DNA from: a virus
DNA: 64,000 nt
Direction: 5' to 3' (one strand)
IMG/VR virus record: IMGVR_UViG_3300043444_000257
Location: 1 to 64,000 of that record
In this document: positions 1-64,000 of the stretch, piece after piece
Numbering within the stretch: position 1 is the first letter of the stretch
Layout of the letters: each line of letters starts with the position of its first letter
Made by a program: the position numbers and the translations under genes
The notes under the pieces: generated by a model
Database searches by the model: none
Seen by the model: only the letters and a program-made list of their open reading frames with translations
Told to the model about the DNA's origin: nothing

Positions 1-448
1 TTTGGTTAAGTGTATCGAGAATACTAGCTACCCTTAATCCGCTAACGCCTTGAGAAGCTGAATAAGCCGGAGCCAATAATATAGTAGTTGTTCCATCAAA
101 GAAATAAAGCTGTCGATCAACGTCGTTAAACCAAAGGTCTCCAACACCAAGATTTGAAGGCTGTGTGTTGGAAATAGTTGCCGAGCTAACTGGTTGGAAT
201 CCTGTTCCGCTATAAACTTTTAATTTTAATTCAGCTACATCGAACCAAATCTGACCTCTTACAGGATGTGTTGGTCTAGTTGTGCTGGCAAAATTTTCTA
301 GAAGTTTGATAAAATTTTCATTTAGTGCTTCGCCGAACCCGCTGTAATTTTTACCTATAAGAGTTAGATCTGTGCTGAGTTGATCAACTTGCCCGTCAGC
401 TACAGTTGCTACAATCGTTCCGTCTGTTTTATTAATTTGATAGGCCAT
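1..448 (-). CDS. Baseplate/short tail fibre-associated structural protein, runs off the window start; paralog of 461..2593
   Basis: ATG at 448. Manual translation MAYQINKTDGTIVATVADGQVDQLSTDLTLIGKNYSGFGEALNENFIKLLENFASTTRPTHPVRGQIWFD aligns with MPYIVNFTD...GRNVTGYGQIIAENFLHLLENFASGTQPVNPVEGQIWYD of the neighbouring ORF. Confidence 0.75.
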   Translation of the reverse strand, partial: MAYQINKTDGTIVATVADGQVDQLSTDLTLIGKNYSGFGEALNENFIKLLENFASTTRPTHPVRGQIWFDVAELKLKVYSGTGFQPVSSATISNTQPSNLGVGDLWFNDVDRQLYFFDGTTTILLAPAYSASQGVSGLRVASILDTLNQ

Positions 449-460
449 ATTTTAACTCAA

Positions 461-2593
461 TTATGTCGTTGTTGTAGTAGTAAATGCTGGAGGACCAGAT
501 CTGATAATGTAATTCAATGTTAAGAAAGGATTCATTATACCAACTGCTGTTCCTAAAGCAAAACTTGGATCTGGTTTTTTGATACCGCCCGAGTCTTGTA
601 AGTATTGCATCTGACCAGGAGCTGTTGGACCAAGTCCAGTTGATGCAGGGGGATTAATCGCAGTATCATACTTGACTACAGAATATTGTATTCCGTTATA
701 ATTTAAACTATGGCTGTGTTCTGGTAGGTTACCTAATGTTAGTGTAACAGAACTTTGTCCAGCGTCTCCACCAAGGATCTGTGCTTTTGTGTCAGGAACC
801 CTACTAGCTGTTCCGCCGCCGCCGTCAACATAGCCTCCAAGACTGTTAGGAACAGTAACACCATTATCCATATTGTCACGACCTAGAGCGAATCTACCTC
901 TTAGGTCGGGAAGTCTAAATGTGTTAACGCCAACTAATGCTGTTGTTCCGTTATATGTAGTTCCTATCACATCGTATAACTCTGGATACTTAGCTTTCTC
1001 AACTTCAGAACCATCGCAGAGTAAAAATCCATACGGTGCTGTTGAACCTGCATATGGAAGTATTGCACCCAATGGTAACCCGAGGTCTCCAATAAATGTA
1101 TCTCTGGTTTGTTTTAACAATCCTGAAGAAGCACCAGTAGCTTCGCTGGCTCTGTATGTTAATATAAAATCTGTTGCTTTTGATACGTTCGGAGCAGGAG
1201 TAGGTTTACCCGAGATAATGTTAGCAGTCAACGTGGTAGTGAAAACCTTCGAATAACTTCCTACCTGACCGTCAAATTGAATCGCAGGGCTAACAACGTC
1301 TCCAGAAAGTTGAAAGGTCGTAACACGCTTTAAGTTAGTAGCCGTGTTAGCATTTCCGTTAATATTTCCGTTTAACACACCTTCGATTTGATCCGCTATG
1401 AGTGTCTTAGCTCTTACTGTGTTCCATCTCTTTAATTCGGTTCCAGAATCATATGTATCTGTAACTTTCGGCTGTATTGATGTAACCTGTGTTATTCCAG
1501 CAACATCTAATGTTGTTCCAACTAACAAATTTTTAGTTATTGCTGCGCCACCTGCTACTCTTAGAGATCCGTTATTTAAATTGCTGCTCTCTGAATTATT
1601 AGAAACGATCAAAGAACCAGTTAATGCGATATTTCCATCAACGTCAAGTTCTTGATCTGGGGCAGCTTTGTTAATTCCAACTTTATTATCTAGAATTCTT
1701 AGAATAGTGCTAGGAGTTCCGTTTCTATTAACTTGCAGATCTAATGAACTACCTGCTGCGGAGTTATAAACTTTAGCGGCGGTTGGAGAAGTTGATAGAT
1801 TAAATGTTCCGTCAATACCTAAAGTTATACCGCTGTTATTTCTAATATTAAAAGCATAGTCAGTTGTATTTGTTACATCTGATCTTAAAAATTTTCCAGA
1901 AGCTATCGCGGTTCCGTCAATGTTTAATGCATCTGCACTAGATGCTGTTCCGTATAATTTAGGAAGGTTACCGCCTACAAATTTTTCGATCTCAGCAGTA
2001 GTCAACGGAGTATTAATATTGATACCAGATTTAACTGTTACAAAACCAGATATCTCAACCTTAGGAGTAAAGCTATCTTTTGAAAATATAATTACAGGCA
2101 CATCGGCCAAATAAAATATTAAAACTGATCTTTCAATGTTATCAGAGTCTGCTATCTTTTCAACTGCCGGACCATATCTTAATCCGTCTACAGAACTCTC
2201 TGTAGGACCAACTAGAATCCATCGTGTTCCTGTATAAATTCTTAACTGTTGGTTAGTAGTATCAACCCACAATTCTCCAACTTTAGATGTTTCGACACTT
2301 GGTTCTGTAGCTGATTTCTGTATGTTCGAAGCTGCTTTCCAATTAGTGTTGTCCCAAACCATCATTATGCCGTTGGTGCTGTCATACCAAATCTGTCCCT
2401 CGACAGGGTTTACTGGCTGCGTTCCGCTGGCAAAATTTTCTAATAGGTGTAAAAAGTTTTCAGCTATGATCTGTCCATAACCGGTGACGTTTCTTCCAGG
2501 GAAAATTAAACTAGTATCTGTGCTCGATGTGTTATCGAATACAGTAACTGGGCTTTTATTGTCTTTGTCTGTAAAATTTACGATATATGGCAT
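461..2593 (-). CDS. Baseplate wedge/short tail fibre protein with C-terminal phage tail collar domain (gp10/gp12-like)
   Basis: 710 aa. C-terminal PLGAILPYAG...GFLLCDGS...YPELYDVIG...FRLPDLRGRF and NPFLTLNYII are tail-collar domain motifs; baseplate context. Confidence 0.75.
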   Translation of the reverse strand: MPYIVNFTDKDNKSPVTVFDNTSSTDTSLIFPGRNVTGYGQIIAENFLHLLENFASGTQPVNPVEGQIWYDSTNGIMMVWDNTNWKAASNIQKSATEPSVETSKVGELWVDTTNQQLRIYTGTRWILVGPTESSVDGLRYGPAVEKIADSDNIERSVLIFYLADVPVIIFSKDSFTPKVEISGFVTVKSGININTPLTTAEIEKFVGGNLPKLYGTASSADALNIDGTAIASGKFLRSDVTNTTDYAFNIRNNSGITLGIDGTFNLSTSPTAAKVYNSAAGSSLDLQVNRNGTPSTILRILDNKVGINKAAPDQELDVDGNIALTGSLIVSNNSESSNLNNGSLRVAGGAAITKNLLVGTTLDVAGITQVTSIQPKVTDTYDSGTELKRWNTVRAKTLIADQIEGVLNGNINGNANTATNLKRVTTFQLSGDVVSPAIQFDGQVGSYSKVFTTTLTANIISGKPTPAPNVSKATDFILTYRASEATGASSGLLKQTRDTFIGDLGLPLGAILPYAGSTAPYGFLLCDGSEVEKAKYPELYDVIGTTYNGTTALVGVNTFRLPDLRGRFALGRDNMDNGVTVPNSLGGYVDGGGGTASRVPDTKAQILGGDAGQSSVTLTLGNLPEHSHSLNYNGIQYSVVKYDTAINPPASTGLGPTAPGQMQYLQDSGGIKKPDPSFALGTAVGIMNPFLTLNYIIRSGPPAFTTTTTT

Positions 2594-2596
2594 TTA

Positions 2597-3265
2597 TTAA
2601 ACCTCAGTAAAACCAGTTAAGCTCTGGCATCGAATAGTATAATCGATCTGTATCAATCTGTTTAATGATTTTTGCACAGGGTGGAAGATAACATGAGTTA
2701 AAAGTTTCCCGCTACCAGATGGATCGTAACCTTTAAGACCAAGTTCGTCGAATACAAAGTTACCACTTAGATCTACCGAATTGTCAAATGCTTCTTGATC
2801 TAATGGTTCGCCATAATCTAACAAACAAGAAACTAAAATATCGCTGTAAGTTGCTCCGCTGATGTGCCTAACTTCCATCTTATTTCTAACCGGATCTAGG
2901 TTCTCAGCAGCATTAGCGTCAACTACCTTTTTGTAAGTTTGATTATAAAGACTAGAATTAACACCGATAGTGTTTGGTGTTAGATAAGTTATTAATCCTG
3001 TAGGATCTACAGAAGTTCCACCAGTTCCAAAAACCATCTCATAGATAAACCCTTGACCTTGATTACTCAAGCTCTGGACCATAGCTACACTCATATTTTC
3101 ATAATGAATAGCGTTTCTTTTATCTATAAAGACTTCTCCTGAACTAGGATCAAAAATTTTGATATGCCCTTCAAAGTGGAACCCTCCGGTTTCGTTAGGG
3201 CGTTTTTCGGGCTGATTTAATTCGGTTTTTTCTGGCATTTTAGTCTCTTTTGATTCCGTCATCAT
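2597..3265 (-). CDS. Hypothetical baseplate/tail structural protein
   Basis: 222 aa ORF inside the baseplate operon with its own late promoter core; the second ATG (3262) may be the true start. Confidence 0.6.
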   Translation of the reverse strand: MMTESKETKMPEKTELNQPEKRPNETGGFHFEGHIKIFDPSSGEVFIDKRNAIHYENMSVAMVQSLSNQGQGFIYEMVFGTGGTSVDPTGLITYLTPNTIGVNSSLYNQTYKKVVDANAAENLDPVRNKMEVRHISGATYSDILVSCLLDYGEPLDQEAFDNSVDLSGNFVFDELGLKGYDPSGSGKLLTHVIFHPVQKSLNRLIQIDYTIRCQSLTGFTEV

Positions 3266-3266
3266 G

Positions 3267-3274
3267 TATTTATT
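3267..3274 (-). promoter_or_regulatory. T4-type late promoter core (AATAAATA)
   Basis: Minus strand reads AATAAATA-C-ATG-ATG; matches the gp55-dependent TATAAATA core. Confidence 0.6.
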
Positions 3275-6200
3275 CTGGCAAATCGCTAGCTCCTTGTGCT
3301 ATGAATTTGGCTATAGTAGTAGCTGAATCTAACAAGCTAACACCGTTGCTGGCTGTGGATTCGCCTCTCTCATACCATAATTTTCCTGTTTTCTTGATAA
3401 CAGATATCCTAGTTCCTGCCGAAACTGCTTCTGTTAATCTAATATAGTTTGTAGTTCCATTTACAGAAAACTCTGCTTCTAAAGTTTTATCAGCAGCAGG
3501 ACTGAAAGATCCCAACGACTCGTCATAGACTGCTATTGGATCTTTACGTAATCTGCGACCTCCAACAAAAACTTCTAGTTGATCACATGGCCCGTAAGTT
3601 GACGGGATCGTATCTCTATACCAAGAATTTCTAGATGATTTAGATGGAGTATATTCTAAAGGCCCTATCAATACAGTGCTGCCGTCGCTGATAAAATCAA
3701 CTCTATCTTGAGTTTCGTTATATGGTATCATGTTTTGATATCCAATATCAATAACTCTTGATTCTGCTGGATGTAGAACTGCGATAGCTGTTCCTAAACT
3801 GCCTCGGCGTAGCTGAGAAATAACGTTTCCTGAAATATTCATATATTCTATTTTTTCACCGTTTATATGCAATACTCCGGGAATATTTCTAGAAGGTATA
3901 GGCTCTGTTAAACCGCTAGCATCATTGACTTCTAAACTAGTATCATAATAATTCAACTGTTTAACTAGCTTAACATCGTTGATAGAATATCTACTAAATT
4001 TGTAACCGTTTAACATGTCTTTGTAGATTTCAAAACCGCTAGGAGTTCTATAAGTTTTGTCTCCAAATAAAACTATTTTTATTAGATCAACAACGGTAGT
4101 ATCTTGTGTAAGATATACAGCGTTCCTTCCGAGGTCAACATAATAATCTTGATCCCTAGTTAATCTAATACCGTTCTTATATACCCATACATAATCGATA
4201 GATAACGGAGTATAGTCTAATCTGTATTTTACTTTACCGCCTGTGTATTCGTCTGATACCATTTTCAATGAAGGATATTCAGAGAACCAAGTCACAACAA
4301 TCTCATCTTCATCTACTAAAGGATATGTATCGATAATAACGATGTTGTTGCCGTCTATATAATATTCAGCACGGAAATCATTTTCGATAACAATAACATC
4401 TCCAACAGTTAACACAGACGGAACTATAGTTAATTCTTTTGAAGTTCCATCATAGTTATAGTCTTCAACGAAAGTTTTTAATTCTCCGTTAATGAATAAT
4501 CTTAAATTTGTTGGGAGAATAGTTCCTGCTGGTTCAAATGGATCTTTGCCTAATTCAAAGATGTTATTAGTTCCGTCATATACGGAGTTGACTGTGTCTA
4601 CTCCTTTTAACGCTCTTCCATTGACTTCGACTATGATAGAAGATAGAGATGATGCTCTTTGTAGGTTTACAAATTTATCTAGATCAAAACTTCGTGTGCT
4701 TCCTTCATAGGTAACTGTCTGTCGATTAACCCTAACAACTGACAATCCTGTTGAGTCAACGTCAAAGTTAGCACCTAATGCTATTATCTTAACGATACTC
4801 CTTGCAGAAGGTTTTATACTAAACTGAGCTACTGTTTTATTTGTTAAGGCAAAATTTCCTGTGCTGTTTATAAATCCAATATCTGTTTGAATTCCATCGA
4901 CTGTTACAAATACAGCACTAGTATCAATATAGTTAGCATTGGTTAAGAATAATGCTGTATCGCCATCTGCTTCATATTCTTGATAATCCAACAATGATAA
5001 GCCGCCGACACTTACAGCGATAATTTCTATTATCTTATTAGCATCTGGAGCTATTGGAAACTCTATCTGATTTAATTTAAAATCAATAGCGTAGTCAGTT
5101 TGCTTTACTTTATCGATGTAAATTAAAATAGATTGTTTTTCTAGAACATTTATACCAATGTCAAAGAATCTAGTCGAACCATCGGAAACCAATACAGTGG
5201 ATTGTATAGCCGACGATCCTGTTATCGTTGTTTGGAATACTTTAATAGATACACTGTCTAATACCTGTCCGGGAATATTTTCTTCCGGTGCAGGAACTTG
5301 GTCAGGTGATATAAACTTGCCACCTTCTATAGCTATTTCTTCTGCTGTAGTTCCAGTAGCAGTAGCATACGCACCGCTCATAGCACTTAATGATCCTCCG
5401 CTTATCTTAGTATCTAAAATATTTGGATCATTAACTACGACAGAACCGTCACTCTCTGCAGGTCTGAATATCAAAGTATCACCTGTAAATGTCTGGATAT
5501 AATCACCGATTTCTACAACTTTGGTAGATCCATCACCTACAAACGTTGGCATTTCTGCATTTGGATTCACTGCATATGAACTATCTAATGCCGGTGTCCA
5601 ATACGGATCGTCTATTCTTTTTGTGATTTGTTCATTATATCTTTTGATATAAACGTTGATTTGTTGTCCTTCTGCTGGTGTGTAAGGTAACACAACATAA
5701 TTTGTCGAACCGTCTGCGATATGATAATAATCTGAACTAGGTTCTACACTATCCCAGTTATCTGTAAACCACGGAAGGGCATCCCAACCGCCGGTAACAT
5801 CAAACGTAGTTCCTTGAATAGAAACTCCGCCAAAATCAATACCGGTCATTAGTTGACCCAACTCGTCTCCTATCATTCCGCTTGTAGGAGCATAATATTT
5901 TTCAATTCTGTTAATACTGTCTAGTAACTCGTCATTCTTCTGATACGAGATTGTTATGATATCATTCCTGGAAGGAACATCAACAAATCGTATTTTGCCT
6001 TTTAATATCGTGTATTCGCCAACAGACGTTGTATACAGATCAACACTATATTCGCTGGTCAATATAATTTGGTCGTTTTTCTTTATAGAAATTTTACTTT
6101 TATCTCTTGTCGGAGCATAACTTAAATCAAACACCGCAGTAAATCCATCAGCAGTGAAAGTTTGAGAATGAGATAAGTTTGAGTAAATTCCTTGCTTGGC

Positions 6201-9200
6201 TAATCTATCAAATTTAATTTTTAAATCGAATGTTCTAGCTTTTGTATCGCCAAGGATAGGAACTGCTCTAGCTTTTCTATATCCTGTAGCATTTCCACCA
6301 ACTAAAGTAACTGTTGGTGCTCTTGTATAACCAGAACCTGCGGTTAGAACCTTAATACCAGACACTGTGCCGTTTGAAATAAAGGCCTGTGCTGTTGCAC
6401 CTGTGCCGTCTCCATCTATGACAACCCTCGGCGCAGTTACGTATTCTTCTCCGCCGTCGGCTACTTGCATGTCAACAATAGAAAAACCTCTATTTTCTTT
6501 CCACCACTTCCACGGGTATGAATCGATCGTAGAATTTGTTTCTGTGATAGGAATAATTTTTCCTTCTATTTCTACATACGCCGCTGGTAGGTCAAAGTCC
6601 GTCGCAGCCATTCCTAAAGGTTCTACAGTATCGTATCGGCTGATGTATTGTCTTACTGTTGATCGATATGGTTTGACTTCATCGATGTAGTCTTGGAAAT
6701 TTTCTAGATTATCATTTTTATAATTTAATCTTTGTTCCAAAGGACCGATATTGTGAATAGCATTCAAGAAACTGGTTTTAAATGCCCAATCAACATATAA
6801 TTGTTCTGAAAATACATAACGTATGCAAGTAAAAAATAGTTTATTCCATTCTACTGCGTAATCGTTTACAAAGATATCTTCTTTTATAGCATTGAGGATA
6901 TTTCTCAATTCTTTAGCATTTTCAATATCATAGAATCCAGTATCAAAGCTAGAAACATTGTCGTAACCAATACCTGCGTTATTGATATTATAAAGAGTAT
7001 CTTTTAATTGAATTGTTCCTCGTTGACGAGCTACTAACATATATTTGTCAGCGAAAGTTGTAGCGTCGTCTGAGATTTTTTCAAACCAAGCCCATCCACC
7101 GCTGGCATATTCTTTTACTCGAATAACATCTCCGATTTCTACAGAGATCGTTGGTTCTTCAAATACTTGGAAGATTTCTTTAACAAGTCTTGTTCCAATA
7201 CCATAGCCATCTTTATACCAATCAGCGTATTCCCAGTATCTAGTAGTGTCAAACGCCTGCGATGCACTTCTAAAGAAAGTTTTTCTTACATCATCCCAGG
7301 CATATATGCTCCAGAAACCATTAGCAGTAGCATCGGCGCTGACTAATACAGAAAACTGTCTAACTGTTACCACTGCTGAATTATATCTCTTTCCACGAGA
7401 ATCGATTCTAACAGAAGTTATCCTACCTTGATTATCTATGATAGCTGTAGCTTTTGCACCCTGCCCGTCACCATCAATCACTACAGGAGGAGATACTTTA
7501 TATCCTGCACCAGAATCTAAAATATCTATAGTATCAACTTCTCCGTCGACAATATTAATTTGCAATCTTGCCTGCTTAGTTCTAACTGTTCCCACAACTG
7601 CTAAATCATTATAAGTGTCAACAGTTACATCATACAGATTTAAAGCTTCGCCGGGTGCTTCGTCAACTAAATTTAAATTCTTATAATCGATTGTATCAGC
7701 AAATGCTTGAGATTTTAAAATCGTATTAACTCTATCAACAACTATTTTTAATACGGCTAACCTGTCAACAAACATACTCTGACGAGGTCTGAAGGAAACA
7801 CCATATTTTTGCTTAATAGGCAATGACGGATCTGGGACTCGATTACCTGCTTGATCGTATCCTATTAAACTATCAAACCATTTAGTTTCTAATTTTTCAG
7901 AAGGTAAACTTTCAGCCATGCCATCAGATAACAGTTGATATTCATTGTGGATCGGATTGAGATCTGATTTATCTTTTCTAAATTCTAAGTTTATTACCGC
8001 AGTAGACGATGTCATCACTGATGGTAAATTATAGGTTAAGATCTTATCTTTGTCTATTAACGCTATAAATGCTGTTCCCGATGCTGCTGGATTCAAAATT
8101 AAATTTGCCACTGCCGCAGCAGATATTTTTCTACCAGGTAGATTTGAAGGAACAATAACTTTATTTTTTACCCAATAATAATATAAAGTATCTGTAGGTT
8201 GTCCGGCAGAATTGAAAAGATATTTCACAGAATAAACATCGTCATTAGGATATAACGGTTGACCGGAAATTCCTTCGGCTATTCCCTCGTTTGTATCTGC
8301 TAGTGCAGACCATTCGCTAGGTAATAACAGAGTTTCGACCCACTCATAAACATCTATTGTTGAACCTTCAGCTAAAGTATTCCAGTTACCTAGTCTATAT
8401 GATAGATCACCTTGTTCGTAATCTTTCCATTTTGCTGTTGCTAGATTCCACCATAGATATCCGACATTTTTTGTAGTCCACGCAGTTTCAAGATCAACAA
8501 CTTGATCGGCTGTGCCGATTGTATAAACCGCTGGATCAAAAGAAGTTTTAAATTTAATCTCAGATTCTGCGGAATTTAAAATTTTTAACTTTGCATGATC
8601 AACATAGTCTAATTCTTGTATCTTATAATTCTTTTCTGTATCATATAAAGATATGCTCTTGATCATAGCAATATCCACTGTTTCGGTTTGCTGACCTATA
8701 ACATTTAAAGAATTAACCGACTGATCTTTCTTAAACAGTCTCACATTTCCGGTCTTGGCTCCGGTGATTGAATTTTTGTAATCCGGCGAGCCTACAACGA
8801 TCGATGATGCGCTAACGTCTACGCTGTAACCAAAACTTTCAAACGGAGTAAAATCAGTTTCTAATTTTTCTGCTAAGAAATAAATTCCGTCTTTGATTTC
8901 AAACACATAAGCAGCACCGCTGTAGCCTTGGCTTTCGATAAATTTTGTTCTACCTTTATCGAAAGTAGTGCCTAATGTTGTATCTAATCTAGTCGGAATA
9001 ATAAACGGAGCATTCTTAGCTCCCACCACGATTTTTTCTGTGTTGGCACTTATTTGAACATTTTGACCAAAGTATTCGTTTGGATACTGTTCGTAACTTT
9101 CAAGTTTTTGTTTTAATCTGTATTCTACTGGGGCATATCCGTCAGTTCTGAAAACATAAACACTACCTTGATTCTGTAAATTAATATCTGCTAATGGGCT

Positions 9201-12200
9201 AGAAACTATTAGTGTTGATCCGCTATAATCTACGTCTAAGCTCCAGCCAAATTGATCTCCCGAACTAATTAAAGATCCAGAATCTATGTCATTTAGATTT
9301 GCCATAGACCCATTGTTAATGGTTTGTTTTAATTGATACAGATCATTGCTGTTTCTTTGATAGATATAAACTTTACCAGACGACTCCGATGAACTGTCTC
9401 CGACGTTTTCCCATGGTAATGATCCCGGTTCTTCATTATAACTTCTAGTGGTCGAGTCTCCGGCTTCTCCATCTCGCTGAATTAATCTGTGATAGATATC
9501 GTCATATTTTACCACATCCCCTTCAACATATTCGATATCAGGTCTCCATATTCCACGATAATTTGCAAAATACTGACCATCACTGTTAGGAGATCCTACT
9601 GCTAATATGCTACCGTCGCGACTCATAGAAAGACTAAAACCAAACTCGTCTCCTTGCTTTACTAATTCAGCAAGTTGAGTTTCGCTGACTAGGCCCAATG
9701 CCAACGTTGATCCGTCGTCGTCTAGTGCAATATTTTGAGGTAACGAACACTGTGTTGATACGGGATCTATTCTTGTCCAGCTTAGAGAATCAACACTAAT
9801 TGTGCTGCCATCACCAAATGTATCTGTGTTAGCTTGCCATAAGCCGCTGTCATACCAAACTATAGACCCTTTAGGATAAAACGATGCTGGGCTAGAATTA
9901 TAAACACCTTTGTAATTTTCGTTTTCTAAGTGTTTCCATTCTCCGGATTCGTAAACATAAAGATATACTCTGCCTCTCTTATCTAAGGCACCAGTGGCTG
10001 ATACAGCCATATAATATTTTGAACCGCTTTGACCTACACATACATCAGATCCAAACGATTCTGCATTAGAAGGTCTCGGGCTGACGAATGAATCCGATAT
10101 AGTCCATTGCTGATTCACATACTCGTAAACGGAAATCATTCCCTGAGCTGTTGAACCTATTCCAGATCCAACCGGTGTTGCCGGAATGTTAACAGCTACC
10201 GTCCAATCTGATAGATCAAAATCTGCTGTGCTACCGTCTGCTCTAACATCCTGAACAGCCTTCCATAATTTTCCTTGATATAAGACAACATCGTCAACTA
10301 GATAATTTTTAGTCGAATCGAATTCTCCAACATAGTCGCTGCGGACATTATTTGCAGAAGGGCTTGCAATTATTAAAAATCTACTGTCGGGCGTGATGGC
10401 CATCTTGGTGCCAAACGATCCCAATACACTGTTTTCTAAACCTGCAGGCGGTGCAACGATTTGTTTAAGAACAAGACCCGAAGGACCTTCTACATAACAC
10501 ATCACATATCCAGAACCAGGTATGCTCGATATAACTTGTTTTAAGTTATCATCATATAAAACTTTTGTTCCGGCATACAAAGGAGTCGTAATACCATATT
10601 CCGAAATAGTTAAATCAGAATATTGATTACTTTTGTTTATAACTTCCCACAGGTCACTACCGTTGTTATCAATCCACAATTTAGAATTATTTTTTAATAA
10701 AGCCATGGATCCAGGAATTATATCTCCATAACTCTTAAATCTTGCTTCTGTTAAAATATAAATTGGTGTGATAGAACTAATATCGTATTCGGGATCTTGT
10801 GCATCAGCTGCTACAGACACAGTTATAGATCTTGTATCAATTGATTCAACTTCAAAGAATCCTGTTAGATTTATTACATCCTTAATACCGACATAATCGC
10901 CGACCACAAAGTTATGAGGCCTAGACAGCGTTACAGTTACCGATGTTCCGGATTTAGAAATGCTATCGATGTTTAATAACGGACTTTGATTAAATCTAAG
11001 AACTGTCCAAGATGGGCTGTCAAATGTTACCCATATATGGCAGTTATCAAACATTTCTTCGATGTTTAAATCAGTAAGATTCTGTCTGTTTTTTATGGTA
11101 TAATCAACTGTTAGGTCATTAACATATCCAGCAGTTTTAACTGGTGGAGTTTCTAGAGATACCGGATTGATATTAGTTGTATACGGAATCGGTTCTATTG
11201 TGAAATCAGCTTTTACGATCCTGTAATTCTGATCTGTGTCAACAGAAGGTTGATATTCAACAAACAATAAAGGCTGTGGATTTAATTCAAAGTGTTGTTT
11301 TAGAATAGTGAATTCTAATTCAGATAATTGATCAGTTCCGCCAAATCTTCCTAAACGGAAAGCCCATTCTTCATTTAAACTAATACTAGTTTCAGTGCTT
11401 CGACTTAGTTTATCAAACACCTTGGTAATAGAATTGATGGTTCCTTTTTCTCTAATAAATCCTTGATAGAGTTGAAATTGAGTCACTGGATCTTCTGCTA
11501 GATTCTGTAGATAATCTCTCTGCTGATATCCAACTGTATGTCTTGCCAGATCTCTCTGCGTTTCTCCAATGCCCTGAGAATCAACATTATAATAGTCGTA
11601 GAATTGGTTTATTCTAAAATCAAAGTTAGGAACTAATTGCTTTTCTGGAGTAGAGTCTAATTTTGTCCATTGAGTTTCATCGAACAATTCTGTTCCATTT
11701 TGATTACTTAAACTGGTCCAGTTATATGATCTATAACTAACTATATCCCCTAGCTTATAATCGGTCCATGGCATCCAAGCATCTATATTAACATTGTCAA
11801 ATAAGAAGCCCGGGCTAGTATAATCCCCGTCCCAATCGATAGTTCTATAACCCTGTGTTTTAATTCTTTCTTGACGATATCCTGTTACCTTATCGTAAAT
11901 TACATCACTGAAAACTGTCTTGTCAGTGAAGATTGCCACATGTTCTTTTAAGACATAATACAATTTTAGATAATAGATACCGTCTGTGGTATTGGTTGTT
12001 TCTACAGTTAACGATTGAAAATCTCTATTAACATTTATAAATCCTGGAGATAACGGCTTACCGTCTACCTTTAAAACATTATAGTCATAGAAACTATCTA
12101 ATAGACTATCTGCTACGCCCACCGGAATAGTTACATACAACTTGTTTGCCGATGGACTTAGGGTCAATAATGATCCAACCATCCAATTTTGTTTTGTCCA

Positions 12201-15200
12201 GAATAAAAATTCTTTAACTGCTGTTGACCAGTCTTCGTTAGACTGCGTTTCTGGATTATAATTGTCAAATACAAAACCTATAGATTTCAGATATTGTTCG
12301 TAACCTAATAAGAAATCAACTACTGATTGAATAGAAGATAATCTAGTTCCGTAACTCAGTTTCTGGACTTTTAATGTGTTAAAATTTCTTCTTCTAAATG
12401 CTTCGACAGCTCCTACCTGAGGAATACCTGTTAATTTAGACCATAATGTTGGTTCAAATTCTGTTGACGACGTGTGAGTTCTTAATGCTCTAAAATAAAC
12501 ACTTTGATATCTAACCAACTGACCGTTGTTATAAAGTTTATCGGCTTCCCACTCTAAGAATCTTTCACTTATTCCGCCCACAGATACTAACGGATCTTTC
12601 TGGTTAGGAACTGCTGCGTAAAAATTAAAATACGGAGATATATCATCATAACCGTTGATTATCCATCCGCCTTCTGTTTTTTCTACGATAACACCGCTAT
12701 AAGTTATACTAGATATAGGAGAGCTGACATTAAAGATAATATCATAATTCTCTGCTGGAACAAAAATTGTGCTGCTGGAACTGCTTGGGCTCTTTGAATC
12801 TAATAGATATTTCTGCTGGGCCTTATCAACGAATCCAGATAGTCTTGTAGATAATCTAACATCGAGATTATTAACTACATCAAGGATAGAATCGGTTGAC
12901 AGTCCTTTAGATTTTACATAACCTATCAAGTATTGAACTAATCCGCTAGTTGGATTATTTTCTGATAAATCTAGCGCATCTGATAATTTTGAAAACAGTC
13001 CTGTTGAAACACTAACTGTTTGCCCGATTTTATTTGTTTTTGTTCTTGATGTGTCTAAATTTGAAGTTATAAATTCAAGAGGTTTCATCAGGCACATTGC
13101 CATGATCACAGCAAACGGCCACTCTGAACTTGATCTCCATCCATACTCTACCGGAGCTACATCGCCTAATTTAAACGGTCCTCTATTATTAACTAACGTA
13201 AAATTACCCGCAAGGCCGGAATCTAAAGGACTTAGTAATTTTCCGTTACCATCTGTTGGTATGTGAGACATGATCGTAGGACGCTTATATCTGTCATAAG
13301 TTCCTGCTCGATCGCCTTGACGGATTATACCATCTCGAAGGTCTTCCCACAATAGTAAATTATTTCTTGTATACGGTGCTGCACCATACTGGTCTTCCCA
13401 CCATGTTGGTTTTTCGCTGAAACCTAGCATTTCCCAAGGACAGCGATGAGGGCGATCAGTGTCATAGAACCACTGGTATACTCCTCTCCAAAATCCTGGA
13501 AGATTCTGAGAACCAGTAGGATCTGTCATGTTTGAATAAGTGTATGTAAATGAATTCTGAGTATCGAAATAATCATTGTTGATATAATCGATATTAGTAT
13601 TCATTATCCATTTTAAGAAATTCTGTGCTACAATTTCATCAAGTTGAGATTTTTTATACAGACCGGAATCGCCATATCCGCCAACTACTTCGTCGATGTC
13701 GAACACGCTCGGGTTGTATTCTTTTTTGATATTATTGTAAATTCTGTATTCTAGTTCTAATAATAAATCATCCCTAAAATCGTCAAATGCCGCTGTTATG
13801 CTACCATCGTGACCTTGTATCACCCATCTTGGTTCTTGATAGGTATCATCAAGGAATTTCATAGGAGTATATTTTTTATACAGACCCAATGATGTAGGTG
13901 TCGGAGGAATGAAGCATCCAGAAGTGGTTACATATTCTCTAATGTCTATTACATCGCCTATCTGAAGTGTAACGTCTATTGTTAATCTTAAAAATCCGAA
14001 TGTGGTATCAAACACATAGTCTTTTTTGTTTAATAGTTGATTACCATTTATATAGATATAAACAGCACGTCTGCTAAGTTCTTCTAAACTAAATCTTTCT
14101 GATAGACTAAAAGTTTTAATCCCTTCGTCTTCGACCACGTATCTTAGGAGGTTATAAGCTCCGTTACCTATCATATCAGAATCGGCAAATGGGCTTGAAG
14201 GTCCTTTTATTCTTCCAAGGTTGGCTACGATATCGTCGACAAAATCTGCAACGTCGTTATTAAAATCTATTTCGTTGGCTTTTTCTATAAAATTATTTTT
14301 AAATGTAGTATATGCTTTGTTAGCATATTGCAATGCTTTAATAACATTATTATTCTTATCGCATAATAAAGAAATAGCGATAGGTGTGATTCCCGAATGC
14401 TTTAAAAATCTTTTTCCGTAATTTCTATGTTCAAATAAATCTCTTAGATTTGATGATCCCGGAATTACTCCAGAGAATGCATCTTCAAACTCAACAGATG
14501 TAACAACATGATCGATCGCTTGACCTAAAGTAAATTCACTAAGATCATTGTTAAAAGGATTTTTTTCAAGACCTACAGGTATTTCATAATAACCCTGGTC
14601 TGGAGCTACGTCTGCAACTATCTTGATTACAACTACATCTTTTTCGTTAAATTGTTGATCAAATACAAATGTATTATTTTCTCTTGTATATGTTCCCGAA
14701 TATTTTTCTCCGTTAACATAGAAACGAATAGACGGGTCAGTTGTTAATTCTGTCCAATATATACTATCGAAAATTAAAGTATTAGTAGGCGAAGTAATTA
14801 TTTGACTATCAACAATTGGTTGAATAAACGAATCGTTTAATTTTATCCAAGAATTATGATATACATCATCTAAAGAAGATTGATAAAAACCTGTTGATAT
14901 TTTTTTACTATATCTAGTTTGACCTATTGTGTAATAGAAAATATCTGTATCCCAATTCCAGTTGAACAGGATATCTCCAACATTATCAATTTTTTGATAG
15001 CTAAGAACAAATCCTAACTCTTTATCAACCAATGCCGTGTTTCCTACTTTATAAGAAAGTATCTTGGTTCCGGCAAATGAACTGACAGGGTATGTTTCAG
15101 CGTTTGAAAAGCTAATTCCGTTTTCATCAAAAACATCAAATAATGGAGATTGGTTCACCGCAGTCTTAGTTTGGCTCTTAATCCATCCGGCGCCATCGAA

Positions 15201-16934
15201 GTGATACATTAAGCCTGCATTATTGATCCCTCGTCTTATTAGAACACACTCTCCCGAAATAGATTCTGAATCGCTTTCTTCTTTGAGACTAATCTGCTTT
15301 CTGTTATTGTGAGTTATAAAAGTCACTCTATATATTTTGTTGTTTGCCAACGAATCAGTGTCGGCTACAACTAATATTCTTGCACCTTCAAAAACAAATT
15401 CTCCATCGATGTTGTAACCCGTGCTTCCTTCGATTTTGCTAAAAACATCGTCCGTAAAATCATCAATATAGTCCACGGTAGCTTTAGCTGTATAACCGTG
15501 GTTGAATAGTTTTATATTCGGAGAAAATTCTATAATTGGTCTTTTTGCTCGGGCAGATTCAGCTGCATCGAAGTCTTGCCCTCTTAAAGAATATGAATAT
15601 TCCAAAACACTTCTATGGAACCATCTGTTATATCGTGCCCAAGGATTTATATCTTTACTATCTTTAGCAATAGTGATATAGTCTTTTGTTCCGGGATAAG
15701 CACTTGCATCATCGTATGGCTGAGTGTCGAATCCTTCGTTATCGAAAAGAACTTCTGGTAATTCAGATGACAACACCGGGACAACTAAATCAGCGAATCT
15801 AGTAAGTGTTATTTTATTTCCAACACCTTCTACTAACCATGAATCAGTAGCGTATTTCGATGGTGTAACGTTTCCCATAAATTCAACTACTAGACCGTTA
15901 GTGAATTCAACACCGTTGCTGCTCTTATAATTTGTCTTACCCAGTATTTCTTTTTCTATATCAATCTTAGTGTTAGATTCAATATCTGCTATTACGAATC
16001 TTCCAAATTTATTAGGATCTGTTACACTTTGATAATAAAGAATGTCTGGAGAATCATATGGAACTGTAAATGTAATCGTTCCATTTTCAATTTTATTATT
16101 AGTCACCCCTTGATTATAATCAAGAGCGGTTGCCTGGCTAGAAACTATCTCTATAAATTCCCAGTCTTGGCTGTTCACATCGATACTGCTACCATCGTTG
16201 GCGCTGATTTCAACTTTGGCTTTCCATAGCTTATTATCATATACAACAATAGATCCGGCAAAATAAGTTCTGTTAGGATCGTAAATCAAAGATCCCGTAT
16301 CATAACTAGTTCTAATAGCGAACCCATCTTTAGGAACATTAACAACAAATTTATAAGTTTGTCCTCTATATAAAGTTATTGACGGATTGTTAGTATAACC
16401 GTCGGGAGTAAAAATAAAACTATTCACAGAGGTTTTTACTCTGTAGGTGCTGACAACCGATGACGACTGCCCATAAACTGAAACCGGAGGAGGGCCGTCT
16501 GGGGCCCAGAAGTATTCTCTATAGTTTACAAATTTGTCCCAGTCTATTGGCGGATTCCAAGTATAGTGTTCTTGGCTAGTGAATAGATCATCTCTTTCTT
16601 CTGTATTTCCAAAAAATCTTAATTGATTTTTGAAATCTAGATAATCATAATACTCTGTAATCTTTTGATCTTTATTGTAAACAACACCAGGTTCTAATTG
16701 ATATCTGCTGCGTAATGTGTTATCTGTGTCAAGATAAACATCTTTTCCATTAAATGTTTTTCCGTATCTGCGACCAACATAACCAACAGTTTTCTCAAGA
16801 AGACCTGGCTGGGTTAGTGGATCCACTACTCCGGATAAAAACTTATCGTTAGTTGGTGTTCTAAAAACCGAAGGTAATAACTCTACAGTTTTTCTAACAG
16901 GAAGACCGCTTTTAGGAAATTTTTTATTTGCCAT
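3270..16934 (-). CDS. Giant (4554 aa) baseplate/virion structural protein, probable gp7-like wedge protein with CBM5/12-like repeats and an FG-GAP-like propeller
   Basis: Uninterrupted 13.7-kb ORF right after gp6 (the T4 gp7 position). Repeats such as Y..GD.V.Y...W and FG.S......GSP, plus G.GY...P.V.I.GDG.GA.A.A motifs typical of large T4-like virion proteins. Confidence 0.7.
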   Translation of the reverse strand: MANKKFPKSGLPVRKTVELLPSVFRTPTNDKFLSGVVDPLTQPGLLEKTVGYVGRRYGKTFNGKDVYLDTDNTLRSRYQLEPGVVYNKDQKITEYYDYLDFKNQLRFFGNTEERDDLFTSQEHYTWNPPIDWDKFVNYREYFWAPDGPPPVSVYGQSSSVVSTYRVKTSVNSFIFTPDGYTNNPSITLYRGQTYKFVVNVPKDGFAIRTSYDTGSLIYDPNRTYFAGSIVVYDNKLWKAKVEISANDGSSIDVNSQDWEFIEIVSSQATALDYNQGVTNNKIENGTITFTVPYDSPDILYYQSVTDPNKFGRFVIADIESNTKIDIEKEILGKTNYKSSNGVEFTNGLVVEFMGNVTPSKYATDSWLVEGVGNKITLTRFADLVVPVLSSELPEVLFDNEGFDTQPYDDASAYPGTKDYITIAKDSKDINPWARYNRWFHRSVLEYSYSLRGQDFDAAESARAKRPIIEFSPNIKLFNHGYTAKATVDYIDDFTDDVFSKIEGSTGYNIDGEFVFEGARILVVADTDSLANNKIYRVTFITHNNRKQISLKEESDSESISGECVLIRRGINNAGLMYHFDGAGWIKSQTKTAVNQSPLFDVFDENGISFSNAETYPVSSFAGTKILSYKVGNTALVDKELGFVLSYQKIDNVGDILFNWNWDTDIFYYTIGQTRYSKKISTGFYQSSLDDVYHNSWIKLNDSFIQPIVDSQIITSPTNTLIFDSIYWTELTTDPSIRFYVNGEKYSGTYTRENNTFVFDQQFNEKDVVVIKIVADVAPDQGYYEIPVGLEKNPFNNDLSEFTLGQAIDHVVTSVEFEDAFSGVIPGSSNLRDLFEHRNYGKRFLKHSGITPIAISLLCDKNNNVIKALQYANKAYTTFKNNFIEKANEIDFNNDVADFVDDIVANLGRIKGPSSPFADSDMIGNGAYNLLRYVVEDEGIKTFSLSERFSLEELSRRAVYIYINGNQLLNKKDYVFDTTFGFLRLTIDVTLQIGDVIDIREYVTTSGCFIPPTPTSLGLYKKYTPMKFLDDTYQEPRWVIQGHDGSITAAFDDFRDDLLLELEYRIYNNIKKEYNPSVFDIDEVVGGYGDSGLYKKSQLDEIVAQNFLKWIMNTNIDYINNDYFDTQNSFTYTYSNMTDPTGSQNLPGFWRGVYQWFYDTDRPHRCPWEMLGFSEKPTWWEDQYGAAPYTRNNLLLWEDLRDGIIRQGDRAGTYDRYKRPTIMSHIPTDGNGKLLSPLDSGLAGNFTLVNNRGPFKLGDVAPVEYGWRSSSEWPFAVIMAMCLMKPLEFITSNLDTSRTKTNKIGQTVSVSTGLFSKLSDALDLSENNPTSGLVQYLIGYVKSKGLSTDSILDVVNNLDVRLSTRLSGFVDKAQQKYLLDSKSPSSSSSTIFVPAENYDIIFNVSSPISSITYSGVIVEKTEGGWIINGYDDISPYFNFYAAVPNQKDPLVSVGGISERFLEWEADKLYNNGQLVRYQSVYFRALRTHTSSTEFEPTLWSKLTGIPQVGAVEAFRRRNFNTLKVQKLSYGTRLSSIQSVVDFLLGYEQYLKSIGFVFDNYNPETQSNEDWSTAVKEFLFWTKQNWMVGSLLTLSPSANKLYVTIPVGVADSLLDSFYDYNVLKVDGKPLSPGFINVNRDFQSLTVETTNTTDGIYYLKLYYVLKEHVAIFTDKTVFSDVIYDKVTGYRQERIKTQGYRTIDWDGDYTSPGFLFDNVNIDAWMPWTDYKLGDIVSYRSYNWTSLSNQNGTELFDETQWTKLDSTPEKQLVPNFDFRINQFYDYYNVDSQGIGETQRDLARHTVGYQQRDYLQNLAEDPVTQFQLYQGFIREKGTINSITKVFDKLSRSTETSISLNEEWAFRLGRFGGTDQLSELEFTILKQHFELNPQPLLFVEYQPSVDTDQNYRIVKADFTIEPIPYTTNINPVSLETPPVKTAGYVNDLTVDYTIKNRQNLTDLNIEEMFDNCHIWVTFDSPSWTVLRFNQSPLLNIDSISKSGTSVTVTLSRPHNFVVGDYVGIKDVINLTGFFEVESIDTRSITVSVAADAQDPEYDISSITPIYILTEARFKSYGDIIPGSMALLKNNSKLWIDNNGSDLWEVINKSNQYSDLTISEYGITTPLYAGTKVLYDDNLKQVISSIPGSGYVMCYVEGPSGLVLKQIVAPPAGLENSVLGSFGTKMAITPDSRFLIIASPSANNVRSDYVGEFDSTKNYLVDDVVLYQGKLWKAVQDVRADGSTADFDLSDWTVAVNIPATPVGSGIGSTAQGMISVYEYVNQQWTISDSFVSPRPSNAESFGSDVCVGQSGSKYYMAVSATGALDKRGRVYLYVYESGEWKHLENENYKGVYNSSPASFYPKGSIVWYDSGLWQANTDTFGDGSTISVDSLSWTRIDPVSTQCSLPQNIALDDDGSTLALGLVSETQLAELVKQGDEFGFSLSMSRDGSILAVGSPNSDGQYFANYRGIWRPDIEYVEGDVVKYDDIYHRLIQRDGEAGDSTTRSYNEEPGSLPWENVGDSSSESSGKVYIYQRNSNDLYQLKQTINNGSMANLNDIDSGSLISSGDQFGWSLDVDYSGSTLIVSSPLADINLQNQGSVYVFRTDGYAPVEYRLKQKLESYEQYPNEYFGQNVQISANTEKIVVGAKNAPFIIPTRLDTTLGTTFDKGRTKFIESQGYSGAAYVFEIKDGIYFLAEKLETDFTPFESFGYSVDVSASSIVVGSPDYKNSITGAKTGNVRLFKKDQSVNSLNVIGQQTETVDIAMIKSISLYDTEKNYKIQELDYVDHAKLKILNSAESEIKFKTSFDPAVYTIGTADQVVDLETAWTTKNVGYLWWNLATAKWKDYEQGDLSYRLGNWNTLAEGSTIDVYEWVETLLLPSEWSALADTNEGIAEGISGQPLYPNDDVYSVKYLFNSAGQPTDTLYYYWVKNKVIVPSNLPGRKISAAAVANLILNPAASGTAFIALIDKDKILTYNLPSVMTSSTAVINLEFRKDKSDLNPIHNEYQLLSDGMAESLPSEKLETKWFDSLIGYDQAGNRVPDPSLPIKQKYGVSFRPRQSMFVDRLAVLKIVVDRVNTILKSQAFADTIDYKNLNLVDEAPGEALNLYDVTVDTYNDLAVVGTVRTKQARLQINIVDGEVDTIDILDSGAGYKVSPPVVIDGDGQGAKATAIIDNQGRITSVRIDSRGKRYNSAVVTVRQFSVLVSADATANGFWSIYAWDDVRKTFFRSASQAFDTTRYWEYADWYKDGYGIGTRLVKEIFQVFEEPTISVEIGDVIRVKEYASGGWAWFEKISDDATTFADKYMLVARQRGTIQLKDTLYNINNAGIGYDNVSSFDTGFYDIENAKELRNILNAIKEDIFVNDYAVEWNKLFFTCIRYVFSEQLYVDWAFKTSFLNAIHNIGPLEQRLNYKNDNLENFQDYIDEVKPYRSTVRQYISRYDTVEPLGMAATDFDLPAAYVEIEGKIIPITETNSTIDSYPWKWWKENRGFSIVDMQVADGGEEYVTAPRVVIDGDGTGATAQAFISNGTVSGIKVLTAGSGYTRAPTVTLVGGNATGYRKARAVPILGDTKARTFDLKIKFDRLAKQGIYSNLSHSQTFTADGFTAVFDLSYAPTRDKSKISIKKNDQIILTSEYSVDLYTTSVGEYTILKGKIRFVDVPSRNDIITISYQKNDELLDSINRIEKYYAPTSGMIGDELGQLMTGIDFGGVSIQGTTFDVTGGWDALPWFTDNWDSVEPSSDYYHIADGSTNYVVLPYTPAEGQQINVYIKRYNEQITKRIDDPYWTPALDSSYAVNPNAEMPTFVGDGSTKVVEIGDYIQTFTGDTLIFRPAESDGSVVVNDPNILDTKISGGSLSAMSGAYATATGTTAEEIAIEGGKFISPDQVPAPEENIPGQVLDSVSIKVFQTTITGSSAIQSTVLVSDGSTRFFDIGINVLEKQSILIYIDKVKQTDYAIDFKLNQIEFPIAPDANKIIEIIAVSVGGLSLLDYQEYEADGDTALFLTNANYIDTSAVFVTVDGIQTDIGFINSTGNFALTNKTVAQFSIKPSARSIVKIIALGANFDVDSTGLSVVRVNRQTVTYEGSTRSFDLDKFVNLQRASSLSSIIVEVNGRALKGVDTVNSVYDGTNNIFELGKDPFEPAGTILPTNLRLFINGELKTFVEDYNYDGTSKELTIVPSVLTVGDVIVIENDFRAEYYIDGNNIVIIDTYPLVDEDEIVVTWFSEYPSLKMVSDEYTGGKVKYRLDYTPLSIDYVWVYKNGIRLTRDQDYYVDLGRNAVYLTQDTTVVDLIKIVLFGDKTYRTPSGFEIYKDMLNGYKFSRYSINDVKLVKQLNYYDTSLEVNDASGLTEPIPSRNIPGVLHINGEKIEYMNISGNVISQLRRGSLGTAIAVLHPAESRVIDIGYQNMIPYNETQDRVDFISDGSTVLIGPLEYTPSKSSRNSWYRDTIPSTYGPCDQLEVFVGGRRLRKDPIAVYDESLGSFSPAADKTLEAEFSVNGTTNYIRLTEAVSAGTRISVIKKTGKLWYERGESTASNGVSLLDSATTIAKFIAQGASDLPE

Positions 16935-16935
16935 A

Positions 16936-19900
16936 TTATGTTGAACTTACAATGCTGTTGACACTAGCTCTTACCTCTGCTGCGGTAATAGCTGAAACTA
17001 TTTCAATATCATCAACGGTCGCTCCGCTGACAAATATTTCGCTGCTCTTACTTTGAATCTCGAAAAGACTACCAAACTCTTGACTAGGCTGTCTTGGCAA
17101 TATCACCATGTTACTCACGTCCGGAGATACACTGTTTATTACATATGTAATCATTTCGCTGAGATAAAACTTGTCTCCGAAATCCCAATTATTCACGTCG
17201 AAGAATTCATTCATAGCATTAACGATTCTTACCTTAAGGTCATTGTCATTAATACTCTTAGATGGATTTTTAACTACTTTAAACGATGCCTGTAGTTTTT
17301 CATCAGCTTTTGATCCAAACAATACTTTATATTCCACAGGATGATATATGATTTCGTCGCTGATAGATTTAATAGCATCTAGCTTTGCTCCGAAACTTAT
17401 CTTTAGACTGTCACTGTTAGGTGCCACTGGTTTATCAGCTGCTCCTGCTAGATAATTTCTAAACTCTGTATTATAACTTCTTGTTAATAGGTAAACATCA
17501 ACAATGTTACTTGCACTAGGATCTATCCTTCTATTAATGCTTGCGTTATGAACATACTGAAACTTTAGACCGTCTCGGCCTAATACACCTTTATAAGAGT
17601 TTTCTATATCAAGAGTGTTAGTTGTTCTGTTAACACGCTTAACTCTATTTTCATTAACATCATAGAAATAGATCAATTGCCCGTCGGTAAATTCGTTTAC
17701 ATTAATCAAAGATTCTTTTTGATAGATTAATATAGTATCATTAGAATTATCAATTAATGTTCTTATAACATATCCGTTATCATCAACTACTTCTTGGAAG
17801 AAAATATAACTTAGTTGACTATCCTCTCCAACTATATCCTCGAACGCATCCGGATTGTCGATAGCTCCATCATCGTCGCTGTCTGTAAATGCTAGTTTAA
17901 TTTCTTGTGTGCTTTCGTAACCATCATCGAATTTAATAGTATCAGCTATCTCAAAACTTACATCGGATATCATAGGAGTTATTCTATCTTTCGATGTGTT
18001 AATTCCTAAAACACTAACTGTATCTTTAACCACTTTACCTAATTGGTTATTATAATCTTTTTCGTTGGCATCAAAATAAAATCTGTTTTGTTTTATGCTA
18101 CCAAAAATATAGTTTAAGCCTCTGATTCTAATATCATATCTATCTGCATTTTTTACAAAAGCCATTATCCAAGAACTATCTAGCGCGGCGTTTGATGTGT
18201 CACCGGATTTACCAAGGCTGAAATCACTTAATAAATCAAGGTTAGTAGAAGTAATAATCTTCCATGTTTGTTCTGTTACAGAATATCTCAATCCAAAATT
18301 TAAATCTTGAGATATTTGGTTAACCATTTCTGTTTCAATCGCTGTTGACAGATCATTAACAAATTTAGGAACCACCCTGGTAATCGTAGCATACCTGTCG
18401 TTGGCCACGTCCATAGGAATATTTTCGCTTAGGGTAATTGGTCCTAATCCGTTAGCTAATGTTCCTCGGCCTGCGTTTGTTCCATCTCCTACAACTTTAA
18501 TAACCTTGGCCCAAATATAATTAATCTGGTCTGCATCGTTTGAATCCTTGGCCACAATTTTATTCTTTTTAAAGGCATAACCAGTAGGTGGAGATAACTT
18601 AACCAACGAACCAGCAGTTATATATTTTAAACTGTTTGTCGCATAATTTCCGACCTTCGATAAAAACGTTCCGTTTTTAAAGTAACCAGTAGACTGACTC
18701 ACGTCAGATGTAATAGTATTCCACTGAATAGTTTCGCCGGCAGTAAACAAAATTTTATCGTATTTTGTAAGATAAAAATTAAATGTGTCGTTGCTTGCGA
18801 ATTGTGTTTCAAGGATTCTTCTAATAAAATTAATTGCATCAATTCTGTTTGTATACTTAAAAGTTAAAACTTTTTCTGTTTCTTCTTTATAGATGTATCC
18901 ATCATTAGCATAAACATTCACAGCACTGTATCTACCGGTAGCATCTATAATATCAAAATTTCTAGATATACCAGAACTAGTTCTATTAACTGATTTTACT
19001 TTCAAAATGTTTTGACTGCTGGTCAACGGAGCAAGATTATAATCTTCTCCAGTGATCATTCTATTTTGTGTGTAAAAACTTGCAGGAGCATTTGCTCTAA
19101 TAGTATCAATTTCTTCTGCTGGAGAAGATGTTGCTACTGTATATTGTAGTGCCAGTCCTATTGTAATATTGTGTTCTTCTCCTCTCTTATTGATATATGG
19201 TATCGTGATGTTGATACCTCTCATCTCGTTAGGAGAAATTGTATATGATAATCCGTTACTGGTTCTATAATAAACACGGAAACTTCCTTGGGGTAAGTTA
19301 CCGTAGATTCCATCAGCAAACACTAGGTCAACTCGATCGTTATCTTTAGTTACTACTGAATAAATGTTTCTTACATTTTGAGAAATACTATTATAGACAA
19401 TATTGTTTCCAACTAAATTAGCAACCTGTGTCCATTGATTTAATTGAACTCCGTTAGCACTTAGGTCGAATAGCCACACATCGTCGTTGTTAATTCCGGT
19501 AGCATCAACTGCAACCGTTTCGTTCGTAGTCGGCACTTCGATTGAAAAATCCGCTAATTCTAGACTTCCTTGTTTAAACATCATAAAGAATCCAGTATTC
19601 GAACTGCCGGGACCAGACCCGTCATTTTTATAAATGAATCCTATCTGGTTACCAGGAACTGGTGGTTCTTCGTAAGGAACTTCTTGTCCCTTAAATGCTG
19701 TAGAAACTATTTCAAACGACATGCCTCTTGAGGCCACTGTTTTAGTGAATGAATATATAGGAACATCGGAAGAAATCGTTCTGAACCTATATTGTTCAGT
19801 TGGGATTCCTTGTATAGTGGCAGATCCTTGACTACGGCCAAATTCTGTGTTGTCTGCCATTGCCGAATTTAAGATTAGAATAAACTGTTCTAACCAATTG

Positions 19901-20349
19901 GTATTTGTTGGATCATTCCATGCTACAATTTGTTGGGCTAGATTTTTTCCGTTACTGTCAAACACTTCTTCGGTGGTAGTAACTGTGGTAAATTTTAAAA
20001 GACCTTGAGATGCTACATTTCGTTTTGCATTGTAGCTGAGCATTTTAGCCAGTCGAATAACACTTTCTTTAGTTTCGGCTAACTCAATAAAATTTTCTCT
20101 AGATGCTAAGTCGATACGGAAAGCAAGGCTCTGTCCCAAAAATGCCACAGCGTCGATAAGGGCCATGTATTCCGAGCTTTCGATATAATCGTTAAAATCT
20201 TCTGGATAATTCTCGCGAAGATAGGTAATAATAACGCGGCGAAGATTTTCAAAATCGTAAGATTTGAAATCAGCATTTTTAAATGTCTGATATATTCTAG
20301 TCCAATCTTGATTTAAAATTAAGTTATTTTGTCTGCTCGTTGTTGTCAT
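16936..20349 (-). CDS. gp6: Baseplate wedge subunit, T4 gp6-like
   Basis: N-terminal YDFENLR..IITYLR...EDFNDY.ESS....LID..A and later EEIDTIRANAP..FYTQNRMITGEDY are gp6/baseplate-J motifs; follows gp25. Confidence 0.85.
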   Translation of the reverse strand: MTTTSRQNNLILNQDWTRIYQTFKNADFKSYDFENLRRVIITYLRENYPEDFNDYIESSEYMALIDAVAFLGQSLAFRIDLASRENFIELAETKESVIRLAKMLSYNAKRNVASQGLLKFTTVTTTEEVFDSNGKNLAQQIVAWNDPTNTNWLEQFILILNSAMADNTEFGRSQGSATIQGIPTEQYRFRTISSDVPIYSFTKTVASRGMSFEIVSTAFKGQEVPYEEPPVPGNQIGFIYKNDGSGPGSSNTGFFMMFKQGSLELADFSIEVPTTNETVAVDATGINNDDVWLFDLSANGVQLNQWTQVANLVGNNIVYNSISQNVRNIYSVVTKDNDRVDLVFADGIYGNLPQGSFRVYYRTSNGLSYTISPNEMRGINITIPYINKRGEEHNITIGLALQYTVATSSPAEEIDTIRANAPASFYTQNRMITGEDYNLAPLTSSQNILKVKSVNRTSSGISRNFDIIDATGRYSAVNVYANDGYIYKEETEKVLTFKYTNRIDAINFIRRILETQFASNDTFNFYLTKYDKILFTAGETIQWNTITSDVSQSTGYFKNGTFLSKVGNYATNSLKYITAGSLVKLSPPTGYAFKKNKIVAKDSNDADQINYIWAKVIKVVGDGTNAGRGTLANGLGPITLSENIPMDVANDRYATITRVVPKFVNDLSTAIETEMVNQISQDLNFGLRYSVTEQTWKIITSTNLDLLSDFSLGKSGDTSNAALDSSWIMAFVKNADRYDIRIRGLNYIFGSIKQNRFYFDANEKDYNNQLGKVVKDTVSVLGINTSKDRITPMISDVSFEIADTIKFDDGYESTQEIKLAFTDSDDDGAIDNPDAFEDIVGEDSQLSYIFFQEVVDDNGYVIRTLIDNSNDTILIYQKESLINVNEFTDGQLIYFYDVNENRVKRVNRTTNTLDIENSYKGVLGRDGLKFQYVHNASINRRIDPSASNIVDVYLLTRSYNTEFRNYLAGAADKPVAPNSDSLKISFGAKLDAIKSISDEIIYHPVEYKVLFGSKADEKLQASFKVVKNPSKSINDNDLKVRIVNAMNEFFDVNNWDFGDKFYLSEMITYVINSVSPDVSNMVILPRQPSQEFGSLFEIQSKSSEIFVSGATVDDIEIVSAITAAEVRASVNSIVSST

Positions 20350-20366
20350 TTTTCGGTCCTATCTAA

Positions 20367-20374
20367 TATTTACC
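20367..20374 (-). promoter_or_regulatory. Late promoter core (GGTAAATA) upstream of gp6
   Basis: TAAATA core in the short intergenic gap, 17 nt before the gp6 ATG. Confidence 0.5.
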
Positions 20375-20390
20375 AAACAAAATAAACTGG

Positions 20391-20831
20391 TCAGTTAATA
20401 ATAGCATTGTTCTTATCGAAGTTGAAAGTCATCCTTTCATTGATATTAAAAGGAATATAGGTAATATCTGCCTGTATCCTAATACCTTGATCCGTGCTGT
20501 CGATCTGTATTTCATTAACTGCGATCCTCGGATCATAGTTTATAATTTCTTCTACATCTTTACTGATAATTGTTTTAACTTCTTCTGTAAAAGGTTCAAA
20601 TAATATATCCCAGATAACTGTTCCAAATTCCGGATTTTCTAACTTTTCGCCTTTGCGAATATAAAAATGATTGATTAGATCTTGCTTAACTAGGTCAACA
20701 TCAAAAAGTTTATAATTTCTTTTACTTTCTGACGAATTAAAACCTTTATAGGCAAAACTAGTATTACCCTGTGTGCCCACAGATGCTGTGTTATTTGCTA
20801 CCACTTTTTGATTATAAAGTTTATTTGCCAT
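20391..20831 (-). CDS. gp25: Baseplate wedge subunit gp25 (GPW/gp25 family)
   Basis: D.DLVKQDLINHF..RKGEKLENPEFG..IWD.LFEP...I..II.YDPRI is the gp25 signature. Confidence 0.9.
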   Translation of the reverse strand: MANKLYNQKVVANNTASVGTQGNTSFAYKGFNSSESKRNYKLFDVDLVKQDLINHFYIRKGEKLENPEFGTVIWDILFEPFTEEVKTIISKDVEEIINYDPRIAVNEIQIDSTDQGIRIQADITYIPFNINERMTFNFDKNNAIIN

Positions 20832-20833
20832 TT

Positions 20834-22405
20834 TTAAGTTTCCCTATCAGTAAATTGCGGTGTCTGCTGGGCAGGGGCAAAATTTTCGTGTTGCGGCCAA
20901 GGTTCGTGCATAGGTATTCGTTTCATTATGCTTTTAATTTTGCCGGAAATATATTTGTTTCCCCAACCTGCTTCTACGCTAGTAGCAATATTGTCATGGG
21001 TAGTTAATGGCACAACCTGTTCAGCTACTTGAGCAAGTTCTGCAAGTTTTCCATTCATATGAATTTCAGCACCGCTTTGAATTATTTCTCCTACTGCTGC
21101 AATATTTGTATTGCCGGACGATGTATATCTTGCAGTGGCCGAAGTAATTAAATTCATATCCCCCGCTGATGATATTTTTGCTGTTCCACCAATTCGTTGA
21201 TCCCAGTTAGAAGCGACTGTTATCTTTCCGTTGGCCCCGACTGCTATTTCAAAATCCGAGCCGACATCTGCTTTAACTCGGCCGCCAGTTTTAAGATTAA
21301 AATTTCTGCCTGCTTCAAAATTAATATCTCGATTAGCAAACAAGTTTAAATCAGTTTCGGTGTGAATACTAATGCTATCTTTAGCATAGATATCTATCTT
21401 ACCGTTGCTGGTTAATTCTACCCACGTTGTTCCTCTAGCATTGCCTATGTAAATTAGATCTTCAGAATTATGTAAAAGAATTTGATGCCCTGTTCTAGTT
21501 CTTAACCTTAAACATTCTCCAAGCGGAATTGTTGGATCTCCGGTTTCTCCTTTTAACACATCTGCATAGTCTACCGGACCTTCAGCAGCAGGTGTTTTAC
21601 GTTGATACCTCTCGTCACCGTCGTCCATGACAAATTGTGTTCCACCTAATCTACTAACCGGCACCGTAGATCTAGTTAGATCTTCTTGTTTACCAACCAA
21701 TGCTTTTTTAGCACCAGGTCGTCTATCCAACGGTCCGGGTGTAGAAATTCCGTAAACTGCACTCGGAGCCTCGCGTCTAGCCGAGCTTGTTGTTACACCT
21801 CTAACATCATCTTCTAACAATCCCTGTTCTAAAAATCTATCTGCTATAGGATGAACTGGTTTTTTAATTTTATCGGGATCTATTATCTGATTCTTAGCGT
21901 TAATTTTTTTATTAATTTCTGCCACCGGTAATGGCTGTTTGGTATTATATTTTTTCTTGTCGTCTGGATCTAAGTCAACTTCTGTAGTTCCAGCAATGCC
22001 AGGAACCATGTTGTTAGAAAATTTAGCAGGCACACAGCCCATCCAATAACCTTGACTCGGATCTCCGTTGACAAAAAATACTAATACGTTTACACCAATG
22101 TCGGGCGGCACAAACCACATACCGTAACTTTTCTGTGTATCGTTGTAACCGTCGATGGTCTTTTTAGACGCATCGTTCTGCCCCATATATTCAAATGCTG
22201 TATAACCAAAGAACGGCATTGCACATCGAACTACATAACTTTGATTATCATCACCTATAGTGTTACCTTGTTCTCGAAGCAGCGTAACTTCTAAACTGCC
22301 CATTAAACTAGGGTCAAGATGTCCTACGATTCTAGCTAGGTAAGGACCGTTTTCTAGATTAGAGGTTTCTTTTGTTGAGTAGGAGGTTCGTCTTTCTTGT
22401 GCCAT
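20834..22405 (-). CDS. gp5: Baseplate central spike, gp5/VgrG-like (OB fold plus beta-helix, no lysozyme domain visible)
   Basis: DP...G.L.V and GMWFVPPDIGVNVLVFFVNGDPSQGYWMG (gp5 OB fold), RTRTGHQILL, and C-terminal beta-strand repeats. Confidence 0.8.
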   Translation of the reverse strand: MAQERRTSYSTKETSNLENGPYLARIVGHLDPSLMGSLEVTLLREQGNTIGDDNQSYVVRCAMPFFGYTAFEYMGQNDASKKTIDGYNDTQKSYGMWFVPPDIGVNVLVFFVNGDPSQGYWMGCVPAKFSNNMVPGIAGTTEVDLDPDDKKKYNTKQPLPVAEINKKINAKNQIIDPDKIKKPVHPIADRFLEQGLLEDDVRGVTTSSARREAPSAVYGISTPGPLDRRPGAKKALVGKQEDLTRSTVPVSRLGGTQFVMDDGDERYQRKTPAAEGPVDYADVLKGETGDPTIPLGECLRLRTRTGHQILLHNSEDLIYIGNARGTTWVELTSNGKIDIYAKDSISIHTETDLNLFANRDINFEAGRNFNLKTGGRVKADVGSDFEIAVGANGKITVASNWDQRIGGTAKISSAGDMNLITSATARYTSSGNTNIAAVGEIIQSGAEIHMNGKLAELAQVAEQVVPLTTHDNIATSVEAGWGNKYISGKIKSIMKRIPMHEPWPQHENFAPAQQTPQFTDRET

Positions 22406-24717
22406 TATTCGCCTTCGCCGCCGTATATAGGTGGTTCTTGTGCAGGAGTTGCTTTATCTTTAACTTCTCCTGCTACTGATGTTGCTAAAGATTTAAGTTT
22501 GTCGACAGTTAGATTGCCAATAACATTAGGATTCTGTTTTCCATAATCCTGACTTTGACCGGGCTGTCTAACACATTTTAATTTTTGCTTGAATATGCCG
22601 TCGTTGAACGTATTATCACATTTCGTAACTCGGTAAATTCCGCTGAACGGGCTTTCTTTTCCTGAGCTAGGCCACTGATACAATCCGGTAACGTCATCTA
22701 TATCTGAAGGTGTTCTAAATGTCAAATATACAAATACATTTCCCCCTTCATAATTCATTGTGCCGTCTTCTGTTAACAATTTACTTCTATTGCTCTGTCT
22801 AGCAAAATAATTTGATATTCCGCTGTCAATTAACCAATACGGATCTCCCATAATTTCTAAATCAATATTAACTAAATCTCCACTGCCCGACGAAACAAAA
22901 GATTTATGAAAAGCTTCAGCTATTTTTTGTTCCGTATCTTTGTCATTATTGCCGCCTGCTATAGCCTTTAACGTAGCAGGATCTTTTTTAATCCTCGCTC
23001 GGCCCATAGTAGCTTGTTGAGCTTTAGGGGCGGCTCCTTGTGTAGTTTTAGCACCCTTTACAGTATCAGGTGCAACACCCTTCTGATCTTGATTTGATAC
23101 TGCTCCGCTCTTCTGCTCAGAACTAGAGTTTTTACCTGTAAAAAATAAATTATTAATCTGTATATCAAATTTTAAAACATCGACGTTTTGTCCTGTATAG
23201 ATATAATTGTATTGTTTGCAGATTTGTGTTTTTATTTGTTCGTATCCTAAAGGAGCAGCAGTAGGAGGACTAAAAACAGTATGGTGCACCAGATAGGGCA
23301 CTACACGAAAAATAAATTTCTGTGCATATTCTCCGATTAGTGGATCTAAATCTAATAACTGTATTTGAACGTCGATCCTCCACCATTTAATGAATCCATC
23401 CGGTGTAAGATTTTTAGGATCGATAGCTTTCTTGGCGTAAACAGAATTTAATATTACCTGATTGATGATTGATGTTAAACTTTGATTTTGCGTAAATTGA
23501 AAAACACGAGTCTTAGGATTTATCTGCATACGGTCTCTAGAAACCACGCCTGTCTTTGGATCAACTTTATCACCGTATCTAGCAAACGGATAGTTACCGC
23601 CTGTTTTCTGATCAAATCCAAAATCGCTTTTTCCTATGTCGTTAGAACCAAAATCTAACGATACTGCAACGTTTTTTCCAGCCACCGTTAATTTATCAGG
23701 TTGATTAGGATTTAGGGTAGCTTTTCTGTCGATACCAGGAATTGTGGCAGAGTTTAAAAATTCATCTGATGTCTCAGGAAACTCTATGGTATAAACATCT
23801 TTTACTTTTATCTGTCCTTCTTTGAAATATTTTTCTTCTAGATTGTTGAGATAAGCACAAAGACTTTTTTCTCCAGAAACTAGAACATCTTTTACTGTGC
23901 CTGCATCGGGCCCTGATTCGGAACAGGCGAGCTTTACATCAGTGTAAAGAATATTCGTTATATCTGAAAATCCTTTGTGGCTCATAGGCACTGCTTCTAC
24001 TTTATAAACACTGCCGTTTTCGCTGACCGAAAATGTTACCTTTGTTAACGAAACTGTCCAGAATTTAGGTTTGATCGACGTCATTATACGACCAGTTTCA
24101 TCGTATCCCATAAAGTCTAATCTTAGAACGAACGGACAGGTATTGAGATAATTGTTATAACCGGATTTAACCGCAGCATTCTGCATACTCTGCAATAATA
24201 ATCCCATGCTATGAGGTTCTACAATATCCCAAGTAAATTTAAATGCGTTTGAGTTGCCGGATTTATTAGTTGGGGAAATTGTTGTTTCCATAACAAAATT
24301 ATTAATGAAATACTCAGGAGCACCATGAACAGTGTTCACTCGCTGACTGTCAAATCGTCCCCCTGATGAAAAGACTACATTTTTAAGTGCTGCTGGATTT
24401 CCCCTATAGCTCATTGGATCATTAAATTGCTTAGGATCTAAACAAGCAAATGTCCACATAGGAGTATAATGTGCAAAATTTTCTAAAGGATTATTAATTA
24501 TGTTTGGCGGTGTGGATAAAGATTGATCAAATACTCCAGATTTTGCAAGCACGGTTGAAATTCCGCCTTTTAAAAAATCTGTAGCTTTTCCTGCGGCTAA
24601 GCCTGTTATTACTGAAGCAGCACCTTTAGAAATAGAGTTCGCACCGGGTATAGGTAATATACCGCTTCCGTCTGGTTTTACTATATCTGTAATTGCTTTG
24701 CCAAGATTTCTAAACAT
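22405..24717 (-). CDS. Probable baseplate hub protein (gp27-like)
   Basis: 770 aa between gp53-like and gp5; C-terminal L.I.GDPY...SGIYRVTK..N.F..G.F.Q.L resembles hub-protein C-termini. Assignment is mainly positional. Confidence 0.55.
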   Translation of the reverse strand: MFRNLGKAITDIVKPDGSGILPIPGANSISKGAASVITGLAAGKATDFLKGGISTVLAKSGVFDQSLSTPPNIINNPLENFAHYTPMWTFACLDPKQFNDPMSYRGNPAALKNVVFSSGGRFDSQRVNTVHGAPEYFINNFVMETTISPTNKSGNSNAFKFTWDIVEPHSMGLLLQSMQNAAVKSGYNNYLNTCPFVLRLDFMGYDETGRIMTSIKPKFWTVSLTKVTFSVSENGSVYKVEAVPMSHKGFSDITNILYTDVKLACSESGPDAGTVKDVLVSGEKSLCAYLNNLEEKYFKEGQIKVKDVYTIEFPETSDEFLNSATIPGIDRKATLNPNQPDKLTVAGKNVAVSLDFGSNDIGKSDFGFDQKTGGNYPFARYGDKVDPKTGVVSRDRMQINPKTRVFQFTQNQSLTSIINQVILNSVYAKKAIDPKNLTPDGFIKWWRIDVQIQLLDLDPLIGEYAQKFIFRVVPYLVHHTVFSPPTAAPLGYEQIKTQICKQYNYIYTGQNVDVLKFDIQINNLFFTGKNSSSEQKSGAVSNQDQKGVAPDTVKGAKTTQGAAPKAQQATMGRARIKKDPATLKAIAGGNNDKDTEQKIAEAFHKSFVSSGSGDLVNIDLEIMGDPYWLIDSGISNYFARQSNRSKLLTEDGTMNYEGGNVFVYLTFRTPSDIDDVTGLYQWPSSGKESPFSGIYRVTKCDNTFNDGIFKQKLKCVRQPGQSQDYGKQNPNVIGNLTVDKLKSLATSVAGEVKDKATPAQEPPIYGGEGE

Positions 24718-24718
24718 C

Positions 24719-25018
24719 TTAGACTCCTAGAAACTTTTCTAGATTAGATTTTTTTGGAATGTAGATAGTTACTCCGGGTTCAAAATCATAAATGGGGTCT
24801 TTGATTACTCCTAAGTTTCGCTGAACGAAAACCCACCACAACTTAGGATTACCGTAGAGGTCATATGCTAATAGATCCGGTCTGTGTCGGTATTGGCTTT
24901 CGATCACATATCTAAAATCATCTGCTTCGGCTGGAACAGGTCTTATATCTAATAATTCAAGATACAAATTATTTTGAGGGGTGTTAGCCCAGGGACTCGA
25001 TTGACTGTATTGTGCCAT
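24719..25018 (-). CDS. gp53: Baseplate wedge protein gp53-like (LysM-like)
   Basis: RPDLLAYDLYGNPKLWWVF..RN motif. Start moved to the ATG at 25018 (MAQYSQ), directly after the upstream stop. Confidence 0.8.
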   Translation of the reverse strand: MAQYSQSSPWANTPQNNLYLELLDIRPVPAEADDFRYVIESQYRHRPDLLAYDLYGNPKLWWVFVQRNLGVIKDPIYDFEPGVTIYIPKKSNLEKFLGV

Positions 25019-25019
25019 A

Positions 25020-26144
25020 TTAGATATATCCCACGCCGCTGCTTGGAGTTCCTTGTGAATATTGCTCAAGGCTAAACTTGCGCTGCTTACGTCTGTTGTA
25101 TACAGGAGCCACTGTTACAGAAATAGTGCTAACTACAGGAACCCATGTGTTCGTGTTAAATGTATTACAATTGATATAATTCACATCTTCTTTAAGGTCC
25201 ACACTAAAAGATTTAATAATCACCGGCACTTTATCAAATACACTAGAACCATACCCTGTAAGGTTACATATCAACGGAGGATTGCCCGCTAACGCCCCTT
25301 CACCAAAAAACATTTTTGTAGCTGTCTTAAAAAATGTTGTAGCTGCGATCCAATAAGCAGCATCTTCTTCTGTTTCACAAGTAAACTCTCCAGAAATCTG
25401 AATGTCATCCACTGTGCTGTTTTTATATCCATACATCTGATAATTGCTATGAATAGTGCTGATGGAATTATATTCTGCTTTGGTGCTAACAGTAATACTT
25501 GGGTTATAGGGCCAAACGACTCCTCCTGTTTTTTCTAGAAGCGTAAATAATGGCGAGTTGAAAATATTCCACTGGCAGGTGATCCTTACTCTCCAATCTC
25601 CTTTAGTCCCCGGAAACAATTGGATCGGCGTTCCTTGTTTTAAAAATAACTCACCGCCAGCAGGAAGATTCGCTCCCCTACCAAGGCTAAGAATATTGTT
25701 TAACATTCCAGCACCTTTAGAAATATTGCCTGCAAGTCCCATTAATCCACCTGCTAAATTTCCGCCGGTTAATTTATTAATGCTACCAGATATATCTGCG
25801 GTAATATTGCTGATAGATCCTGTTACAGATTGTAATGATCCTATGTTTGCGTTGACTCCGGGTAGACTTGATGCTACGTTTTGTATACCCCCAAGTGCTT
25901 TTGATGTCTGCCCAAACGCAGCCGTTAAAGTTGATCCTGTATTAGCAACCACTGTTCCGCCTACAAGACCGTTTAATCCGCTATTCAACCCGCCGCTTAA
26001 ACGTGACATTTTTGAATCTAAGTTAGCTTTGGTAACAGCGTCGCCCACTTGTGGTAGAGCTGCTTGACCTTCGTTTGTAGCCTTAGAAATGGCACTGGCT
26101 ACTTGATTTACTAGCTGTGCGATAGGGTTGATAGATAGTGACAT
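25020..26144 (-). CDS. Baseplate tail-tube initiator/cap (gp48/gp54-like) with Gly/Ser/Ala-rich N-terminus
   Basis: C-terminal tube-like domain (PYNPSI...I.ISGEF...PPL..L.GYG..VF..VPVIIKSFSVDL..DV.YI); first gene of the baseplate operon. Confidence 0.55.
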   Translation of the reverse strand: MSLSINPIAQLVNQVASAISKATNEGQAALPQVGDAVTKANLDSKMSRLSGGLNSGLNGLVGGTVVANTGSTLTAAFGQTSKALGGIQNVASSLPGVNANIGSLQSVTGSISNITADISGSINKLTGGNLAGGLMGLAGNISKGAGMLNNILSLGRGANLPAGGELFLKQGTPIQLFPGTKGDWRVRITCQWNIFNSPLFTLLEKTGGVVWPYNPSITVSTKAEYNSISTIHSNYQMYGYKNSTVDDIQISGEFTCETEEDAAYWIAATTFFKTATKMFFGEGALAGNPPLICNLTGYGSSVFDKVPVIIKSFSVDLKEDVNYINCNTFNTNTWVPVVSTISVTVAPVYNRRKQRKFSLEQYSQGTPSSGVGYI

Positions 26145-26171
26145 TTTGAGTAAATTCCTAATGTTATACTC

Positions 26172-26179
26172 TATTTATT
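26172..26179 (-). promoter_or_regulatory. Late promoter core (AATAAATA) for the baseplate operon
   Basis: TATTTATT on the + strand in the divergent gap 26145-26225. Confidence 0.6.
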
Positions 26180-26191
26180 TTAGTAAAAATA

Positions 26192-26214
26192 TGCTATTAT
26201 AATTTAAATAGGAG
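26192..26214 (+). promoter_or_regulatory. Putative extended -10 host-type promoter (TG-C-TATTAT, overlapping TATAAT) and GGAG ribosome-binding site for gp55
   Basis: TGCTATTATAAT at 26192-26203 and GGAG at 26211-26214, before the ATG at 26226. Confidence 0.45.
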
Positions 26215-26225
26215 AATTCTAATTT

Positions 26226-27074
26226 ATGAATGCACCACCAAAGATAAAATACCTAACCAACAAAGATCTGTTAAGAGAGATACACCTTAGTAAAAACACA
26301 TATTGTTCCTTTACTAAACAAGAATACAGCGAGTATGACCTAATTGTTACGAGCTTAGAAAAAATCAATGTCAGAACAATAGCAGAAGCTAAACGAAATC
26401 GAGCAGCAAAACTTTCTAAGAAAGCACACGAAGCTGCTGTGCTAGCTGAAGGCAAAAAGCTCAGCGCAAAAGATTTTGAAATCGATTATAAAAAAGTTGC
26501 CAAGCAAGATGTAGTTTTCCGCATCATGACTTTTGAACATGTGCCGCTGGCACCGGGTCGCAAAAAGACATTAAAGAATACCGCAGACAGCCACGAGAAA
26601 GTAAACTTTCCTCCTTTTCAACATTGGAAGTTTGATGACAACGACAATCTAATATTAGTAGGAAAGAGTCATTGGAAAGGCGGCTTAAAAACCGGAACAT
26701 TCTCAAAAGATCACGGGCAGATGACTGATAATCTAGCTCGTATGTTTTTAAAGCTCTGCGAAAGGTATGCTACTCGTGGTAACGTCCGAGGTTATACCTA
26801 CAACGACGAAATGAAAGGTCAGGCTATTTTACAGCTTACCCAGATAGGACTACAATTCGATGAAAGTAAATCTGATAATCCTTTTGCTTATTATACTGCT
26901 GCCGTTACTAATTCATTCGTTAGAATCATCAACATCGAAAAACGTAACCAAAACATTAGAGATGACATATTGGAGATGAACGGAATGAATCCAAGTTGGA
27001 CTCGCCAAAATAGCGGAGGAGGCAGCGGAGCAGCTTCGGCTCCGATTACGATCGATACCTCCGATTGGGATTGA
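26226..27074 (+). CDS. gp55: Late-transcription sigma factor, T4 gp55-like
   Basis: YLTNKDLL.EI N-terminus and RGYTYNDEM...A.......QFD..KS.NPFAYYT....NSFVRII..EK are gp55 motifs; sits just before gp47/gp46 as in T4-like phages. Confidence 0.85.
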   Translation: MNAPPKIKYLTNKDLLREIHLSKNTYCSFTKQEYSEYDLIVTSLEKINVRTIAEAKRNRAAKLSKKAHEAAVLAEGKKLSAKDFEIDYKKVAKQDVVFRIMTFEHVPLAPGRKKTLKNTADSHEKVNFPPFQHWKFDDNDNLILVGKSHWKGGLKTGTFSKDHGQMTDNLARMFLKLCERYATRGNVRGYTYNDEMKGQAILQLTQIGLQFDESKSDNPFAYYTAAVTNSFVRIINIEKRNQNIRDDILEMNGMNPSWTRQNSGGGSGAASAPITIDTSDWD

Positions 27075-27099
27075 CATTTTCTCTTAATAAAGTTATTAT
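27071..27099 (+). promoter_or_regulatory. Sigma70-type promoter TTGACA-N17-TATTAT for gp47/gp46
   Basis: Perfect -35 at 27071-27076, 17-bp spacer, -10 at 27094-27099. Confidence 0.65.
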
Positions 27100-27105
27100 A
27101 ATTCT

Positions 27106-28116
27106 ATGAATCTATTCAAAAAAGCAGCCTGTTTTACAGATATACATTTTGGTTTAAAGAGTGGCAGTAGAACACACAACATTGACTGTGAAGAGTTTGT
27201 CAAATGGTTTTGTGAAGCTGCTAAAGCTGAAGGTGCAGAGACTTGTATCTTCCTAGGCGACTGGCATCACAATCGCTCGACTACAGATGTCAGCACAATG
27301 AATTATACATTGTCTAACCTAGAACATCTAAGTCAAAACTTCGAACGTGTATATTTTATCCTAGGTAACCACGATCTATTCTATAAGGACAAGCGTGAGA
27401 TTAACTCAGTTGAGTTTATGCGTCTGTTCCCTAATGTAGTTCCTATCAGAGACATCTTTACAGAAGGCGATGTAACTATCATGCCTTGGCTCGTAGGAGA
27501 CGAATGGCAGAAGGTTCCTAAGATCAAAAGCAGATATATTTTTGGTCATTTAGAATTGCCGCATTTTTACATGAATGCCATGGTGCAGATGCCAGATCAT
27601 GGGCAATTACAGGATGGGCATTTTGTTAATCAAGAATACGTATTCACTGGTCACTTCCATAAGCGTCAGCACAAAGGTAAAGTTGTTTATATCGGTAATG
27701 CTTTTCCTCACAACTATGCGGATGCCGGAGACGACGAGCGTGGTATGATGCTGTTAGAATGGGGTGGGAAACCCGAGTATAAAACTTGGCCTGCTCAACC
27801 GATATATAGAACATACAAACTTAGTCAGATCATCGACACACCAGATAAGTTACTGCGTGAAAAGATGCATTGCCGCGTAACTATCGACCTTCCTATTTCT
27901 TTTGAAGAAGCTAATTTCATTAGAGATACATTTATTCCTCAATACAATCTACGAGAATTAATGTTAATTCCCGAAAAGGTAGAAGTTGAAAGTGCTTCAG
28001 TGCCTATCGATATTAAATTTGAATCAGTTGATACTATCGTCATGAATCAAATCAATGCTATCGAAAGCGAGACCTACGATAAAGCACTGCTAATGGAGAT
28101 TTATAAAGAACTATGA
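27106..28116 (+). CDS. gp47: Recombination endonuclease subunit, Mre11/SbcD-like
   Basis: Metallophosphoesterase motifs DIH, GDWHH, GNHD, GHLE and GHFH. Confidence 0.92.
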   Translation: MNLFKKAACFTDIHFGLKSGSRTHNIDCEEFVKWFCEAAKAEGAETCIFLGDWHHNRSTTDVSTMNYTLSNLEHLSQNFERVYFILGNHDLFYKDKREINSVEFMRLFPNVVPIRDIFTEGDVTIMPWLVGDEWQKVPKIKSRYIFGHLELPHFYMNAMVQMPDHGQLQDGHFVNQEYVFTGHFHKRQHKGKVVYIGNAFPHNYADAGDDERGMMLLEWGGKPEYKTWPAQPIYRTYKLSQIIDTPDKLLREKMHCRVTIDLPISFEEANFIRDTFIPQYNLRELMLIPEKVEVESASVPIDIKFESVDTIVMNQINAIESETYDKALLMEIYKEL

Positions 28117-29891
28117 TTAAGATTAAAAATCTTACTGTAAAAAATTTCATGAGCGTGGGTAATCAAACCCAAGCCATCGACTTTGACCGTGGACAATTAA
28201 CTTTAGTTCTAGGTGAAAATTTAGATCTAGGAGGTGATGACTCGGGCGCCAGAAATGGCACAGGCAAAACTACAATCATCAACGGACTAAGTTATGCAAT
28301 CTACGGTCAAGCCTTAACTAACATCAAGCGTGATAATCTTATCAATAAGATTAACGGCAAAGGAATGTTAGCAACTGTGACATTTGAAAAAAATGGCATA
28401 GAGTATCACATCGAGAGAGGTCGTAAACCTAACTTACTAAAGTTTAGTATCAACGGACAAGAACAAGAATTACAAGATCTAGACGAAAGCCAAGGTGATT
28501 CTAGAGAAACACAAAAGTCAATCGAAGATGTTATAGAAATGAGCCACGAAATGTTTAAACATCTTGTGGCATTGAACACCTATACTGAACCTTTCTTATC
28601 GATGAAAGCTGCTGATCAGCGTAGCATCATTGAACAACTGCTGGGAATTACACAGTTATCTGAAAAAGCAGAAACGTTGAAAGAACAGATTAAGGCAACT
28701 AAAGATTCTATCTCTGCAGAAAATACTAAAATTGAAACTATCAAGGCTAGCAACGAGCGCATTCAACAAAGCATCGAAAGCCTAGAAAGAAAACAAAGGC
28801 TTTGGAACGACACAAAAGAAAAAAGTATTGAAACTATATTAAAAAGTATCGACCATCTAAGTGATATCGACATAGAACATGAAATAGTTAATCAACGGGC
28901 TTTGGTTGAGTGGACTAAAAACAAAAAAGAAAGAGACGGTCTATTAAGTTTGATCGCAAAACAAACTGCTACCATCGATAAAGAGCAGAAAGTTTTTGAT
29001 AAACTGACAAAAGAACTGGCGTCCCTAGCTGATCATAAGTGTCATAGCTGCGGACAGGACCTGCATGACGAGAAACATAACGTCATGGTCGAATCTAAGA
29101 ACAAACAGGTCAACGAAAGCCGAGAGTCTCTCAAAGAACATCAGTTAGAATTAGCAGATCTCAATGAAGCATTATTACTGTTGGGTGATCCTACTGATTG
29201 TCCTAAGGTGATTTACGACAATTTAGAAGAAGCATTAAATCATAAAAACACCATAGACGGATTAAACAAAGATCTAGAGCTTAAGAAAGCTGAAGAAAAT
29301 CCCTATGACGAACAGATCGAAGAACTAAAAAACACTGCCCTACAAGAAGTTAACTGGGATCATGTTAACGACCTAACCAAGGTTAAAGATCATCAGGAGT
29401 TCTTACATAAACTACTGACTAACAAAGACTCGTTTGTTCGCAAACGCATCATAGATCAAAACCTAGCATTTTTGAATCAACGATTAACCTATTATCTCGA
29501 CAAGATCGGCTTACCACATATCGTAGAATTTCAGAACGATCTGTCTGTGATCATAACACAGCTTGGTCAAGATCTAGACTTTGATAATCTAAGCCGTGGA
29601 GAGCGCAATAGATTGATACTTTCTCTAAGCTGGGCGTTCCGTGATGTGTGGGAAAACCTGTATCGTCCGATCAACCTATTGTTTATCGACGAGCTAGTAG
29701 ATTCGGGTATGGATGCCAGCGGTGTTGAAAGCTCGATCGCTGTGTTAAAACGTATGACCAGAGAAAGACAAAAGAATGTATTCTTAATTTCTCACAAAGA
29801 CGAACTAATGAATCGTGTAAACCACGTATTGAAAGTGATTAAAGAAAATGGATTCACTAGTTATTCAACTGATATTGAAATATTAGAATGA
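28113..29891 (+). CDS. gp46: Recombination ATPase subunit, Rad50/SbcC-like
   Basis: Walker A NGTGKT, coiled coil with CHSC zinc hook, LSRGE signature, Walker B LLFIDE, and ISH H-loop. Confidence 0.93.
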   Translation: MIKIKNLTVKNFMSVGNQTQAIDFDRGQLTLVLGENLDLGGDDSGARNGTGKTTIINGLSYAIYGQALTNIKRDNLINKINGKGMLATVTFEKNGIEYHIERGRKPNLLKFSINGQEQELQDLDESQGDSRETQKSIEDVIEMSHEMFKHLVALNTYTEPFLSMKAADQRSIIEQLLGITQLSEKAETLKEQIKATKDSISAENTKIETIKASNERIQQSIESLERKQRLWNDTKEKSIETILKSIDHLSDIDIEHEIVNQRALVEWTKNKKERDGLLSLIAKQTATIDKEQKVFDKLTKELASLADHKCHSCGQDLHDEKHNVMVESKNKQVNESRESLKEHQLELADLNEALLLLGDPTDCPKVIYDNLEEALNHKNTIDGLNKDLELKKAEENPYDEQIEELKNTALQEVNWDHVNDLTKVKDHQEFLHKLLTNKDSFVRKRIIDQNLAFLNQRLTYYLDKIGLPHIVEFQNDLSVIITQLGQDLDFDNLSRGERNRLILSLSWAFRDVWENLYRPINLLFIDELVDSGMDASGVESSIAVLKRMTRERQKNVFLISHKDELMNRVNHVLKVIKENGFTSYSTDIEILE

Positions 29892-30118
29892 GCACAGACT
29901 CTCATGATAAGATGATCGAAGCGTTCCAGCAGTATTTTAAATGGCAGGAACGCTTTGAATATAAAGGCAGCGACGAGGCAGGCATTAAGGCACGATTTTG
30001 GTTATCAGAAATACGCAACGAGGCAAGTAAAAGGCGAGTAGAAATACAGGAAAAACGTGAGGCTCGTAAATTAGCCAGAAAAGGCAAGCTAGGTCGACCG
30101 CCAAAACTAACTAAGTGA
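29888..30118 (+). CDS. Small basic hypothetical protein
   Basis: 76 aa, ATGA overlap with the gp46 stop, Lys/Arg-rich C-terminus. Confidence 0.6.
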   Translation: MSTDSHDKMIEAFQQYFKWQERFEYKGSDEAGIKARFWLSEIRNEASKRRVEIQEKREARKLARKGKLGRPPKLTK

Positions 30119-30553
30119 GTGCAGTGGACTTATCAAAATCAACCCGTAGAAGAAATACCCGAAGGCTATATTGGCTTTGTTTATCTCATCACTAATCTCA
30201 CGACCGGACAAAAATACATAGGCAAAAAACTAGCACAGTTTAAACGCACAAAACCACCACTCAAAGGCAAAAAACTTAAACGCAGGAGCACAGTAGAAAG
30301 CGATTGGCGCGATTACTGGGGTTCTAGCGATAGGTTAAACGCAGATGTCCAAGCACTAGGTCCGGCAAATTTCACTAGAGAAATACTTTATCTTTGCAAA
30401 TCCAAGGCAGAAATGTCATATTTAGAGGCTAGAGAGCAGTTTGAACGCAGGGTTTTAGAAACCGACGACTATTATAATGGCATTATAAACGTCAGAGTAG
30501 GCGGATCGAACATACTTAGGCAGCGTCTTTTAGAACAAAATCAGGCAAAATAA
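30119..30553 (+). CDS. Small GIY-YIG family endonuclease (catalytic domain only)
   Basis: GFVYLITN.....YIG motif, YWGSS, catalytic-type E in YLEAREQ, and YYN; 144 aa, GTG start. Confidence 0.85.
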   Translation: MQWTYQNQPVEEIPEGYIGFVYLITNLTTGQKYIGKKLAQFKRTKPPLKGKKLKRRSTVESDWRDYWGSSDRLNADVQALGPANFTREILYLCKSKAEMSYLEAREQFERRVLETDDYYNGIINVRVGGSNILRQRLLEQNQAK

Positions 30554-30559
30554 TGCGGT

Positions 30560-31030
30560 TTTTTGGCTAGCGCAGGCCTAAGTTCGTGCGCTCTAAACCT
30601 GGTCAATCGTGGTCACAGGGACGGAATTCCATGCCGCAATGGTGCTCAACTACTACCCATTTATGGATGAAGATCGCTTAAAACCTGCGATTTAGTTGTT
30701 TGAAAAGGATTTGTAAAGGTAAAATGAGGGGAGAAAAACCCCACGTCTGCAATAATGATAGCGTATTATTGTAGGCCGCCGTTGTATAAAGACGGAGCTC
30801 GAGGTATCGGACAACCGCCTCTGTAATGCTCTAACGCTGTGTGACATGATTCGACTCGGATAATGTTTTTTCTTTGCCCGGCAACGGGCAAAGTGTGACT
30901 GAAACGATCTGGATAATGCTAAACTTTGCGCTTCGCGCAAAAAAATTATTTCATGCATCTATGAAATAATTAAAAGAAAAGGAATAATGCGCTGAGCGTA
31001 AGCGAAAGCGCAAAAGAGCTTTAGCTCTTT
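30560..31030 (+). ncRNA. Candidate large structured non-coding RNA (family not recognised)
   Basis: Largest non-coding gap in the window, with about ten stems, G-U pairs that favour the + strand, a GCAA tetraloop and a terminator-like hairpin at 31013-31030. Confidence 0.55.
31013..31030 (+). terminator. Putative intrinsic terminator hairpin AAAGAGC-TTTA-GCTCTTT
   Basis: 7-bp inverted repeat ending in a T-rich tract, immediately before the next late promoter. Confidence 0.45.
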
Positions 31031-31035
31031 CTTCC

Positions 31036-31043
31036 GATAAATA
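31036..31043 (+). promoter_or_regulatory. Late promoter core (GATAAATA)
   Basis: TAAATA core 28 nt upstream of the ATG at 31072. Confidence 0.6.
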
Positions 31044-31071
31044 AACTATAATTCTTTGGATTAATGACTAA

Positions 31072-32565
31072 ATGCGAATTACCCAAGTTCAAAACTCTTA
31101 TCTCTACGAAGGCCTAGATCGCTCGACATCAAATTCTATGATGTTATGGGAAAGTGCGGGTTTCAAGTTACGTGAAGCAGCACTGACAGCCGATCAAATA
31201 CAACAGATATTCCAATCCGTAGAGCAGGGTGCTACTGATGCTGGCAGTAATCGCACATTATTGGGCAAAGGCAAAGATGCCGCTTCGGCAGTTAACAAAG
31301 CCTGGGAAGATCTAAAGACAAAAATTCAAGACAGTGGTCCTATCAAAGCCGTAGATCAAAAGTATGACGACGTTGTAGCTAAGATCGAAAAAGGACTAGG
31401 TGGTCCAGATAACGCTATCAATAAAATAATCCAATCATATCGTAAGTTTGCCAAAGAGCATCCTATCGCACAGGGTTTCATTTACTCTGCATTGATCGCT
31501 GCTGCTGGTATTTCAGGCGCAGGACTTGGTGGTGCAGCGGTATTAGGTCTGCTGAAGATGACAGACAAACTGTTGCAAGGTGAAAAGTTTTCGTCTGCAG
31601 CCTATTCAGGCGCCAAAACTGGTGCAATGGCCTTTGCTGCTTCCAAGCTAGGTGACTTAATCAAAGGCGTTAAACCTGGTGAACAGGTTCCTGAACCCGA
31701 TCCGGGCTCAGTCGCTTGGGAAAAAAGAGATTTTGAAAACTACGATTACTACATGCATCCTAACAACGGCACTGTGGTCCAAGTGCCAAAAGGTATGGGT
31801 TCACCGTTTGATTCTAGCACAGCCGCAGGACAGGCCAGAGATCAATTAATAGCAGCAAACAATGCCGCTGGATCAGGAGCGAAGTCTGCACTGAAAGATC
31901 TAGCCACTGACCCAAATCTAAGTCCTATACAACAAAAGTTAGCCGCTGACCTTGCCGCAGGAAAAAATGTGCAGGGTGCAGATGAATTTATTAGAAAGGC
32001 CATAGCCGGTGCTGCTAAACGTCAATCTATGATCGGTGATAATCCAGATGGTTCGGCAGGCGAAGCCATGCGCCAGTTCATGTCTTTACAAAGATTGCAG
32101 CAGGCAGCAATGGGCGACAGCATTATACGCACAGGGAAGAAACTGTCTGAAGGTCAAGTCTATATGATCTTCAATCGTGTCATCCGTAAAGAACTCACAG
32201 AAGGACCTATGGACGCGATCAAAGGAGCTGCTGGCAAAGCCGCTGGTTGGTTAGCGACCAAAGGCAAGAACTTAACTACTAAAATTACCGCAGACAAATT
32301 AAATTCTGCTTGGCAGAACGCAGGATCACCATCTGACCCTGATGATTTACATAATGTTATCACTGGAACCGGAGTTGCTCCTGACCTAGTCGATGCGGTC
32401 TACAAAGATTTAGGAATCTCTAGTGCTGTTCAGCCCGCGCCTGACGAAGAAAAAGCCAAAAGCAAGACCGACTATGCGTCAATCAAAGAATTAGTATTAA
32501 AATTAGATAAAAAAGGTAAACAGCGCATCGCTGCTTATCTGCAAAAACAACTAGGAACCGCTTGA
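31072..32565 (+). CDS. Hypothetical Ala/Gly-rich virion (probable internal/ejected) protein
   Basis: 497 aa late-expressed ORF with a hydrophobic Gly-rich segment (FIYSALIAAAGISGAGLGGAAVLGLL) and L-x-E sites; shares an LDKKGKQRI motif with the next gene. Confidence 0.55.
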   Translation: MRITQVQNSYLYEGLDRSTSNSMMLWESAGFKLREAALTADQIQQIFQSVEQGATDAGSNRTLLGKGKDAASAVNKAWEDLKTKIQDSGPIKAVDQKYDDVVAKIEKGLGGPDNAINKIIQSYRKFAKEHPIAQGFIYSALIAAAGISGAGLGGAAVLGLLKMTDKLLQGEKFSSAAYSGAKTGAMAFAASKLGDLIKGVKPGEQVPEPDPGSVAWEKRDFENYDYYMHPNNGTVVQVPKGMGSPFDSSTAAGQARDQLIAANNAAGSGAKSALKDLATDPNLSPIQQKLAADLAAGKNVQGADEFIRKAIAGAAKRQSMIGDNPDGSAGEAMRQFMSLQRLQQAAMGDSIIRTGKKLSEGQVYMIFNRVIRKELTEGPMDAIKGAAGKAAGWLATKGKNLTTKITADKLNSAWQNAGSPSDPDDLHNVITGTGVAPDLVDAVYKDLGISSAVQPAPDEEKAKSKTDYASIKELVLKLDKKGKQRIAAYLQKQLGTA

Positions 32566-32566
32566 T

Positions 32567-33664
32567 ATGAGAATAAATGAACTAATCACAGAAAGTCAAC
32601 AGCTAGACGAAGGACCATTGGCCAACAAGATCGGCTCAGCAGTAGGCAAAGGTGTAGGCACACTGGCCAAAGGCGTGGGCGCCGTAGCCGGAGGTGTAGC
32701 AGGTCTAGGTGCTGCGGTTAAGAAAGGTTTTGCCGCAGGTAAGAAAACAGTGGCAGGTGCTGGAGACGATGACAGCGGTTCTGCCACAGCTCAAGCAGCG
32801 CCAGGTAGCACCACAGGCGAACCTGCACAACCAGCACCTACAGGCGGAGCAGCAGGAGCAGATGCTCAAAGCGGAGCCGCTACCGACACAGGAGCAGCAC
32901 CAGCAGGTGGCAAGAAGCCAGGTTTTGTAGCAGGTCTCAAAGCAGGACTAGCAGGTAAAAAAGGACAGCCCGCCGCTGAACCAGCTGCTGGAGGAGCAGC
33001 ACCAGCAGCAGCACCCGCAGGCGGTAGCGCAGCCGCACCAGCAGCAGGAGCCGAAGAAGAGCCCGCAGCAGCCGCAGCACCAACTGCACAAGATATTAAT
33101 GCACAAGGTCCTGCAGGAACTGCACCCGCAAAACAACAGACAGGAGCAGCAGCACAGGCTATACAAAAAACTGCACAGGCCACACAAGATGCTGGCACAG
33201 AAAAAGCCGGACAGACAGTTTACGCTCAGGTTAAATCACAGATTAACAATCTAGATAAAAAAGGTAAACAACGTATCCTACAACTGCTACAGAAAAGTCT
33301 AACACAACCAGATCCTAAAGCAGCCAAAGCAGGTGCAGCACCAGCAGCAGGCGCTCAACCAGCGGCTCAACCGGCAGCGGAACCAGCTGCTCAGGCAGCA
33401 CCAGCAGCAGCACCTGCAGCTCAAGCAGCACCTGCTGCTGAACCAGCGGCTCCTAAGAAGAAAGGTCGAGCTAAGAAAGCCGCAGCACCAACACAGGCAG
33501 AAATTGATGCTGACCGCGAACGCATTATGGGTGTGACATCTGATTCAAAGATTAACGCAGGAAATCCGTTAGCTGAAGCGTTGGCTGCTAAAGTTGAACA
33601 ACACAAACGTCAAATGTTTGAACAGAGTTTGCGCAAAGGCGAATTTAAAATTTTTACAAAATGA
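32567..33664 (+). CDS. Ala/Pro-rich low-complexity virion protein, probable internal head protein
   Basis: MRINELITESQQLDEG N-terminus resembles prohead-protease-processed leaders; long PAA-type repeats; LDKKGKQRI motif. Confidence 0.55.
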   Translation: MRINELITESQQLDEGPLANKIGSAVGKGVGTLAKGVGAVAGGVAGLGAAVKKGFAAGKKTVAGAGDDDSGSATAQAAPGSTTGEPAQPAPTGGAAGADAQSGAATDTGAAPAGGKKPGFVAGLKAGLAGKKGQPAAEPAAGGAAPAAAPAGGSAAAPAAGAEEEPAAAAAPTAQDINAQGPAGTAPAKQQTGAAAQAIQKTAQATQDAGTEKAGQTVYAQVKSQINNLDKKGKQRILQLLQKSLTQPDPKAAKAGAAPAAGAQPAAQPAAEPAAQAAPAAAPAAQAAPAAEPAAPKKKGRAKKAAAPTQAEIDADRERIMGVTSDSKINAGNPLAEALAAKVEQHKRQMFEQSLRKGEFKIFTK

Positions 33665-34077
33665 AAATCAATGAAATAGTTGTAGAAAGTGATGTCGGTG
33701 ACATTGCCAATCTCAGTGCTAAGAATGTTGGCTCTGGTTACGACGCTGTCAACAAATTATTTTCGCCTTCACAATGGTTTAAAGGCAGTGTAAAAACTGA
33801 CGACGAACCAGCTGTTCAAAAAACCAGTCCTAAAACAATCAAACCTTCGTCGACACAGCATCTAGAAAGAGAAGCTGTGATTGACGCTAGTCAAGGTAAA
33901 GAATTATTTAGAAACGATCTAGCACAGATTAAAACTGTCTATGGAAAAATTAAGTCTGGAGATATTGCTGTAAATGATTCTAACAATACTATGTTAGCTC
34001 TTAAAGCAGTGATTAAAGGCCAACCTCTAGACGATCAACAAAAAGTGTTATTAGCCCAGCTAGCCAAACAACTTTAA
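33661..34077 (+). CDS. Hypothetical protein, probable internal head protein
   Basis: MKINEIVVESD N-terminus similar to the preceding gene; ATGA-like coupling with the upstream stop (AATGA region 33660-33664). Confidence 0.55.
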   Translation: MKINEIVVESDVGDIANLSAKNVGSGYDAVNKLFSPSQWFKGSVKTDDEPAVQKTSPKTIKPSSTQHLEREAVIDASQGKELFRNDLAQIKTVYGKIKSGDIAVNDSNNTMLALKAVIKGQPLDDQQKVLLAQLAKQL

Positions 34078-34277
34078 AAGAAAGGTAGTCCTGTCTTTTT
34101 AGTTGTTTCGAGATTTTCTTTTATAATTTCACCAACGATTTCTCGTTCTTCCCAACTTAGGCTCATGCCTTCGCTGTAAGAAAGACCCCTCATATACCAA
34201 CATAGTTTGAGAACTTCTTTCTTTACAGCCCTAACGTCTTTGTCCATTTTCTTAGACAAGTCCATGATCTCAGGCAA
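34074..34277 (-). CDS. gp51-like baseplate hub/tail assembly protein, possibly made as a -1 frameshift extension of the upstream gene
   Basis: L.WYMRGLSYSE.M.LSWEEREI...IIKEN resembles short gp51-like proteins of T4-like phages; weak TTG start; frame stays open back to a slippery site at 34301-34310. Confidence 0.65.
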   Translation of the reverse strand: MPEIMDLSKKMDKDVRAVKKEVLKLCWYMRGLSYSEGMSLSWEEREIVGEIIKENLETTKKTGLPFF

Positions 34278-34285
34278 GGGCAGGC

Positions 34286-35152
34286 TTAAGATCTGGCGGC
34301 GAAAAAATTTGATTGGTCCATAGTCACAGGAAGGTCAAACTGTTGATGACATTCCTCGCACTCTGCATTCTGGACTTTCATTTCCATTTGTTCTTTCACA
34401 CCAGCTACATGTTTAGAAATTTTATCAAATATGTCTTTAGAACAGTTATTGATAAACTCTTTGATCATAGGTTTGTCAGTAACTTCACCATCGGGCGTAG
34501 AAATTTTAGCAATACAATCGCCGATGACATCAACAGTGAGTTCTGTTAGCTTAACAAAACTCTTGCCAAAGCGATCCATTTTTTCTTCATCGCTCATATC
34601 TTCGTCATTAATGATATTAAAAATACGCTGTTGTTCTAGAGTCTTTATTGAAGTCTTGGTGATCTCTTGATAAGTGTAAGGTCTTACATGAACTGTTAAA
34701 GGATCTACTGGAATTTCGCTAGTATATGTAAAATTGGCAAACACGTTTAACCAAAGATTAAGGTCGATGTCATAACTGTTTTCGTGATTGCAATGAGGAC
34801 AGTTAGCACCCACTTCCATTTTTTCTCCGTAGGTAGCGATTCGAATCGCGATCAACACGAAGTCTAGATCGATACTAGGCATCTTCCAAGGATCTAAGAT
34901 AGCTGGAAAACAGCTCTTGATAACTTCTACAGTGCTTTGACCAGATAATAATGCATCGGGAGTTTTGAACATTAGTTCATCTTTAGCGGTCATAGCATAC
35001 ACAGGATACTCTCCTGTAGTGCTGACATCTAGTGTTCCCGGAGGATAAAACTCTCCATTTGACGGAAGTTTAACGTAGATCTTTGGTTGTCTGAACCAAC
35101 CAGCTAGGGGATTTTTTTTCGCTCCTGATTGCTGATTTAACAATTCACTCAT
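34286..35152 (-). CDS. gp26: Baseplate hub assembly protein, T4 gp26-like
   Basis: Y.KLPS.G.FY, M.AKDEL, D.DFVLIAIR.ATYGE, CPHC and CEEC pairs, ending in NFF. Start moved to ATG 35152 (MSELL), which has GGAG upstream. Confidence 0.75.
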   Translation of the reverse strand: MSELLNQQSGAKKNPLAGWFRQPKIYVKLPSNGEFYPPGTLDVSTTGEYPVYAMTAKDELMFKTPDALLSGQSTVEVIKSCFPAILDPWKMPSIDLDFVLIAIRIATYGEKMEVGANCPHCNHENSYDIDLNLWLNVFANFTYTSEIPVDPLTVHVRPYTYQEITKTSIKTLEQQRIFNIINDEDMSDEEKMDRFGKSFVKLTELTVDVIGDCIAKISTPDGEVTDKPMIKEFINNCSKDIFDKISKHVAGVKEQMEMKVQNAECEECHQQFDLPVTMDQSNFFAARS

Positions 35153-35161
35153 TTTTTCTCC

Positions 35162-35191
35162 AATAAATACAATTAGCGTCTTGTATTTATA
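35162..35191. promoter_or_regulatory. Pair of face-to-face late promoters forming a 10-bp inverted repeat
   Basis: AATAAATA on + at 35162-35169 and TATAAATA on - at 35184-35191; ATAAATACAA-N8-TTGTATTTAT. Confidence 0.65.
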
Positions 35192-35220
35192 TACGCATTT
35201 TTCTGGGGAAAAAATAAAAT

Positions 35221-37983
35221 ATGGCCGGTGTAATGATTGATATTCCAGGTATTGGTAACGTAGAAGCCAAAAATGCGGCCACAGAATCAACTCTCAGAGA
35301 GATACTAAAAGCGATCGAGGGTGGCGCCGGTGGCGGCTATAAAAAAGGTGGTAAGCCCGGCACCGAAGAAAAGAATAAAGGTAAAGACACCGGCGGTGGC
35401 GGTGGCAAAGAAGGCGGAGGGGGAGGTAAATCTGCTCCTAGCATGTTTGGTCTTGGGAAAGCAGTTGGTGCAGCTATAAGACCAATACAACAAGTCACTG
35501 GCGGATTTATGGCGCTAGGAGAACAGAGCGCGAACTTAATACAAAAATTTGCCAATGTTGGAGATAGTTTCAGCGGAGCTGCTTCAGTATTTTCAGGTAT
35601 TCCTGTTTTAGGCACAGTTTTTGCAGCCGTAGCTGCTGCCGCAGATAAAACACTAGCATCATATCAATCAGCTACAGCTGGTGGTGCTACATTTGGAGGT
35701 AGCATGAATGCCTTTGCCGGAGCTGCTAGTGCAGCCGGTATGACCATGGACAAATTTGGTGCTCTGATAGCACAGAACAGTGAAGCACTGATGACATTGG
35801 GTGGAACTACTGAAGCAGGTGCTAAACGATTTGCTGCTCTTGGAAAAGAAATTAGAAATAGTGGAGTTGGTGCTCAATTATATGGTCTTGGTATGACTAC
35901 TGAACAGGTCAACCAAGGTATGGCAAACTATATTAAAATGTATGGAGCCAACGGAGCTTTACAAAATAAATCAACGAAAGAACTAGCTGCCGGTGCAGGA
36001 AATTATCTGAAAGAATTAGATGCGCTGGCAAAAATTACTGGACAGAATAGAGCAGAAATACAAAAAGAACAAGAAGCAAGGATGAAAGACTCGCAGTTCC
36101 GTGCGGCTATTGCGAACCTCGATGCCGACCAACAAAAAATGATGAATAACTTCATCAGTCAGTTTCCTAAAGAACAACAAGAAGCTGTTAAGGATATGAT
36201 CGCCACAGGAAACATAACTTCTGATGCAGCTATATTATTCAACCAGCAAATGGGCGGAACTGCACAAGAAGTTATGAACATGGGTAACATTATCAAAGGT
36301 GGAGGAAAACTTACCCAACAACAATATGATAATGCTTACAAAGGAGCAATCAGAGAAGCTAAAGTAGCTGCTCAGTCAGACGAAGCAAGAACACAGGCTT
36401 TATATAACAGCCAGCAGTTTGGAAATACCTATATTGGTCTCGCAGAATTAGCCAAGCGTGATATCAACGGAAAAGAAAAAGCCTTAACAGAACAAGAAAA
36501 AGCAGCACAGGCTCAAGCGGCAGCACAGGAAAAAGCTAAACAAGCCCTTGCAGCATTTAGTAACGATTTTCAAATGGCACTGGCTAATAGTGGAATACTT
36601 AAGCTATTAATGGACGCATTTAAACTTGCAGCTGACCTTGTTATGGACTGGGTAGTTCCTGCGTTCCATATATTTTCTGCGGTGATAACAGAAGTCGGAA
36701 CCTTCTTGATCACTAATTTAAAACCAGTGTTTGAAACCGTATCATCATTTATCAAAGATACGTTATATCCTATATTCCTTGATCTTGCAGCGATAATTGT
36801 AGTAGACGTATGGCCAGCTTTACAAGCAGTAGGAGATATCATTCAAACTTACGTATGGCCTGCCTTACAGACCATAGGCGGTGTGATAATGGATTATGTA
36901 TATCCGGTGTTTGAAACTATGTATACCTTTATCGCTGATAACTTACAACCTATATTATTAGCTTTAGGCACAGCCCTAGTAGCCTATGCAGGTTATGTGA
37001 CCATCATGAATGGTTTAGAACTAATTCGAAACGGATTATTAATTGCATCTAGCTTAGGCCTAGGAGGATTAGCCACCGCGGCTTGGGCAGCGGCTGCACC
37101 TATACTAGCTGTCGTGGCTCCTGTTGTAGCTCTGATAGGATTATTTGTCTACCTATACAAAAACGGATGGACGCTGAGCACAGCATTCGAAGCCATTAAA
37201 GATAATATAGAACGTTTTGGTATGAGTTTCATGGAAATGTTGGATTTTATTAGAAATAAATTACCCAATGATTGGGGTGGAATTTCTGATGAAGAAAAGA
37301 AATTAAGAGATGCAGAACGAGAAAAACGTAGAAAAGAACTAGACGAAAAAGAAAAAGACAGAGACAAAGCAAGAGCAGCCAAAGCCGAGGAACGATCATC
37401 GGAAAATAAAGCACAACAAAGAAAAGCTGCTGCTGCGAAAATTGATCAAAAGATTATAGATCTTAAGAATCAAGGCGCTGGAGGACTAGGTGCTGCTAAT
37501 GCTAGAGAACAAAAAGCTAGAGATAAAGCCGCCGAATTAAAAGAACAAGAACTTAATCTTGAAGATCCAACACAGATGTTGCTTGGATATGCTCAACAAC
37601 AAAAGAGTGCATTTATTAAAAATGCAGAAGGCAAAGCCGGAGACAAATCAGCTACAAAACCAAGTGCAGTTATTAAAAATCCAGAAAGTGCCGCTACTGC
37701 TGGAGCAGAAGGAACTAAAAAAGCCATAGAAGCTAGAGCTGAAGAAAAAGCCAAAGCTGAAGAAAAAGCCAAAGCTGACGCTGCTGCAAAGAAGGAAGCA
37801 GAAGATAAAGCCAAAGGAAAAGGTCCTGCACCAGCTACTCAAGAATCGGCCGAAACCTTGTTGGCTAGCTTAAATACTAAGATGGATCAACTTATAAAAA
37901 TCAATAAAGGTGTTCACGAAGTCAACGAGAAACAGCTCACTGTTCAACAGAGCTTTTCGGGCGATGTATACGCTGCTGTCTAA
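35221..37983 (+). CDS. Tape-measure-like protein (T4 gp29 analogue)
   Basis: 920 aa, Ala/Gly-rich helical, periodic W/P repeats (DWVVPAF, DVWPALQ, YVWPALQ, YVYPVFE), hydrophobic segments; adjacent to the gp26/gp51-like genes. Confidence 0.7.
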   Translation: MAGVMIDIPGIGNVEAKNAATESTLREILKAIEGGAGGGYKKGGKPGTEEKNKGKDTGGGGGKEGGGGGKSAPSMFGLGKAVGAAIRPIQQVTGGFMALGEQSANLIQKFANVGDSFSGAASVFSGIPVLGTVFAAVAAAADKTLASYQSATAGGATFGGSMNAFAGAASAAGMTMDKFGALIAQNSEALMTLGGTTEAGAKRFAALGKEIRNSGVGAQLYGLGMTTEQVNQGMANYIKMYGANGALQNKSTKELAAGAGNYLKELDALAKITGQNRAEIQKEQEARMKDSQFRAAIANLDADQQKMMNNFISQFPKEQQEAVKDMIATGNITSDAAILFNQQMGGTAQEVMNMGNIIKGGGKLTQQQYDNAYKGAIREAKVAAQSDEARTQALYNSQQFGNTYIGLAELAKRDINGKEKALTEQEKAAQAQAAAQEKAKQALAAFSNDFQMALANSGILKLLMDAFKLAADLVMDWVVPAFHIFSAVITEVGTFLITNLKPVFETVSSFIKDTLYPIFLDLAAIIVVDVWPALQAVGDIIQTYVWPALQTIGGVIMDYVYPVFETMYTFIADNLQPILLALGTALVAYAGYVTIMNGLELIRNGLLIASSLGLGGLATAAWAAAAPILAVVAPVVALIGLFVYLYKNGWTLSTAFEAIKDNIERFGMSFMEMLDFIRNKLPNDWGGISDEEKKLRDAEREKRRKELDEKEKDRDKARAAKAEERSSENKAQQRKAAAAKIDQKIIDLKNQGAGGLGAANAREQKARDKAAELKEQELNLEDPTQMLLGYAQQQKSAFIKNAEGKAGDKSATKPSAVIKNPESAATAGAEGTKKAIEARAEEKAKAEEKAKADAAAKKEAEDKAKGKGPAPATQESAETLLASLNTKMDQLIKINKGVHEVNEKQLTVQQSFSGDVYAAV

Positions 37984-37996
37984 GTGATAATTCATA

Positions 37997-39703
37997 ATGA
38001 GTTGGAAAAAATACTTTACCCCTGTTAACGTAGAAAACAGCAAATCTTTAAGTCCGATCAGTGGACGAGGAAGACCGGGACCAGCACGAGCAAATTACAG
38101 CTCGTTCTTGCCTGATGTATATGCAGGAGCACCAAATCGTGTTGAACGTTATATGCAATACGATACCATGGATATGGACAGCGAAGTAAATGCTGCATTA
38201 GACATCCTTGCAGAATTCTGCACACAAAAAGACAAAGAGAATCTAACTCCGTTCCACGTAGCATTTCGCGGATCTCCTACTTCTACTGAAACTAAGATCA
38301 TCAAAGACAGTTTGCAAAAATGGTGCAAACAAAATCAGTTCGAAACTAGAATCTTCCGTATAGTTAGAAACGCATTCAAATACGGAGACTGTTTCTTTGT
38401 CAGAGATCCACAGACTAAGAAATGGTTGTTTGTCGATGCTGCTAAAGTATCTAAAATTATCGTAAACGAAAGTGAAGGTAAGATTCCTGAGCAGTATGTG
38501 TTAAAAGATATTAACTTTAATTTCAAAGACTTAATAGCAGTAACACCGCACGGAACAGCCAACACAGCTCCTAGCGGAACAAGCTCATATACCACCGGTG
38601 GAGGGTTTGGCCGAGGCATGGTTGGAGCAGCAGCCAATCCTCCAGGAACAAGATTTCAAAATGCTCAAAACGAAATAGCTGTTGATGCAAAAAATGTTAT
38701 ACATATTAGCCTAAGCGAAGGCCTAGACAACAACTATCCATTTGGTAATTCTTTACTAGAATCAGTTTTCAAAGTCTACAAGCAGAAAGAACTGCTCGAA
38801 GACGCTATCATTATCTATCGTATACAACGTGCTCCAGAAAGACGTATTTTCTATGTGGACGTTGGAAATATGCCAGCACACATGGCTATGAGCTTTGTTG
38901 AACGTGTTAAGAATGAAATCCAACAAAGACGCATTCCTTCAGCCACAGGTGGTGGAGCAAACGTCATAGACAGTAGCTATAATCCACTAAGTGTAAACGA
39001 AGATTACTTCTTCCCGCAGACTGCAGAAGGTCGTGGATCAAAAGTTGAAACACTGCCAGGAGGAACTAACCTAGGCGAAATCACAGACCTACGTTATTTT
39101 ACCAATAAATTGTTCCGTGCTCTGCGTATTCCTGCAAGCTACTTACCAACAGCGATCGATGAACAACCAAACACCATGGCCGATGGCAAAGTGGGAACAG
39201 CATACATCCAAGAATTAAGATTCAATGAATATTGTAAACGTCTACAATCTATGATCGTAGAAACATTTGATTTAGAATTTAAAATTTGGATGAACAGTCA
39301 AGGGGTTAATATTGATTCGGGTTTATTTGAACTTAAATTCAATCAGCCCCAGAACTTTGCTGCTTATCGCCAATCAGAACTTGACACAGCAAGAGCAGCA
39401 ACATTTACACAGGTAGTTCAAATTCCTCATCTAAGTAAACGTTTTGCTATGAAGCGTTTCTTAGGAATGACTGAAGAGGAAATCAAAGAAAACGAAAGAC
39501 TATGGAGAGAAGAGAACGGTTCTACTCTTAAACCAAAAACAGATTCTGCACAAGATATGAGATCTGTAGGAGTATCCCCAGGCGGACTAGCAGCAGATGC
39601 TGCTGGACAAGGAGCAGAAGCACCAGACGACATGGCCGCAGCAGCCGAACTTGGCGCAGAAGGCGGAGCTGAAGCAGCACCGGCTGAACCTCCTGCTCAA
39701 TAA
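37997..39703 (+). CDS. gp20: Portal vertex protein
   Basis: LEDAIIIYRIQRAPERRIFYVDVGNMP, EDYFFP...GRGSKVETLPGG.NLGEI.D..YF..KL.RAL.IP and ELRF are T4 gp20 signatures. Confidence 0.95.
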   Translation: MSWKKYFTPVNVENSKSLSPISGRGRPGPARANYSSFLPDVYAGAPNRVERYMQYDTMDMDSEVNAALDILAEFCTQKDKENLTPFHVAFRGSPTSTETKIIKDSLQKWCKQNQFETRIFRIVRNAFKYGDCFFVRDPQTKKWLFVDAAKVSKIIVNESEGKIPEQYVLKDINFNFKDLIAVTPHGTANTAPSGTSSYTTGGGFGRGMVGAAANPPGTRFQNAQNEIAVDAKNVIHISLSEGLDNNYPFGNSLLESVFKVYKQKELLEDAIIIYRIQRAPERRIFYVDVGNMPAHMAMSFVERVKNEIQQRRIPSATGGGANVIDSSYNPLSVNEDYFFPQTAEGRGSKVETLPGGTNLGEITDLRYFTNKLFRALRIPASYLPTAIDEQPNTMADGKVGTAYIQELRFNEYCKRLQSMIVETFDLEFKIWMNSQGVNIDSGLFELKFNQPQNFAAYRQSELDTARAATFTQVVQIPHLSKRFAMKRFLGMTEEEIKENERLWREENGSTLKPKTDSAQDMRSVGVSPGGLAADAAGQGAEAPDDMAAAAELGAEGGAEAAPAEPPAQ

Positions 39704-39713
39704 TAAATACATT

Positions 39714-39959
39714 ATGCTTCTTAACGAATTTTTCTATTTTAACGAAAAAAACAACGACTTTGCTAACGATCGTAGATACGATAACAGCAGAGATAGTTCT
39801 GTTTTAGAAAAAGACGATACCCGTAAAATTCGCCTAACTCTAAAGATGATAAATCAGATGAGACTACAGAGCGAAGCTCATATGGTCGAACAAGAATCTG
39901 AACTAAACTTTATTAGACAGATGTATGCAACACCAGCAGAAGCAGCACCAGCCCAATAA
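39714..39959 (+). CDS. Small hypothetical head-module protein (81 aa)
   Basis: Start moved to ATG 39714 (MLLNEFF), which lies 4 nt after AATAAATA (39702-39709) and does not overlap the portal gene. Confidence 0.6.
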   Translation: MLLNEFFYFNEKNNDFANDRRYDNSRDSSVLEKDDTRKIRLTLKMINQMRLQSEAHMVEQESELNFIRQMYATPAEAAPAQ

Positions 39960-40575
39960 CATCGCATTTGTAGTAGGAAACGGAATCAGCAGAAATTGTG
40001 TTGATGTTTCTAATCTCACATCTCTAGGCACAACTTACGGTTGCAATGCACAATACAGAGAATTTAACCCTCATTTTTTAGTAGCAGTTGACGTTAAAAT
40101 GGTCAACGAAATCATCGCATCAGGTTGGCACAAAGAGCATCAAGTATGGACTAATGCTAACAAAGGCATTACTTCTAAACACAATATTAATTTCTTTACT
40201 CCACATAAAGGTTGGAGCTCGGGTCCTACAGCATTATGGTTCGCAGCTACTAATGGGCATAAAGAAATCTATATACTAGGCTTTGACTATCAAGGCCTAA
40301 ATGGAAAGTTTAATAATGTATATGCAGATACATTCAATTATAAAAAATCCACCGATTCTGCAACCTTTTTTGGTAACTGGTTAAGTCAAACTGAAAAGGT
40401 AATTAAGGATTTTAAGCACACTAAGTTTATTAGAGTGATAGAGCCCGGTGGTTTTATACCAGATAAATTAGGACCCACTCTTCCTAATCTTACCCATATA
40501 ACTTATAAAGAATTTGGACAAAAATTCACAAACGCAGTTTATCTCGATCGTTTTGATCAAAAAACTACCATTTAA
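39925..40575 (+). CDS. DUF115/Maf-like, sialyltransferase-fold putative glycosyltransferase
   Basis: AFVVGNG.SR, GCNA.YR, LVAVD, SSGPTAL..A and IYILGFDY match the GNGPS...SSG...GFD pattern of this superfamily. Start uncertain. Confidence 0.55.
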   Translation: MQHQQKQHQPNNIAFVVGNGISRNCVDVSNLTSLGTTYGCNAQYREFNPHFLVAVDVKMVNEIIASGWHKEHQVWTNANKGITSKHNINFFTPHKGWSSGPTALWFAATNGHKEIYILGFDYQGLNGKFNNVYADTFNYKKSTDSATFFGNWLSQTEKVIKDFKHTKFIRVIEPGGFIPDKLGPTLPNLTHITYKEFGQKFTNAVYLDRFDQKTTI

Positions 40576-40595
40576 AGTCATTTTTTTATCTGCGT

Positions 40596-40603
40596 ATTAA
40601 ATA
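40596..40603 (+). promoter_or_regulatory. Late promoter core (ATTAAATA) for the scaffold/protease/capsid operon
   Basis: TAAATA core followed by AGGAG (40623-40627) and ATG 40635. Confidence 0.6.
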
Positions 40604-40634
40604 AAGCACAGCCTTGACAATTAGGAGAATAGCT

Positions 40635-41471
40635 ATGGCCGACAAAAATATTTTAGAACAGATGCTTGAGCATCTTGTTAACGACGAACAGCAAAAAGCT
40701 GAAGAATTATTCCACGAGTATGTAGTTGCTCGTTCACGTGAAATCTACGAAGGTCTAATCCAAGAAGATTTTGATCTAGAAGAAGAAGAAGACGAAGACG
40801 ACGAAGACAAAAAAGTCGATGAAGCTTCCGACGAAGACGAAGACGACGAAGACAAAAAAGTCGATGAAGAATTCGAAGATATCGCAATCGAAGGTGATGA
40901 CGAAATGGGCGATATGGGCGGAGATCCAACTGACGACCTAGAAGGTGAGTTAGACATGGGCGACGACGAAGGTGAAGAAGGTGAAAAGTCTGAAGAAGAA
41001 CTTTTCCAAGACCTAGACGCTATTGTAGACGAACTACAAGCTAAGTTTGATGAATTAAAAGGTGGCGATGAGCCAGACATGGGCGGCGACGAAGAAGAAA
41101 TGAAAGACGCAATGGATCCAGAATTAGCTACAGTTCGTGAATATGTAGAAAAAGTTCAAAAACCAGCAGCTGGCGATAACGGTGCTAATGCTAAATCGAT
41201 CGTAGCAGGTAAGAACGATATGGGCGGTTCTGCTAAGAACATCGCTCAAGGCACAACAGCAAACGACGGCGAAGTTGGTGCAGGCAGCAAAATTAAAGGT
41301 TCTGCTCTAAACGATCAGAATCCAAAAGAAGATAATGCTGGTAACATCAATGTTCCAGGCGGCAAAGCAGGTAATGCTTTTAGCAAGAAAGAGCCCGGAC
41401 ATGGTGCTGAGAAAGCTGGTGCAAAAGAATCAGCTGACAACAAGCAAAGCCTTTTCCGTGGTCGTAGATAA
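40635..41471 (+). CDS. Acidic prohead core protein (gp67/gp68-like position)
   Basis: Extremely Asp/Glu-rich; directly before the prohead protease; start at ATG 40635 (MADKN) with AGGAG. Confidence 0.65.
   Translation: MADKNILEQMLEHLVNDEQQKAEELFHEYVVARSREIYEGLIQEDFDLEEEEDEDDEDKKVDEASDEDEDDEDKKVDEEFEDIAIEGDDEMGDMGGDPTDDLEGELDMGDDEGEEGEKSEEELFQDLDAIVDELQAKFDELKGGDEPDMGGDEEEMKDAMDPELATVREYVEKVQKPAAGDNGANAKSIVAGKNDMGGSAKNIAQGTTANDGEVGAGSKIKGSALNDQNPKEDNAGNINVPGGKAGNAFSKKEPGHGAEKAGAKESADNKQSLFRGRR
40788..40869 (+). repeat. 37-bp direct repeat, two copies, 45-bp period, in frame
   Basis: GAAGACGAAGACGACGAAGACAAAAAAGTCGATGAAG at 40788-40824 and 40833-40869 (EDEDDEDKKVDE twice). Confidence 0.85.
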
Positions 41472-41483
41472 TAGGACGACGAC

Positions 41484-42110
41484 GTGAAACATACCCTATC
41501 AGAACATTTGAGTTTTGACCAGGCTAAGATTGTCTTGGAGCGAGATGAGAGCGACGGCAAAAAGTCGTTGCACTTAAACGGGATTTGCATCCAAGGAGAC
41601 ATCCGCAATGCAAATCAACGTGTTTATTCTTCTCAAGAAATTGGCAGGGCTGTCAAGACGCTCAACGAACAGATCTCTGGCGGATACTCAGTTCTTGGGG
41701 AAGTTGATCACCCGCAGGATTTGAAAATCAATCTAGATCGTGTTAGTCATATGATTACCAAGATGTGGATGGACGGTCCTAACGGCTACGGAAAACTTAA
41801 AATCCTCCCTACTCCAATGGGTCAACTAGTTCAGACCATGTTAGAGTCGGGAGTTAAGTTGGGTGTTAGTAGTAGAGGTTCCGGCGAAGTAGATGGAAAT
41901 GGTAATGTCAATGGTTTTGAAATTATCACAGTCGACGTAGTAGCCCAACCATCTGCCCCGGGGGCATACCCAACTCCAGTTTATGAACACTTGATGAACA
42001 ACACAGGTGGCTATCAGGCATTCAGAATAGCACAAGAAGTCAAAGGCGATCCACAGGCACAAAAATACCTAGCAGAGTCCTTAAAGAGAATCATCTCAGG
42101 ACTCAAATAA
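41484..42110 (+). CDS. gp21: Prohead core protease
   Basis: N.N.RVY, GEVDHP, VSHMI, TPMG, GVSSRGSG and DVVAQPSAP.A are T4 gp21 motifs. Confidence 0.95.
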   Translation: MKHTLSEHLSFDQAKIVLERDESDGKKSLHLNGICIQGDIRNANQRVYSSQEIGRAVKTLNEQISGGYSVLGEVDHPQDLKINLDRVSHMITKMWMDGPNGYGKLKILPTPMGQLVQTMLESGVKLGVSSRGSGEVDGNGNVNGFEIITVDVVAQPSAPGAYPTPVYEHLMNNTGGYQAFRIAQEVKGDPQAQKYLAESLKRIISGLK

Positions 42111-42124
42111 CGAAGGAGAATCAC

Positions 42125-43219
42125 ATGCTAGACATCGTAAAACAATTGTTCGAGAACAATGTGATTTCCGAGGAAATTAAATCGGAGATTGAATCTGCTT
42201 GGGAAGGCAGAATTCAAGAAAACCGTGATCAAGTAACAGCTGAACTCCGTGAGGAGTTTGCTCAGAAATATGAGCATGACAAGACTGCAATGGTGGAAGC
42301 CGTTGAAGCCATGTTAGCAGATCGTCTACAAGCAGAGCTAGGCGAATTAGCAGAAGACCGTCAAGGTTTAATTGAAGCTAGAGCCAAGTATGCTAAGAAA
42401 ATGAAAGATGATTCCAAAGCAATGGAATCATTTGTCTTGAATAACCTTAAGAAAGAACTAGCAGAATTACATGAAGACCGCAAGAAAGTTGCATCTAATG
42501 TAGCTAAACTAGAATCATTCATAGTGGATGCACTAGCGAAAGAAATCGCAGAATTCCACAGTGATAAGAAAGACCTAGCTGAAACCAAAGTTAAATTGGT
42601 TCGCGAAAGCAAAGCTAAGTTTGAACAGGTTAAGAAAGAATTCATTGCTCGTTCAGCACAGTTAGTTTCAGAATCAATCTCTAAAGGATTGAAAGCTGAA
42701 ATGACACAGCTACGCGAAGACATCGAAACTGCTCGTAAGAACGACTTTGGTCGCAGAATTTTTGAAAGCTTCGCAAGCGAGTATGCAGCATCTCATTTAA
42801 ATGAGAAATCTGAAACAGCTAAACTTCTACAAGTTGTTGCGACGAAAGAAGCAGAACTAGAAGAAGCAGCTAAGATTGTTGCAGAATCACAAAAACTAGT
42901 AGAAAGCAGAGAACAAGAATTACGCATCGCACGTGACCAAGCGACCCGCAAAGATTTAATGAGCGAGTTGTTAGGCCCATTAGGTGGCGACAAGCGTAGT
43001 GTTATGAGTGATTTACTAGAATCAGTTCAAACTGAAAAATTAAGATCAGCTTTCGACAAGTATCTACCAGCCGTAATGGATGGTGGAATACCGGCGAAGA
43101 AAGCATTGACAGAAGGCAAAGAAATTACAGGCGATAAGCAGGCACAACCATCAAGCGGTCAAGAAGAGAAGACCGCTGAAATATTTGACATCCGCAGGCT
43201 TGCGGGACTTAAAGTTTAA
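42125..43219 (+). CDS. gp22: Prohead core scaffold protein
   Basis: Coiled-coil, Glu/Lys/Ala-rich, GRRIFESF motif; located between gp21 and gp23. Confidence 0.85.
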   Translation: MLDIVKQLFENNVISEEIKSEIESAWEGRIQENRDQVTAELREEFAQKYEHDKTAMVEAVEAMLADRLQAELGELAEDRQGLIEARAKYAKKMKDDSKAMESFVLNNLKKELAELHEDRKKVASNVAKLESFIVDALAKEIAEFHSDKKDLAETKVKLVRESKAKFEQVKKEFIARSAQLVSESISKGLKAEMTQLREDIETARKNDFGRRIFESFASEYAASHLNEKSETAKLLQVVATKEAELEEAAKIVAESQKLVESREQELRIARDQATRKDLMSELLGPLGGDKRSVMSDLLESVQTEKLRSAFDKYLPAVMDGGIPAKKALTEGKEITGDKQAQPSSGQEEKTAEIFDIRRLAGLKV

Positions 43220-43230
43220 GGAGAACTATA

Positions 43231-44412
43231 ATGTCACAATTACTCGAGTCACGCTGGTCGGAAACTAAAGAGGCTCTTTTAGAAGGCCTACAAGGTAACA
43301 AGCGTTCAGTAATGGCAGCTACTCTAGAAAATACCCGCAAGTATTTGTCAGAGAGTGCTACTGCTGGTGCTACTTCCGCCGGTAACGTTGCAACACTAAA
43401 TCGTGTGATCCTACCAGTGATCAGACGTGTCATGCCAACCGTTATTGCTAACGAGTTGGTCGGCGTTCAGCCAATGACAGGACCAGTTGGTCAGATCCAT
43501 ACTCTACGTGTTCGCTATGCAGATAGCTTTACAGGTAGCGCAGGTGGTTCTACTACAGCTGGAGAAGAGGCACTAAGCCCATTCAAGATTGCTGAAGGCT
43601 ATTCTGGTAACACTAACGGCAAGGCAGATGCTACAGCCGCTAAAGAAGGTGTTGCTGGTAACAGACTAAGCATTCAAATCTTGAAACAAACAGTCGAAGC
43701 TAAGACACGTAAGTTGTCAGCTCGCTGGACGTTTGAAGCTGCTCAAGATGCACAAGCCCAACAAGGTATTGACATCGAAGCAGAAATCATGGCTGCTTTA
43801 GCTCAAGAAATCACAGCAGAAATCGATCAAGAAGTTCTATCTTCATTGACAACTCTAGCTGGCACACAAAACAACCTTGCTTATGACCAGGCAGCAGTTT
43901 CTGGCACAGCAACATTTGTTGGTGACGAACACGCTGCTCTAGCTGTTGCTATCAATCGCGTAAGCAACAGAATCGCTCAGCGCACACGTCGCGGTGCAGG
44001 TAACTGGGCTGTGGTATCCCCACAAGCTCTAACAATCCTTCAAAGTGCTACAACTTCTGCGTTCGCAAGAACAACAGAAGGCACATTCGAAGCTCCAACA
44101 AACACCAAGTTCGTTGGAACATTGAACGGCGCAATGAAGATCTACGTTAACACATTTGCTACAGAAACTTCTGGCAGCGACAAAGTGTTGATTGGTTACA
44201 AAGGTTCTAGCGAATCTGACGCAGCAGCATTCTACTGCCCATACATTCCATTGATGAGCAGCGGTGTTGTTCTAGATCCTAGCACATTTGAGCCAGTAGT
44301 TAGCTTTATGACACGTTACGGATATGTTGAGTTGACAAACACAGCATCATCTCTAGGTAACGCTGCTGACTACCTAGGAACAGTTACTATCAGTAACGCA
44401 ACATTCGTTTAA
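43231..44412 (+). CDS. gp23: Major capsid protein
   Basis: RRVMP..IA.ELVGVQPMTGP.GQI, KQTVEAKTRKL.ARWT.E.AQD, EI.AEID.E, YKG....DA..FYCPYIPL, F.P...FMTRYG. Confidence 0.96.
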   Translation: MSQLLESRWSETKEALLEGLQGNKRSVMAATLENTRKYLSESATAGATSAGNVATLNRVILPVIRRVMPTVIANELVGVQPMTGPVGQIHTLRVRYADSFTGSAGGSTTAGEEALSPFKIAEGYSGNTNGKADATAAKEGVAGNRLSIQILKQTVEAKTRKLSARWTFEAAQDAQAQQGIDIEAEIMAALAQEITAEIDQEVLSSLTTLAGTQNNLAYDQAAVSGTATFVGDEHAALAVAINRVSNRIAQRTRRGAGNWAVVSPQALTILQSATTSAFARTTEGTFEAPTNTKFVGTLNGAMKIYVNTFATETSGSDKVLIGYKGSSESDAAAFYCPYIPLMSSGVVLDPSTFEPVVSFMTRYGYVELTNTASSLGNAADYLGTVTISNATFV

Positions 44413-44431
44413 TCCTAGGAAAAACGAAATC

Positions 44432-44455
44432 AAAAAGGACCTTCGGGTCCTTTTT
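44432..44455 (+). terminator. Rho-independent terminator with C(UUCG)G loop after gp23
   Basis: AAAAAGGACC-TTCG-GGTCCTTTTT. Confidence 0.9.
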
Positions 44456-44474
44456 GTTTGGCTTAAATATCTAC

Positions 44475-44744
44475 ATGCACGTAGAAAGTGACAACGACTT
44501 CCTAGAACTAAGACGTCAATTAAGGGCGTGGCGTAAACGTTTTCCGATGTTCAACCATGACATAAATCAAATAGAGCACATCGTAGAACAGCACATACAA
44601 AATTTTGCCATAGCAGGTGTGCATTATAGACAAACTAAAAGTAAAAAATATTTAGAAATAGCGCAGAAAGAATTAGACGAAATCAATAGGGTATTGTCTA
44701 TAGTAGAAAAATTAGAACTAATGGCTATGCTAAGTCAAGCATAA
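44475..44744 (+). CDS. Hypothetical protein (89 aa)
   Basis: Start moved to ATG 44475 (MHVESD), 5 nt after TAAATA (44464-44469). Confidence 0.6.
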   Translation: MHVESDNDFLELRRQLRAWRKRFPMFNHDINQIEHIVEQHIQNFAIAGVHYRQTKSKKYLEIAQKELDEINRVLSIVEKLELMAMLSQA

Positions 44745-44813
44745 ATAAAGTATCTAGAAGATTGTGTGGATGCCACCATGCAGACCTAGAACGTCACTCA
44801 AAGGAGAAATCAA

Positions 44814-45194
44814 ATGGCGAATAAATTACCAAAAAGACTGTTTGGCGCAACAGGCACAGCAGCAACACCTCATATCCCAGTAAGATTTAAATCAGGCGGC
44901 ACAGTCTACGAAGGTTATATTGTTAATCAAGTAGGTGCTCGTAGATTTAAGTGCAGCACAGACGACGGCACCACAGCAGTCCAAGTATGTAAAATAGTTC
45001 AAGGAACTAACATGGATCCAGCAAACGATGGAGAAATGACCATTGTTGGCCTACTAAATGGATCACCTGTAGCTCTAAACAAATTAAATTTTAGAACAGC
45101 AGCTGATTTTTCTAGCAATAGATATAAGTGGTCTTTAAGCGACGACTCAACAGAAACTCTAATAATACTAACAGCGTTTAATCCATCAGTATAA
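44814..45194 (+). CDS. Hypothetical virion structural protein
   Basis: 126 aa; CATAAATA at 44740-44747 and an AAGGAG ribosome-binding site upstream. Confidence 0.6.
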   Translation: MANKLPKRLFGATGTAATPHIPVRFKSGGTVYEGYIVNQVGARRFKCSTDDGTTAVQVCKIVQGTNMDPANDGEMTIVGLLNGSPVALNKLNFRTAADFSSNRYKWSLSDDSTETLIILTAFNPSV

Positions 45195-45203
45195 TATAAA
45201 TTT

Positions 45204-46190
45204 ATGGGACAGTTTATTCAAACCAACGGCGACTACACCATTAAAACTGGTGAAGGCGGCCAACTTAAATTAGATACAGGTGCTGGCGTAGGCCAAGTCT
45301 ATATCACCGGCGACCTTGTAGTCGTTGGTCAACAATTAACTGTCCAAGCAACGGATTTAAACGTTGAAGATAATATTATTATTCTCAACTATGGAGAAAC
45401 AGGGTCCGGAGTAACACTACGTTATTCCGGTATCCAAGTTGATAGAGGCAGTGCATCAGCTGCTTCGATCGTCTATGATGAAACTACAGATACTTGGTTA
45501 ATAGGTCAGGGCACAGCGACCAGCGGTGCATTAAACTATTCAAATAGTAAAATTAAATTAAAAGAAATTTTAACAGATTCGTCTACCGACGGCGGTGACT
45601 TATTATTACTAGGGTCTGACAGCAGCAGCGGAGCTGTAAAGGTTAGAACAGAAGGTGGTGATGGCACAGAGTATCAGGCAAATGTAACTGATCCTAACCA
45701 TATACCAAATAAGAAATATGTAGACGAAGCGATTCGTAATAATCCTACATTCCAAATTATCGACGATAACACTCGTGTTATTGTCACAGACAAAGATGTT
45801 ACAGGTTCTCTAGCTTATCTTTCTGCACAGACAGGATACAGCACATTTGGAGAAAGTGGTATTTCTGTGATAGTTGACGGAACATTGACTACGCAATTTT
45901 ATAAAAATCGTGCCTATATACAGAATTTAGAATTTATTGGTAACGAAATTACCAATAACGATACCAACGGAAACATTAGCATAAGAACACAAGGAACAGG
46001 TAAACTTCAAACTAACTACGCACTACAGTTTGATAACATAGGCACAGTTCCTGCATATGTTTCAGATGCTACACTAGTGTATGGTGCTCAGCCTAGTGTC
46101 GGTTCAACAGGTTTATATTTTGTTAACTCTACCCGCAACGGAGAGCTAATTAATAAGAATAGAGCATTATTATTCAGCATGATATTTTAA
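45204..46190 (+). CDS. Virion structural (fibre/collar-associated) protein
   Basis: 328 aa beta-rich; V.DNII.LN.GE.G.GVT...SGI.VDRG motif is common in T4-like fibre proteins. Confidence 0.6.
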   Translation: MGQFIQTNGDYTIKTGEGGQLKLDTGAGVGQVYITGDLVVVGQQLTVQATDLNVEDNIIILNYGETGSGVTLRYSGIQVDRGSASAASIVYDETTDTWLIGQGTATSGALNYSNSKIKLKEILTDSSTDGGDLLLLGSDSSSGAVKVRTEGGDGTEYQANVTDPNHIPNKKYVDEAIRNNPTFQIIDDNTRVIVTDKDVTGSLAYLSAQTGYSTFGESGISVIVDGTLTTQFYKNRAYIQNLEFIGNEITNNDTNGNISIRTQGTGKLQTNYALQFDNIGTVPAYVSDATLVYGAQPSVGSTGLYFVNSTRNGELINKNRALLFSMIF

Positions 46191-46199
46191 GAGACGGAT

Positions 46200-46577
46200 A
46201 TGATAAACAGCACATTAGTTACATCAACATCAGTGACAGTTCCAGTGAAAGTATTCACAAGCTCAACCACAGGAGCAGCCATTGGCGGTGCTGTTACAGC
46301 TCAAGATAGAGCAATCACTACTATGATTCTTTGCAATACCGGAGCTCCTAACCTTACAGACGAAACAATTAACACAGTCAGCGTTAATGTTTATCTAGTT
46401 AAATCTGGATCGAGCTACGGAACAAATAATTTAATTGTTAGTAGTTTGATAGTTCCGGCAGGCGAAACAGTATTCTTTTCAGATGAAAAAATCATATTAG
46501 ATGGCGGCGATGAAGTTTGGATTGGAACATCTGTAGGTAGTTTATTATCAGTAACGGTTAGCACATTACCAGTATGA
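46200..46577 (+). CDS. Small virion structural protein; paralog of 50541..50873
   Basis: AITTMILCN...V.VY.V...IVPAGET....EKIIL..GD pattern shared with 50541..50873. Confidence 0.6.
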   Translation: MINSTLVTSTSVTVPVKVFTSSTTGAAIGGAVTAQDRAITTMILCNTGAPNLTDETINTVSVNVYLVKSGSSYGTNNLIVSSLIVPAGETVFFSDEKIILDGGDEVWIGTSVGSLLSVTVSTLPV

Positions 46578-47074
46578 AATTTCTTAAACAAAAAACTATT
46601 TCTCGTTATAGCCCTAGTGACAATGCTCTGTTCACTAATCACTACGGCCGTGCTGTGATGGACCTAACAGGCGGACTAAGACTGCCTAAAGGAACAACTG
46701 CTGAGAGGCCAGATCTATCCGGAGTAAGAACACCTAATGGCCCGAACGGATATATCCGTTATAACACAGATAATAATACCATCGAAGGCTATGTTGCTGG
46801 TGTATGGGAAATCGTTACAGCTCCCGGATCGACTGGTATTACTAAGCAAACATTAGGACCGGGCAACGATACAGATACGATCTTTGGTCCGTTAACATTG
46901 ATTCCTGCTTCCGAAAACAGTATCTTAGTATTTGTAGAAAACGTATTTCAGATATCAGATACTAACTTCAACCTTCTTTACAATTATCTAGGATCGGGTA
47001 ATACCTACATAGAGTTTACCAGCGCAGTTCCTCTAGACAAATATATCACTATCTACTTCGGCTTCACAACATAA
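46574..47074 (+). CDS. Virion structural protein
   Basis: LPKGTTAERP...IRYNT...EGY..G.W fibre motif, and VFVENVFQI. Confidence 0.6.
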   Translation: MKFLKQKTISRYSPSDNALFTNHYGRAVMDLTGGLRLPKGTTAERPDLSGVRTPNGPNGYIRYNTDNNTIEGYVAGVWEIVTAPGSTGITKQTLGPGNDTDTIFGPLTLIPASENSILVFVENVFQISDTNFNLLYNYLGSGNTYIEFTSAVPLDKYITIYFGFTT

Positions 47075-47084
47075 CGAAGTTTTG

Positions 47085-47116
47085 GGTAAATATACGTATC
47101 ATAACGGAGATACGTA
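47085..47116 (+). promoter_or_regulatory. Late promoter core (GGTAAATA) plus hairpin over the ribosome-binding site
   Basis: GGTAAATA 47085-47092; TACGTATC 47093-47100 pairs with GATACGTA 47109-47116; GGAG 47106-47109; ATG 47117. Confidence 0.6.
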
Positions 47117-47857
47117 ATGGCCTTGGTTTTTGCCGATAGAGTTAAAGTAAGAGCTCACACTACAGGGTTAGGTAGTTTTACCTTAGCCGACACAGTTCCG
47201 GGATTTCAAAGTTTTACAGCCGTAGGCAACGGCAACGAGACCTATTACGGTATCGTAGATCAAGTAGGAAACTGGGAAATCGGTCGTGGAACTTTTGTTG
47301 CACCTTCTACTTTAACCAGAGATACTGTGGTCAGCAGTTCAAATGCTGGCGCAAAAGTAAATTTCCCCGCAGGCGGAAAAAATGTATATTCAACATTCCC
47401 AGCAAGCATAGCACAGACTATTGTTACAGAATCAGTCGGTAGCTTTAGCTTTGTGGGCAGCACTATATCTACCACAGATAGCACTTCTATTTCTGTAGCA
47501 CAACCTACTAGATTTTTTGGCAACGTTCAAATAGATGGCGACTTGACGCTGGCGGGCGACGAATTAGTTTTTGCCAATAATGTAATATTTCAAAGTAGAA
47601 TCGAAGCAGATATGCAAGGTTCTGTGTTTGCCGACGACTCGTCAAAAATCATAGACGGAACGACTAGTGAAGTAGCAGCTACCGGTATCACTGCAACAAA
47701 ATTTATTAAATTTCCTATATACGCAGACACCGCAGCTAGAGATTCTGCATTACCAAACGGCACTGTAGAAGAAGGAATGGTAGTATACGTTTCAGATGTT
47801 AACAAATTACAGATTAACACAGATTCTACCACAGCAGGTTGGGCAAATCTCAACTAA
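47117..47857 (+). CDS. Tail fibre-related structural protein
   Basis: MALVFADRVK...T.G.G...L......F..F....NG..TYY.I......WEIGRG...LTR.TV.SSSN....VNF.AG.K.V is a common phage fibre N-terminal domain. Confidence 0.65.
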   Translation: MALVFADRVKVRAHTTGLGSFTLADTVPGFQSFTAVGNGNETYYGIVDQVGNWEIGRGTFVAPSTLTRDTVVSSSNAGAKVNFPAGGKNVYSTFPASIAQTIVTESVGSFSFVGSTISTTDSTSISVAQPTRFFGNVQIDGDLTLAGDELVFANNVIFQSRIEADMQGSVFADDSSKIIDGTTSEVAATGITATKFIKFPIYADTAARDSALPNGTVEEGMVVYVSDVNKLQINTDSTTAGWANLN

Positions 47858-47866
47858 GGAGCGACA

Positions 47867-49333
47867 ATGACAGGACCTTTTAGTATCGGAGTATTTGGAG
47901 AAGATCCTAGTAACTCTAATGAAGATAATTTTACCGCAGCTCTAGGTAGAATTAGTGGTAAAGCACTTAAAGACAATCTAAATAGAAATGGTTCTGATCT
48001 TACTTTTAGAAACAGGATAGGTGATCCTGATCTATTATATCTAGATGTTAACAATATGAGAGTGGGTGTTAATACAGACACTCCTGCTTATGATTTAGAC
48101 ATCAACTCTAATATCAATACTACCAACGGCTCTGTTACCGGCCAAGCGAATCTAGATAACGTTATAATCAATGCTGCTGGTTATTTTTCTACATCGGTGG
48201 GATCCTTGCATATACAACCAACCGGCGCAGGGACGATGATAGAACATGAAAGGATGACCACTGCTAATTTAGAATTTAACGACAATTTCGTTGGCAGTTT
48301 TTCAAACAGTAATATAGTATTAGATCCGAACGGTGCAGGAACTATTGAATTCCAAGCAACTACAAATATTTCTTTAGATCTTTCTGTTACGGGCAATATT
48401 CAAACAGCCGGCGATCTGAGCACCGCTAGTCAATTGATCATCGGTGACAGTCCATTAGACGTGGTAGTAATTGCACCAGATTTTACACAGAGCATTATTC
48501 CTGGAACATCTAGCACCTACGATTTAGGAACTCCACTGAAAAAGTGGAGTAGGGTTTATTCTCCAGATCTTACTAACGTAACTAGAGTAAGGCCCAATGC
48601 TGCTAATTATAGCGACCAAGTTAGAATAGACGGTGTTAATAAAACAATATTCGCTATGCAGAGCAACGACGATGTTCACTTAGATCCTTCAACCGGAATT
48701 ACTTACATTGAAGAATTAAAATTTCAAGGTAACGATATTACCAATAGTAGATCTGTTAGAGCATTAAGTGGATCTGCTATCGCAGCAGGATTACTGGCCG
48801 GAGATCCGTTTTGGGATACATCTGTTACAGGTAATGAATATTTTCTTGGTGGTGGCACTACATTGATAACTTCGCGAACTTCTAAGTTAGGAGATATTCG
48901 AAATGATTTGGATAACCCCGGAGTAATTAATGCTGACGATGCCAACTTAGTTTTATCCATCGATGCTAAAACCAGCGGAACATTAAATGAACAACTATGG
49001 TATCATGAAGTGATAAAACCAGCAGTGTTCGCCAACCCAACCGCAACTACAGCATATTCTAATGGTGTTTCATCGTCAAATCTACCAATGACTTTTATAT
49101 CGTCTGGAACTGGATATGTAAAATTTGATGGAACTAATGCTATGATTATTCCTGCAGGAACATCGGCAGAACGAACATATTCCGAAATAGGTGATACTCG
49201 TTGGAATACAGAACTTAACTATCTAGAATGCTATGACGGAGATAGATACATCATATCAACTGGTTCTGGCGAAGTTGTTAGCACCGACCTCATGACAGAC
49301 CTAGCTATTACTAGGGCTCTAATACTCACTTAA
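47867..49333 (+). CDS. Tail fibre-related structural protein; paralog of 49482..50534
   Basis: GRISG..LK.NL.R.G..L.F, LLYLDVNN.R.GVN, YDLG...K.W and IPAGT.AER...RWNT. Confidence 0.65.
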   Translation: MTGPFSIGVFGEDPSNSNEDNFTAALGRISGKALKDNLNRNGSDLTFRNRIGDPDLLYLDVNNMRVGVNTDTPAYDLDINSNINTTNGSVTGQANLDNVIINAAGYFSTSVGSLHIQPTGAGTMIEHERMTTANLEFNDNFVGSFSNSNIVLDPNGAGTIEFQATTNISLDLSVTGNIQTAGDLSTASQLIIGDSPLDVVVIAPDFTQSIIPGTSSTYDLGTPLKKWSRVYSPDLTNVTRVRPNAANYSDQVRIDGVNKTIFAMQSNDDVHLDPSTGITYIEELKFQGNDITNSRSVRALSGSAIAAGLLAGDPFWDTSVTGNEYFLGGGTTLITSRTSKLGDIRNDLDNPGVINADDANLVLSIDAKTSGTLNEQLWYHEVIKPAVFANPTATTAYSNGVSSSNLPMTFISSGTGYVKFDGTNAMIIPAGTSAERTYSEIGDTRWNTELNYLECYDGDRYIISTGSGEVVSTDLMTDLAITRALILT

Positions 49334-49346
49334 TTTCCAATCTGAC

Positions 49347-49481
49347 TAAATACACTTAATGCGACAAACAGGCCAAGTTTTCGCAAATTAAACTGTGGTA
49401 AACCAGCAAAGAGCCGTAAAAGCGGATGCGGAGCAATCCAAAATTGGTTAACCGTGTAACACGGGGTTATTAGGAGAGCAA
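49347..49481 (+). promoter_or_regulatory. Late promoter core plus long structured 5' leader (candidate cis-regulatory RNA)
   Basis: TAAATA 49347-49352, then about 120 nt containing five stems, ending at TAGGAG (49471-49476). Confidence 0.5.
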
Positions 49482-50534
49482 ATGGCTATTGGTCGTATTT
49501 CAGGGCCGCTCTTAAAGCAGAATCTCATCAGAGATGGTGTGAATCTAGCTTTTGAGACCGACCTTCTCTATCTTGATGTAAACAACTCTCGCATAGGCGT
49601 AAACAATGCCTCTCCAACGACAGCCCTCGATGTAGTCGGCACCACAAGATCGACAACACTAACAGTAGATAATCAACTTGACGTTGGTAATTTACACATC
49701 ACCGGTAATACCATCAGCAGTGATTTACAAACAATCACATTTCAACCTGCTGCCGGTAACCCAACAATTTATCATTCTAAATTACAAGTAGACGATCTGC
49801 AATTCAGCGGAAATACGATTTCTACTACAGTGTCTAATTCTAATTTAGAATTCCGTCCTAACGGCACAGGACAATTAACAGTAGTAGGAAATACAAATAT
49901 TACAGGAAACTTATACGTCTCTGGTAATATCCAAGCTACTGGTAATATCACAATCGGCGGTAACATCACGATAGGTGACGCACTAACTGATAGTATTACA
50001 ATTAATGCCAGCATACAAAGTAGCCTAATCCCTGAAGTAACAGATACTTGGGATCTAGGTTCTGCATCGTTTAGATGGAGAACAATGTATGTCGATGATA
50101 TGTATGCCGATACTCTAAATCTTCCAACATTGGACATTGGACAGTTAGAATTTAGAGACAACAGGATTACTACAAAGTCAGGACAAGATTTATACATCGA
50201 CGGCAACTCTGCTGGCGGAGTAAGATTAGGTAACTTTAAAATCGCAGATAACATCATCACTAACGTGGTAGTTAATGCTATAACACAGATTGTTCATACA
50301 GGTAACGGTTATTTTAAAATAGCAGGAACTAACGGATTTGTTCCGCCAATTGGTTCTGACGCACAGCGTCCTACCGCTTATGCTGTAACTGGTATGACAC
50401 GATACAACACAAATTCAAAAGCCTTGGAAATCTGGGACGGATTGGCCTGGGCAAGCCCTGCAGGTAGTTCGGGTGCTGTGTCTGAAACAGACGCTAACGA
50501 AATTGCAGCTATATACTCAATTATTCTAGGATGA
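49482..50534 (+). CDS. Tail fibre-related structural protein
   Basis: MAIGRISGPLLK.NL.RDG..LAFETDLLYLDV; G.I.I.G repeats; P.G..AQRP...RYNT. Confidence 0.65.
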   Translation: MAIGRISGPLLKQNLIRDGVNLAFETDLLYLDVNNSRIGVNNASPTTALDVVGTTRSTTLTVDNQLDVGNLHITGNTISSDLQTITFQPAAGNPTIYHSKLQVDDLQFSGNTISTTVSNSNLEFRPNGTGQLTVVGNTNITGNLYVSGNIQATGNITIGGNITIGDALTDSITINASIQSSLIPEVTDTWDLGSASFRWRTMYVDDMYADTLNLPTLDIGQLEFRDNRITTKSGQDLYIDGNSAGGVRLGNFKIADNIITNVVVNAITQIVHTGNGYFKIAGTNGFVPPIGSDAQRPTAYAVTGMTRYNTNSKALEIWDGLAWASPAGSSGAVSETDANEIAAIYSIILG

Positions 50535-50540
50535 TTAACT

Positions 50541-50873
50541 ATGCCAACCGTATTTAGAATGATTACAGCCACAGACGTGGGCACAACACCGATCGATGTT
50601 CTACAGATTGCCGAAGGTGTTAGAGCTACTGTGATTGGTTGTAATCTATCAAACACAACAACTTACGATACTGTAAACGTAAACGTTTACGTAGTTGATG
50701 AAAACTCGACAGCAGCTACATTTGTTAAAAATGTTATTATTCCGCCCAACACTGCGGTTAAATTAATCACAGGCGGAGAAAAATTAATTTTACCAGAAAC
50801 AGCAGGTCTTAGAGTAGAAAGCTCAATAGATAACAGCGTTGACGCTGTGGTCAGTTACGTTGAGATATCATAA
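50541..50873 (+). CDS. Small virion structural protein
   Basis: 110 aa; TVIGCNLSN...V.V......VKNV.IPP.......GGEKLIL; paralog of 46200..46577. Confidence 0.6.
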   Translation: MPTVFRMITATDVGTTPIDVLQIAEGVRATVIGCNLSNTTTYDTVNVNVYVVDENSTAATFVKNVIIPPNTAVKLITGGEKLILPETAGLRVESSIDNSVDAVVSYVEIS

Positions 50874-50883
50874 GGAGCGATAA

Positions 50884-51246
50884 ATGAGTTACTTTGGAAG
50901 AACCCCTGCAGACATATTAGGAAACAGTCCACAGTATTTCTATGCTCTGCGCAGAAACGAGGACGGCGAATTATATTTTATTCGCAGCGATCAGCTCACA
51001 GATAACGACACTGTGGTAATCAACAATCCAGGAGCATCAACTGACAACTTCGATGATTTTGAAGCAGGTGTTGATTATTTTGAAGGTATTGACGAGGATC
51101 ACAATATAGTTTTTCCTAACATGAAGTATCCTCAATATCGTTGGGATAATAGATCCATGCTGTATTATGTTGACGACGAAGGAAGATTGGTTCAACGAAT
51201 TAATAAAACATACGAATACCCAGCTGGGGTTTCATCAAACGGATAA
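50884..51246 (+). CDS. Hypothetical structural protein
   Basis: 120 aa with an AAGGAG ribosome-binding site, inside the fibre operon. Confidence 0.6.
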   Translation: MSYFGRTPADILGNSPQYFYALRRNEDGELYFIRSDQLTDNDTVVINNPGASTDNFDDFEAGVDYFEGIDEDHNIVFPNMKYPQYRWDNRSMLYYVDDEGRLVQRINKTYEYPAGVSSNG

Positions 51247-51258
51247 TGGAATTAAAAA

Positions 51259-54200
51259 ATGGCAGAGTTTAAGATTAATAAATTTGCTTACACTTGGAAA
51301 GGAAACTGGACAAGTGGCACAGCATATATCAAAGACGACATTGTAAGATACGGTGGCAAATCCTTCGTATGTATTAGACAACATACAGCAGATTCAGATT
51401 TTTATTCTGATCTTTATTATGTTTTTCCTGGCGATACTAGCCAAAGCCCAGCATGGGTAAAGATGACCGATGGTTTTTCTTACAGAGAAACGTGGACTGC
51501 TACAACAAAATATAATCTAGGTGACATCGTTCAATATGGTGGCCGCCTGTATTTGGTCATTGAAGACCACACATCTACAACAATATTTGACGACAATATC
51601 GGCAAACATTCTGTCTATGCAGAAGGTTCTTCTTGGAATAACAACTGGGCTCCGGCAACAAGATACGGTATTGGAGATCTTGTAAAATATAACGGTATAG
51701 TTTATCGATGCATAACAGGTCACACTTCTGCTACAACATCTTTAGGTTTAGAATCAGACCAAGCTAAATGGTCTACTTACTATGAAGGCATCGAATATAA
51801 AGGTGCTTATACATCAGGAACAAGATATAGATTAAACGATTTAGTTAAATTTGGCGGCAGCATCTTACGTTGCACCCAAGGCCATACTTCAACTTCTACA
51901 ATTGATAACGCATACTGGACCATAGATCTACCAGGAAATAATCCTGTAGGAGATTGGGTTGTTACTACACAGTATGCTATCGGTGATATCGTTAAACACG
52001 GCGGCTATATGTATGTCGCAAAAACTAATCACACTGGAATTAGTCCTGGAGACGAAGACCTTGGCTCAGCTAACTGGACAATAATCTCAAAAGGACAGAA
52101 CTTTAGAGGTGCTTGGGATGCAGAAGCAACTTATAAGACCGGTGATGTTGTTCAACGTGGCGGACAGGTATATGTTGCTACTCTTGACAGTTCTACTGAC
52201 GGCAGTTCGTTAGATTATCTAGAAGCAGGATCGTGGGAAGTTATAGTTCCTGGCGAAAACTGGAGAAATTACTGGTCTAGTAATGCAGAATATGCTGTAG
52301 GTGATGTAGTTATATTCGACGGCTCTTCATATAGATGTAGCTATGCTCACACTGCTGATAGTCAAAATTACCCAGGAGATAACGGGTCGGGTTTTGTTTA
52401 TTGGACATTGTTGCTGCAATCTGGACCAAACATTGGTCTAAGACAACGAGGCGATTTGTTAACATACGATCTTCAAAGAGGACTTGCTGGCGATACCAGC
52501 ACGTTTGGTCCGACAGCCGTTGAGATAGGAACAAAAACTCATTTGTTAACTATTAACGATGAAGACAGTTTATACTATAAAGCATTTAACGAATTAGCAA
52601 GAGCACTATATGTTGCACCAAATGGGTTTGACGAACCCGGCCGTGGACATAGTATCTTTAATCCTTTTAAAACTATTAGATATGCCTGTGAACGTGCTGA
52701 AGAATTAGGAGATTCAGTTGAAACTAACATTTATGTTAGAACTGGAAAATATCAAGAAATACTTCCTATCATAGTTCCTAGCAAAACAGCGTTACAGGGA
52801 GAAGAAGTCCGAGGAGTTATTGTTGAACCTAATGAACCAATAGCAGCATTAGCCAATGACGACACTTATACTTTAGATATACTTTCTAGAATGCGAGAAA
52901 TTTTGCCTGACATCATCAAAGGCGATTTAATTACTCCAGTAACTGGTAATAATATAGATCAAGTAGTGTTATCAGGTTTAAGTGATGATGCAACAGGAGT
53001 AACTCTTATTGGTTTAGTTGATGACGTCAGCGACTATATTAATTTTAAATTTAACAACGGACAGAGTAACCCGACAGTGACTGGTTCTAATGATCCATCA
53101 ACAGATTCGATGGTTATTAATGCTACGCTTCAATTAGAAGCAAATATTGAATTCTTGCAAGAAGAAGCAGTAGCATTTATGAATTATTATTATCCTAACT
53201 ATACATTTGATTCAAATCTTTGCAGAAGAGATATTGACAGATATATCAGGGCCTTCGTTTATGATTTAACGTATACAGGTAATTACAAATCGATCATGGC
53301 AGCAAGATATTATTGTAATGCTGTCACGGGTTCGAATCACGAAGACATGTTCTATGTTCGAAACGCAACTGGTATTCGAAACATGACTTTACAAGGCTTA
53401 GTCGGTGAATTAAGCGAAGAATTATATAATGGATTATATCGTAAGCCAACGGGTGGTTCTTATGTTTCGTTAGATCCAGGATGGGGACCGGCCGATGAAA
53501 GATGCTGGATCACTTCGAGATCTTGTTATGTTCAAAACGTAGCAACATTCGGTTACGGCGCTACTGGTCAAAAGATCGACGGCGCTTTACATAATGGCGG
53601 AAATAAATCTATTGTTTCCAACGACTTTACGCAAGTTATCAGTGACGGTATCGGTGCGTGGGTTCTCAACGACGGTAGAGCTGAACTTGTTTCGGTGTTT
53701 ACATATTATTCTCATGTAGGCTATTTGGCTGAGAATGGCGGTAAGATTCGTGCTACCAATGGTAATAACTCATACGGCGATTTTGGATCTTTAGCAGTTG
53801 GCAATGATCCGTTAGAAACTCCCAAGTATGGAAGTGTTAACAACAGAAACAATGAAGCTACAGTTATATCAGCATTCGCGGGTGAAGTCAACGATTTTAT
53901 CTTAACATTAGAATTTGAAAATGCAGGACAAAACTACACACAGGCCAGCTATAGCATCATTGGTTCGGGAGTAGGAGCCAGTGTAATTCAAGATGACTTT
54001 AGAGACAAGGCTGTATTTTATCCTAAACTGATAAACCCTCAAGACTCGTCCTTACCTGGCGGTTCTGGATACATTGTGGTTCAAAACAACGCTCAGAGCG
54101 GCGGCCCAACATCAATCACGATCGCTTCAAATGATTCTAACGAAGAATCCGCATACCTAGGTATGAGGATTGTTATTACATCGGGTGTTGGAACAGGACA

Positions 54201-56730
54201 ATACGGTATCATCACAGGTTATAATACATTAACTAAAGTAGTCACAGTTAAGAGAGAAAGCGACGGTGTCGCAGGATGGGATCATGTAGTTCCAGGATAT
54301 CCGATAGCACCGTTGTTGATTAACTCGACAACATATAGAATTGAAGCATTGGTAACATTTGCTGCGCCTCCTTATATCACACAGGCTATAACAATTCCGG
54401 TAAGCACATATTGGAGTAATATTGTGTATGGCGAAACTAGAGAATCCTACACAAATGTTCTAGGTTCAGCACCTTCTGGAACTACAATTGACATACCAGT
54501 ATCAGTGGCTGCATGGAACGTGGTTAAAAACGGAAGAACATATACAGTAACCATAGGAGGTTCTGCTGGAGCAGGTTATGCATTAGGACAAACTGTGATC
54601 TTAACAGGTGATGACCTAGGAGGTATTACTCCAGATAACGATATTACTATTACAATCACAGGAATATCTAACGATAGCACGAACTCAATCACAGCATATA
54701 CCTATGAAGGAATAGCAGCTAGTGGACGATTTGTAATGATTCCGTCAACCGGAACTAGCGGAATAGCATCAACGGATGGCATTAACTGGGTAAGCTCAAC
54801 CCTACCAGCTAGCCGAGCATGGAAAGGTTTAGCAGCAGGCGGCAACAGATTTGTTACAGTTGGTTATAACTCTGCATCGGTCGCACAATCCACAGATGGC
54901 AAAACATGGACTGAAAGATCTATAGCAAGTAGATTCTGGAATGCAGTAGCATACGGTGACGGTGTATTTGTCGCAGTAGCTGGCAATTTAAACAGCTCAG
55001 GAAGAAGCACAGACCTAGGAACATCGTGGACTGTGTCAAATAACTTACCAACTTTAGGCGATTCAACGATTAATGAATGGGTTGATGTCACCTACGGTAA
55101 AGGAATGTTCGTGGCTATTGCAAACAGCAATAACGTATATGCTATGAGTAACGACGGTGGAGCGACATGGACCGGCGGAATCATGGATGTGATCGATGAT
55201 TCTTCACAGAAAGATTGGATTAGCATAGCATATGGAAGAGATCGTTTTGTGGCTATAAGCAGCCAAGGTGATATTGCCTACAGTTTTGATACTGTTACAT
55301 GGTATCCTGCTTCTATGCCTACACAAGACGGCTCTACATCAATGAATTGGAAGAGCATCAAATACGGAAACGGAGTATTTTTAGCTGTTTGCGATACAGG
55401 CAGCAAAGATATTTTTGGCGATCCTACTTCCGGACCGACAAACTTTATAGCTACTTCCGAAGACGGTATTGTATGGACAGGTAGAGAAGTATCCAGCTTC
55501 CAAAATTGGATTGGAGCAGCCTACGGTAATCCAGATATTACCTATGACGATTCCACAGTTAGAGATGTTGGCAACAATACACCGACTTGGGTTCTAATAT
55601 CGGGTGATCAAAGTAACGTTATTGATGTGGTTAAAACTGGTGCTCGAGCCAAAGGTCGTGTAATACTAGCCAGCGGACGAGTTGGAGGAATTAAATTATG
55701 GGATCCGGGCTCCGGTTACGTCAGCGGTGGTCCTGAAGTTACGGTATACGATCCAAATAGAGCAGCTGAACCATTCTTTGATAATAGGATTGGTGATGGC
55801 GTTCTAGGTCAGCCGAGCTGGTTAAACAGAGGCAGTGCATATAAGACTTCAACAACTAGAGTTACTATATCAGGCGATGGATTTGCTGATGTTATTCCTG
55901 CTAATAGATACATAACTATCAGCGGTATGACACAATATCCAACCCCTGGTGCGCAGTTGAGATTTGACGGTAACCCAAATCTTTATACAGCAGTTATAGT
56001 AACTCCGATCACAGGAACTACATTCGATGGTCTAACAGCTAGATTCCAGATCCAACCGTATTTTGATGTGGACAACGGACCTGTGCATAATACCTTTGTT
56101 GAAATTAGAGAAAGATATTCACAATGTCGTATTACTGGACACGATTTCTTAGATATTGGAACAGGTAATTTCTTAGAAACTAACTACCCAGAATTATATT
56201 CTACAGGGGATTTCTTCAAAGCTCCTGAGAATGAAATTGCTGAGACAGATGGCGGTCGTGTATTCTATACATCAACTGACCAAGACGGTAACTTTAGAGC
56301 TGGTGAATTGTTCGCTGTTGAACAGGCAACTGGTATTGTAACAATCAGTGCTGATTATTTTGACTTAAACGGATTATCAGAACTGAGACTAGGTGGAGTT
56401 AGATTAGGCGGAACCGGCACAGTTATTAGAGAATTTTCAACAGATCCTCTATTCAGTGCTGATAGTAATAATGTAATTCCAACACAACGAGCTATCAAAG
56501 CATATTTGGCCAACAGATTAAGCGTTGGTGGTGCAGATATTGCTACAGCTAGCTTTATCGCTGGAACAGTTAAAGTAGGTCCTGGCGAAATTCGCAGCAC
56601 AATTAACGGCCATACAGTATTCCCACAAAGGATGGACTTCTATGGCCCAGACGCAACTGGTAGAAATGGTTCGGTCACTGGAACAATTTTAGCTCAAACG
56701 CTGTTCTATAGATCGTTTAAACACAGATAA
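51259..56730 (+). CDS. Large tail fibre/receptor-binding virion protein (1823 aa)
   Basis: N-terminal tandem CBM5/12-like repeats (W...Y..GD.V.YGG..Y.C...HTS), beta-helix entry motif (YVAPNG.D...G.S...PFKTI.YA) and Asp-box repeats (S.DG..W). Confidence 0.75.
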   Translation: MAEFKINKFAYTWKGNWTSGTAYIKDDIVRYGGKSFVCIRQHTADSDFYSDLYYVFPGDTSQSPAWVKMTDGFSYRETWTATTKYNLGDIVQYGGRLYLVIEDHTSTTIFDDNIGKHSVYAEGSSWNNNWAPATRYGIGDLVKYNGIVYRCITGHTSATTSLGLESDQAKWSTYYEGIEYKGAYTSGTRYRLNDLVKFGGSILRCTQGHTSTSTIDNAYWTIDLPGNNPVGDWVVTTQYAIGDIVKHGGYMYVAKTNHTGISPGDEDLGSANWTIISKGQNFRGAWDAEATYKTGDVVQRGGQVYVATLDSSTDGSSLDYLEAGSWEVIVPGENWRNYWSSNAEYAVGDVVIFDGSSYRCSYAHTADSQNYPGDNGSGFVYWTLLLQSGPNIGLRQRGDLLTYDLQRGLAGDTSTFGPTAVEIGTKTHLLTINDEDSLYYKAFNELARALYVAPNGFDEPGRGHSIFNPFKTIRYACERAEELGDSVETNIYVRTGKYQEILPIIVPSKTALQGEEVRGVIVEPNEPIAALANDDTYTLDILSRMREILPDIIKGDLITPVTGNNIDQVVLSGLSDDATGVTLIGLVDDVSDYINFKFNNGQSNPTVTGSNDPSTDSMVINATLQLEANIEFLQEEAVAFMNYYYPNYTFDSNLCRRDIDRYIRAFVYDLTYTGNYKSIMAARYYCNAVTGSNHEDMFYVRNATGIRNMTLQGLVGELSEELYNGLYRKPTGGSYVSLDPGWGPADERCWITSRSCYVQNVATFGYGATGQKIDGALHNGGNKSIVSNDFTQVISDGIGAWVLNDGRAELVSVFTYYSHVGYLAENGGKIRATNGNNSYGDFGSLAVGNDPLETPKYGSVNNRNNEATVISAFAGEVNDFILTLEFENAGQNYTQASYSIIGSGVGASVIQDDFRDKAVFYPKLINPQDSSLPGGSGYIVVQNNAQSGGPTSITIASNDSNEESAYLGMRIVITSGVGTGQYGIITGYNTLTKVVTVKRESDGVAGWDHVVPGYPIAPLLINSTTYRIEALVTFAAPPYITQAITIPVSTYWSNIVYGETRESYTNVLGSAPSGTTIDIPVSVAAWNVVKNGRTYTVTIGGSAGAGYALGQTVILTGDDLGGITPDNDITITITGISNDSTNSITAYTYEGIAASGRFVMIPSTGTSGIASTDGINWVSSTLPASRAWKGLAAGGNRFVTVGYNSASVAQSTDGKTWTERSIASRFWNAVAYGDGVFVAVAGNLNSSGRSTDLGTSWTVSNNLPTLGDSTINEWVDVTYGKGMFVAIANSNNVYAMSNDGGATWTGGIMDVIDDSSQKDWISIAYGRDRFVAISSQGDIAYSFDTVTWYPASMPTQDGSTSMNWKSIKYGNGVFLAVCDTGSKDIFGDPTSGPTNFIATSEDGIVWTGREVSSFQNWIGAAYGNPDITYDDSTVRDVGNNTPTWVLISGDQSNVIDVVKTGARAKGRVILASGRVGGIKLWDPGSGYVSGGPEVTVYDPNRAAEPFFDNRIGDGVLGQPSWLNRGSAYKTSTTRVTISGDGFADVIPANRYITISGMTQYPTPGAQLRFDGNPNLYTAVIVTPITGTTFDGLTARFQIQPYFDVDNGPVHNTFVEIRERYSQCRITGHDFLDIGTGNFLETNYPELYSTGDFFKAPENEIAETDGGRVFYTSTDQDGNFRAGELFAVEQATGIVTISADYFDLNGLSELRLGGVRLGGTGTVIREFSTDPLFSADSNNVIPTQRAIKAYLANRLSVGGADIATASFIAGTVKVGPGEIRSTINGHTVFPQRMDFYGPDATGRNGSVTGTILAQTLFYRSFKHR

Positions 56731-56738
56731 TAGTTAGT

Positions 56739-56746
56739 GATAAATA
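56739..56746 (+). promoter_or_regulatory. Late promoter core (GATAAATA)
   Basis: Followed by GGAG (56756-56759) and ATG 56767. Confidence 0.6.
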
Positions 56747-56766
56747 ATGTAACTTGGAGCATTTAA

Positions 56767-59700
56767 ATGGCAGAATTTAAATTAGGTAGAATTAGATTTG
56801 TATGGAAAGGTAACTGGACCACAGGAACCGAATACTACAAGGACGATGTTGTTCGTCAGGGTGGTAAAACTTTTATCTGCACGGTAGGACATACCGCAGC
56901 AGCAGATTTTTACACAGATCTAAACTTTGTTCCTACAAAATGGAACCAAATGACCGATGGTCAAGAGTGGAGAGGCAATTGGACTACATCTACTTCTTAT
57001 AAAGTAGGAGATTTAGTCAAGTATGGTGGAACAGTATACGTCTGTAATACTTCCCATACATCTGCATCTACAAGTGCTCTAGGTTTAGAAAATAGCATCG
57101 CTAACTGGGATACATTTGCTGAAGGGTTTGACTGGAAGAGTGATTGGGCGATTAATACAAGATACAAGCCCAACGACGTGGTTAGTTATGGTGGGATCAC
57201 TTATATCTGCGTAACAGGTCACACATCGGCAGCTACAACAACATTAGGTCTAGAAGATGCTTCTGCAAACTGGCAAGAATGGAACACTGGTTTAGAATAC
57301 AAGGGTGCTTGGAGCGGTTCTAGTGTTCGATACAAAGTTAACGACATTGTTAAGTATGGTGGCGGAACATGGATCTGTGTAACTGCACACACTTCTCAAG
57401 CAGCATTCACCACAGACGAAGCCAAGTGGAATCAATTTAACGAAGGTATTGAGTTCGAAGGCGATTGGTCAAGTGCCACAGCCTACCAAATCGGTGATAT
57501 CGTTCGTTATGGTGGTAATCAATATGTTGCTAAAACAAATAATACAAACGAAAATCCAAGAACAGCAACTACAGAGTGGGATTTATTCGCAGAAGGTTTC
57601 AAATATAGAGGCGCTCATGCACTGACTACAAACTACCTAATCGGTGATGTAGTTAGAAATGCAGGTCATGTATATCTAGCTTCAACTGATTCCACAGCAT
57701 TACAATTTACCTGCACCAGTGTATTGGGCGCATCTGATAGATTTGTAATGTCTACACCAACTGCTGATGTTCAAGTAGGACAGGCAGTTCGTTTTTCTGG
57801 AACTACATTTGGCGGTATCATAGCAGGCGCGACTTATTATGTTAAGACTGTAGTAAGTCCTACAGATATCACGATTTCTACAACTCCAGGAGGCACAACA
57901 TTTAACATTCCTGGTAATGCGTCTGGATCGATGACTGTAGATATTGGCTGGATTCCTAGCCAAGCTGCTGCGTCCAGCGTATGGACAAGATTAAACAGCG
58001 GATTAAACTGGTCTGGAGAATGGTTAGATGACACAGAATATGACATCGGTGATGTTGTTCGTTATGGTTCTAACGCATATGTGTGTGTAAGCCGCCACAG
58101 ATCAGAAGGCGATGATGGTTCAACAGTGGGGACAGAGGGCGGCGGACAATCGAATAGCCGTCCAGATAGAGATTCCACAGGAACATATTGGAACATTCTA
58201 TCTATCGGAACAGAAACTAGCCTACTAACCACAAGAGGTGATTTGGTTTACTTCGGCGGTGCTGGCCCAACACGCTTGCCGGTTGGTGTTGAAGGACAAG
58301 TTCTTCGTGTCAGCGAAGACGACATTCCAGAATGGTTTACTATCGGTAAGGTTGATCATGTTTACTATGTGGCTAATCACGGAACAGATCATCCTGCTCC
58401 GATTCACGGTTTAACTGTTGACAAACCTTGGGCTAGCATACGTTATGCCTGCGAACAGGTTTTAGCAGGACCAAGAAATCTAAGCGCCGCAAGATTATTA
58501 GAATTGAATAGAGCATTTATTCAGCGTGAAACTGTTGAATGGATCGACTATCAAGTAACAAATAATATTTCTCCGTTTTCAACTTCTTTTACTTACAAAG
58601 ATGATCGTTGCGAAAGAGATATCGGATATATCATTGACGCAGTGATTTGGGATATCCGCCACGGCGGAAATAAGAAAACTAGAGAGTCTGCACTATCATA
58701 TGTGAATGATGCACCGGCTGTTTACACACTGGGTCAAGAAGCAGAAACAGTAGCAGCTATTAACTATGCCCTATCTGTAATGGACAATGTTTTAGATCAG
58801 ACAGCACCGGCTGCAAACTATCAAACATTAAACGGTGATAACTCTACTGCAATCGTAGCACAGTGGACAGACGCTGCTATCGCTGCCGAAGACGGTGTTA
58901 AAACTACAGTAGCAGGTCTAGTAGAAATCGTAACAGATGCTATCACTGCTGGTGTTGACACTGATATTCCAGCTGAATACCTACCAAGCACTATCATCCA
59001 TATCAAGACTGGAAGATATCTTGAAGAGTTACCAATCATTGTTCCGGAAGGCTGCTGCTTACTAGGCGATGAAGTTCGTTCAGTTAATGCTGGACCAAGC
59101 GCAGGCACAACTAATATTGCTGATGCCTACTACTCGTTACAATCTCTAAGTAGAATGGAATCTATCGTTGGAGATATTGTAGTGGGATCGACAGTGACTA
59201 AGACCGCAGGAAATACTGCTAGCCAGTCACAGCTATTCCCATACGCTGATACAGATCAACAATCTACAGTTAAACAGTTAGTAAGAATGATCCGCCACAA
59301 TATCGATTGGCGTTTAGGCACCATGAACTTAGTTTCATATACTGATCCTACTAACTATAATTCATCATATTTGGTAGGTTACGGCGATGCTAGAACACAA
59401 CTACTATTAAACAAAGAATATTTTAAAGTAGAAGTTACAGCATATATCGATGCGAACTATCCAGACGTATACTACAGCAGAACTAAGTGTCAACAAGACG
59501 TTGGCTATATCATCGATTCTTTAGTCTACGATTTAACCTACGGTGGATATCAACAGTCTATTAATGCTGGTCTAGCATACTTCAACGGTTCGGGTGGCGC
59601 GATGGCCATCGATTCAGAAGAATTAACTGCGACGATCGCAGCTATGAATCATTTGAAAGCTATGGTTCAAGATGCGATAGCACTAACACCAACAGGCGGC

Positions 59701-62700
59701 GATCAAAGTGAGATTCCGCAGTGGAGAACAGGCACAGCTGGTTCAGCAGGATCTATCACATTTGTTGGCCAAGCAATGGATTACATTATATCTATTGTAA
59801 CCAACGGCACTACAGGAGCTCCGACAGCGACTATCACAACTATCGCTAGCGGAACTACAATTACTACAGCAATAGCACACGGTCTACAAGTAGGAGATAC
59901 ATTTACTCCAAGAACTTCAGCTAACGGTTTAGTTAAGGGAGTTACTTATTTTGTTAAGACTGTGCCAACAACTACACAGATAACACTAGCACCAAGTTTT
60001 GATGGAACAGCTATCACATCTTTAACTAACGGAACTGGCTTATCTATCGTTTGTGATATTGTTAACTGGCCTGCAACTTCTTGGGCAACTGGTTCTCAAG
60101 TAACAGCATTTACGATCCTAAGTGCTGCACAAGAATCTATCATTCAAAATGTTATCGACGACTTGAATGCAGTAGCATGGCACACTGATTTCGTAGTTGA
60201 TTCGACATCATTAACAACTACTCAATTCCGTGTTTATGTAGGTAAGACAGATCTAGTGCATACATATGTCAGCGGCGGAACTGTAACTAAATCAGACGGC
60301 ACAGAATTAGCCATCACAGGATTTACCTACAATGAATCAACAGGTTATGCTGTAGTAACTACAGCAACACACGGGCTAGCAGCAGGTGACATCGTTGATA
60401 TCGAAGGCGTTATAGTAACCTGCACATCATCAGGCGCAAGTCCAAACACATTGACAGCAACATTCCCAAGCGGCACAGGAACAAGAAATGGAGTAACTAA
60501 AGTTAGTTACATCCAGAATAAGTGTATCCGTGACATTAGAATCATCCTAAACGCAGTTGGCTACGATGTGATGTTTAACGGTAACTACCAATCACTAAGA
60601 GCAGCTTATTCATATCTAAGATCTACTGCTACAGAAGTGTTCAGTTTAGGTCAGAAAGCTGTAACCAGAGATGCATTAACTAACGTCAAGACAGAAGCTA
60701 AGGCTAATGTTGGGGGCGATTCAACAGCTCAGTCACGCATTGAAACATTAATGACCCTAATCGATGACATTATTTTCAGCGGATCTATGGAAGGTAGCAA
60801 CCAGACTACTGGTTCGAGAAACTTACATTATGCTGCTCGTCAATTAGAACTTAACAAGAGCTTCATGGTTGCAGAGATTTCTGCTTATATCACTGCTACA
60901 TTTACAGGCACAGCAACAGCCACAGCTGGAGCAACAGAATATATTACCTGTGGTAGCACCAGCTGGTTAAAAAGAAATGCAGCTATTAGATTCACAGGAA
61001 CTACATTTGGTGGAATTGAAACAGGAACAACGTATTATGTAAGAGAAATTGTAAGCTCAACAGTGTTCACAGTATCTCTAACACCATATGGCAGTGCTGT
61101 AAATCTAAGCACAGCAACAGGAACGATGGGCTTTGCACTGTATTACAATTCAGCTCTATGTTTAAGAGACGTAGAAGCATATACAGATGCTCTAAAATAT
61201 GACCTAGTATATCCAGGTAACTATAAGTCAGCTATGGCTGCTAGATATTACGCTAACTCCGTAAAAGGCAGCTTAGAAGAAGACATGTATTATCTAAGAA
61301 ATACCACAGGTATTAGAAATCAAACCTTAGAAGGATTAACTGGTGATCTAACATCGAATAACGATTACGGAACACGCAGAGTTACAGCAGGTGCATACTG
61401 CTCGCTTGATCCGGGCTGGGGCCCAGACGACGAGAGCACATGGATTAGAACACGTTCTCCATATGTTCAAAACGTAGCAACATTTGGTTATGCTGCTATC
61501 GGTCAGAAGATCGACGGAAGTCTACACAACGGTGGTAATTGTTCTATCGTTTCCAACGACTTTACACAGTTGATCAGTGACGGTATTGGTGCATGGGTAA
61601 CTAACAATGGTAGAGCAGAACTTGTTTCTGTGTTCACATACTACTCACACATCGGCTACCTAGCTGAGAACGGTGGTAAGATCCGCGGCACTAACGGTAA
61701 CAACTCATACGGTGATTTTGGTTCTGTAGCAGAAGGTTTTGACGCTACTGAAACTCCAAACACAGGTATTGTTGATAACAAGTATCAGTTCGTTGCAACT
61801 GTAGGGTCTGCATTCCCAGACGGTGCTAGTGTTTTACAATTAGAATTTGATAACGCAGGTTCAGAATATACCACCGCTACAATGAATGTAACAGGAGCTG
61901 GAACTAGTGCATCAGTTGAAGCAGACGAATTCCGCGATGACGCTGTATTCCAAGTTAGACTATTAGACCTAGGTAACGATTCTTCAGGACAGTTTGGCGG
62001 AGAAGGTTATATAACCAACAGCAACACTGCTCAGGGTGGAACTACAACAAGTATCACTATCGCTGCTACTGATCAAGAGATTAACTCTGCCTATATTGGC
62101 ATGAAAGTTTATCTAACAGGCGGAACTGGTGCAGGACAATACGGTATCATTACTGCTTATAACGCAGGAACTAAACTAGCCAGCGTTCAGAAAGAGTCAA
62201 CAGGCGCCAGCGGATGGGATCATTTAGTTCCAGGAACTACAATTTCTGCCCCCGACGCTTCAACAACTTACACAATCGAACCTAGAATTACGTTCTCAGC
62301 ACCTAGCTATGCATCAACAGCTAGCACATTGAATGATTCTGCAACATGGGATGATGTAAATTATTCTAATATCAGCAAAGGTTATGACAATGTCACAGGA
62401 ACAACTGATGGTTCTGGAACAGGAGCTACATTCTTAGTTCTTAAGAAAGGCACAAAATATAATGTGATATCTAAAGTAGCAGGCACAGGCTATGCTAGAT
62501 TAGATACTATCACTATCGACGGAACTAGCGTCGGCGGTGCATCAACAACTAACGACATAACATTAACGATCACCGCGGTTAACTCAACAACAGGTGCTAT
62601 CCAAGCATTTGACACAGAAGGTTACGGACAAGGCGGCCATTATGTGGCTATTGCTTCAGGTGCTACTACAACCAACATTTCACCAAACGGAACTAGCTGG

Positions 62701-64000
62701 ATTGCTGGTGGCGCACTACCAAGTTCAACAACATGGACCAGTGTAGCAGGCGGCGATTTAACTGCAACTGAAACAGGTTCATCATTTGTAGTTGGTAGAG
62801 CATACACAATCGCTACTTTAGGTAATACAAACTGGCTTGCAGTAGGTGCTCCTAGTGTAACAGTTGGTGCATCGTTTATCGCTACTAGCTCAGGTGGAAC
62901 AGGAACCGCAACACCAACAGCATCTGCTGTGGTAGCTATCGCTGCTACAGGTGCTACTGCATATTCATATGACGGTGGATCGACATGGACTGCCGGTGCA
63001 AACTTACCAACCAGCACAGGTTCATGGATTTCTGTAAAATATGCCAAAGGTATATGGGTCGCAGTAACATTTGGCGATAACAAAACAGCTTATTCTACTA
63101 ACAACGGCGTGTCATGGTCAGCTGGCGGAACATTACCAAGCTCAGCTAACTGGATTGACATTACCTATGGTAAGGGCCGTTGGGTAGTTGTTGCTCAAGG
63201 CGGCACTGATGCAGCCTACACATTAGACAATGGTTCCGTTTGGATAGCAGCTACAATGCCATCAAGCAGTAACTGGAGTTCAGTTGCTTATGGTAACAAC
63301 AGATTCGTTGCTGTATCTAGCACTAGCGGAACTGTAGCAGCCTACAGCTTAACTGGTGTTACATGGGTAGCATCAACATTGCCAGCAACAGCTAGCTGGA
63401 CTGATATCACTTACGGTCAGGGTGTATTCCTAGCAGTAAGTCAAAGCACACAGGCAGCATCATCTGAAGATGGTATCGTATGGACTTCTAGAACAAGTTC
63501 AACAGCAGCCAACGGATTTAGCGGTGTAACATTTGGTAATCCAAATAGATACGGTTTATTCGTAGCTGTTCAAAGATCTACAGCAGGCACAGTGGCTTCA
63601 TACTTTAGAACCGGTGCTACTGCAAGAGGTCGTGCATTTGTAAGCCAAGAGAAGATCTTTGCAGTCCGCTTACACGAACCTGGATCAGGATACGCCAGCG
63701 CACCAACAATGACTATCACAGATCCTAACAACATCTATGAAATGCCATTTACAGTGAGAATCGGCAAAGGTGCTATAGCTAACCCAAGCTTCGTTAACAG
63801 AGGCATTGGTTATGTGACTGCTAACGGTGAAGTTTCATCGGGTGATGGTTATGGCGATTTCTACCAAAGCGGTTCATATGTAGCTGTAAGAAGATTAACA
63901 CAGCGTCCAGTGGCTGGTTCTAACGTTGTATTAAGCAACTTACCAGGAAGAACATTTAAACTAGTTAACGTTGTATCGTTTAGAGGATCATATGATGGTT
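56767..64000 (+). CDS. Very large tail fibre/receptor-binding virion protein (over 2400 aa, truncated by the window end); paralog of 51259..56730
   Basis: Absent from the ORF track because no stop falls inside the window. Starts MAEFKLGRIRFVWKGNWTTGTEYYKDDVVRQGGKTFICTVGHT (cf. MAEFKINKFAYTWKGNW...); the same frame encodes paralogous motifs at 58609, 59488, 60523, 61159 and 61400-61740. Confidence 0.8.
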   Translation, partial: MAEFKLGRIRFVWKGNWTTGTEYYKDDVVRQGGKTFICTVGHTAAADFYTDLNFVPTKWNQMTDGQEWRGNWTTSTSYKVGDLVKYGGTVYVCNTSHTSASTSALGLENSIANWDTFAEGFDWKSDWAINTRYKPNDVVSYGGITYICVTGHTSAATTTLGLEDASANWQEWNTGLEYKGAWSGSSVRYKVNDIVKYGGGTWICVTAHTSQAAFTTDEAKWNQFNEGIEFEGDWSSATAYQIGDIVRYGGNQYVAKTNNTNENPRTATTEWDLFAEGFKYRGAHALTTNYLIGDVVRNAGHVYLASTDSTALQFTCTSVLGASDRFVMSTPTADVQVGQAVRFSGTTFGGIIAGATYYVKTVVSPTDITISTTPGGTTFNIPGNASGSMTVDIGWIPSQAAASSVWTRLNSGLNWSGEWLDDTEYDIGDVVRYGSNAYVCVSRHRSEGDDGSTVGTEGGGQSNSRPDRDSTGTYWNILSIGTETSLLTTRGDLVYFGGAGPTRLPVGVEGQVLRVSEDDIPEWFTIGKVDHVYYVANHGTDHPAPIHGLTVDKPWASIRYACEQVLAGPRNLSAARLLELNRAFIQRETVEWIDYQVTNNISPFSTSFTYKDDRCERDIGYIIDAVIWDIRHGGNKKTRESALSYVNDAPAVYTLGQEAETVAAINYALSVMDNVLDQTAPAANYQTLNGDNSTAIVAQWTDAAIAAEDGVKTTVAGLVEIVTDAITAGVDTDIPAEYLPSTIIHIKTGRYLEELPIIVPEGCCLLGDEVRSVNAGPSAGTTNIADAYYSLQSLSRMESIVGDIVVGSTVTKTAGNTASQSQLFPYADTDQQSTVKQLVRMIRHNIDWRLGTMNLVSYTDPTNYNSSYLVGYGDARTQLLLNKEYFKVEVTAYIDANYPDVYYSRTKCQQDVGYIIDSLVYDLTYGGYQQSINAGLAYFNGSGGAMAIDSEELTATIAAMNHLKAMVQDAIALTPTGGDQSEIPQWRTGTAGSAGSITFVGQAMDYIISIVTNGTTGAPTATITTIASGTTITTAIAHGLQVGDTFTPRTSANGLVKGVTYFVKTVPTTTQITLAPSFDGTAITSLTNGTGLSIVCDIVNWPATSWATGSQVTAFTILSAAQESIIQNVIDDLNAVAWHTDFVVDSTSLTTTQFRVYVGKTDLVHTYVSGGTVTKSDGTELAITGFTYNESTGYAVVTTATHGLAAGDIVDIEGVIVTCTSSGASPNTLTATFPSGTGTRNGVTKVSYIQNKCIRDIRIILNAVGYDVMFNGNYQSLRAAYSYLRSTATEVFSLGQKAVTRDALTNVKTEAKANVGGDSTAQSRIETLMTLIDDIIFSGSMEGSNQTTGSRNLHYAARQLELNKSFMVAEISAYITATFTGTATATAGATEYITCGSTSWLKRNAAIRFTGTTFGGIETGTTYYVREIVSSTVFTVSLTPYGSAVNLSTATGTMGFALYYNSALCLRDVEAYTDALKYDLVYPGNYKSAMAARYYANSVKGSLEEDMYYLRNTTGIRNQTLEGLTGDLTSNNDYGTRRVTAGAYCSLDPGWGPDDESTWIRTRSPYVQNVATFGYAAIGQKIDGSLHNGGNCSIVSNDFTQLISDGIGAWVTNNGRAELVSVFTYYSHIGYLAENGGKIRGTNGNNSYGDFGSVAEGFDATETPNTGIVDNKYQFVATVGSAFPDGASVLQLEFDNAGSEYTTATMNVTGAGTSASVEADEFRDDAVFQVRLLDLGNDSSGQFGGEGYITNSNTAQGGTTTSITIAATDQEINSAYIGMKVYLTGGTGAGQYGIITAYNAGTKLASVQKESTGASGWDHLVPGTTISAPDASTTYTIEPRITFSAPSYASTASTLNDSATWDDVNYSNISKGYDNVTGTTDGSGTGATFLVLKKGTKYNVISKVAGTGYARLDTITIDGTSVGGASTTNDITLTITAVNSTTGAIQAFDTEGYGQGGHYVAIASGATTTNISPNGTSWIAGGALPSSTTWTSVAGGDLTATETGSSFVVGRAYTIATLGNTNWLAVGAPSVTVGASFIATSSGGTGTATPTASAVVAIAATGATAYSYDGGSTWTAGANLPTSTGSWISVKYAKGIWVAVTFGDNKTAYSTNNGVSWSAGGTLPSSANWIDITYGKGRWVVVAQGGTDAAYTLDNGSVWIAATMPSSSNWSSVAYGNNRFVAVSSTSGTVAAYSLTGVTWVASTLPATASWTDITYGQGVFLAVSQSTQAASSEDGIVWTSRTSSTAANGFSGVTFGNPNRYGLFVAVQRSTAGTVASYFRTGATARGRAFVSQEKIFAVRLHEPGSGYASAPTMTITDPNNIYEMPFTVRIGKGAIANPSFVNRGIGYVTANGEVSSGDGYGDFYQSGSYVAVRRLTQRPVAGSNVVLSNLPGRTFKLVNVVSFRGSYDG

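What the first reader, a model, noticed from the sequence alone, without database searches (positions are those of the whole stretch)
30119..31035. Stand-alone GIY-YIG nuclease followed by a ~480-nt highly structured non-coding region: candidate nuclease-RNA system
Seen: the only large gap in an otherwise packed window begins at the GIY-YIG stop and is full of stems: AGCGCA/TGCGCT (30569-30592); long-range GTCACA (30612-30617)/TGTGAC (30840-30845) enclosing CAACTA/TAGTTG (30647-30698) with inner CCAT/ATGG and ATCGC/GCGAT; GGGG/CCCC (30728-30742); a 12-bp stem GTCTGCAATAAT/ATTATTGTAGGC with two G-U pairs (30745-30776); CCGTT/GACGG; nested GAGC-GAGG-CGG(ACAA)CCG-CCTC-GCTC (30795-30831); and a 9-bp GCAA-tetraloop hairpin (30872-30893). 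G-U pairs and the GNRA loop point to a + strand RNA. I cannot match it to tRNA, tmRNA, RNase P or group I/II intron cores. The 144-aa protein has only the catalytic domain plus a basic loop, lacking the C-terminal DNA-binding modules of I-TevI/Seg homing enzymes. Inference: the RNA may partner or guide the nuclease, by analogy to OMEGA/HEARO RNA-nuclease pairs, or be an independent phage ncRNA, or an R-loop replication origin next to gp46/47. Caveat: similar short GIY-YIG genes occur in many T4-like phages, so adjacency may be incidental.
Basis: partly seen in the sequence, partly recalled or inferred. Interest (0 to 1): 0.85.

Follow-up and report, generated by a model that had tools for sequence, protein, structure and literature searches.

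The report
Full-length Polynucleobacter-1 twin-box phage RNA
The gene-free stretch behind a small nuclease gene of this uncultured giant freshwater phage encodes a real, heavily knotted non-coding RNA of about 480 bases whose first third is an orphan motif catalogued in 2010; its job is still unknown and the nuclease looks like a neighbour, not a proven partner.

Summary
Between the stop of a 144-aa GIY-YIG gene (30119-30553) and the next gene (31072) lies the window's largest gap. It encodes a + strand, multi-domain RNA (30554 to about 31035).

- **Known part:** bases 30565-30701 are a full-length match to Rfam RF01718, Polynucleobacter-1 (100.6 bits, cut-off 37), an orphan motif. The other ~330 nt match no Rfam family.
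- **Structure:** in 74 distinct relatives, all uncultured jumbo T4-like phages, 95.9% of cells in 66 proposed pairs are paired and 47 pairs show compensatory change. This includes four pseudoknots.
- **Twin boxes:** two 12-nt boxes (30854-65, 30907-18) share a 7-letter word that varies between phages but is always identical in both.
- **Nuclease link:** it is adjacent in 104 of 111 loci. Two loci have an unrelated PD-(D/E)XK nuclease there, two have none, and two lineages carry a swapped allele. The nuclease family occurs in 487 cultured phage records; none of the four neighbourhoods I inspected has the RNA.
- **Islands:** the same RNA type precedes a catalytic-domain-only tyrosine recombinase.

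Function is unknown. The RNA-guided reading is not supported but not excluded. This scan has already reported this RNA on many other genomes.

The parts
26226..27074 (+). late-transcription sigma factor (gp55-like), first gene of the syntenic block
   Evidence: phrog_12791, E 1.1e-79. The order sigma, gp47, gp46 is the same in phage PAC2.
27106..28116 (+). gp47-like Mre11/SbcD nuclease subunit
   Evidence: PF00149 Metallophos, E 3.3e-06. Syntenic in the related loci.
28113..29891 (+). gp46-like Rad50/SbcC subunit
   Evidence: PF13476 and PF02463. 48% identical to gp46 of the jumbo phages Atu_ph07 and PA5oct-like phages.
29888..30118 (+). 76-aa basic protein of unknown family
   Evidence: No Pfam or PHROG hit. 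Present only in the nearer relatives.
30119..30553 (+). 144-aa stand-alone GIY-YIG nuclease (phrog_447 / PF19835)
   Evidence: 20 homologues aligned, with G19, Y22, Y33, G35, R87, E103 and N120 invariant. No PDB sequence relative below E 0.2.
30554..31035 (+). whole conserved non-coding RNA, from 1 nt after the stop codon to the terminator
   Evidence: Conserved along its whole length in 43 and 75 non-redundant relatives. Profiles of its three domains hit 120, 111 and 107 places in the loci held then.
30565..30701 (+). domain 1 = Rfam RF01718 Polynucleobacter-1 (helices P1-P6)
   Evidence: 100.6 bits against a cut-off of 37, model positions 1-141 of 141. P1, P4 and P6 each have 4 compensatory pairs.
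30556..30558 (+). 5' strand of pseudoknot pk1; pairs with the P3 loop at 30634-30636
   Evidence: 3 pairs, 94.6% paired, GC to AU switch in 16 sequences. It lies 5' of the Rfam model, 3 nt after the stop codon.
30565..30578 (+). pseudoknot pk2: 30565-67 pairs with 30576-78 inside the P1 loop
   Evidence: 2 register-safe pairs, 98.6% paired, 1 compensatory. 2 covarying pairs.
30728..30840 (+). domain 2: P7 (30728-42), P8 (30745-76), P10 (30795-98/30828-31), P11 (30801-04/30818-21), P12 (30808-10/30815-17). Also pseudoknot PK3 (P8 loop 30758-64 with 30834-40) and PK4 (30782-84 with the P12 loop 30812-14).
   Evidence: PK3: 7 of 7 pairs compensatory, 97.9% paired. PK4: 2 of 3 compensatory, 97.7% paired. 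P10: 4 of 4 compensatory. Not covered by any Rfam model.
30854..30865 (+). twin box A: A-CUC-GGAUAAU-G
   Evidence: The 7-letter word equals that of box B in 103 of 103, 72 of 72 and 61 of 62 sequences. 9 different words occur among the phages.
30872..30893 (+). P13, 9-bp hairpin with a GCAA loop between the boxes
   Evidence: 8-bp helix with 3 covarying pairs.
30907..30918 (+). twin box B: A-UCU-GGAUAAU-G
   Evidence: As for box A. The fixed differences from box A are CUC versus UCU and a final G versus A, all transitions.
30925..30971 (+). two further hairpins: GC-rich with a UUCG loop (30925-41) and AT-rich (30944-71)
   Evidence: The first is conserved in most relatives; the second is lineage-specific (read by eye).
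30988..31012 (+). conserved element UGCG-CUGAGCG-UAAG-CGAAAG-CGCA: outer stem plus a GNRA mini-hairpin in an internal loop
   Evidence: The outer stem changes UGCG/CGCA to UGCU/AGCA to AUUGAU/AUCAAU between relatives (read by eye, not counted).
31013..31035 (+). terminal hairpin plus U-rich run (terminator-like); then GATAAATA at 31037-44
   Evidence: In relatives the hairpin is followed by TATAAATA (L031, L075, L097). That this is the T4 late-promoter consensus is recalled, not tested.

Best explanation
What it is. Bases 30554 to about 31035 encode, on the + strand, one ~480-nt non-coding RNA.
- Domain 1 (about 150 nt) is Rfam Polynucleobacter-1 plus a 5' pseudoknot strand that the model lacks.
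- Domain 2 (about 115 nt) has five helices locked by two long-range pseudoknots.
- A tail carries two single-stranded 12-nt boxes around a hairpin. Further hairpins and a terminator follow.

Shown: sequence and structure conservation, the strand, the pseudoknots, the twin boxes, one copy per genome, and restriction to mobile DNA.

Inferred, about 70% likely: the RNA is made as the untranslated end of the early operon (late sigma, gp47, gp46, p76, nuclease). It starts 1-3 nt after the stop codon with no room for a promoter, and it ends before a late promoter.

Inferred, about 35% likely: domains 1 and 2 form a rigid scaffold, and the boxes are read in trans by base pairing with one G-rich strand. 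The two boxes differ only by C/U and G/A changes, which G-U wobble tolerates.

The GIY-YIG nuclease is most likely an ordinary early phage nuclease that shares the transcript, not an RNA-dependent enzyme (about 75%).
For: Identity.
- RF01718 at 100.6 bits, full length.

Structure.
- 66 pairs are 95.9% paired, against 83.3% in shuffles (0 of 500 as high) and 32-43% when the partners are slid.
- 47 of the 66 pairs have compensatory change.
- An invariant G-U pair in P6, many G-U pairs in P8, and better folding of the + strand all fix the strand.

Mobile-DNA restriction.
- Of 21 pattern matches in 185,579 species' genomes, only three carry the RNA. Two are short contigs of one MAG and one is an island contig.
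- 1 of 101 genomes of that MAG's family has it.
- There is one copy in a 281-kb contig rated 80% complete.

Co-transcription.
- The stop codon abuts pk1.
- A 1149-nt contig of an RNA library spans 29769-30913. This is weak, because such libraries can hold DNA.

Twin boxes.
- The word is identical in both boxes in 103 of 103, 72 of 72 and 61 of 62 sequences. The one exception is a misaligned row.
- No complementary column exists within -560 to +520.
- Island RNAs show the same CUC-X / UCU-X layout with other words.

Nuclease as neighbour.
Against: - No partner strand for the boxes was found in the 84.5-kb contig or in a 281-kb relative. One extra exact 12-mer turned up, where about 0.3 is expected by chance.
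- No RNA ends were mapped. The only expression data are contigs from RNA libraries, which can hold DNA.
- Adjacency of nuclease and RNA is tighter than general synteny. Gaps of more than 300 nt between gp46 and the nuclease occur in 34 of 97 loci. Insertions between nuclease and RNA occur in only 3 of 111. Some coupling beyond sharing a transcript therefore cannot be excluded.
- The neighbouring DNA enzyme is in each case small: a GIY-YIG whose domain fills 121 of 144 residues, a 171-aa PD-(D/E)XK, and a recombinase of the catalytic domain only. This pattern fits an RNA that supplies recognition.
Confidence: 0.8

Rival explanations
1. RNA-dependent DNA enzyme. The RNA binds the adjacent minimal enzyme and its twin boxes supply target recognition. 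The enzyme is GIY-YIG or PD-(D/E)XK in phages and a catalytic-domain-only tyrosine recombinase on islands.
For: - A DNA-cutting or DNA-joining gene abuts the RNA in 106 of 111 phage loci: 104 GIY-YIG and 2 PD-(D/E)XK.
- On islands a 194-aa recombinase that is only the PF00589 catalytic domain follows the RNA.
- The GIY-YIG domain fills residues 3-123 of 144, leaving no room for a DNA-binding module.
- The boxes are variable, paired and single-stranded.
- A swapped nuclease allele with unchanged boxes (L043, L055) is what a protein that does not read the target itself would allow.
Against: - The same nuclease family is in 487 cultured phage records. 0 of 4 inspected neighbourhoods has the RNA or a large gap.
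- Its closest cultured homologue (65.7% identical, Melnitz-3) has no RF01718 anywhere in the genome.
- L013 and L091 carry the whole RNA with no nuclease next to it.
- On islands two different box words (AUCGAAAU and AAAUGAA) go with the same tRNA-Phe attachment site and the same 45-nt repeat. The word therefore does not name the recombinase's site.
- No target was found.
Confidence: 0.06
2. Homing-endonuclease reading. The nuclease gene is a free-standing selfish element parked beside a very conserved RNA gene. It cuts that gene's DNA in phages lacking the nuclease, as T4 segB does in the tRNA and stable-RNA cluster.
For: - Two unrelated nuclease families occupy exactly the same slot, each ending 1-3 nt before the RNA.
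- Allele replacement occurs in two lineages whose gp46 is 82-90% identical but whose GIY is 56-61% identical.
- In T4, segB is followed 5 nt later by tRNA-Arg, rnaD and rnaC.
- PHROG families named homing endonuclease are weaker hits of the protein.
Against: - The nuclease is nearly universal, 104 of 111 loci, and co-diverges with gp46 (r = 0.75 over 63 unique loci). That is not the patchy pattern of homing genes.
- No locus of the syntenic clade lacks a nuclease.
- The protein has no DNA-binding domain.
- The family sits at unrelated loci in other phages.
Confidence: 0.1
3. Cis-regulatory leader or riboswitch for the genes downstream. This is the tentative class given to Polynucleobacter-1 in 2010.
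For: - The table of Weinberg et al. 2010 marks the motif 'y y ?'. That the columns mean RNA, cis-regulatory and switch is recalled.
- On islands the RNA lies upstream of the recombinase on the same strand.
- GUUG (30781-84) can pair either locally (P9) or with the P12 loop (PK4), which could be a switch.
Against: - In the phages a terminator-like hairpin and a late-promoter-like box separate the RNA from the next gene.
- The next gene differs between relatives: p497-like in 33, p365-like in 18, p138-like in 1, none of these in 27.
- The RNA is about 480 nt with four pseudoknots, and on islands it ends 550-700 nt before the recombinase start.
Confidence: 0.07
4. The element works as DNA. The twin boxes would be iterons, a replication origin or recombination sites, and the hairpins incidental.
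For: Direct repeats around a hairpin, next to recombination genes. The island version lies next to a recombinase.
Against: - 47 of 66 pairs show compensatory change.
- G-U pairs are kept on one strand only.
- Box spacing varies from 47 to 59 nt.
- The fixed differences between the boxes are wobble-type transitions.
- The box word is unrelated to the island's attachment site.
Confidence: 0.03

Closest known systems
Polynucleobacter-1 RNA motif (Rfam RF01718; Weinberg et al. 2010, PMC2864571)
   Same: Bases 30565-30701 are a full-length member: 100.6 bits, all six helices, same strand.
   Different: - The Rfam model covers 141 positions. Here it is only the first third of a conserved ~480-nt RNA.
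- The CS structure line printed shows neither the pk1 strand, which lies 5' of the model, nor pk2.
- The paper lists it for Burkholderiales and fresh water or estuary (table passage only). Here it sits in jumbo T4-like phage contigs and on small islands.
- The paper's additional files could not be read and may say more.
Phage T4 segB / tRNA-Arg / rnaD / rnaC cluster
   Same: A GIY-YIG gene is followed within 5 nt by about 340 nt of stable structured RNA of unknown function, near internal-head-protein genes.
   Different: - No sequence or profile similarity: nhmmer and RF01718 find nothing in T4.
- rnaC ends in a tRNA-like T-arm (by eye).
- SegB is larger (221 aa by the coordinates). That it carries a DNA-binding part is recalled.
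OMEGA / HEARO RNA-guided nucleases (IscB, TnpB with omega RNA)
   Same: A nuclease gene is directly followed by a large structured RNA on the same strand, in mobile DNA.
   Different: - The protein is GIY-YIG, not RuvC/HNH.
- There is no Rfam HEARO hit.
- There is no transposon end and no single guide at an RNA end.
- The nuclease family mostly lives without the RNA.
Large ornate orphan RNAs of phages and prophages (GOLLD, ROOL; recalled, not tested beyond Rfam)
   Same: Several hundred nucleotides long, many helices and pseudoknots, phage-borne, function unknown.
   Different: No Rfam match to them. This RNA is smaller and has the twin boxes.
Stand-alone GIY-YIG nucleases such as T4 endonuclease II (recalled)
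   Same: About 140 aa and catalytic domain only. The gene here lies next to the gp46/47 exonuclease genes.
   Different: No detectable sequence match to any solved structure, so the relation is untested.

Membership tests
Rfam RF01718 Polynucleobacter-1 | Covariance-model score at or above the curated gathering score (37 bits) over the whole model | tested here: met
   100.6 bits, model positions 1-141 of 141, + strand.
Rfam RF01718 Polynucleobacter-1 | The model's helices are kept by compensatory change in relatives | tested here: met
   P1, P4 and P6 each have 4 compensatory pairs and are 99.7-100% paired. P2 and P5 never vary.
GIY-YIG nuclease superfamily (PF19835 SegE_GIY-YIG; phrog_447) | Profile match over the catalytic domain | tested here: met
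   PF19835 at 124.7 bits (cut-off 25), profile positions 1-123 of 123. phrog_447, E 5.7e-40.
GIY-YIG nuclease superfamily (PF19835 SegE_GIY-YIG; phrog_447) | Conserved GIY and YIG tyrosines plus Arg, Glu and Asn of the active site (the list of residues is recalled) | tested here: met
   G19, Y22, Y33, G35, R87, E103 and N120 are invariant in 20 homologues. Their assignment to catalytic roles is by recall, not by structure.
Free-standing homing endonuclease (Seg type) | A separate DNA-binding module beside the catalytic domain | tested here: not met
   The domain covers residues 3-123 of 144. No second Pfam domain is found.
Free-standing homing endonuclease (Seg type) | Patchy presence among close relatives | tested here: not met
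   Adjacent in 104 of 111 loci; identity tracks gp46 (r = 0.75). Two lineages have a swapped allele and two loci an unrelated nuclease.
Free-standing homing endonuclease (Seg type) | Cleaves the nuclease-free allele near its own insertion site | not testable with these tools
   Needs a bench assay.
RNA-guided nuclease systems (OMEGA/HEARO type) | Nuclease and RNA co-occur obligatorily | tested here: not met
   Nuclease without RNA: 0 of 4 cultured neighbourhoods has it, and 0 of 4 whole records has RF01718. RNA without nuclease: L013 and L091, and the islands.
RNA-guided nuclease systems (OMEGA/HEARO type) | A variable guide segment that matches a target | tested here: inconclusive
   Variable twin boxes exist. 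No target was found in 84.5 kb or 281 kb of phage DNA, and the island word does not match the attachment site. Both phage genomes are incomplete and the hosts are unknown.
Group I / II introns, tRNA, tmRNA, RNase P | Rfam or ARAGORN match | tested here: not met
   No such hit up to E = 10 in 30000-31200. No tRNA or tmRNA in the window.
T4 stable RNAs rnaC / rnaD | Sequence or profile similarity | tested here: not met
   No nhmmer hit of the three domain profiles in the T4 locus. No RF01718 hit in the T4 record.

The most novel reading that the evidence does not exclude
The twin-box RNA is a recognition subunit for minimal DNA enzymes. Its two identical, fast-changing words pair with a nucleic-acid target. 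They thereby aim whichever small catalytic protein is encoded beside it: GIY-YIG or PD-(D/E)XK nuclease in jumbo phages, a catalytic-domain-only tyrosine recombinase on tRNA-Phe islands. That would be a new kind of RNA-guided DNA cutting or joining, unrelated to CRISPR, OMEGA or bridge RNAs.
Probability: 0.05. Interest if true: 0.95.

Novelty: new variant of a known kind. Interest (0 to 1): 0.55.

Why it matters
A ~480-nt RNA with four covarying pseudoknots is among the more complex bacterial or phage RNAs without a known job. RNAs of that complexity have usually turned out to be ribozymes, riboswitches or cores of RNA-protein machines.

This analysis adds several things.
- The catalogued Polynucleobacter-1 motif is only a third of the molecule.
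- The RNA belongs to mobile DNA: jumbo T4-like phages and small tRNA-Phe islands.
- It carries a paired specificity word that changes between close relatives, always in both copies.

That gives concrete experiments: map the RNA ends, swap the boxes, and pull down partners.

It also corrects the tentative cis-regulatory label and shows that many GenBank 'NAD synthetase' phage genes are GIY-YIG nucleases. The limits are that the function is still unknown and that this scan has already reported the same RNA on other genomes.

Tried and rejected
The second TGTGAC (30894-99) gives four invariant pairs, which is uninformative.

2. **Pairing of box A with box B**, as RNAalifold suggested: the GC-type and AC-type words break it, judged by hand. 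Rejected.

3. **Partner of the boxes.** There is no complementary column within -560 to +520. There is no match with up to 2 mismatches in the 84.5-kb contig. In a 281-kb relative there is one extra exact 12-mer, where about 0.3 is expected, and nothing in four smaller contigs. No conclusion.

4. **Box word as the recombinase's attachment core.** Islands with the words AUCGAAAU and AAAUGAA share the same tRNA-Phe site and the same 45-nt repeat. Rejected. The regex that found the island boxes required CUC and UCU, so that layout is not an independent result there. 40 of the 65 loci with 700 nt or more upstream gave no box with this regex.

5. **Box word or its complement as an anticodon loop:** inspected by hand, the positions do not fit. 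Dropped.

6. **T4 rnaC/rnaD homology:** none.

7. **Sigma-70 promoter reading of the boxes:** spacing and hexamers do not fit (and by hand).

8. **A small ORF after domain 1:** the ATG at 30725 is AAG or AGG in relatives. Rejected.

9. **blastn of the RNA against 50,697 cultured phage records:** no match.

10. **Laid RNA-library contigs.**
 - Summed depth looked higher over the nuclease and RNA than over the flanks.
 - The tool states that contig depth cannot rank genes and that uncovered parts prove nothing, so I draw nothing from it.
 - The habitat labels of the runs (river, fresh water) rest on small shares of the sequence.

11. **Papers.**
 - A search for 'Polynucleobacter-1' found one paper, PMC2864571. 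I saw only the table passage and phage passages in find mode.
 - Searches on GIY-YIG, structured RNA and phage, and on structured RNAs, jumbo phage and noncoding RNA, listed nothing on this RNA (listings only).
The 2010 additional files may already show the gene context or the pseudoknots.

Full report
**What is at the coordinates.** The ORF at 30119-30553 (+, GTG start, 144 aa) is a GIY-YIG nuclease.
- It matches PF19835 over residues 3-123, E 3.2e-36.
- It also matches phrog_447, a family of about 148 aa whose label 'NAD synthetase' is evidently wrong, E 5.7e-40.
- The next ORF starts at 31072. The 518 nt between them are the largest ORF-free stretch in a window that is otherwise packed.
- The + strand of 30554-31035 folds at -150.1 kcal/mol with z = -3.58, and 0 of 100 shuffles fold as well. 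The - strand gives z = -2.31.

**A known family covers the first third.** Rfam release 15 gives one hit in the whole window.
- It is RF01718, Polynucleobacter-1, at 30565-30701 on the + strand.
- It scores 100.6 bits against a gathering score of 37 and covers model positions 1-141 of 141.
- No other family reaches E = 10 with any credibility in 30000-31200. ARAGORN finds no tRNA or tmRNA in the window.
- The only paper in the library that holds the name is Weinberg et al. 2010 (PMC2864571). [quoted passage not shown] I recall the columns as RNA, cis-regulatory and switch.

**The RNA is much longer than the catalogued motif.**
Three of these were chance matches.
- In the rest, conservation does not stop at the end of the Rfam model. 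It runs from the stop codon of the upstream gene to a terminal hairpin about 480 nt later.
- Profiles of three consecutive parts hit 120, 111 and 107 places in the loci held at that time.

**Secondary structure.** I built a structure by hand from the Rfam consensus, RNAalifold and a scan for stacked covarying columns. I then counted it with the tool on a MAFFT alignment of 75 non-identical relatives, 74 of them distinct.
- 66 pairs in 16 helices are 95.9% paired. Shuffled columns give 83.3%, with 0 of 500 as high. Partners slid by 1-3 columns give 32-43%.
- 47 of the 66 pairs show a change on both sides.
- P13 was left out of that count because MAFFT shifts its register. My block-wise alignment gives it 8 pairs, 3 of them covarying.

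**Pseudoknots.** Four are supported.
- pk1: 30556-58, just after the stop codon and outside the Rfam model, pairs with the P3 loop at 30634-36.
- pk2: 30565-67 pairs with 30576-78 inside the P1 loop.
- PK3: the P8 loop 30758-64 pairs with 30834-40. All 7 of 7 pairs are compensatory.
- PK4: 30782-84 pairs with the P12 loop at 30812-14.

An invariant G-U pair in P6 and many G-U pairs in P8 confirm that the RNA is read from the + strand.

**The twin boxes.** Around hairpin P13 lie box A (30854-65, A-CUC-GGAUAAU-G) and box B (30907-18, A-UCU-GGAUAAU-G).
- The 7-letter word takes nine forms among the phages: GGAUAAU, GCAUAAU, AGAUAAU, ACAUAAU, AGAUGAU, GGAUGAU, AGAUGAA, GGAUGAA and AGAUGAG.
- The word is the same in both boxes in 103 of 103 loci, 72 of 72 and 61 of 62 aligned rows. 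The one exception is a misaligned row.
- Close relatives with gp46 more than 80% identical carry different words. The word therefore changes often, and always in both copies.
- The fixed differences between the boxes are CUC against UCU and a final G against A, all transitions. One G-rich strand could therefore pair with either box through G-U wobble. This is my inference, and it favours reading as RNA rather than as duplex DNA.
- No complementary partner exists inside the RNA or within 560 nt upstream.
- I found none in the 84.5-kb contig or in a 281-kb relative rated 80% complete. Both genomes are incomplete and the hosts are unknown.

**Whose RNA is it?** The record is an 84.5-kb viral contig rated 23% complete.
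- The neighbours are a late sigma factor, gp47, gp46 and a 76-aa basic protein.
- gp46 is 48% identical to that of the jumbo phages Atu_ph07 (490 kb), Phosso and PA5oct-like phages. PAC2 shares the order sigma, gp47, gp46.
- None of Atu_ph07, PAC2, Melnitz-3 or T4 holds RF01718 anywhere in its record. The 281-kb relative holds exactly one copy.
- blastn of the RNA against 50,697 cultured phage records finds nothing.
- Among one genome each of 185,579 prokaryote species, the pattern hit 21 places. Only three of these carry the RNA: two short contigs of one MAG and one 6.5-kb island contig.
- Only 1 of 101 genomes of that MAG's family has it. It is therefore an RNA of mobile DNA, not a host housekeeping RNA.

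**Is the nuclease a partner?**

For a link:
- Of 111 loci with at least 560 nt upstream, 104 have the GIY-YIG gene ending right at the RNA.
- Insertions between gp46 and the nuclease are common: 34 of 97 gaps exceed 300 nt. Insertions between nuclease and RNA are rare, 3 of 111.

Against an obligate link:
- Two loci (L077, L082) have an unrelated PF24608 PD-(D/E)XK nuclease in the same slot.
- L013 and L091 carry all three RNA domains in another gene context with no nuclease.
- L043 and L055 have gp46 82-90% identical to their relatives and RNA 76-89% identical, but a GIY allele only 56-61% identical. Their box word is unchanged.
- L077 (PD-(D/E)XK) has the same word as L034 and L022 (GIY-YIG).
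- The nuclease family is found in 487 cultured phage records. In Melnitz-3 (65.7% identical), phiM19, S-RSM4 and Mendera the gene is followed by ordinary genes or a 148-nt gap without the RNA.
- Over 63 unique loci the nuclease co-diverges with gp46 (r = 0.75), as does the RNA (r = 0.81). That fits a resident early gene better than a roaming homing gene.

My reading is that the nuclease shares a transcript with the RNA. The RNA begins 1-3 nt after the stop codon, which leaves no room for a promoter. A 1149-nt contig from an RNA library spans 29769-30913, which is weak evidence because such libraries can hold DNA.

**The island version.** I found the L131 recombinase. The earlier notes of this scan then led me to test the islands.
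- In L131 the RF01718 domain (92.4 bits) lies on a contig with a DUF6641 gene. About 800 nt downstream, on the same strand, is a 194-aa tyrosine recombinase that consists of the PF00589 catalytic domain only.
- The stretch between them has the same tail layout: CUC-AUCGAAAU-G, a hairpin, then UCU-AUCGAAAU-A. The 8-mer occurs exactly twice in the contig.
- I fetched eighty related recombinase loci from metagenomes. Twin boxes lie 550-700 nt upstream of the recombinase in its closer relatives. The words are AUCGAAAU, AUCGAAAG, ACCAAAAG, AAAUCAA and AAAUGAA.
- My regex required CUC and UCU, and 40 of the 65 loci with 700 nt or more upstream gave no hit.
- The islands are bounded by tRNA-Phe and a 45-nt repeat of tRNA positions 32-76.
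- Islands with the word AUCGAAAU (L150, L151, L208) and with AAAUGAA (L155, L158) use the same site. The word therefore does not name the attachment site. This removes the simplest RNA-guided recombinase model, though not every model.

**Comparison with T4.** In T4 the GIY-YIG gene segB is followed after 5 nt by tRNA-Arg, rnaD (119 nt) and rnaC (139 nt). The last two are stable RNAs of unknown function, and internal-protein genes lie nearby. The parallel is positional only. There is no profile or Rfam similarity, and rnaC ends in a tRNA-like arm.

**Verdict.** The thing is real, and its first third is already catalogued.
- The rest of the molecule, its pseudoknots, its twin boxes and its home in jumbo phages and tRNA-Phe islands are not in Rfam. 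They are not in the one paper that names the motif, as far as I could read it.
It is not excluded, because every neighbour enzyme is a bare catalytic domain.
- I put 5% on an RNA-aimed DNA enzyme.
- This scan has reported the same RNA many times on other genomes, with the same open question.

Noticed in passing
window 29888-30118: A 76-aa very basic protein with a C-terminal KGKLGRPPK stretch (AT-hook-like, by eye) and no Pfam or PHROG hit. It sits between gp46 and the nuclease only in the nearer relatives.
   Followed up: partly
window 30781-30815: GUUG (30781-84) can pair locally with GAC (30791-93) or with the P12 loop CAAC (30812-15). Both pairings have some covariation, so this may be a structural switch.
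   Followed up: partly
window 30988-31012: A conserved element with a covarying outer stem, a GNRA mini-hairpin and a UGA / GAAA internal loop. It may be a protein-binding or K-turn-like motif; I did not count it.
   Followed up: no
window 3270-16934 (-), 51259-56730 (+), 56767-63999 (+, open): Three giant ORFs of 4554, 1823 and at least 2411 aa, in keeping with a jumbo phage. Not examined.
   Followed up: no
window 31072-34077: Three consecutive proteins with no solid family hit. The first gives only a sub-threshold Pfam match, and I scanned only the first two. The second is very Ala/Pro/Gly-rich. Homologues follow the RNA in varying order in relatives.
   Followed up: partly
GenBank phage records (e.g. 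KR052481 165409-165822, NC_048804 111231-111701): Homologues of the GIY-YIG protein are annotated 'NAD synthetase' in many cultured phage genomes. The Pfam match says GIY-YIG nuclease.
   Followed up: partly
L148 (Synechococcus phage S-RSM4) 1471-2840: The GIY-YIG homologue lies about 660 nt upstream of a tRNA cluster. T4 segB lies inside one. Small GIY-YIG genes near stable-RNA genes may be a recurring theme.
   Followed up: no
L131 6400-6465; L150 83-127 and 7001-7076: The small islands that carry the RNA, DUF6641 and the mini recombinase are inserted in tRNA-Phe. A 45-nt repeat starts in the anticodon loop (tRNA position 32).
   Followed up: yes
L067 (oriented) -891 to -28 relative to the motif: A 287-aa ORF of unknown function is inserted between the nuclease and the RNA in one lineage.
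   Followed up: no
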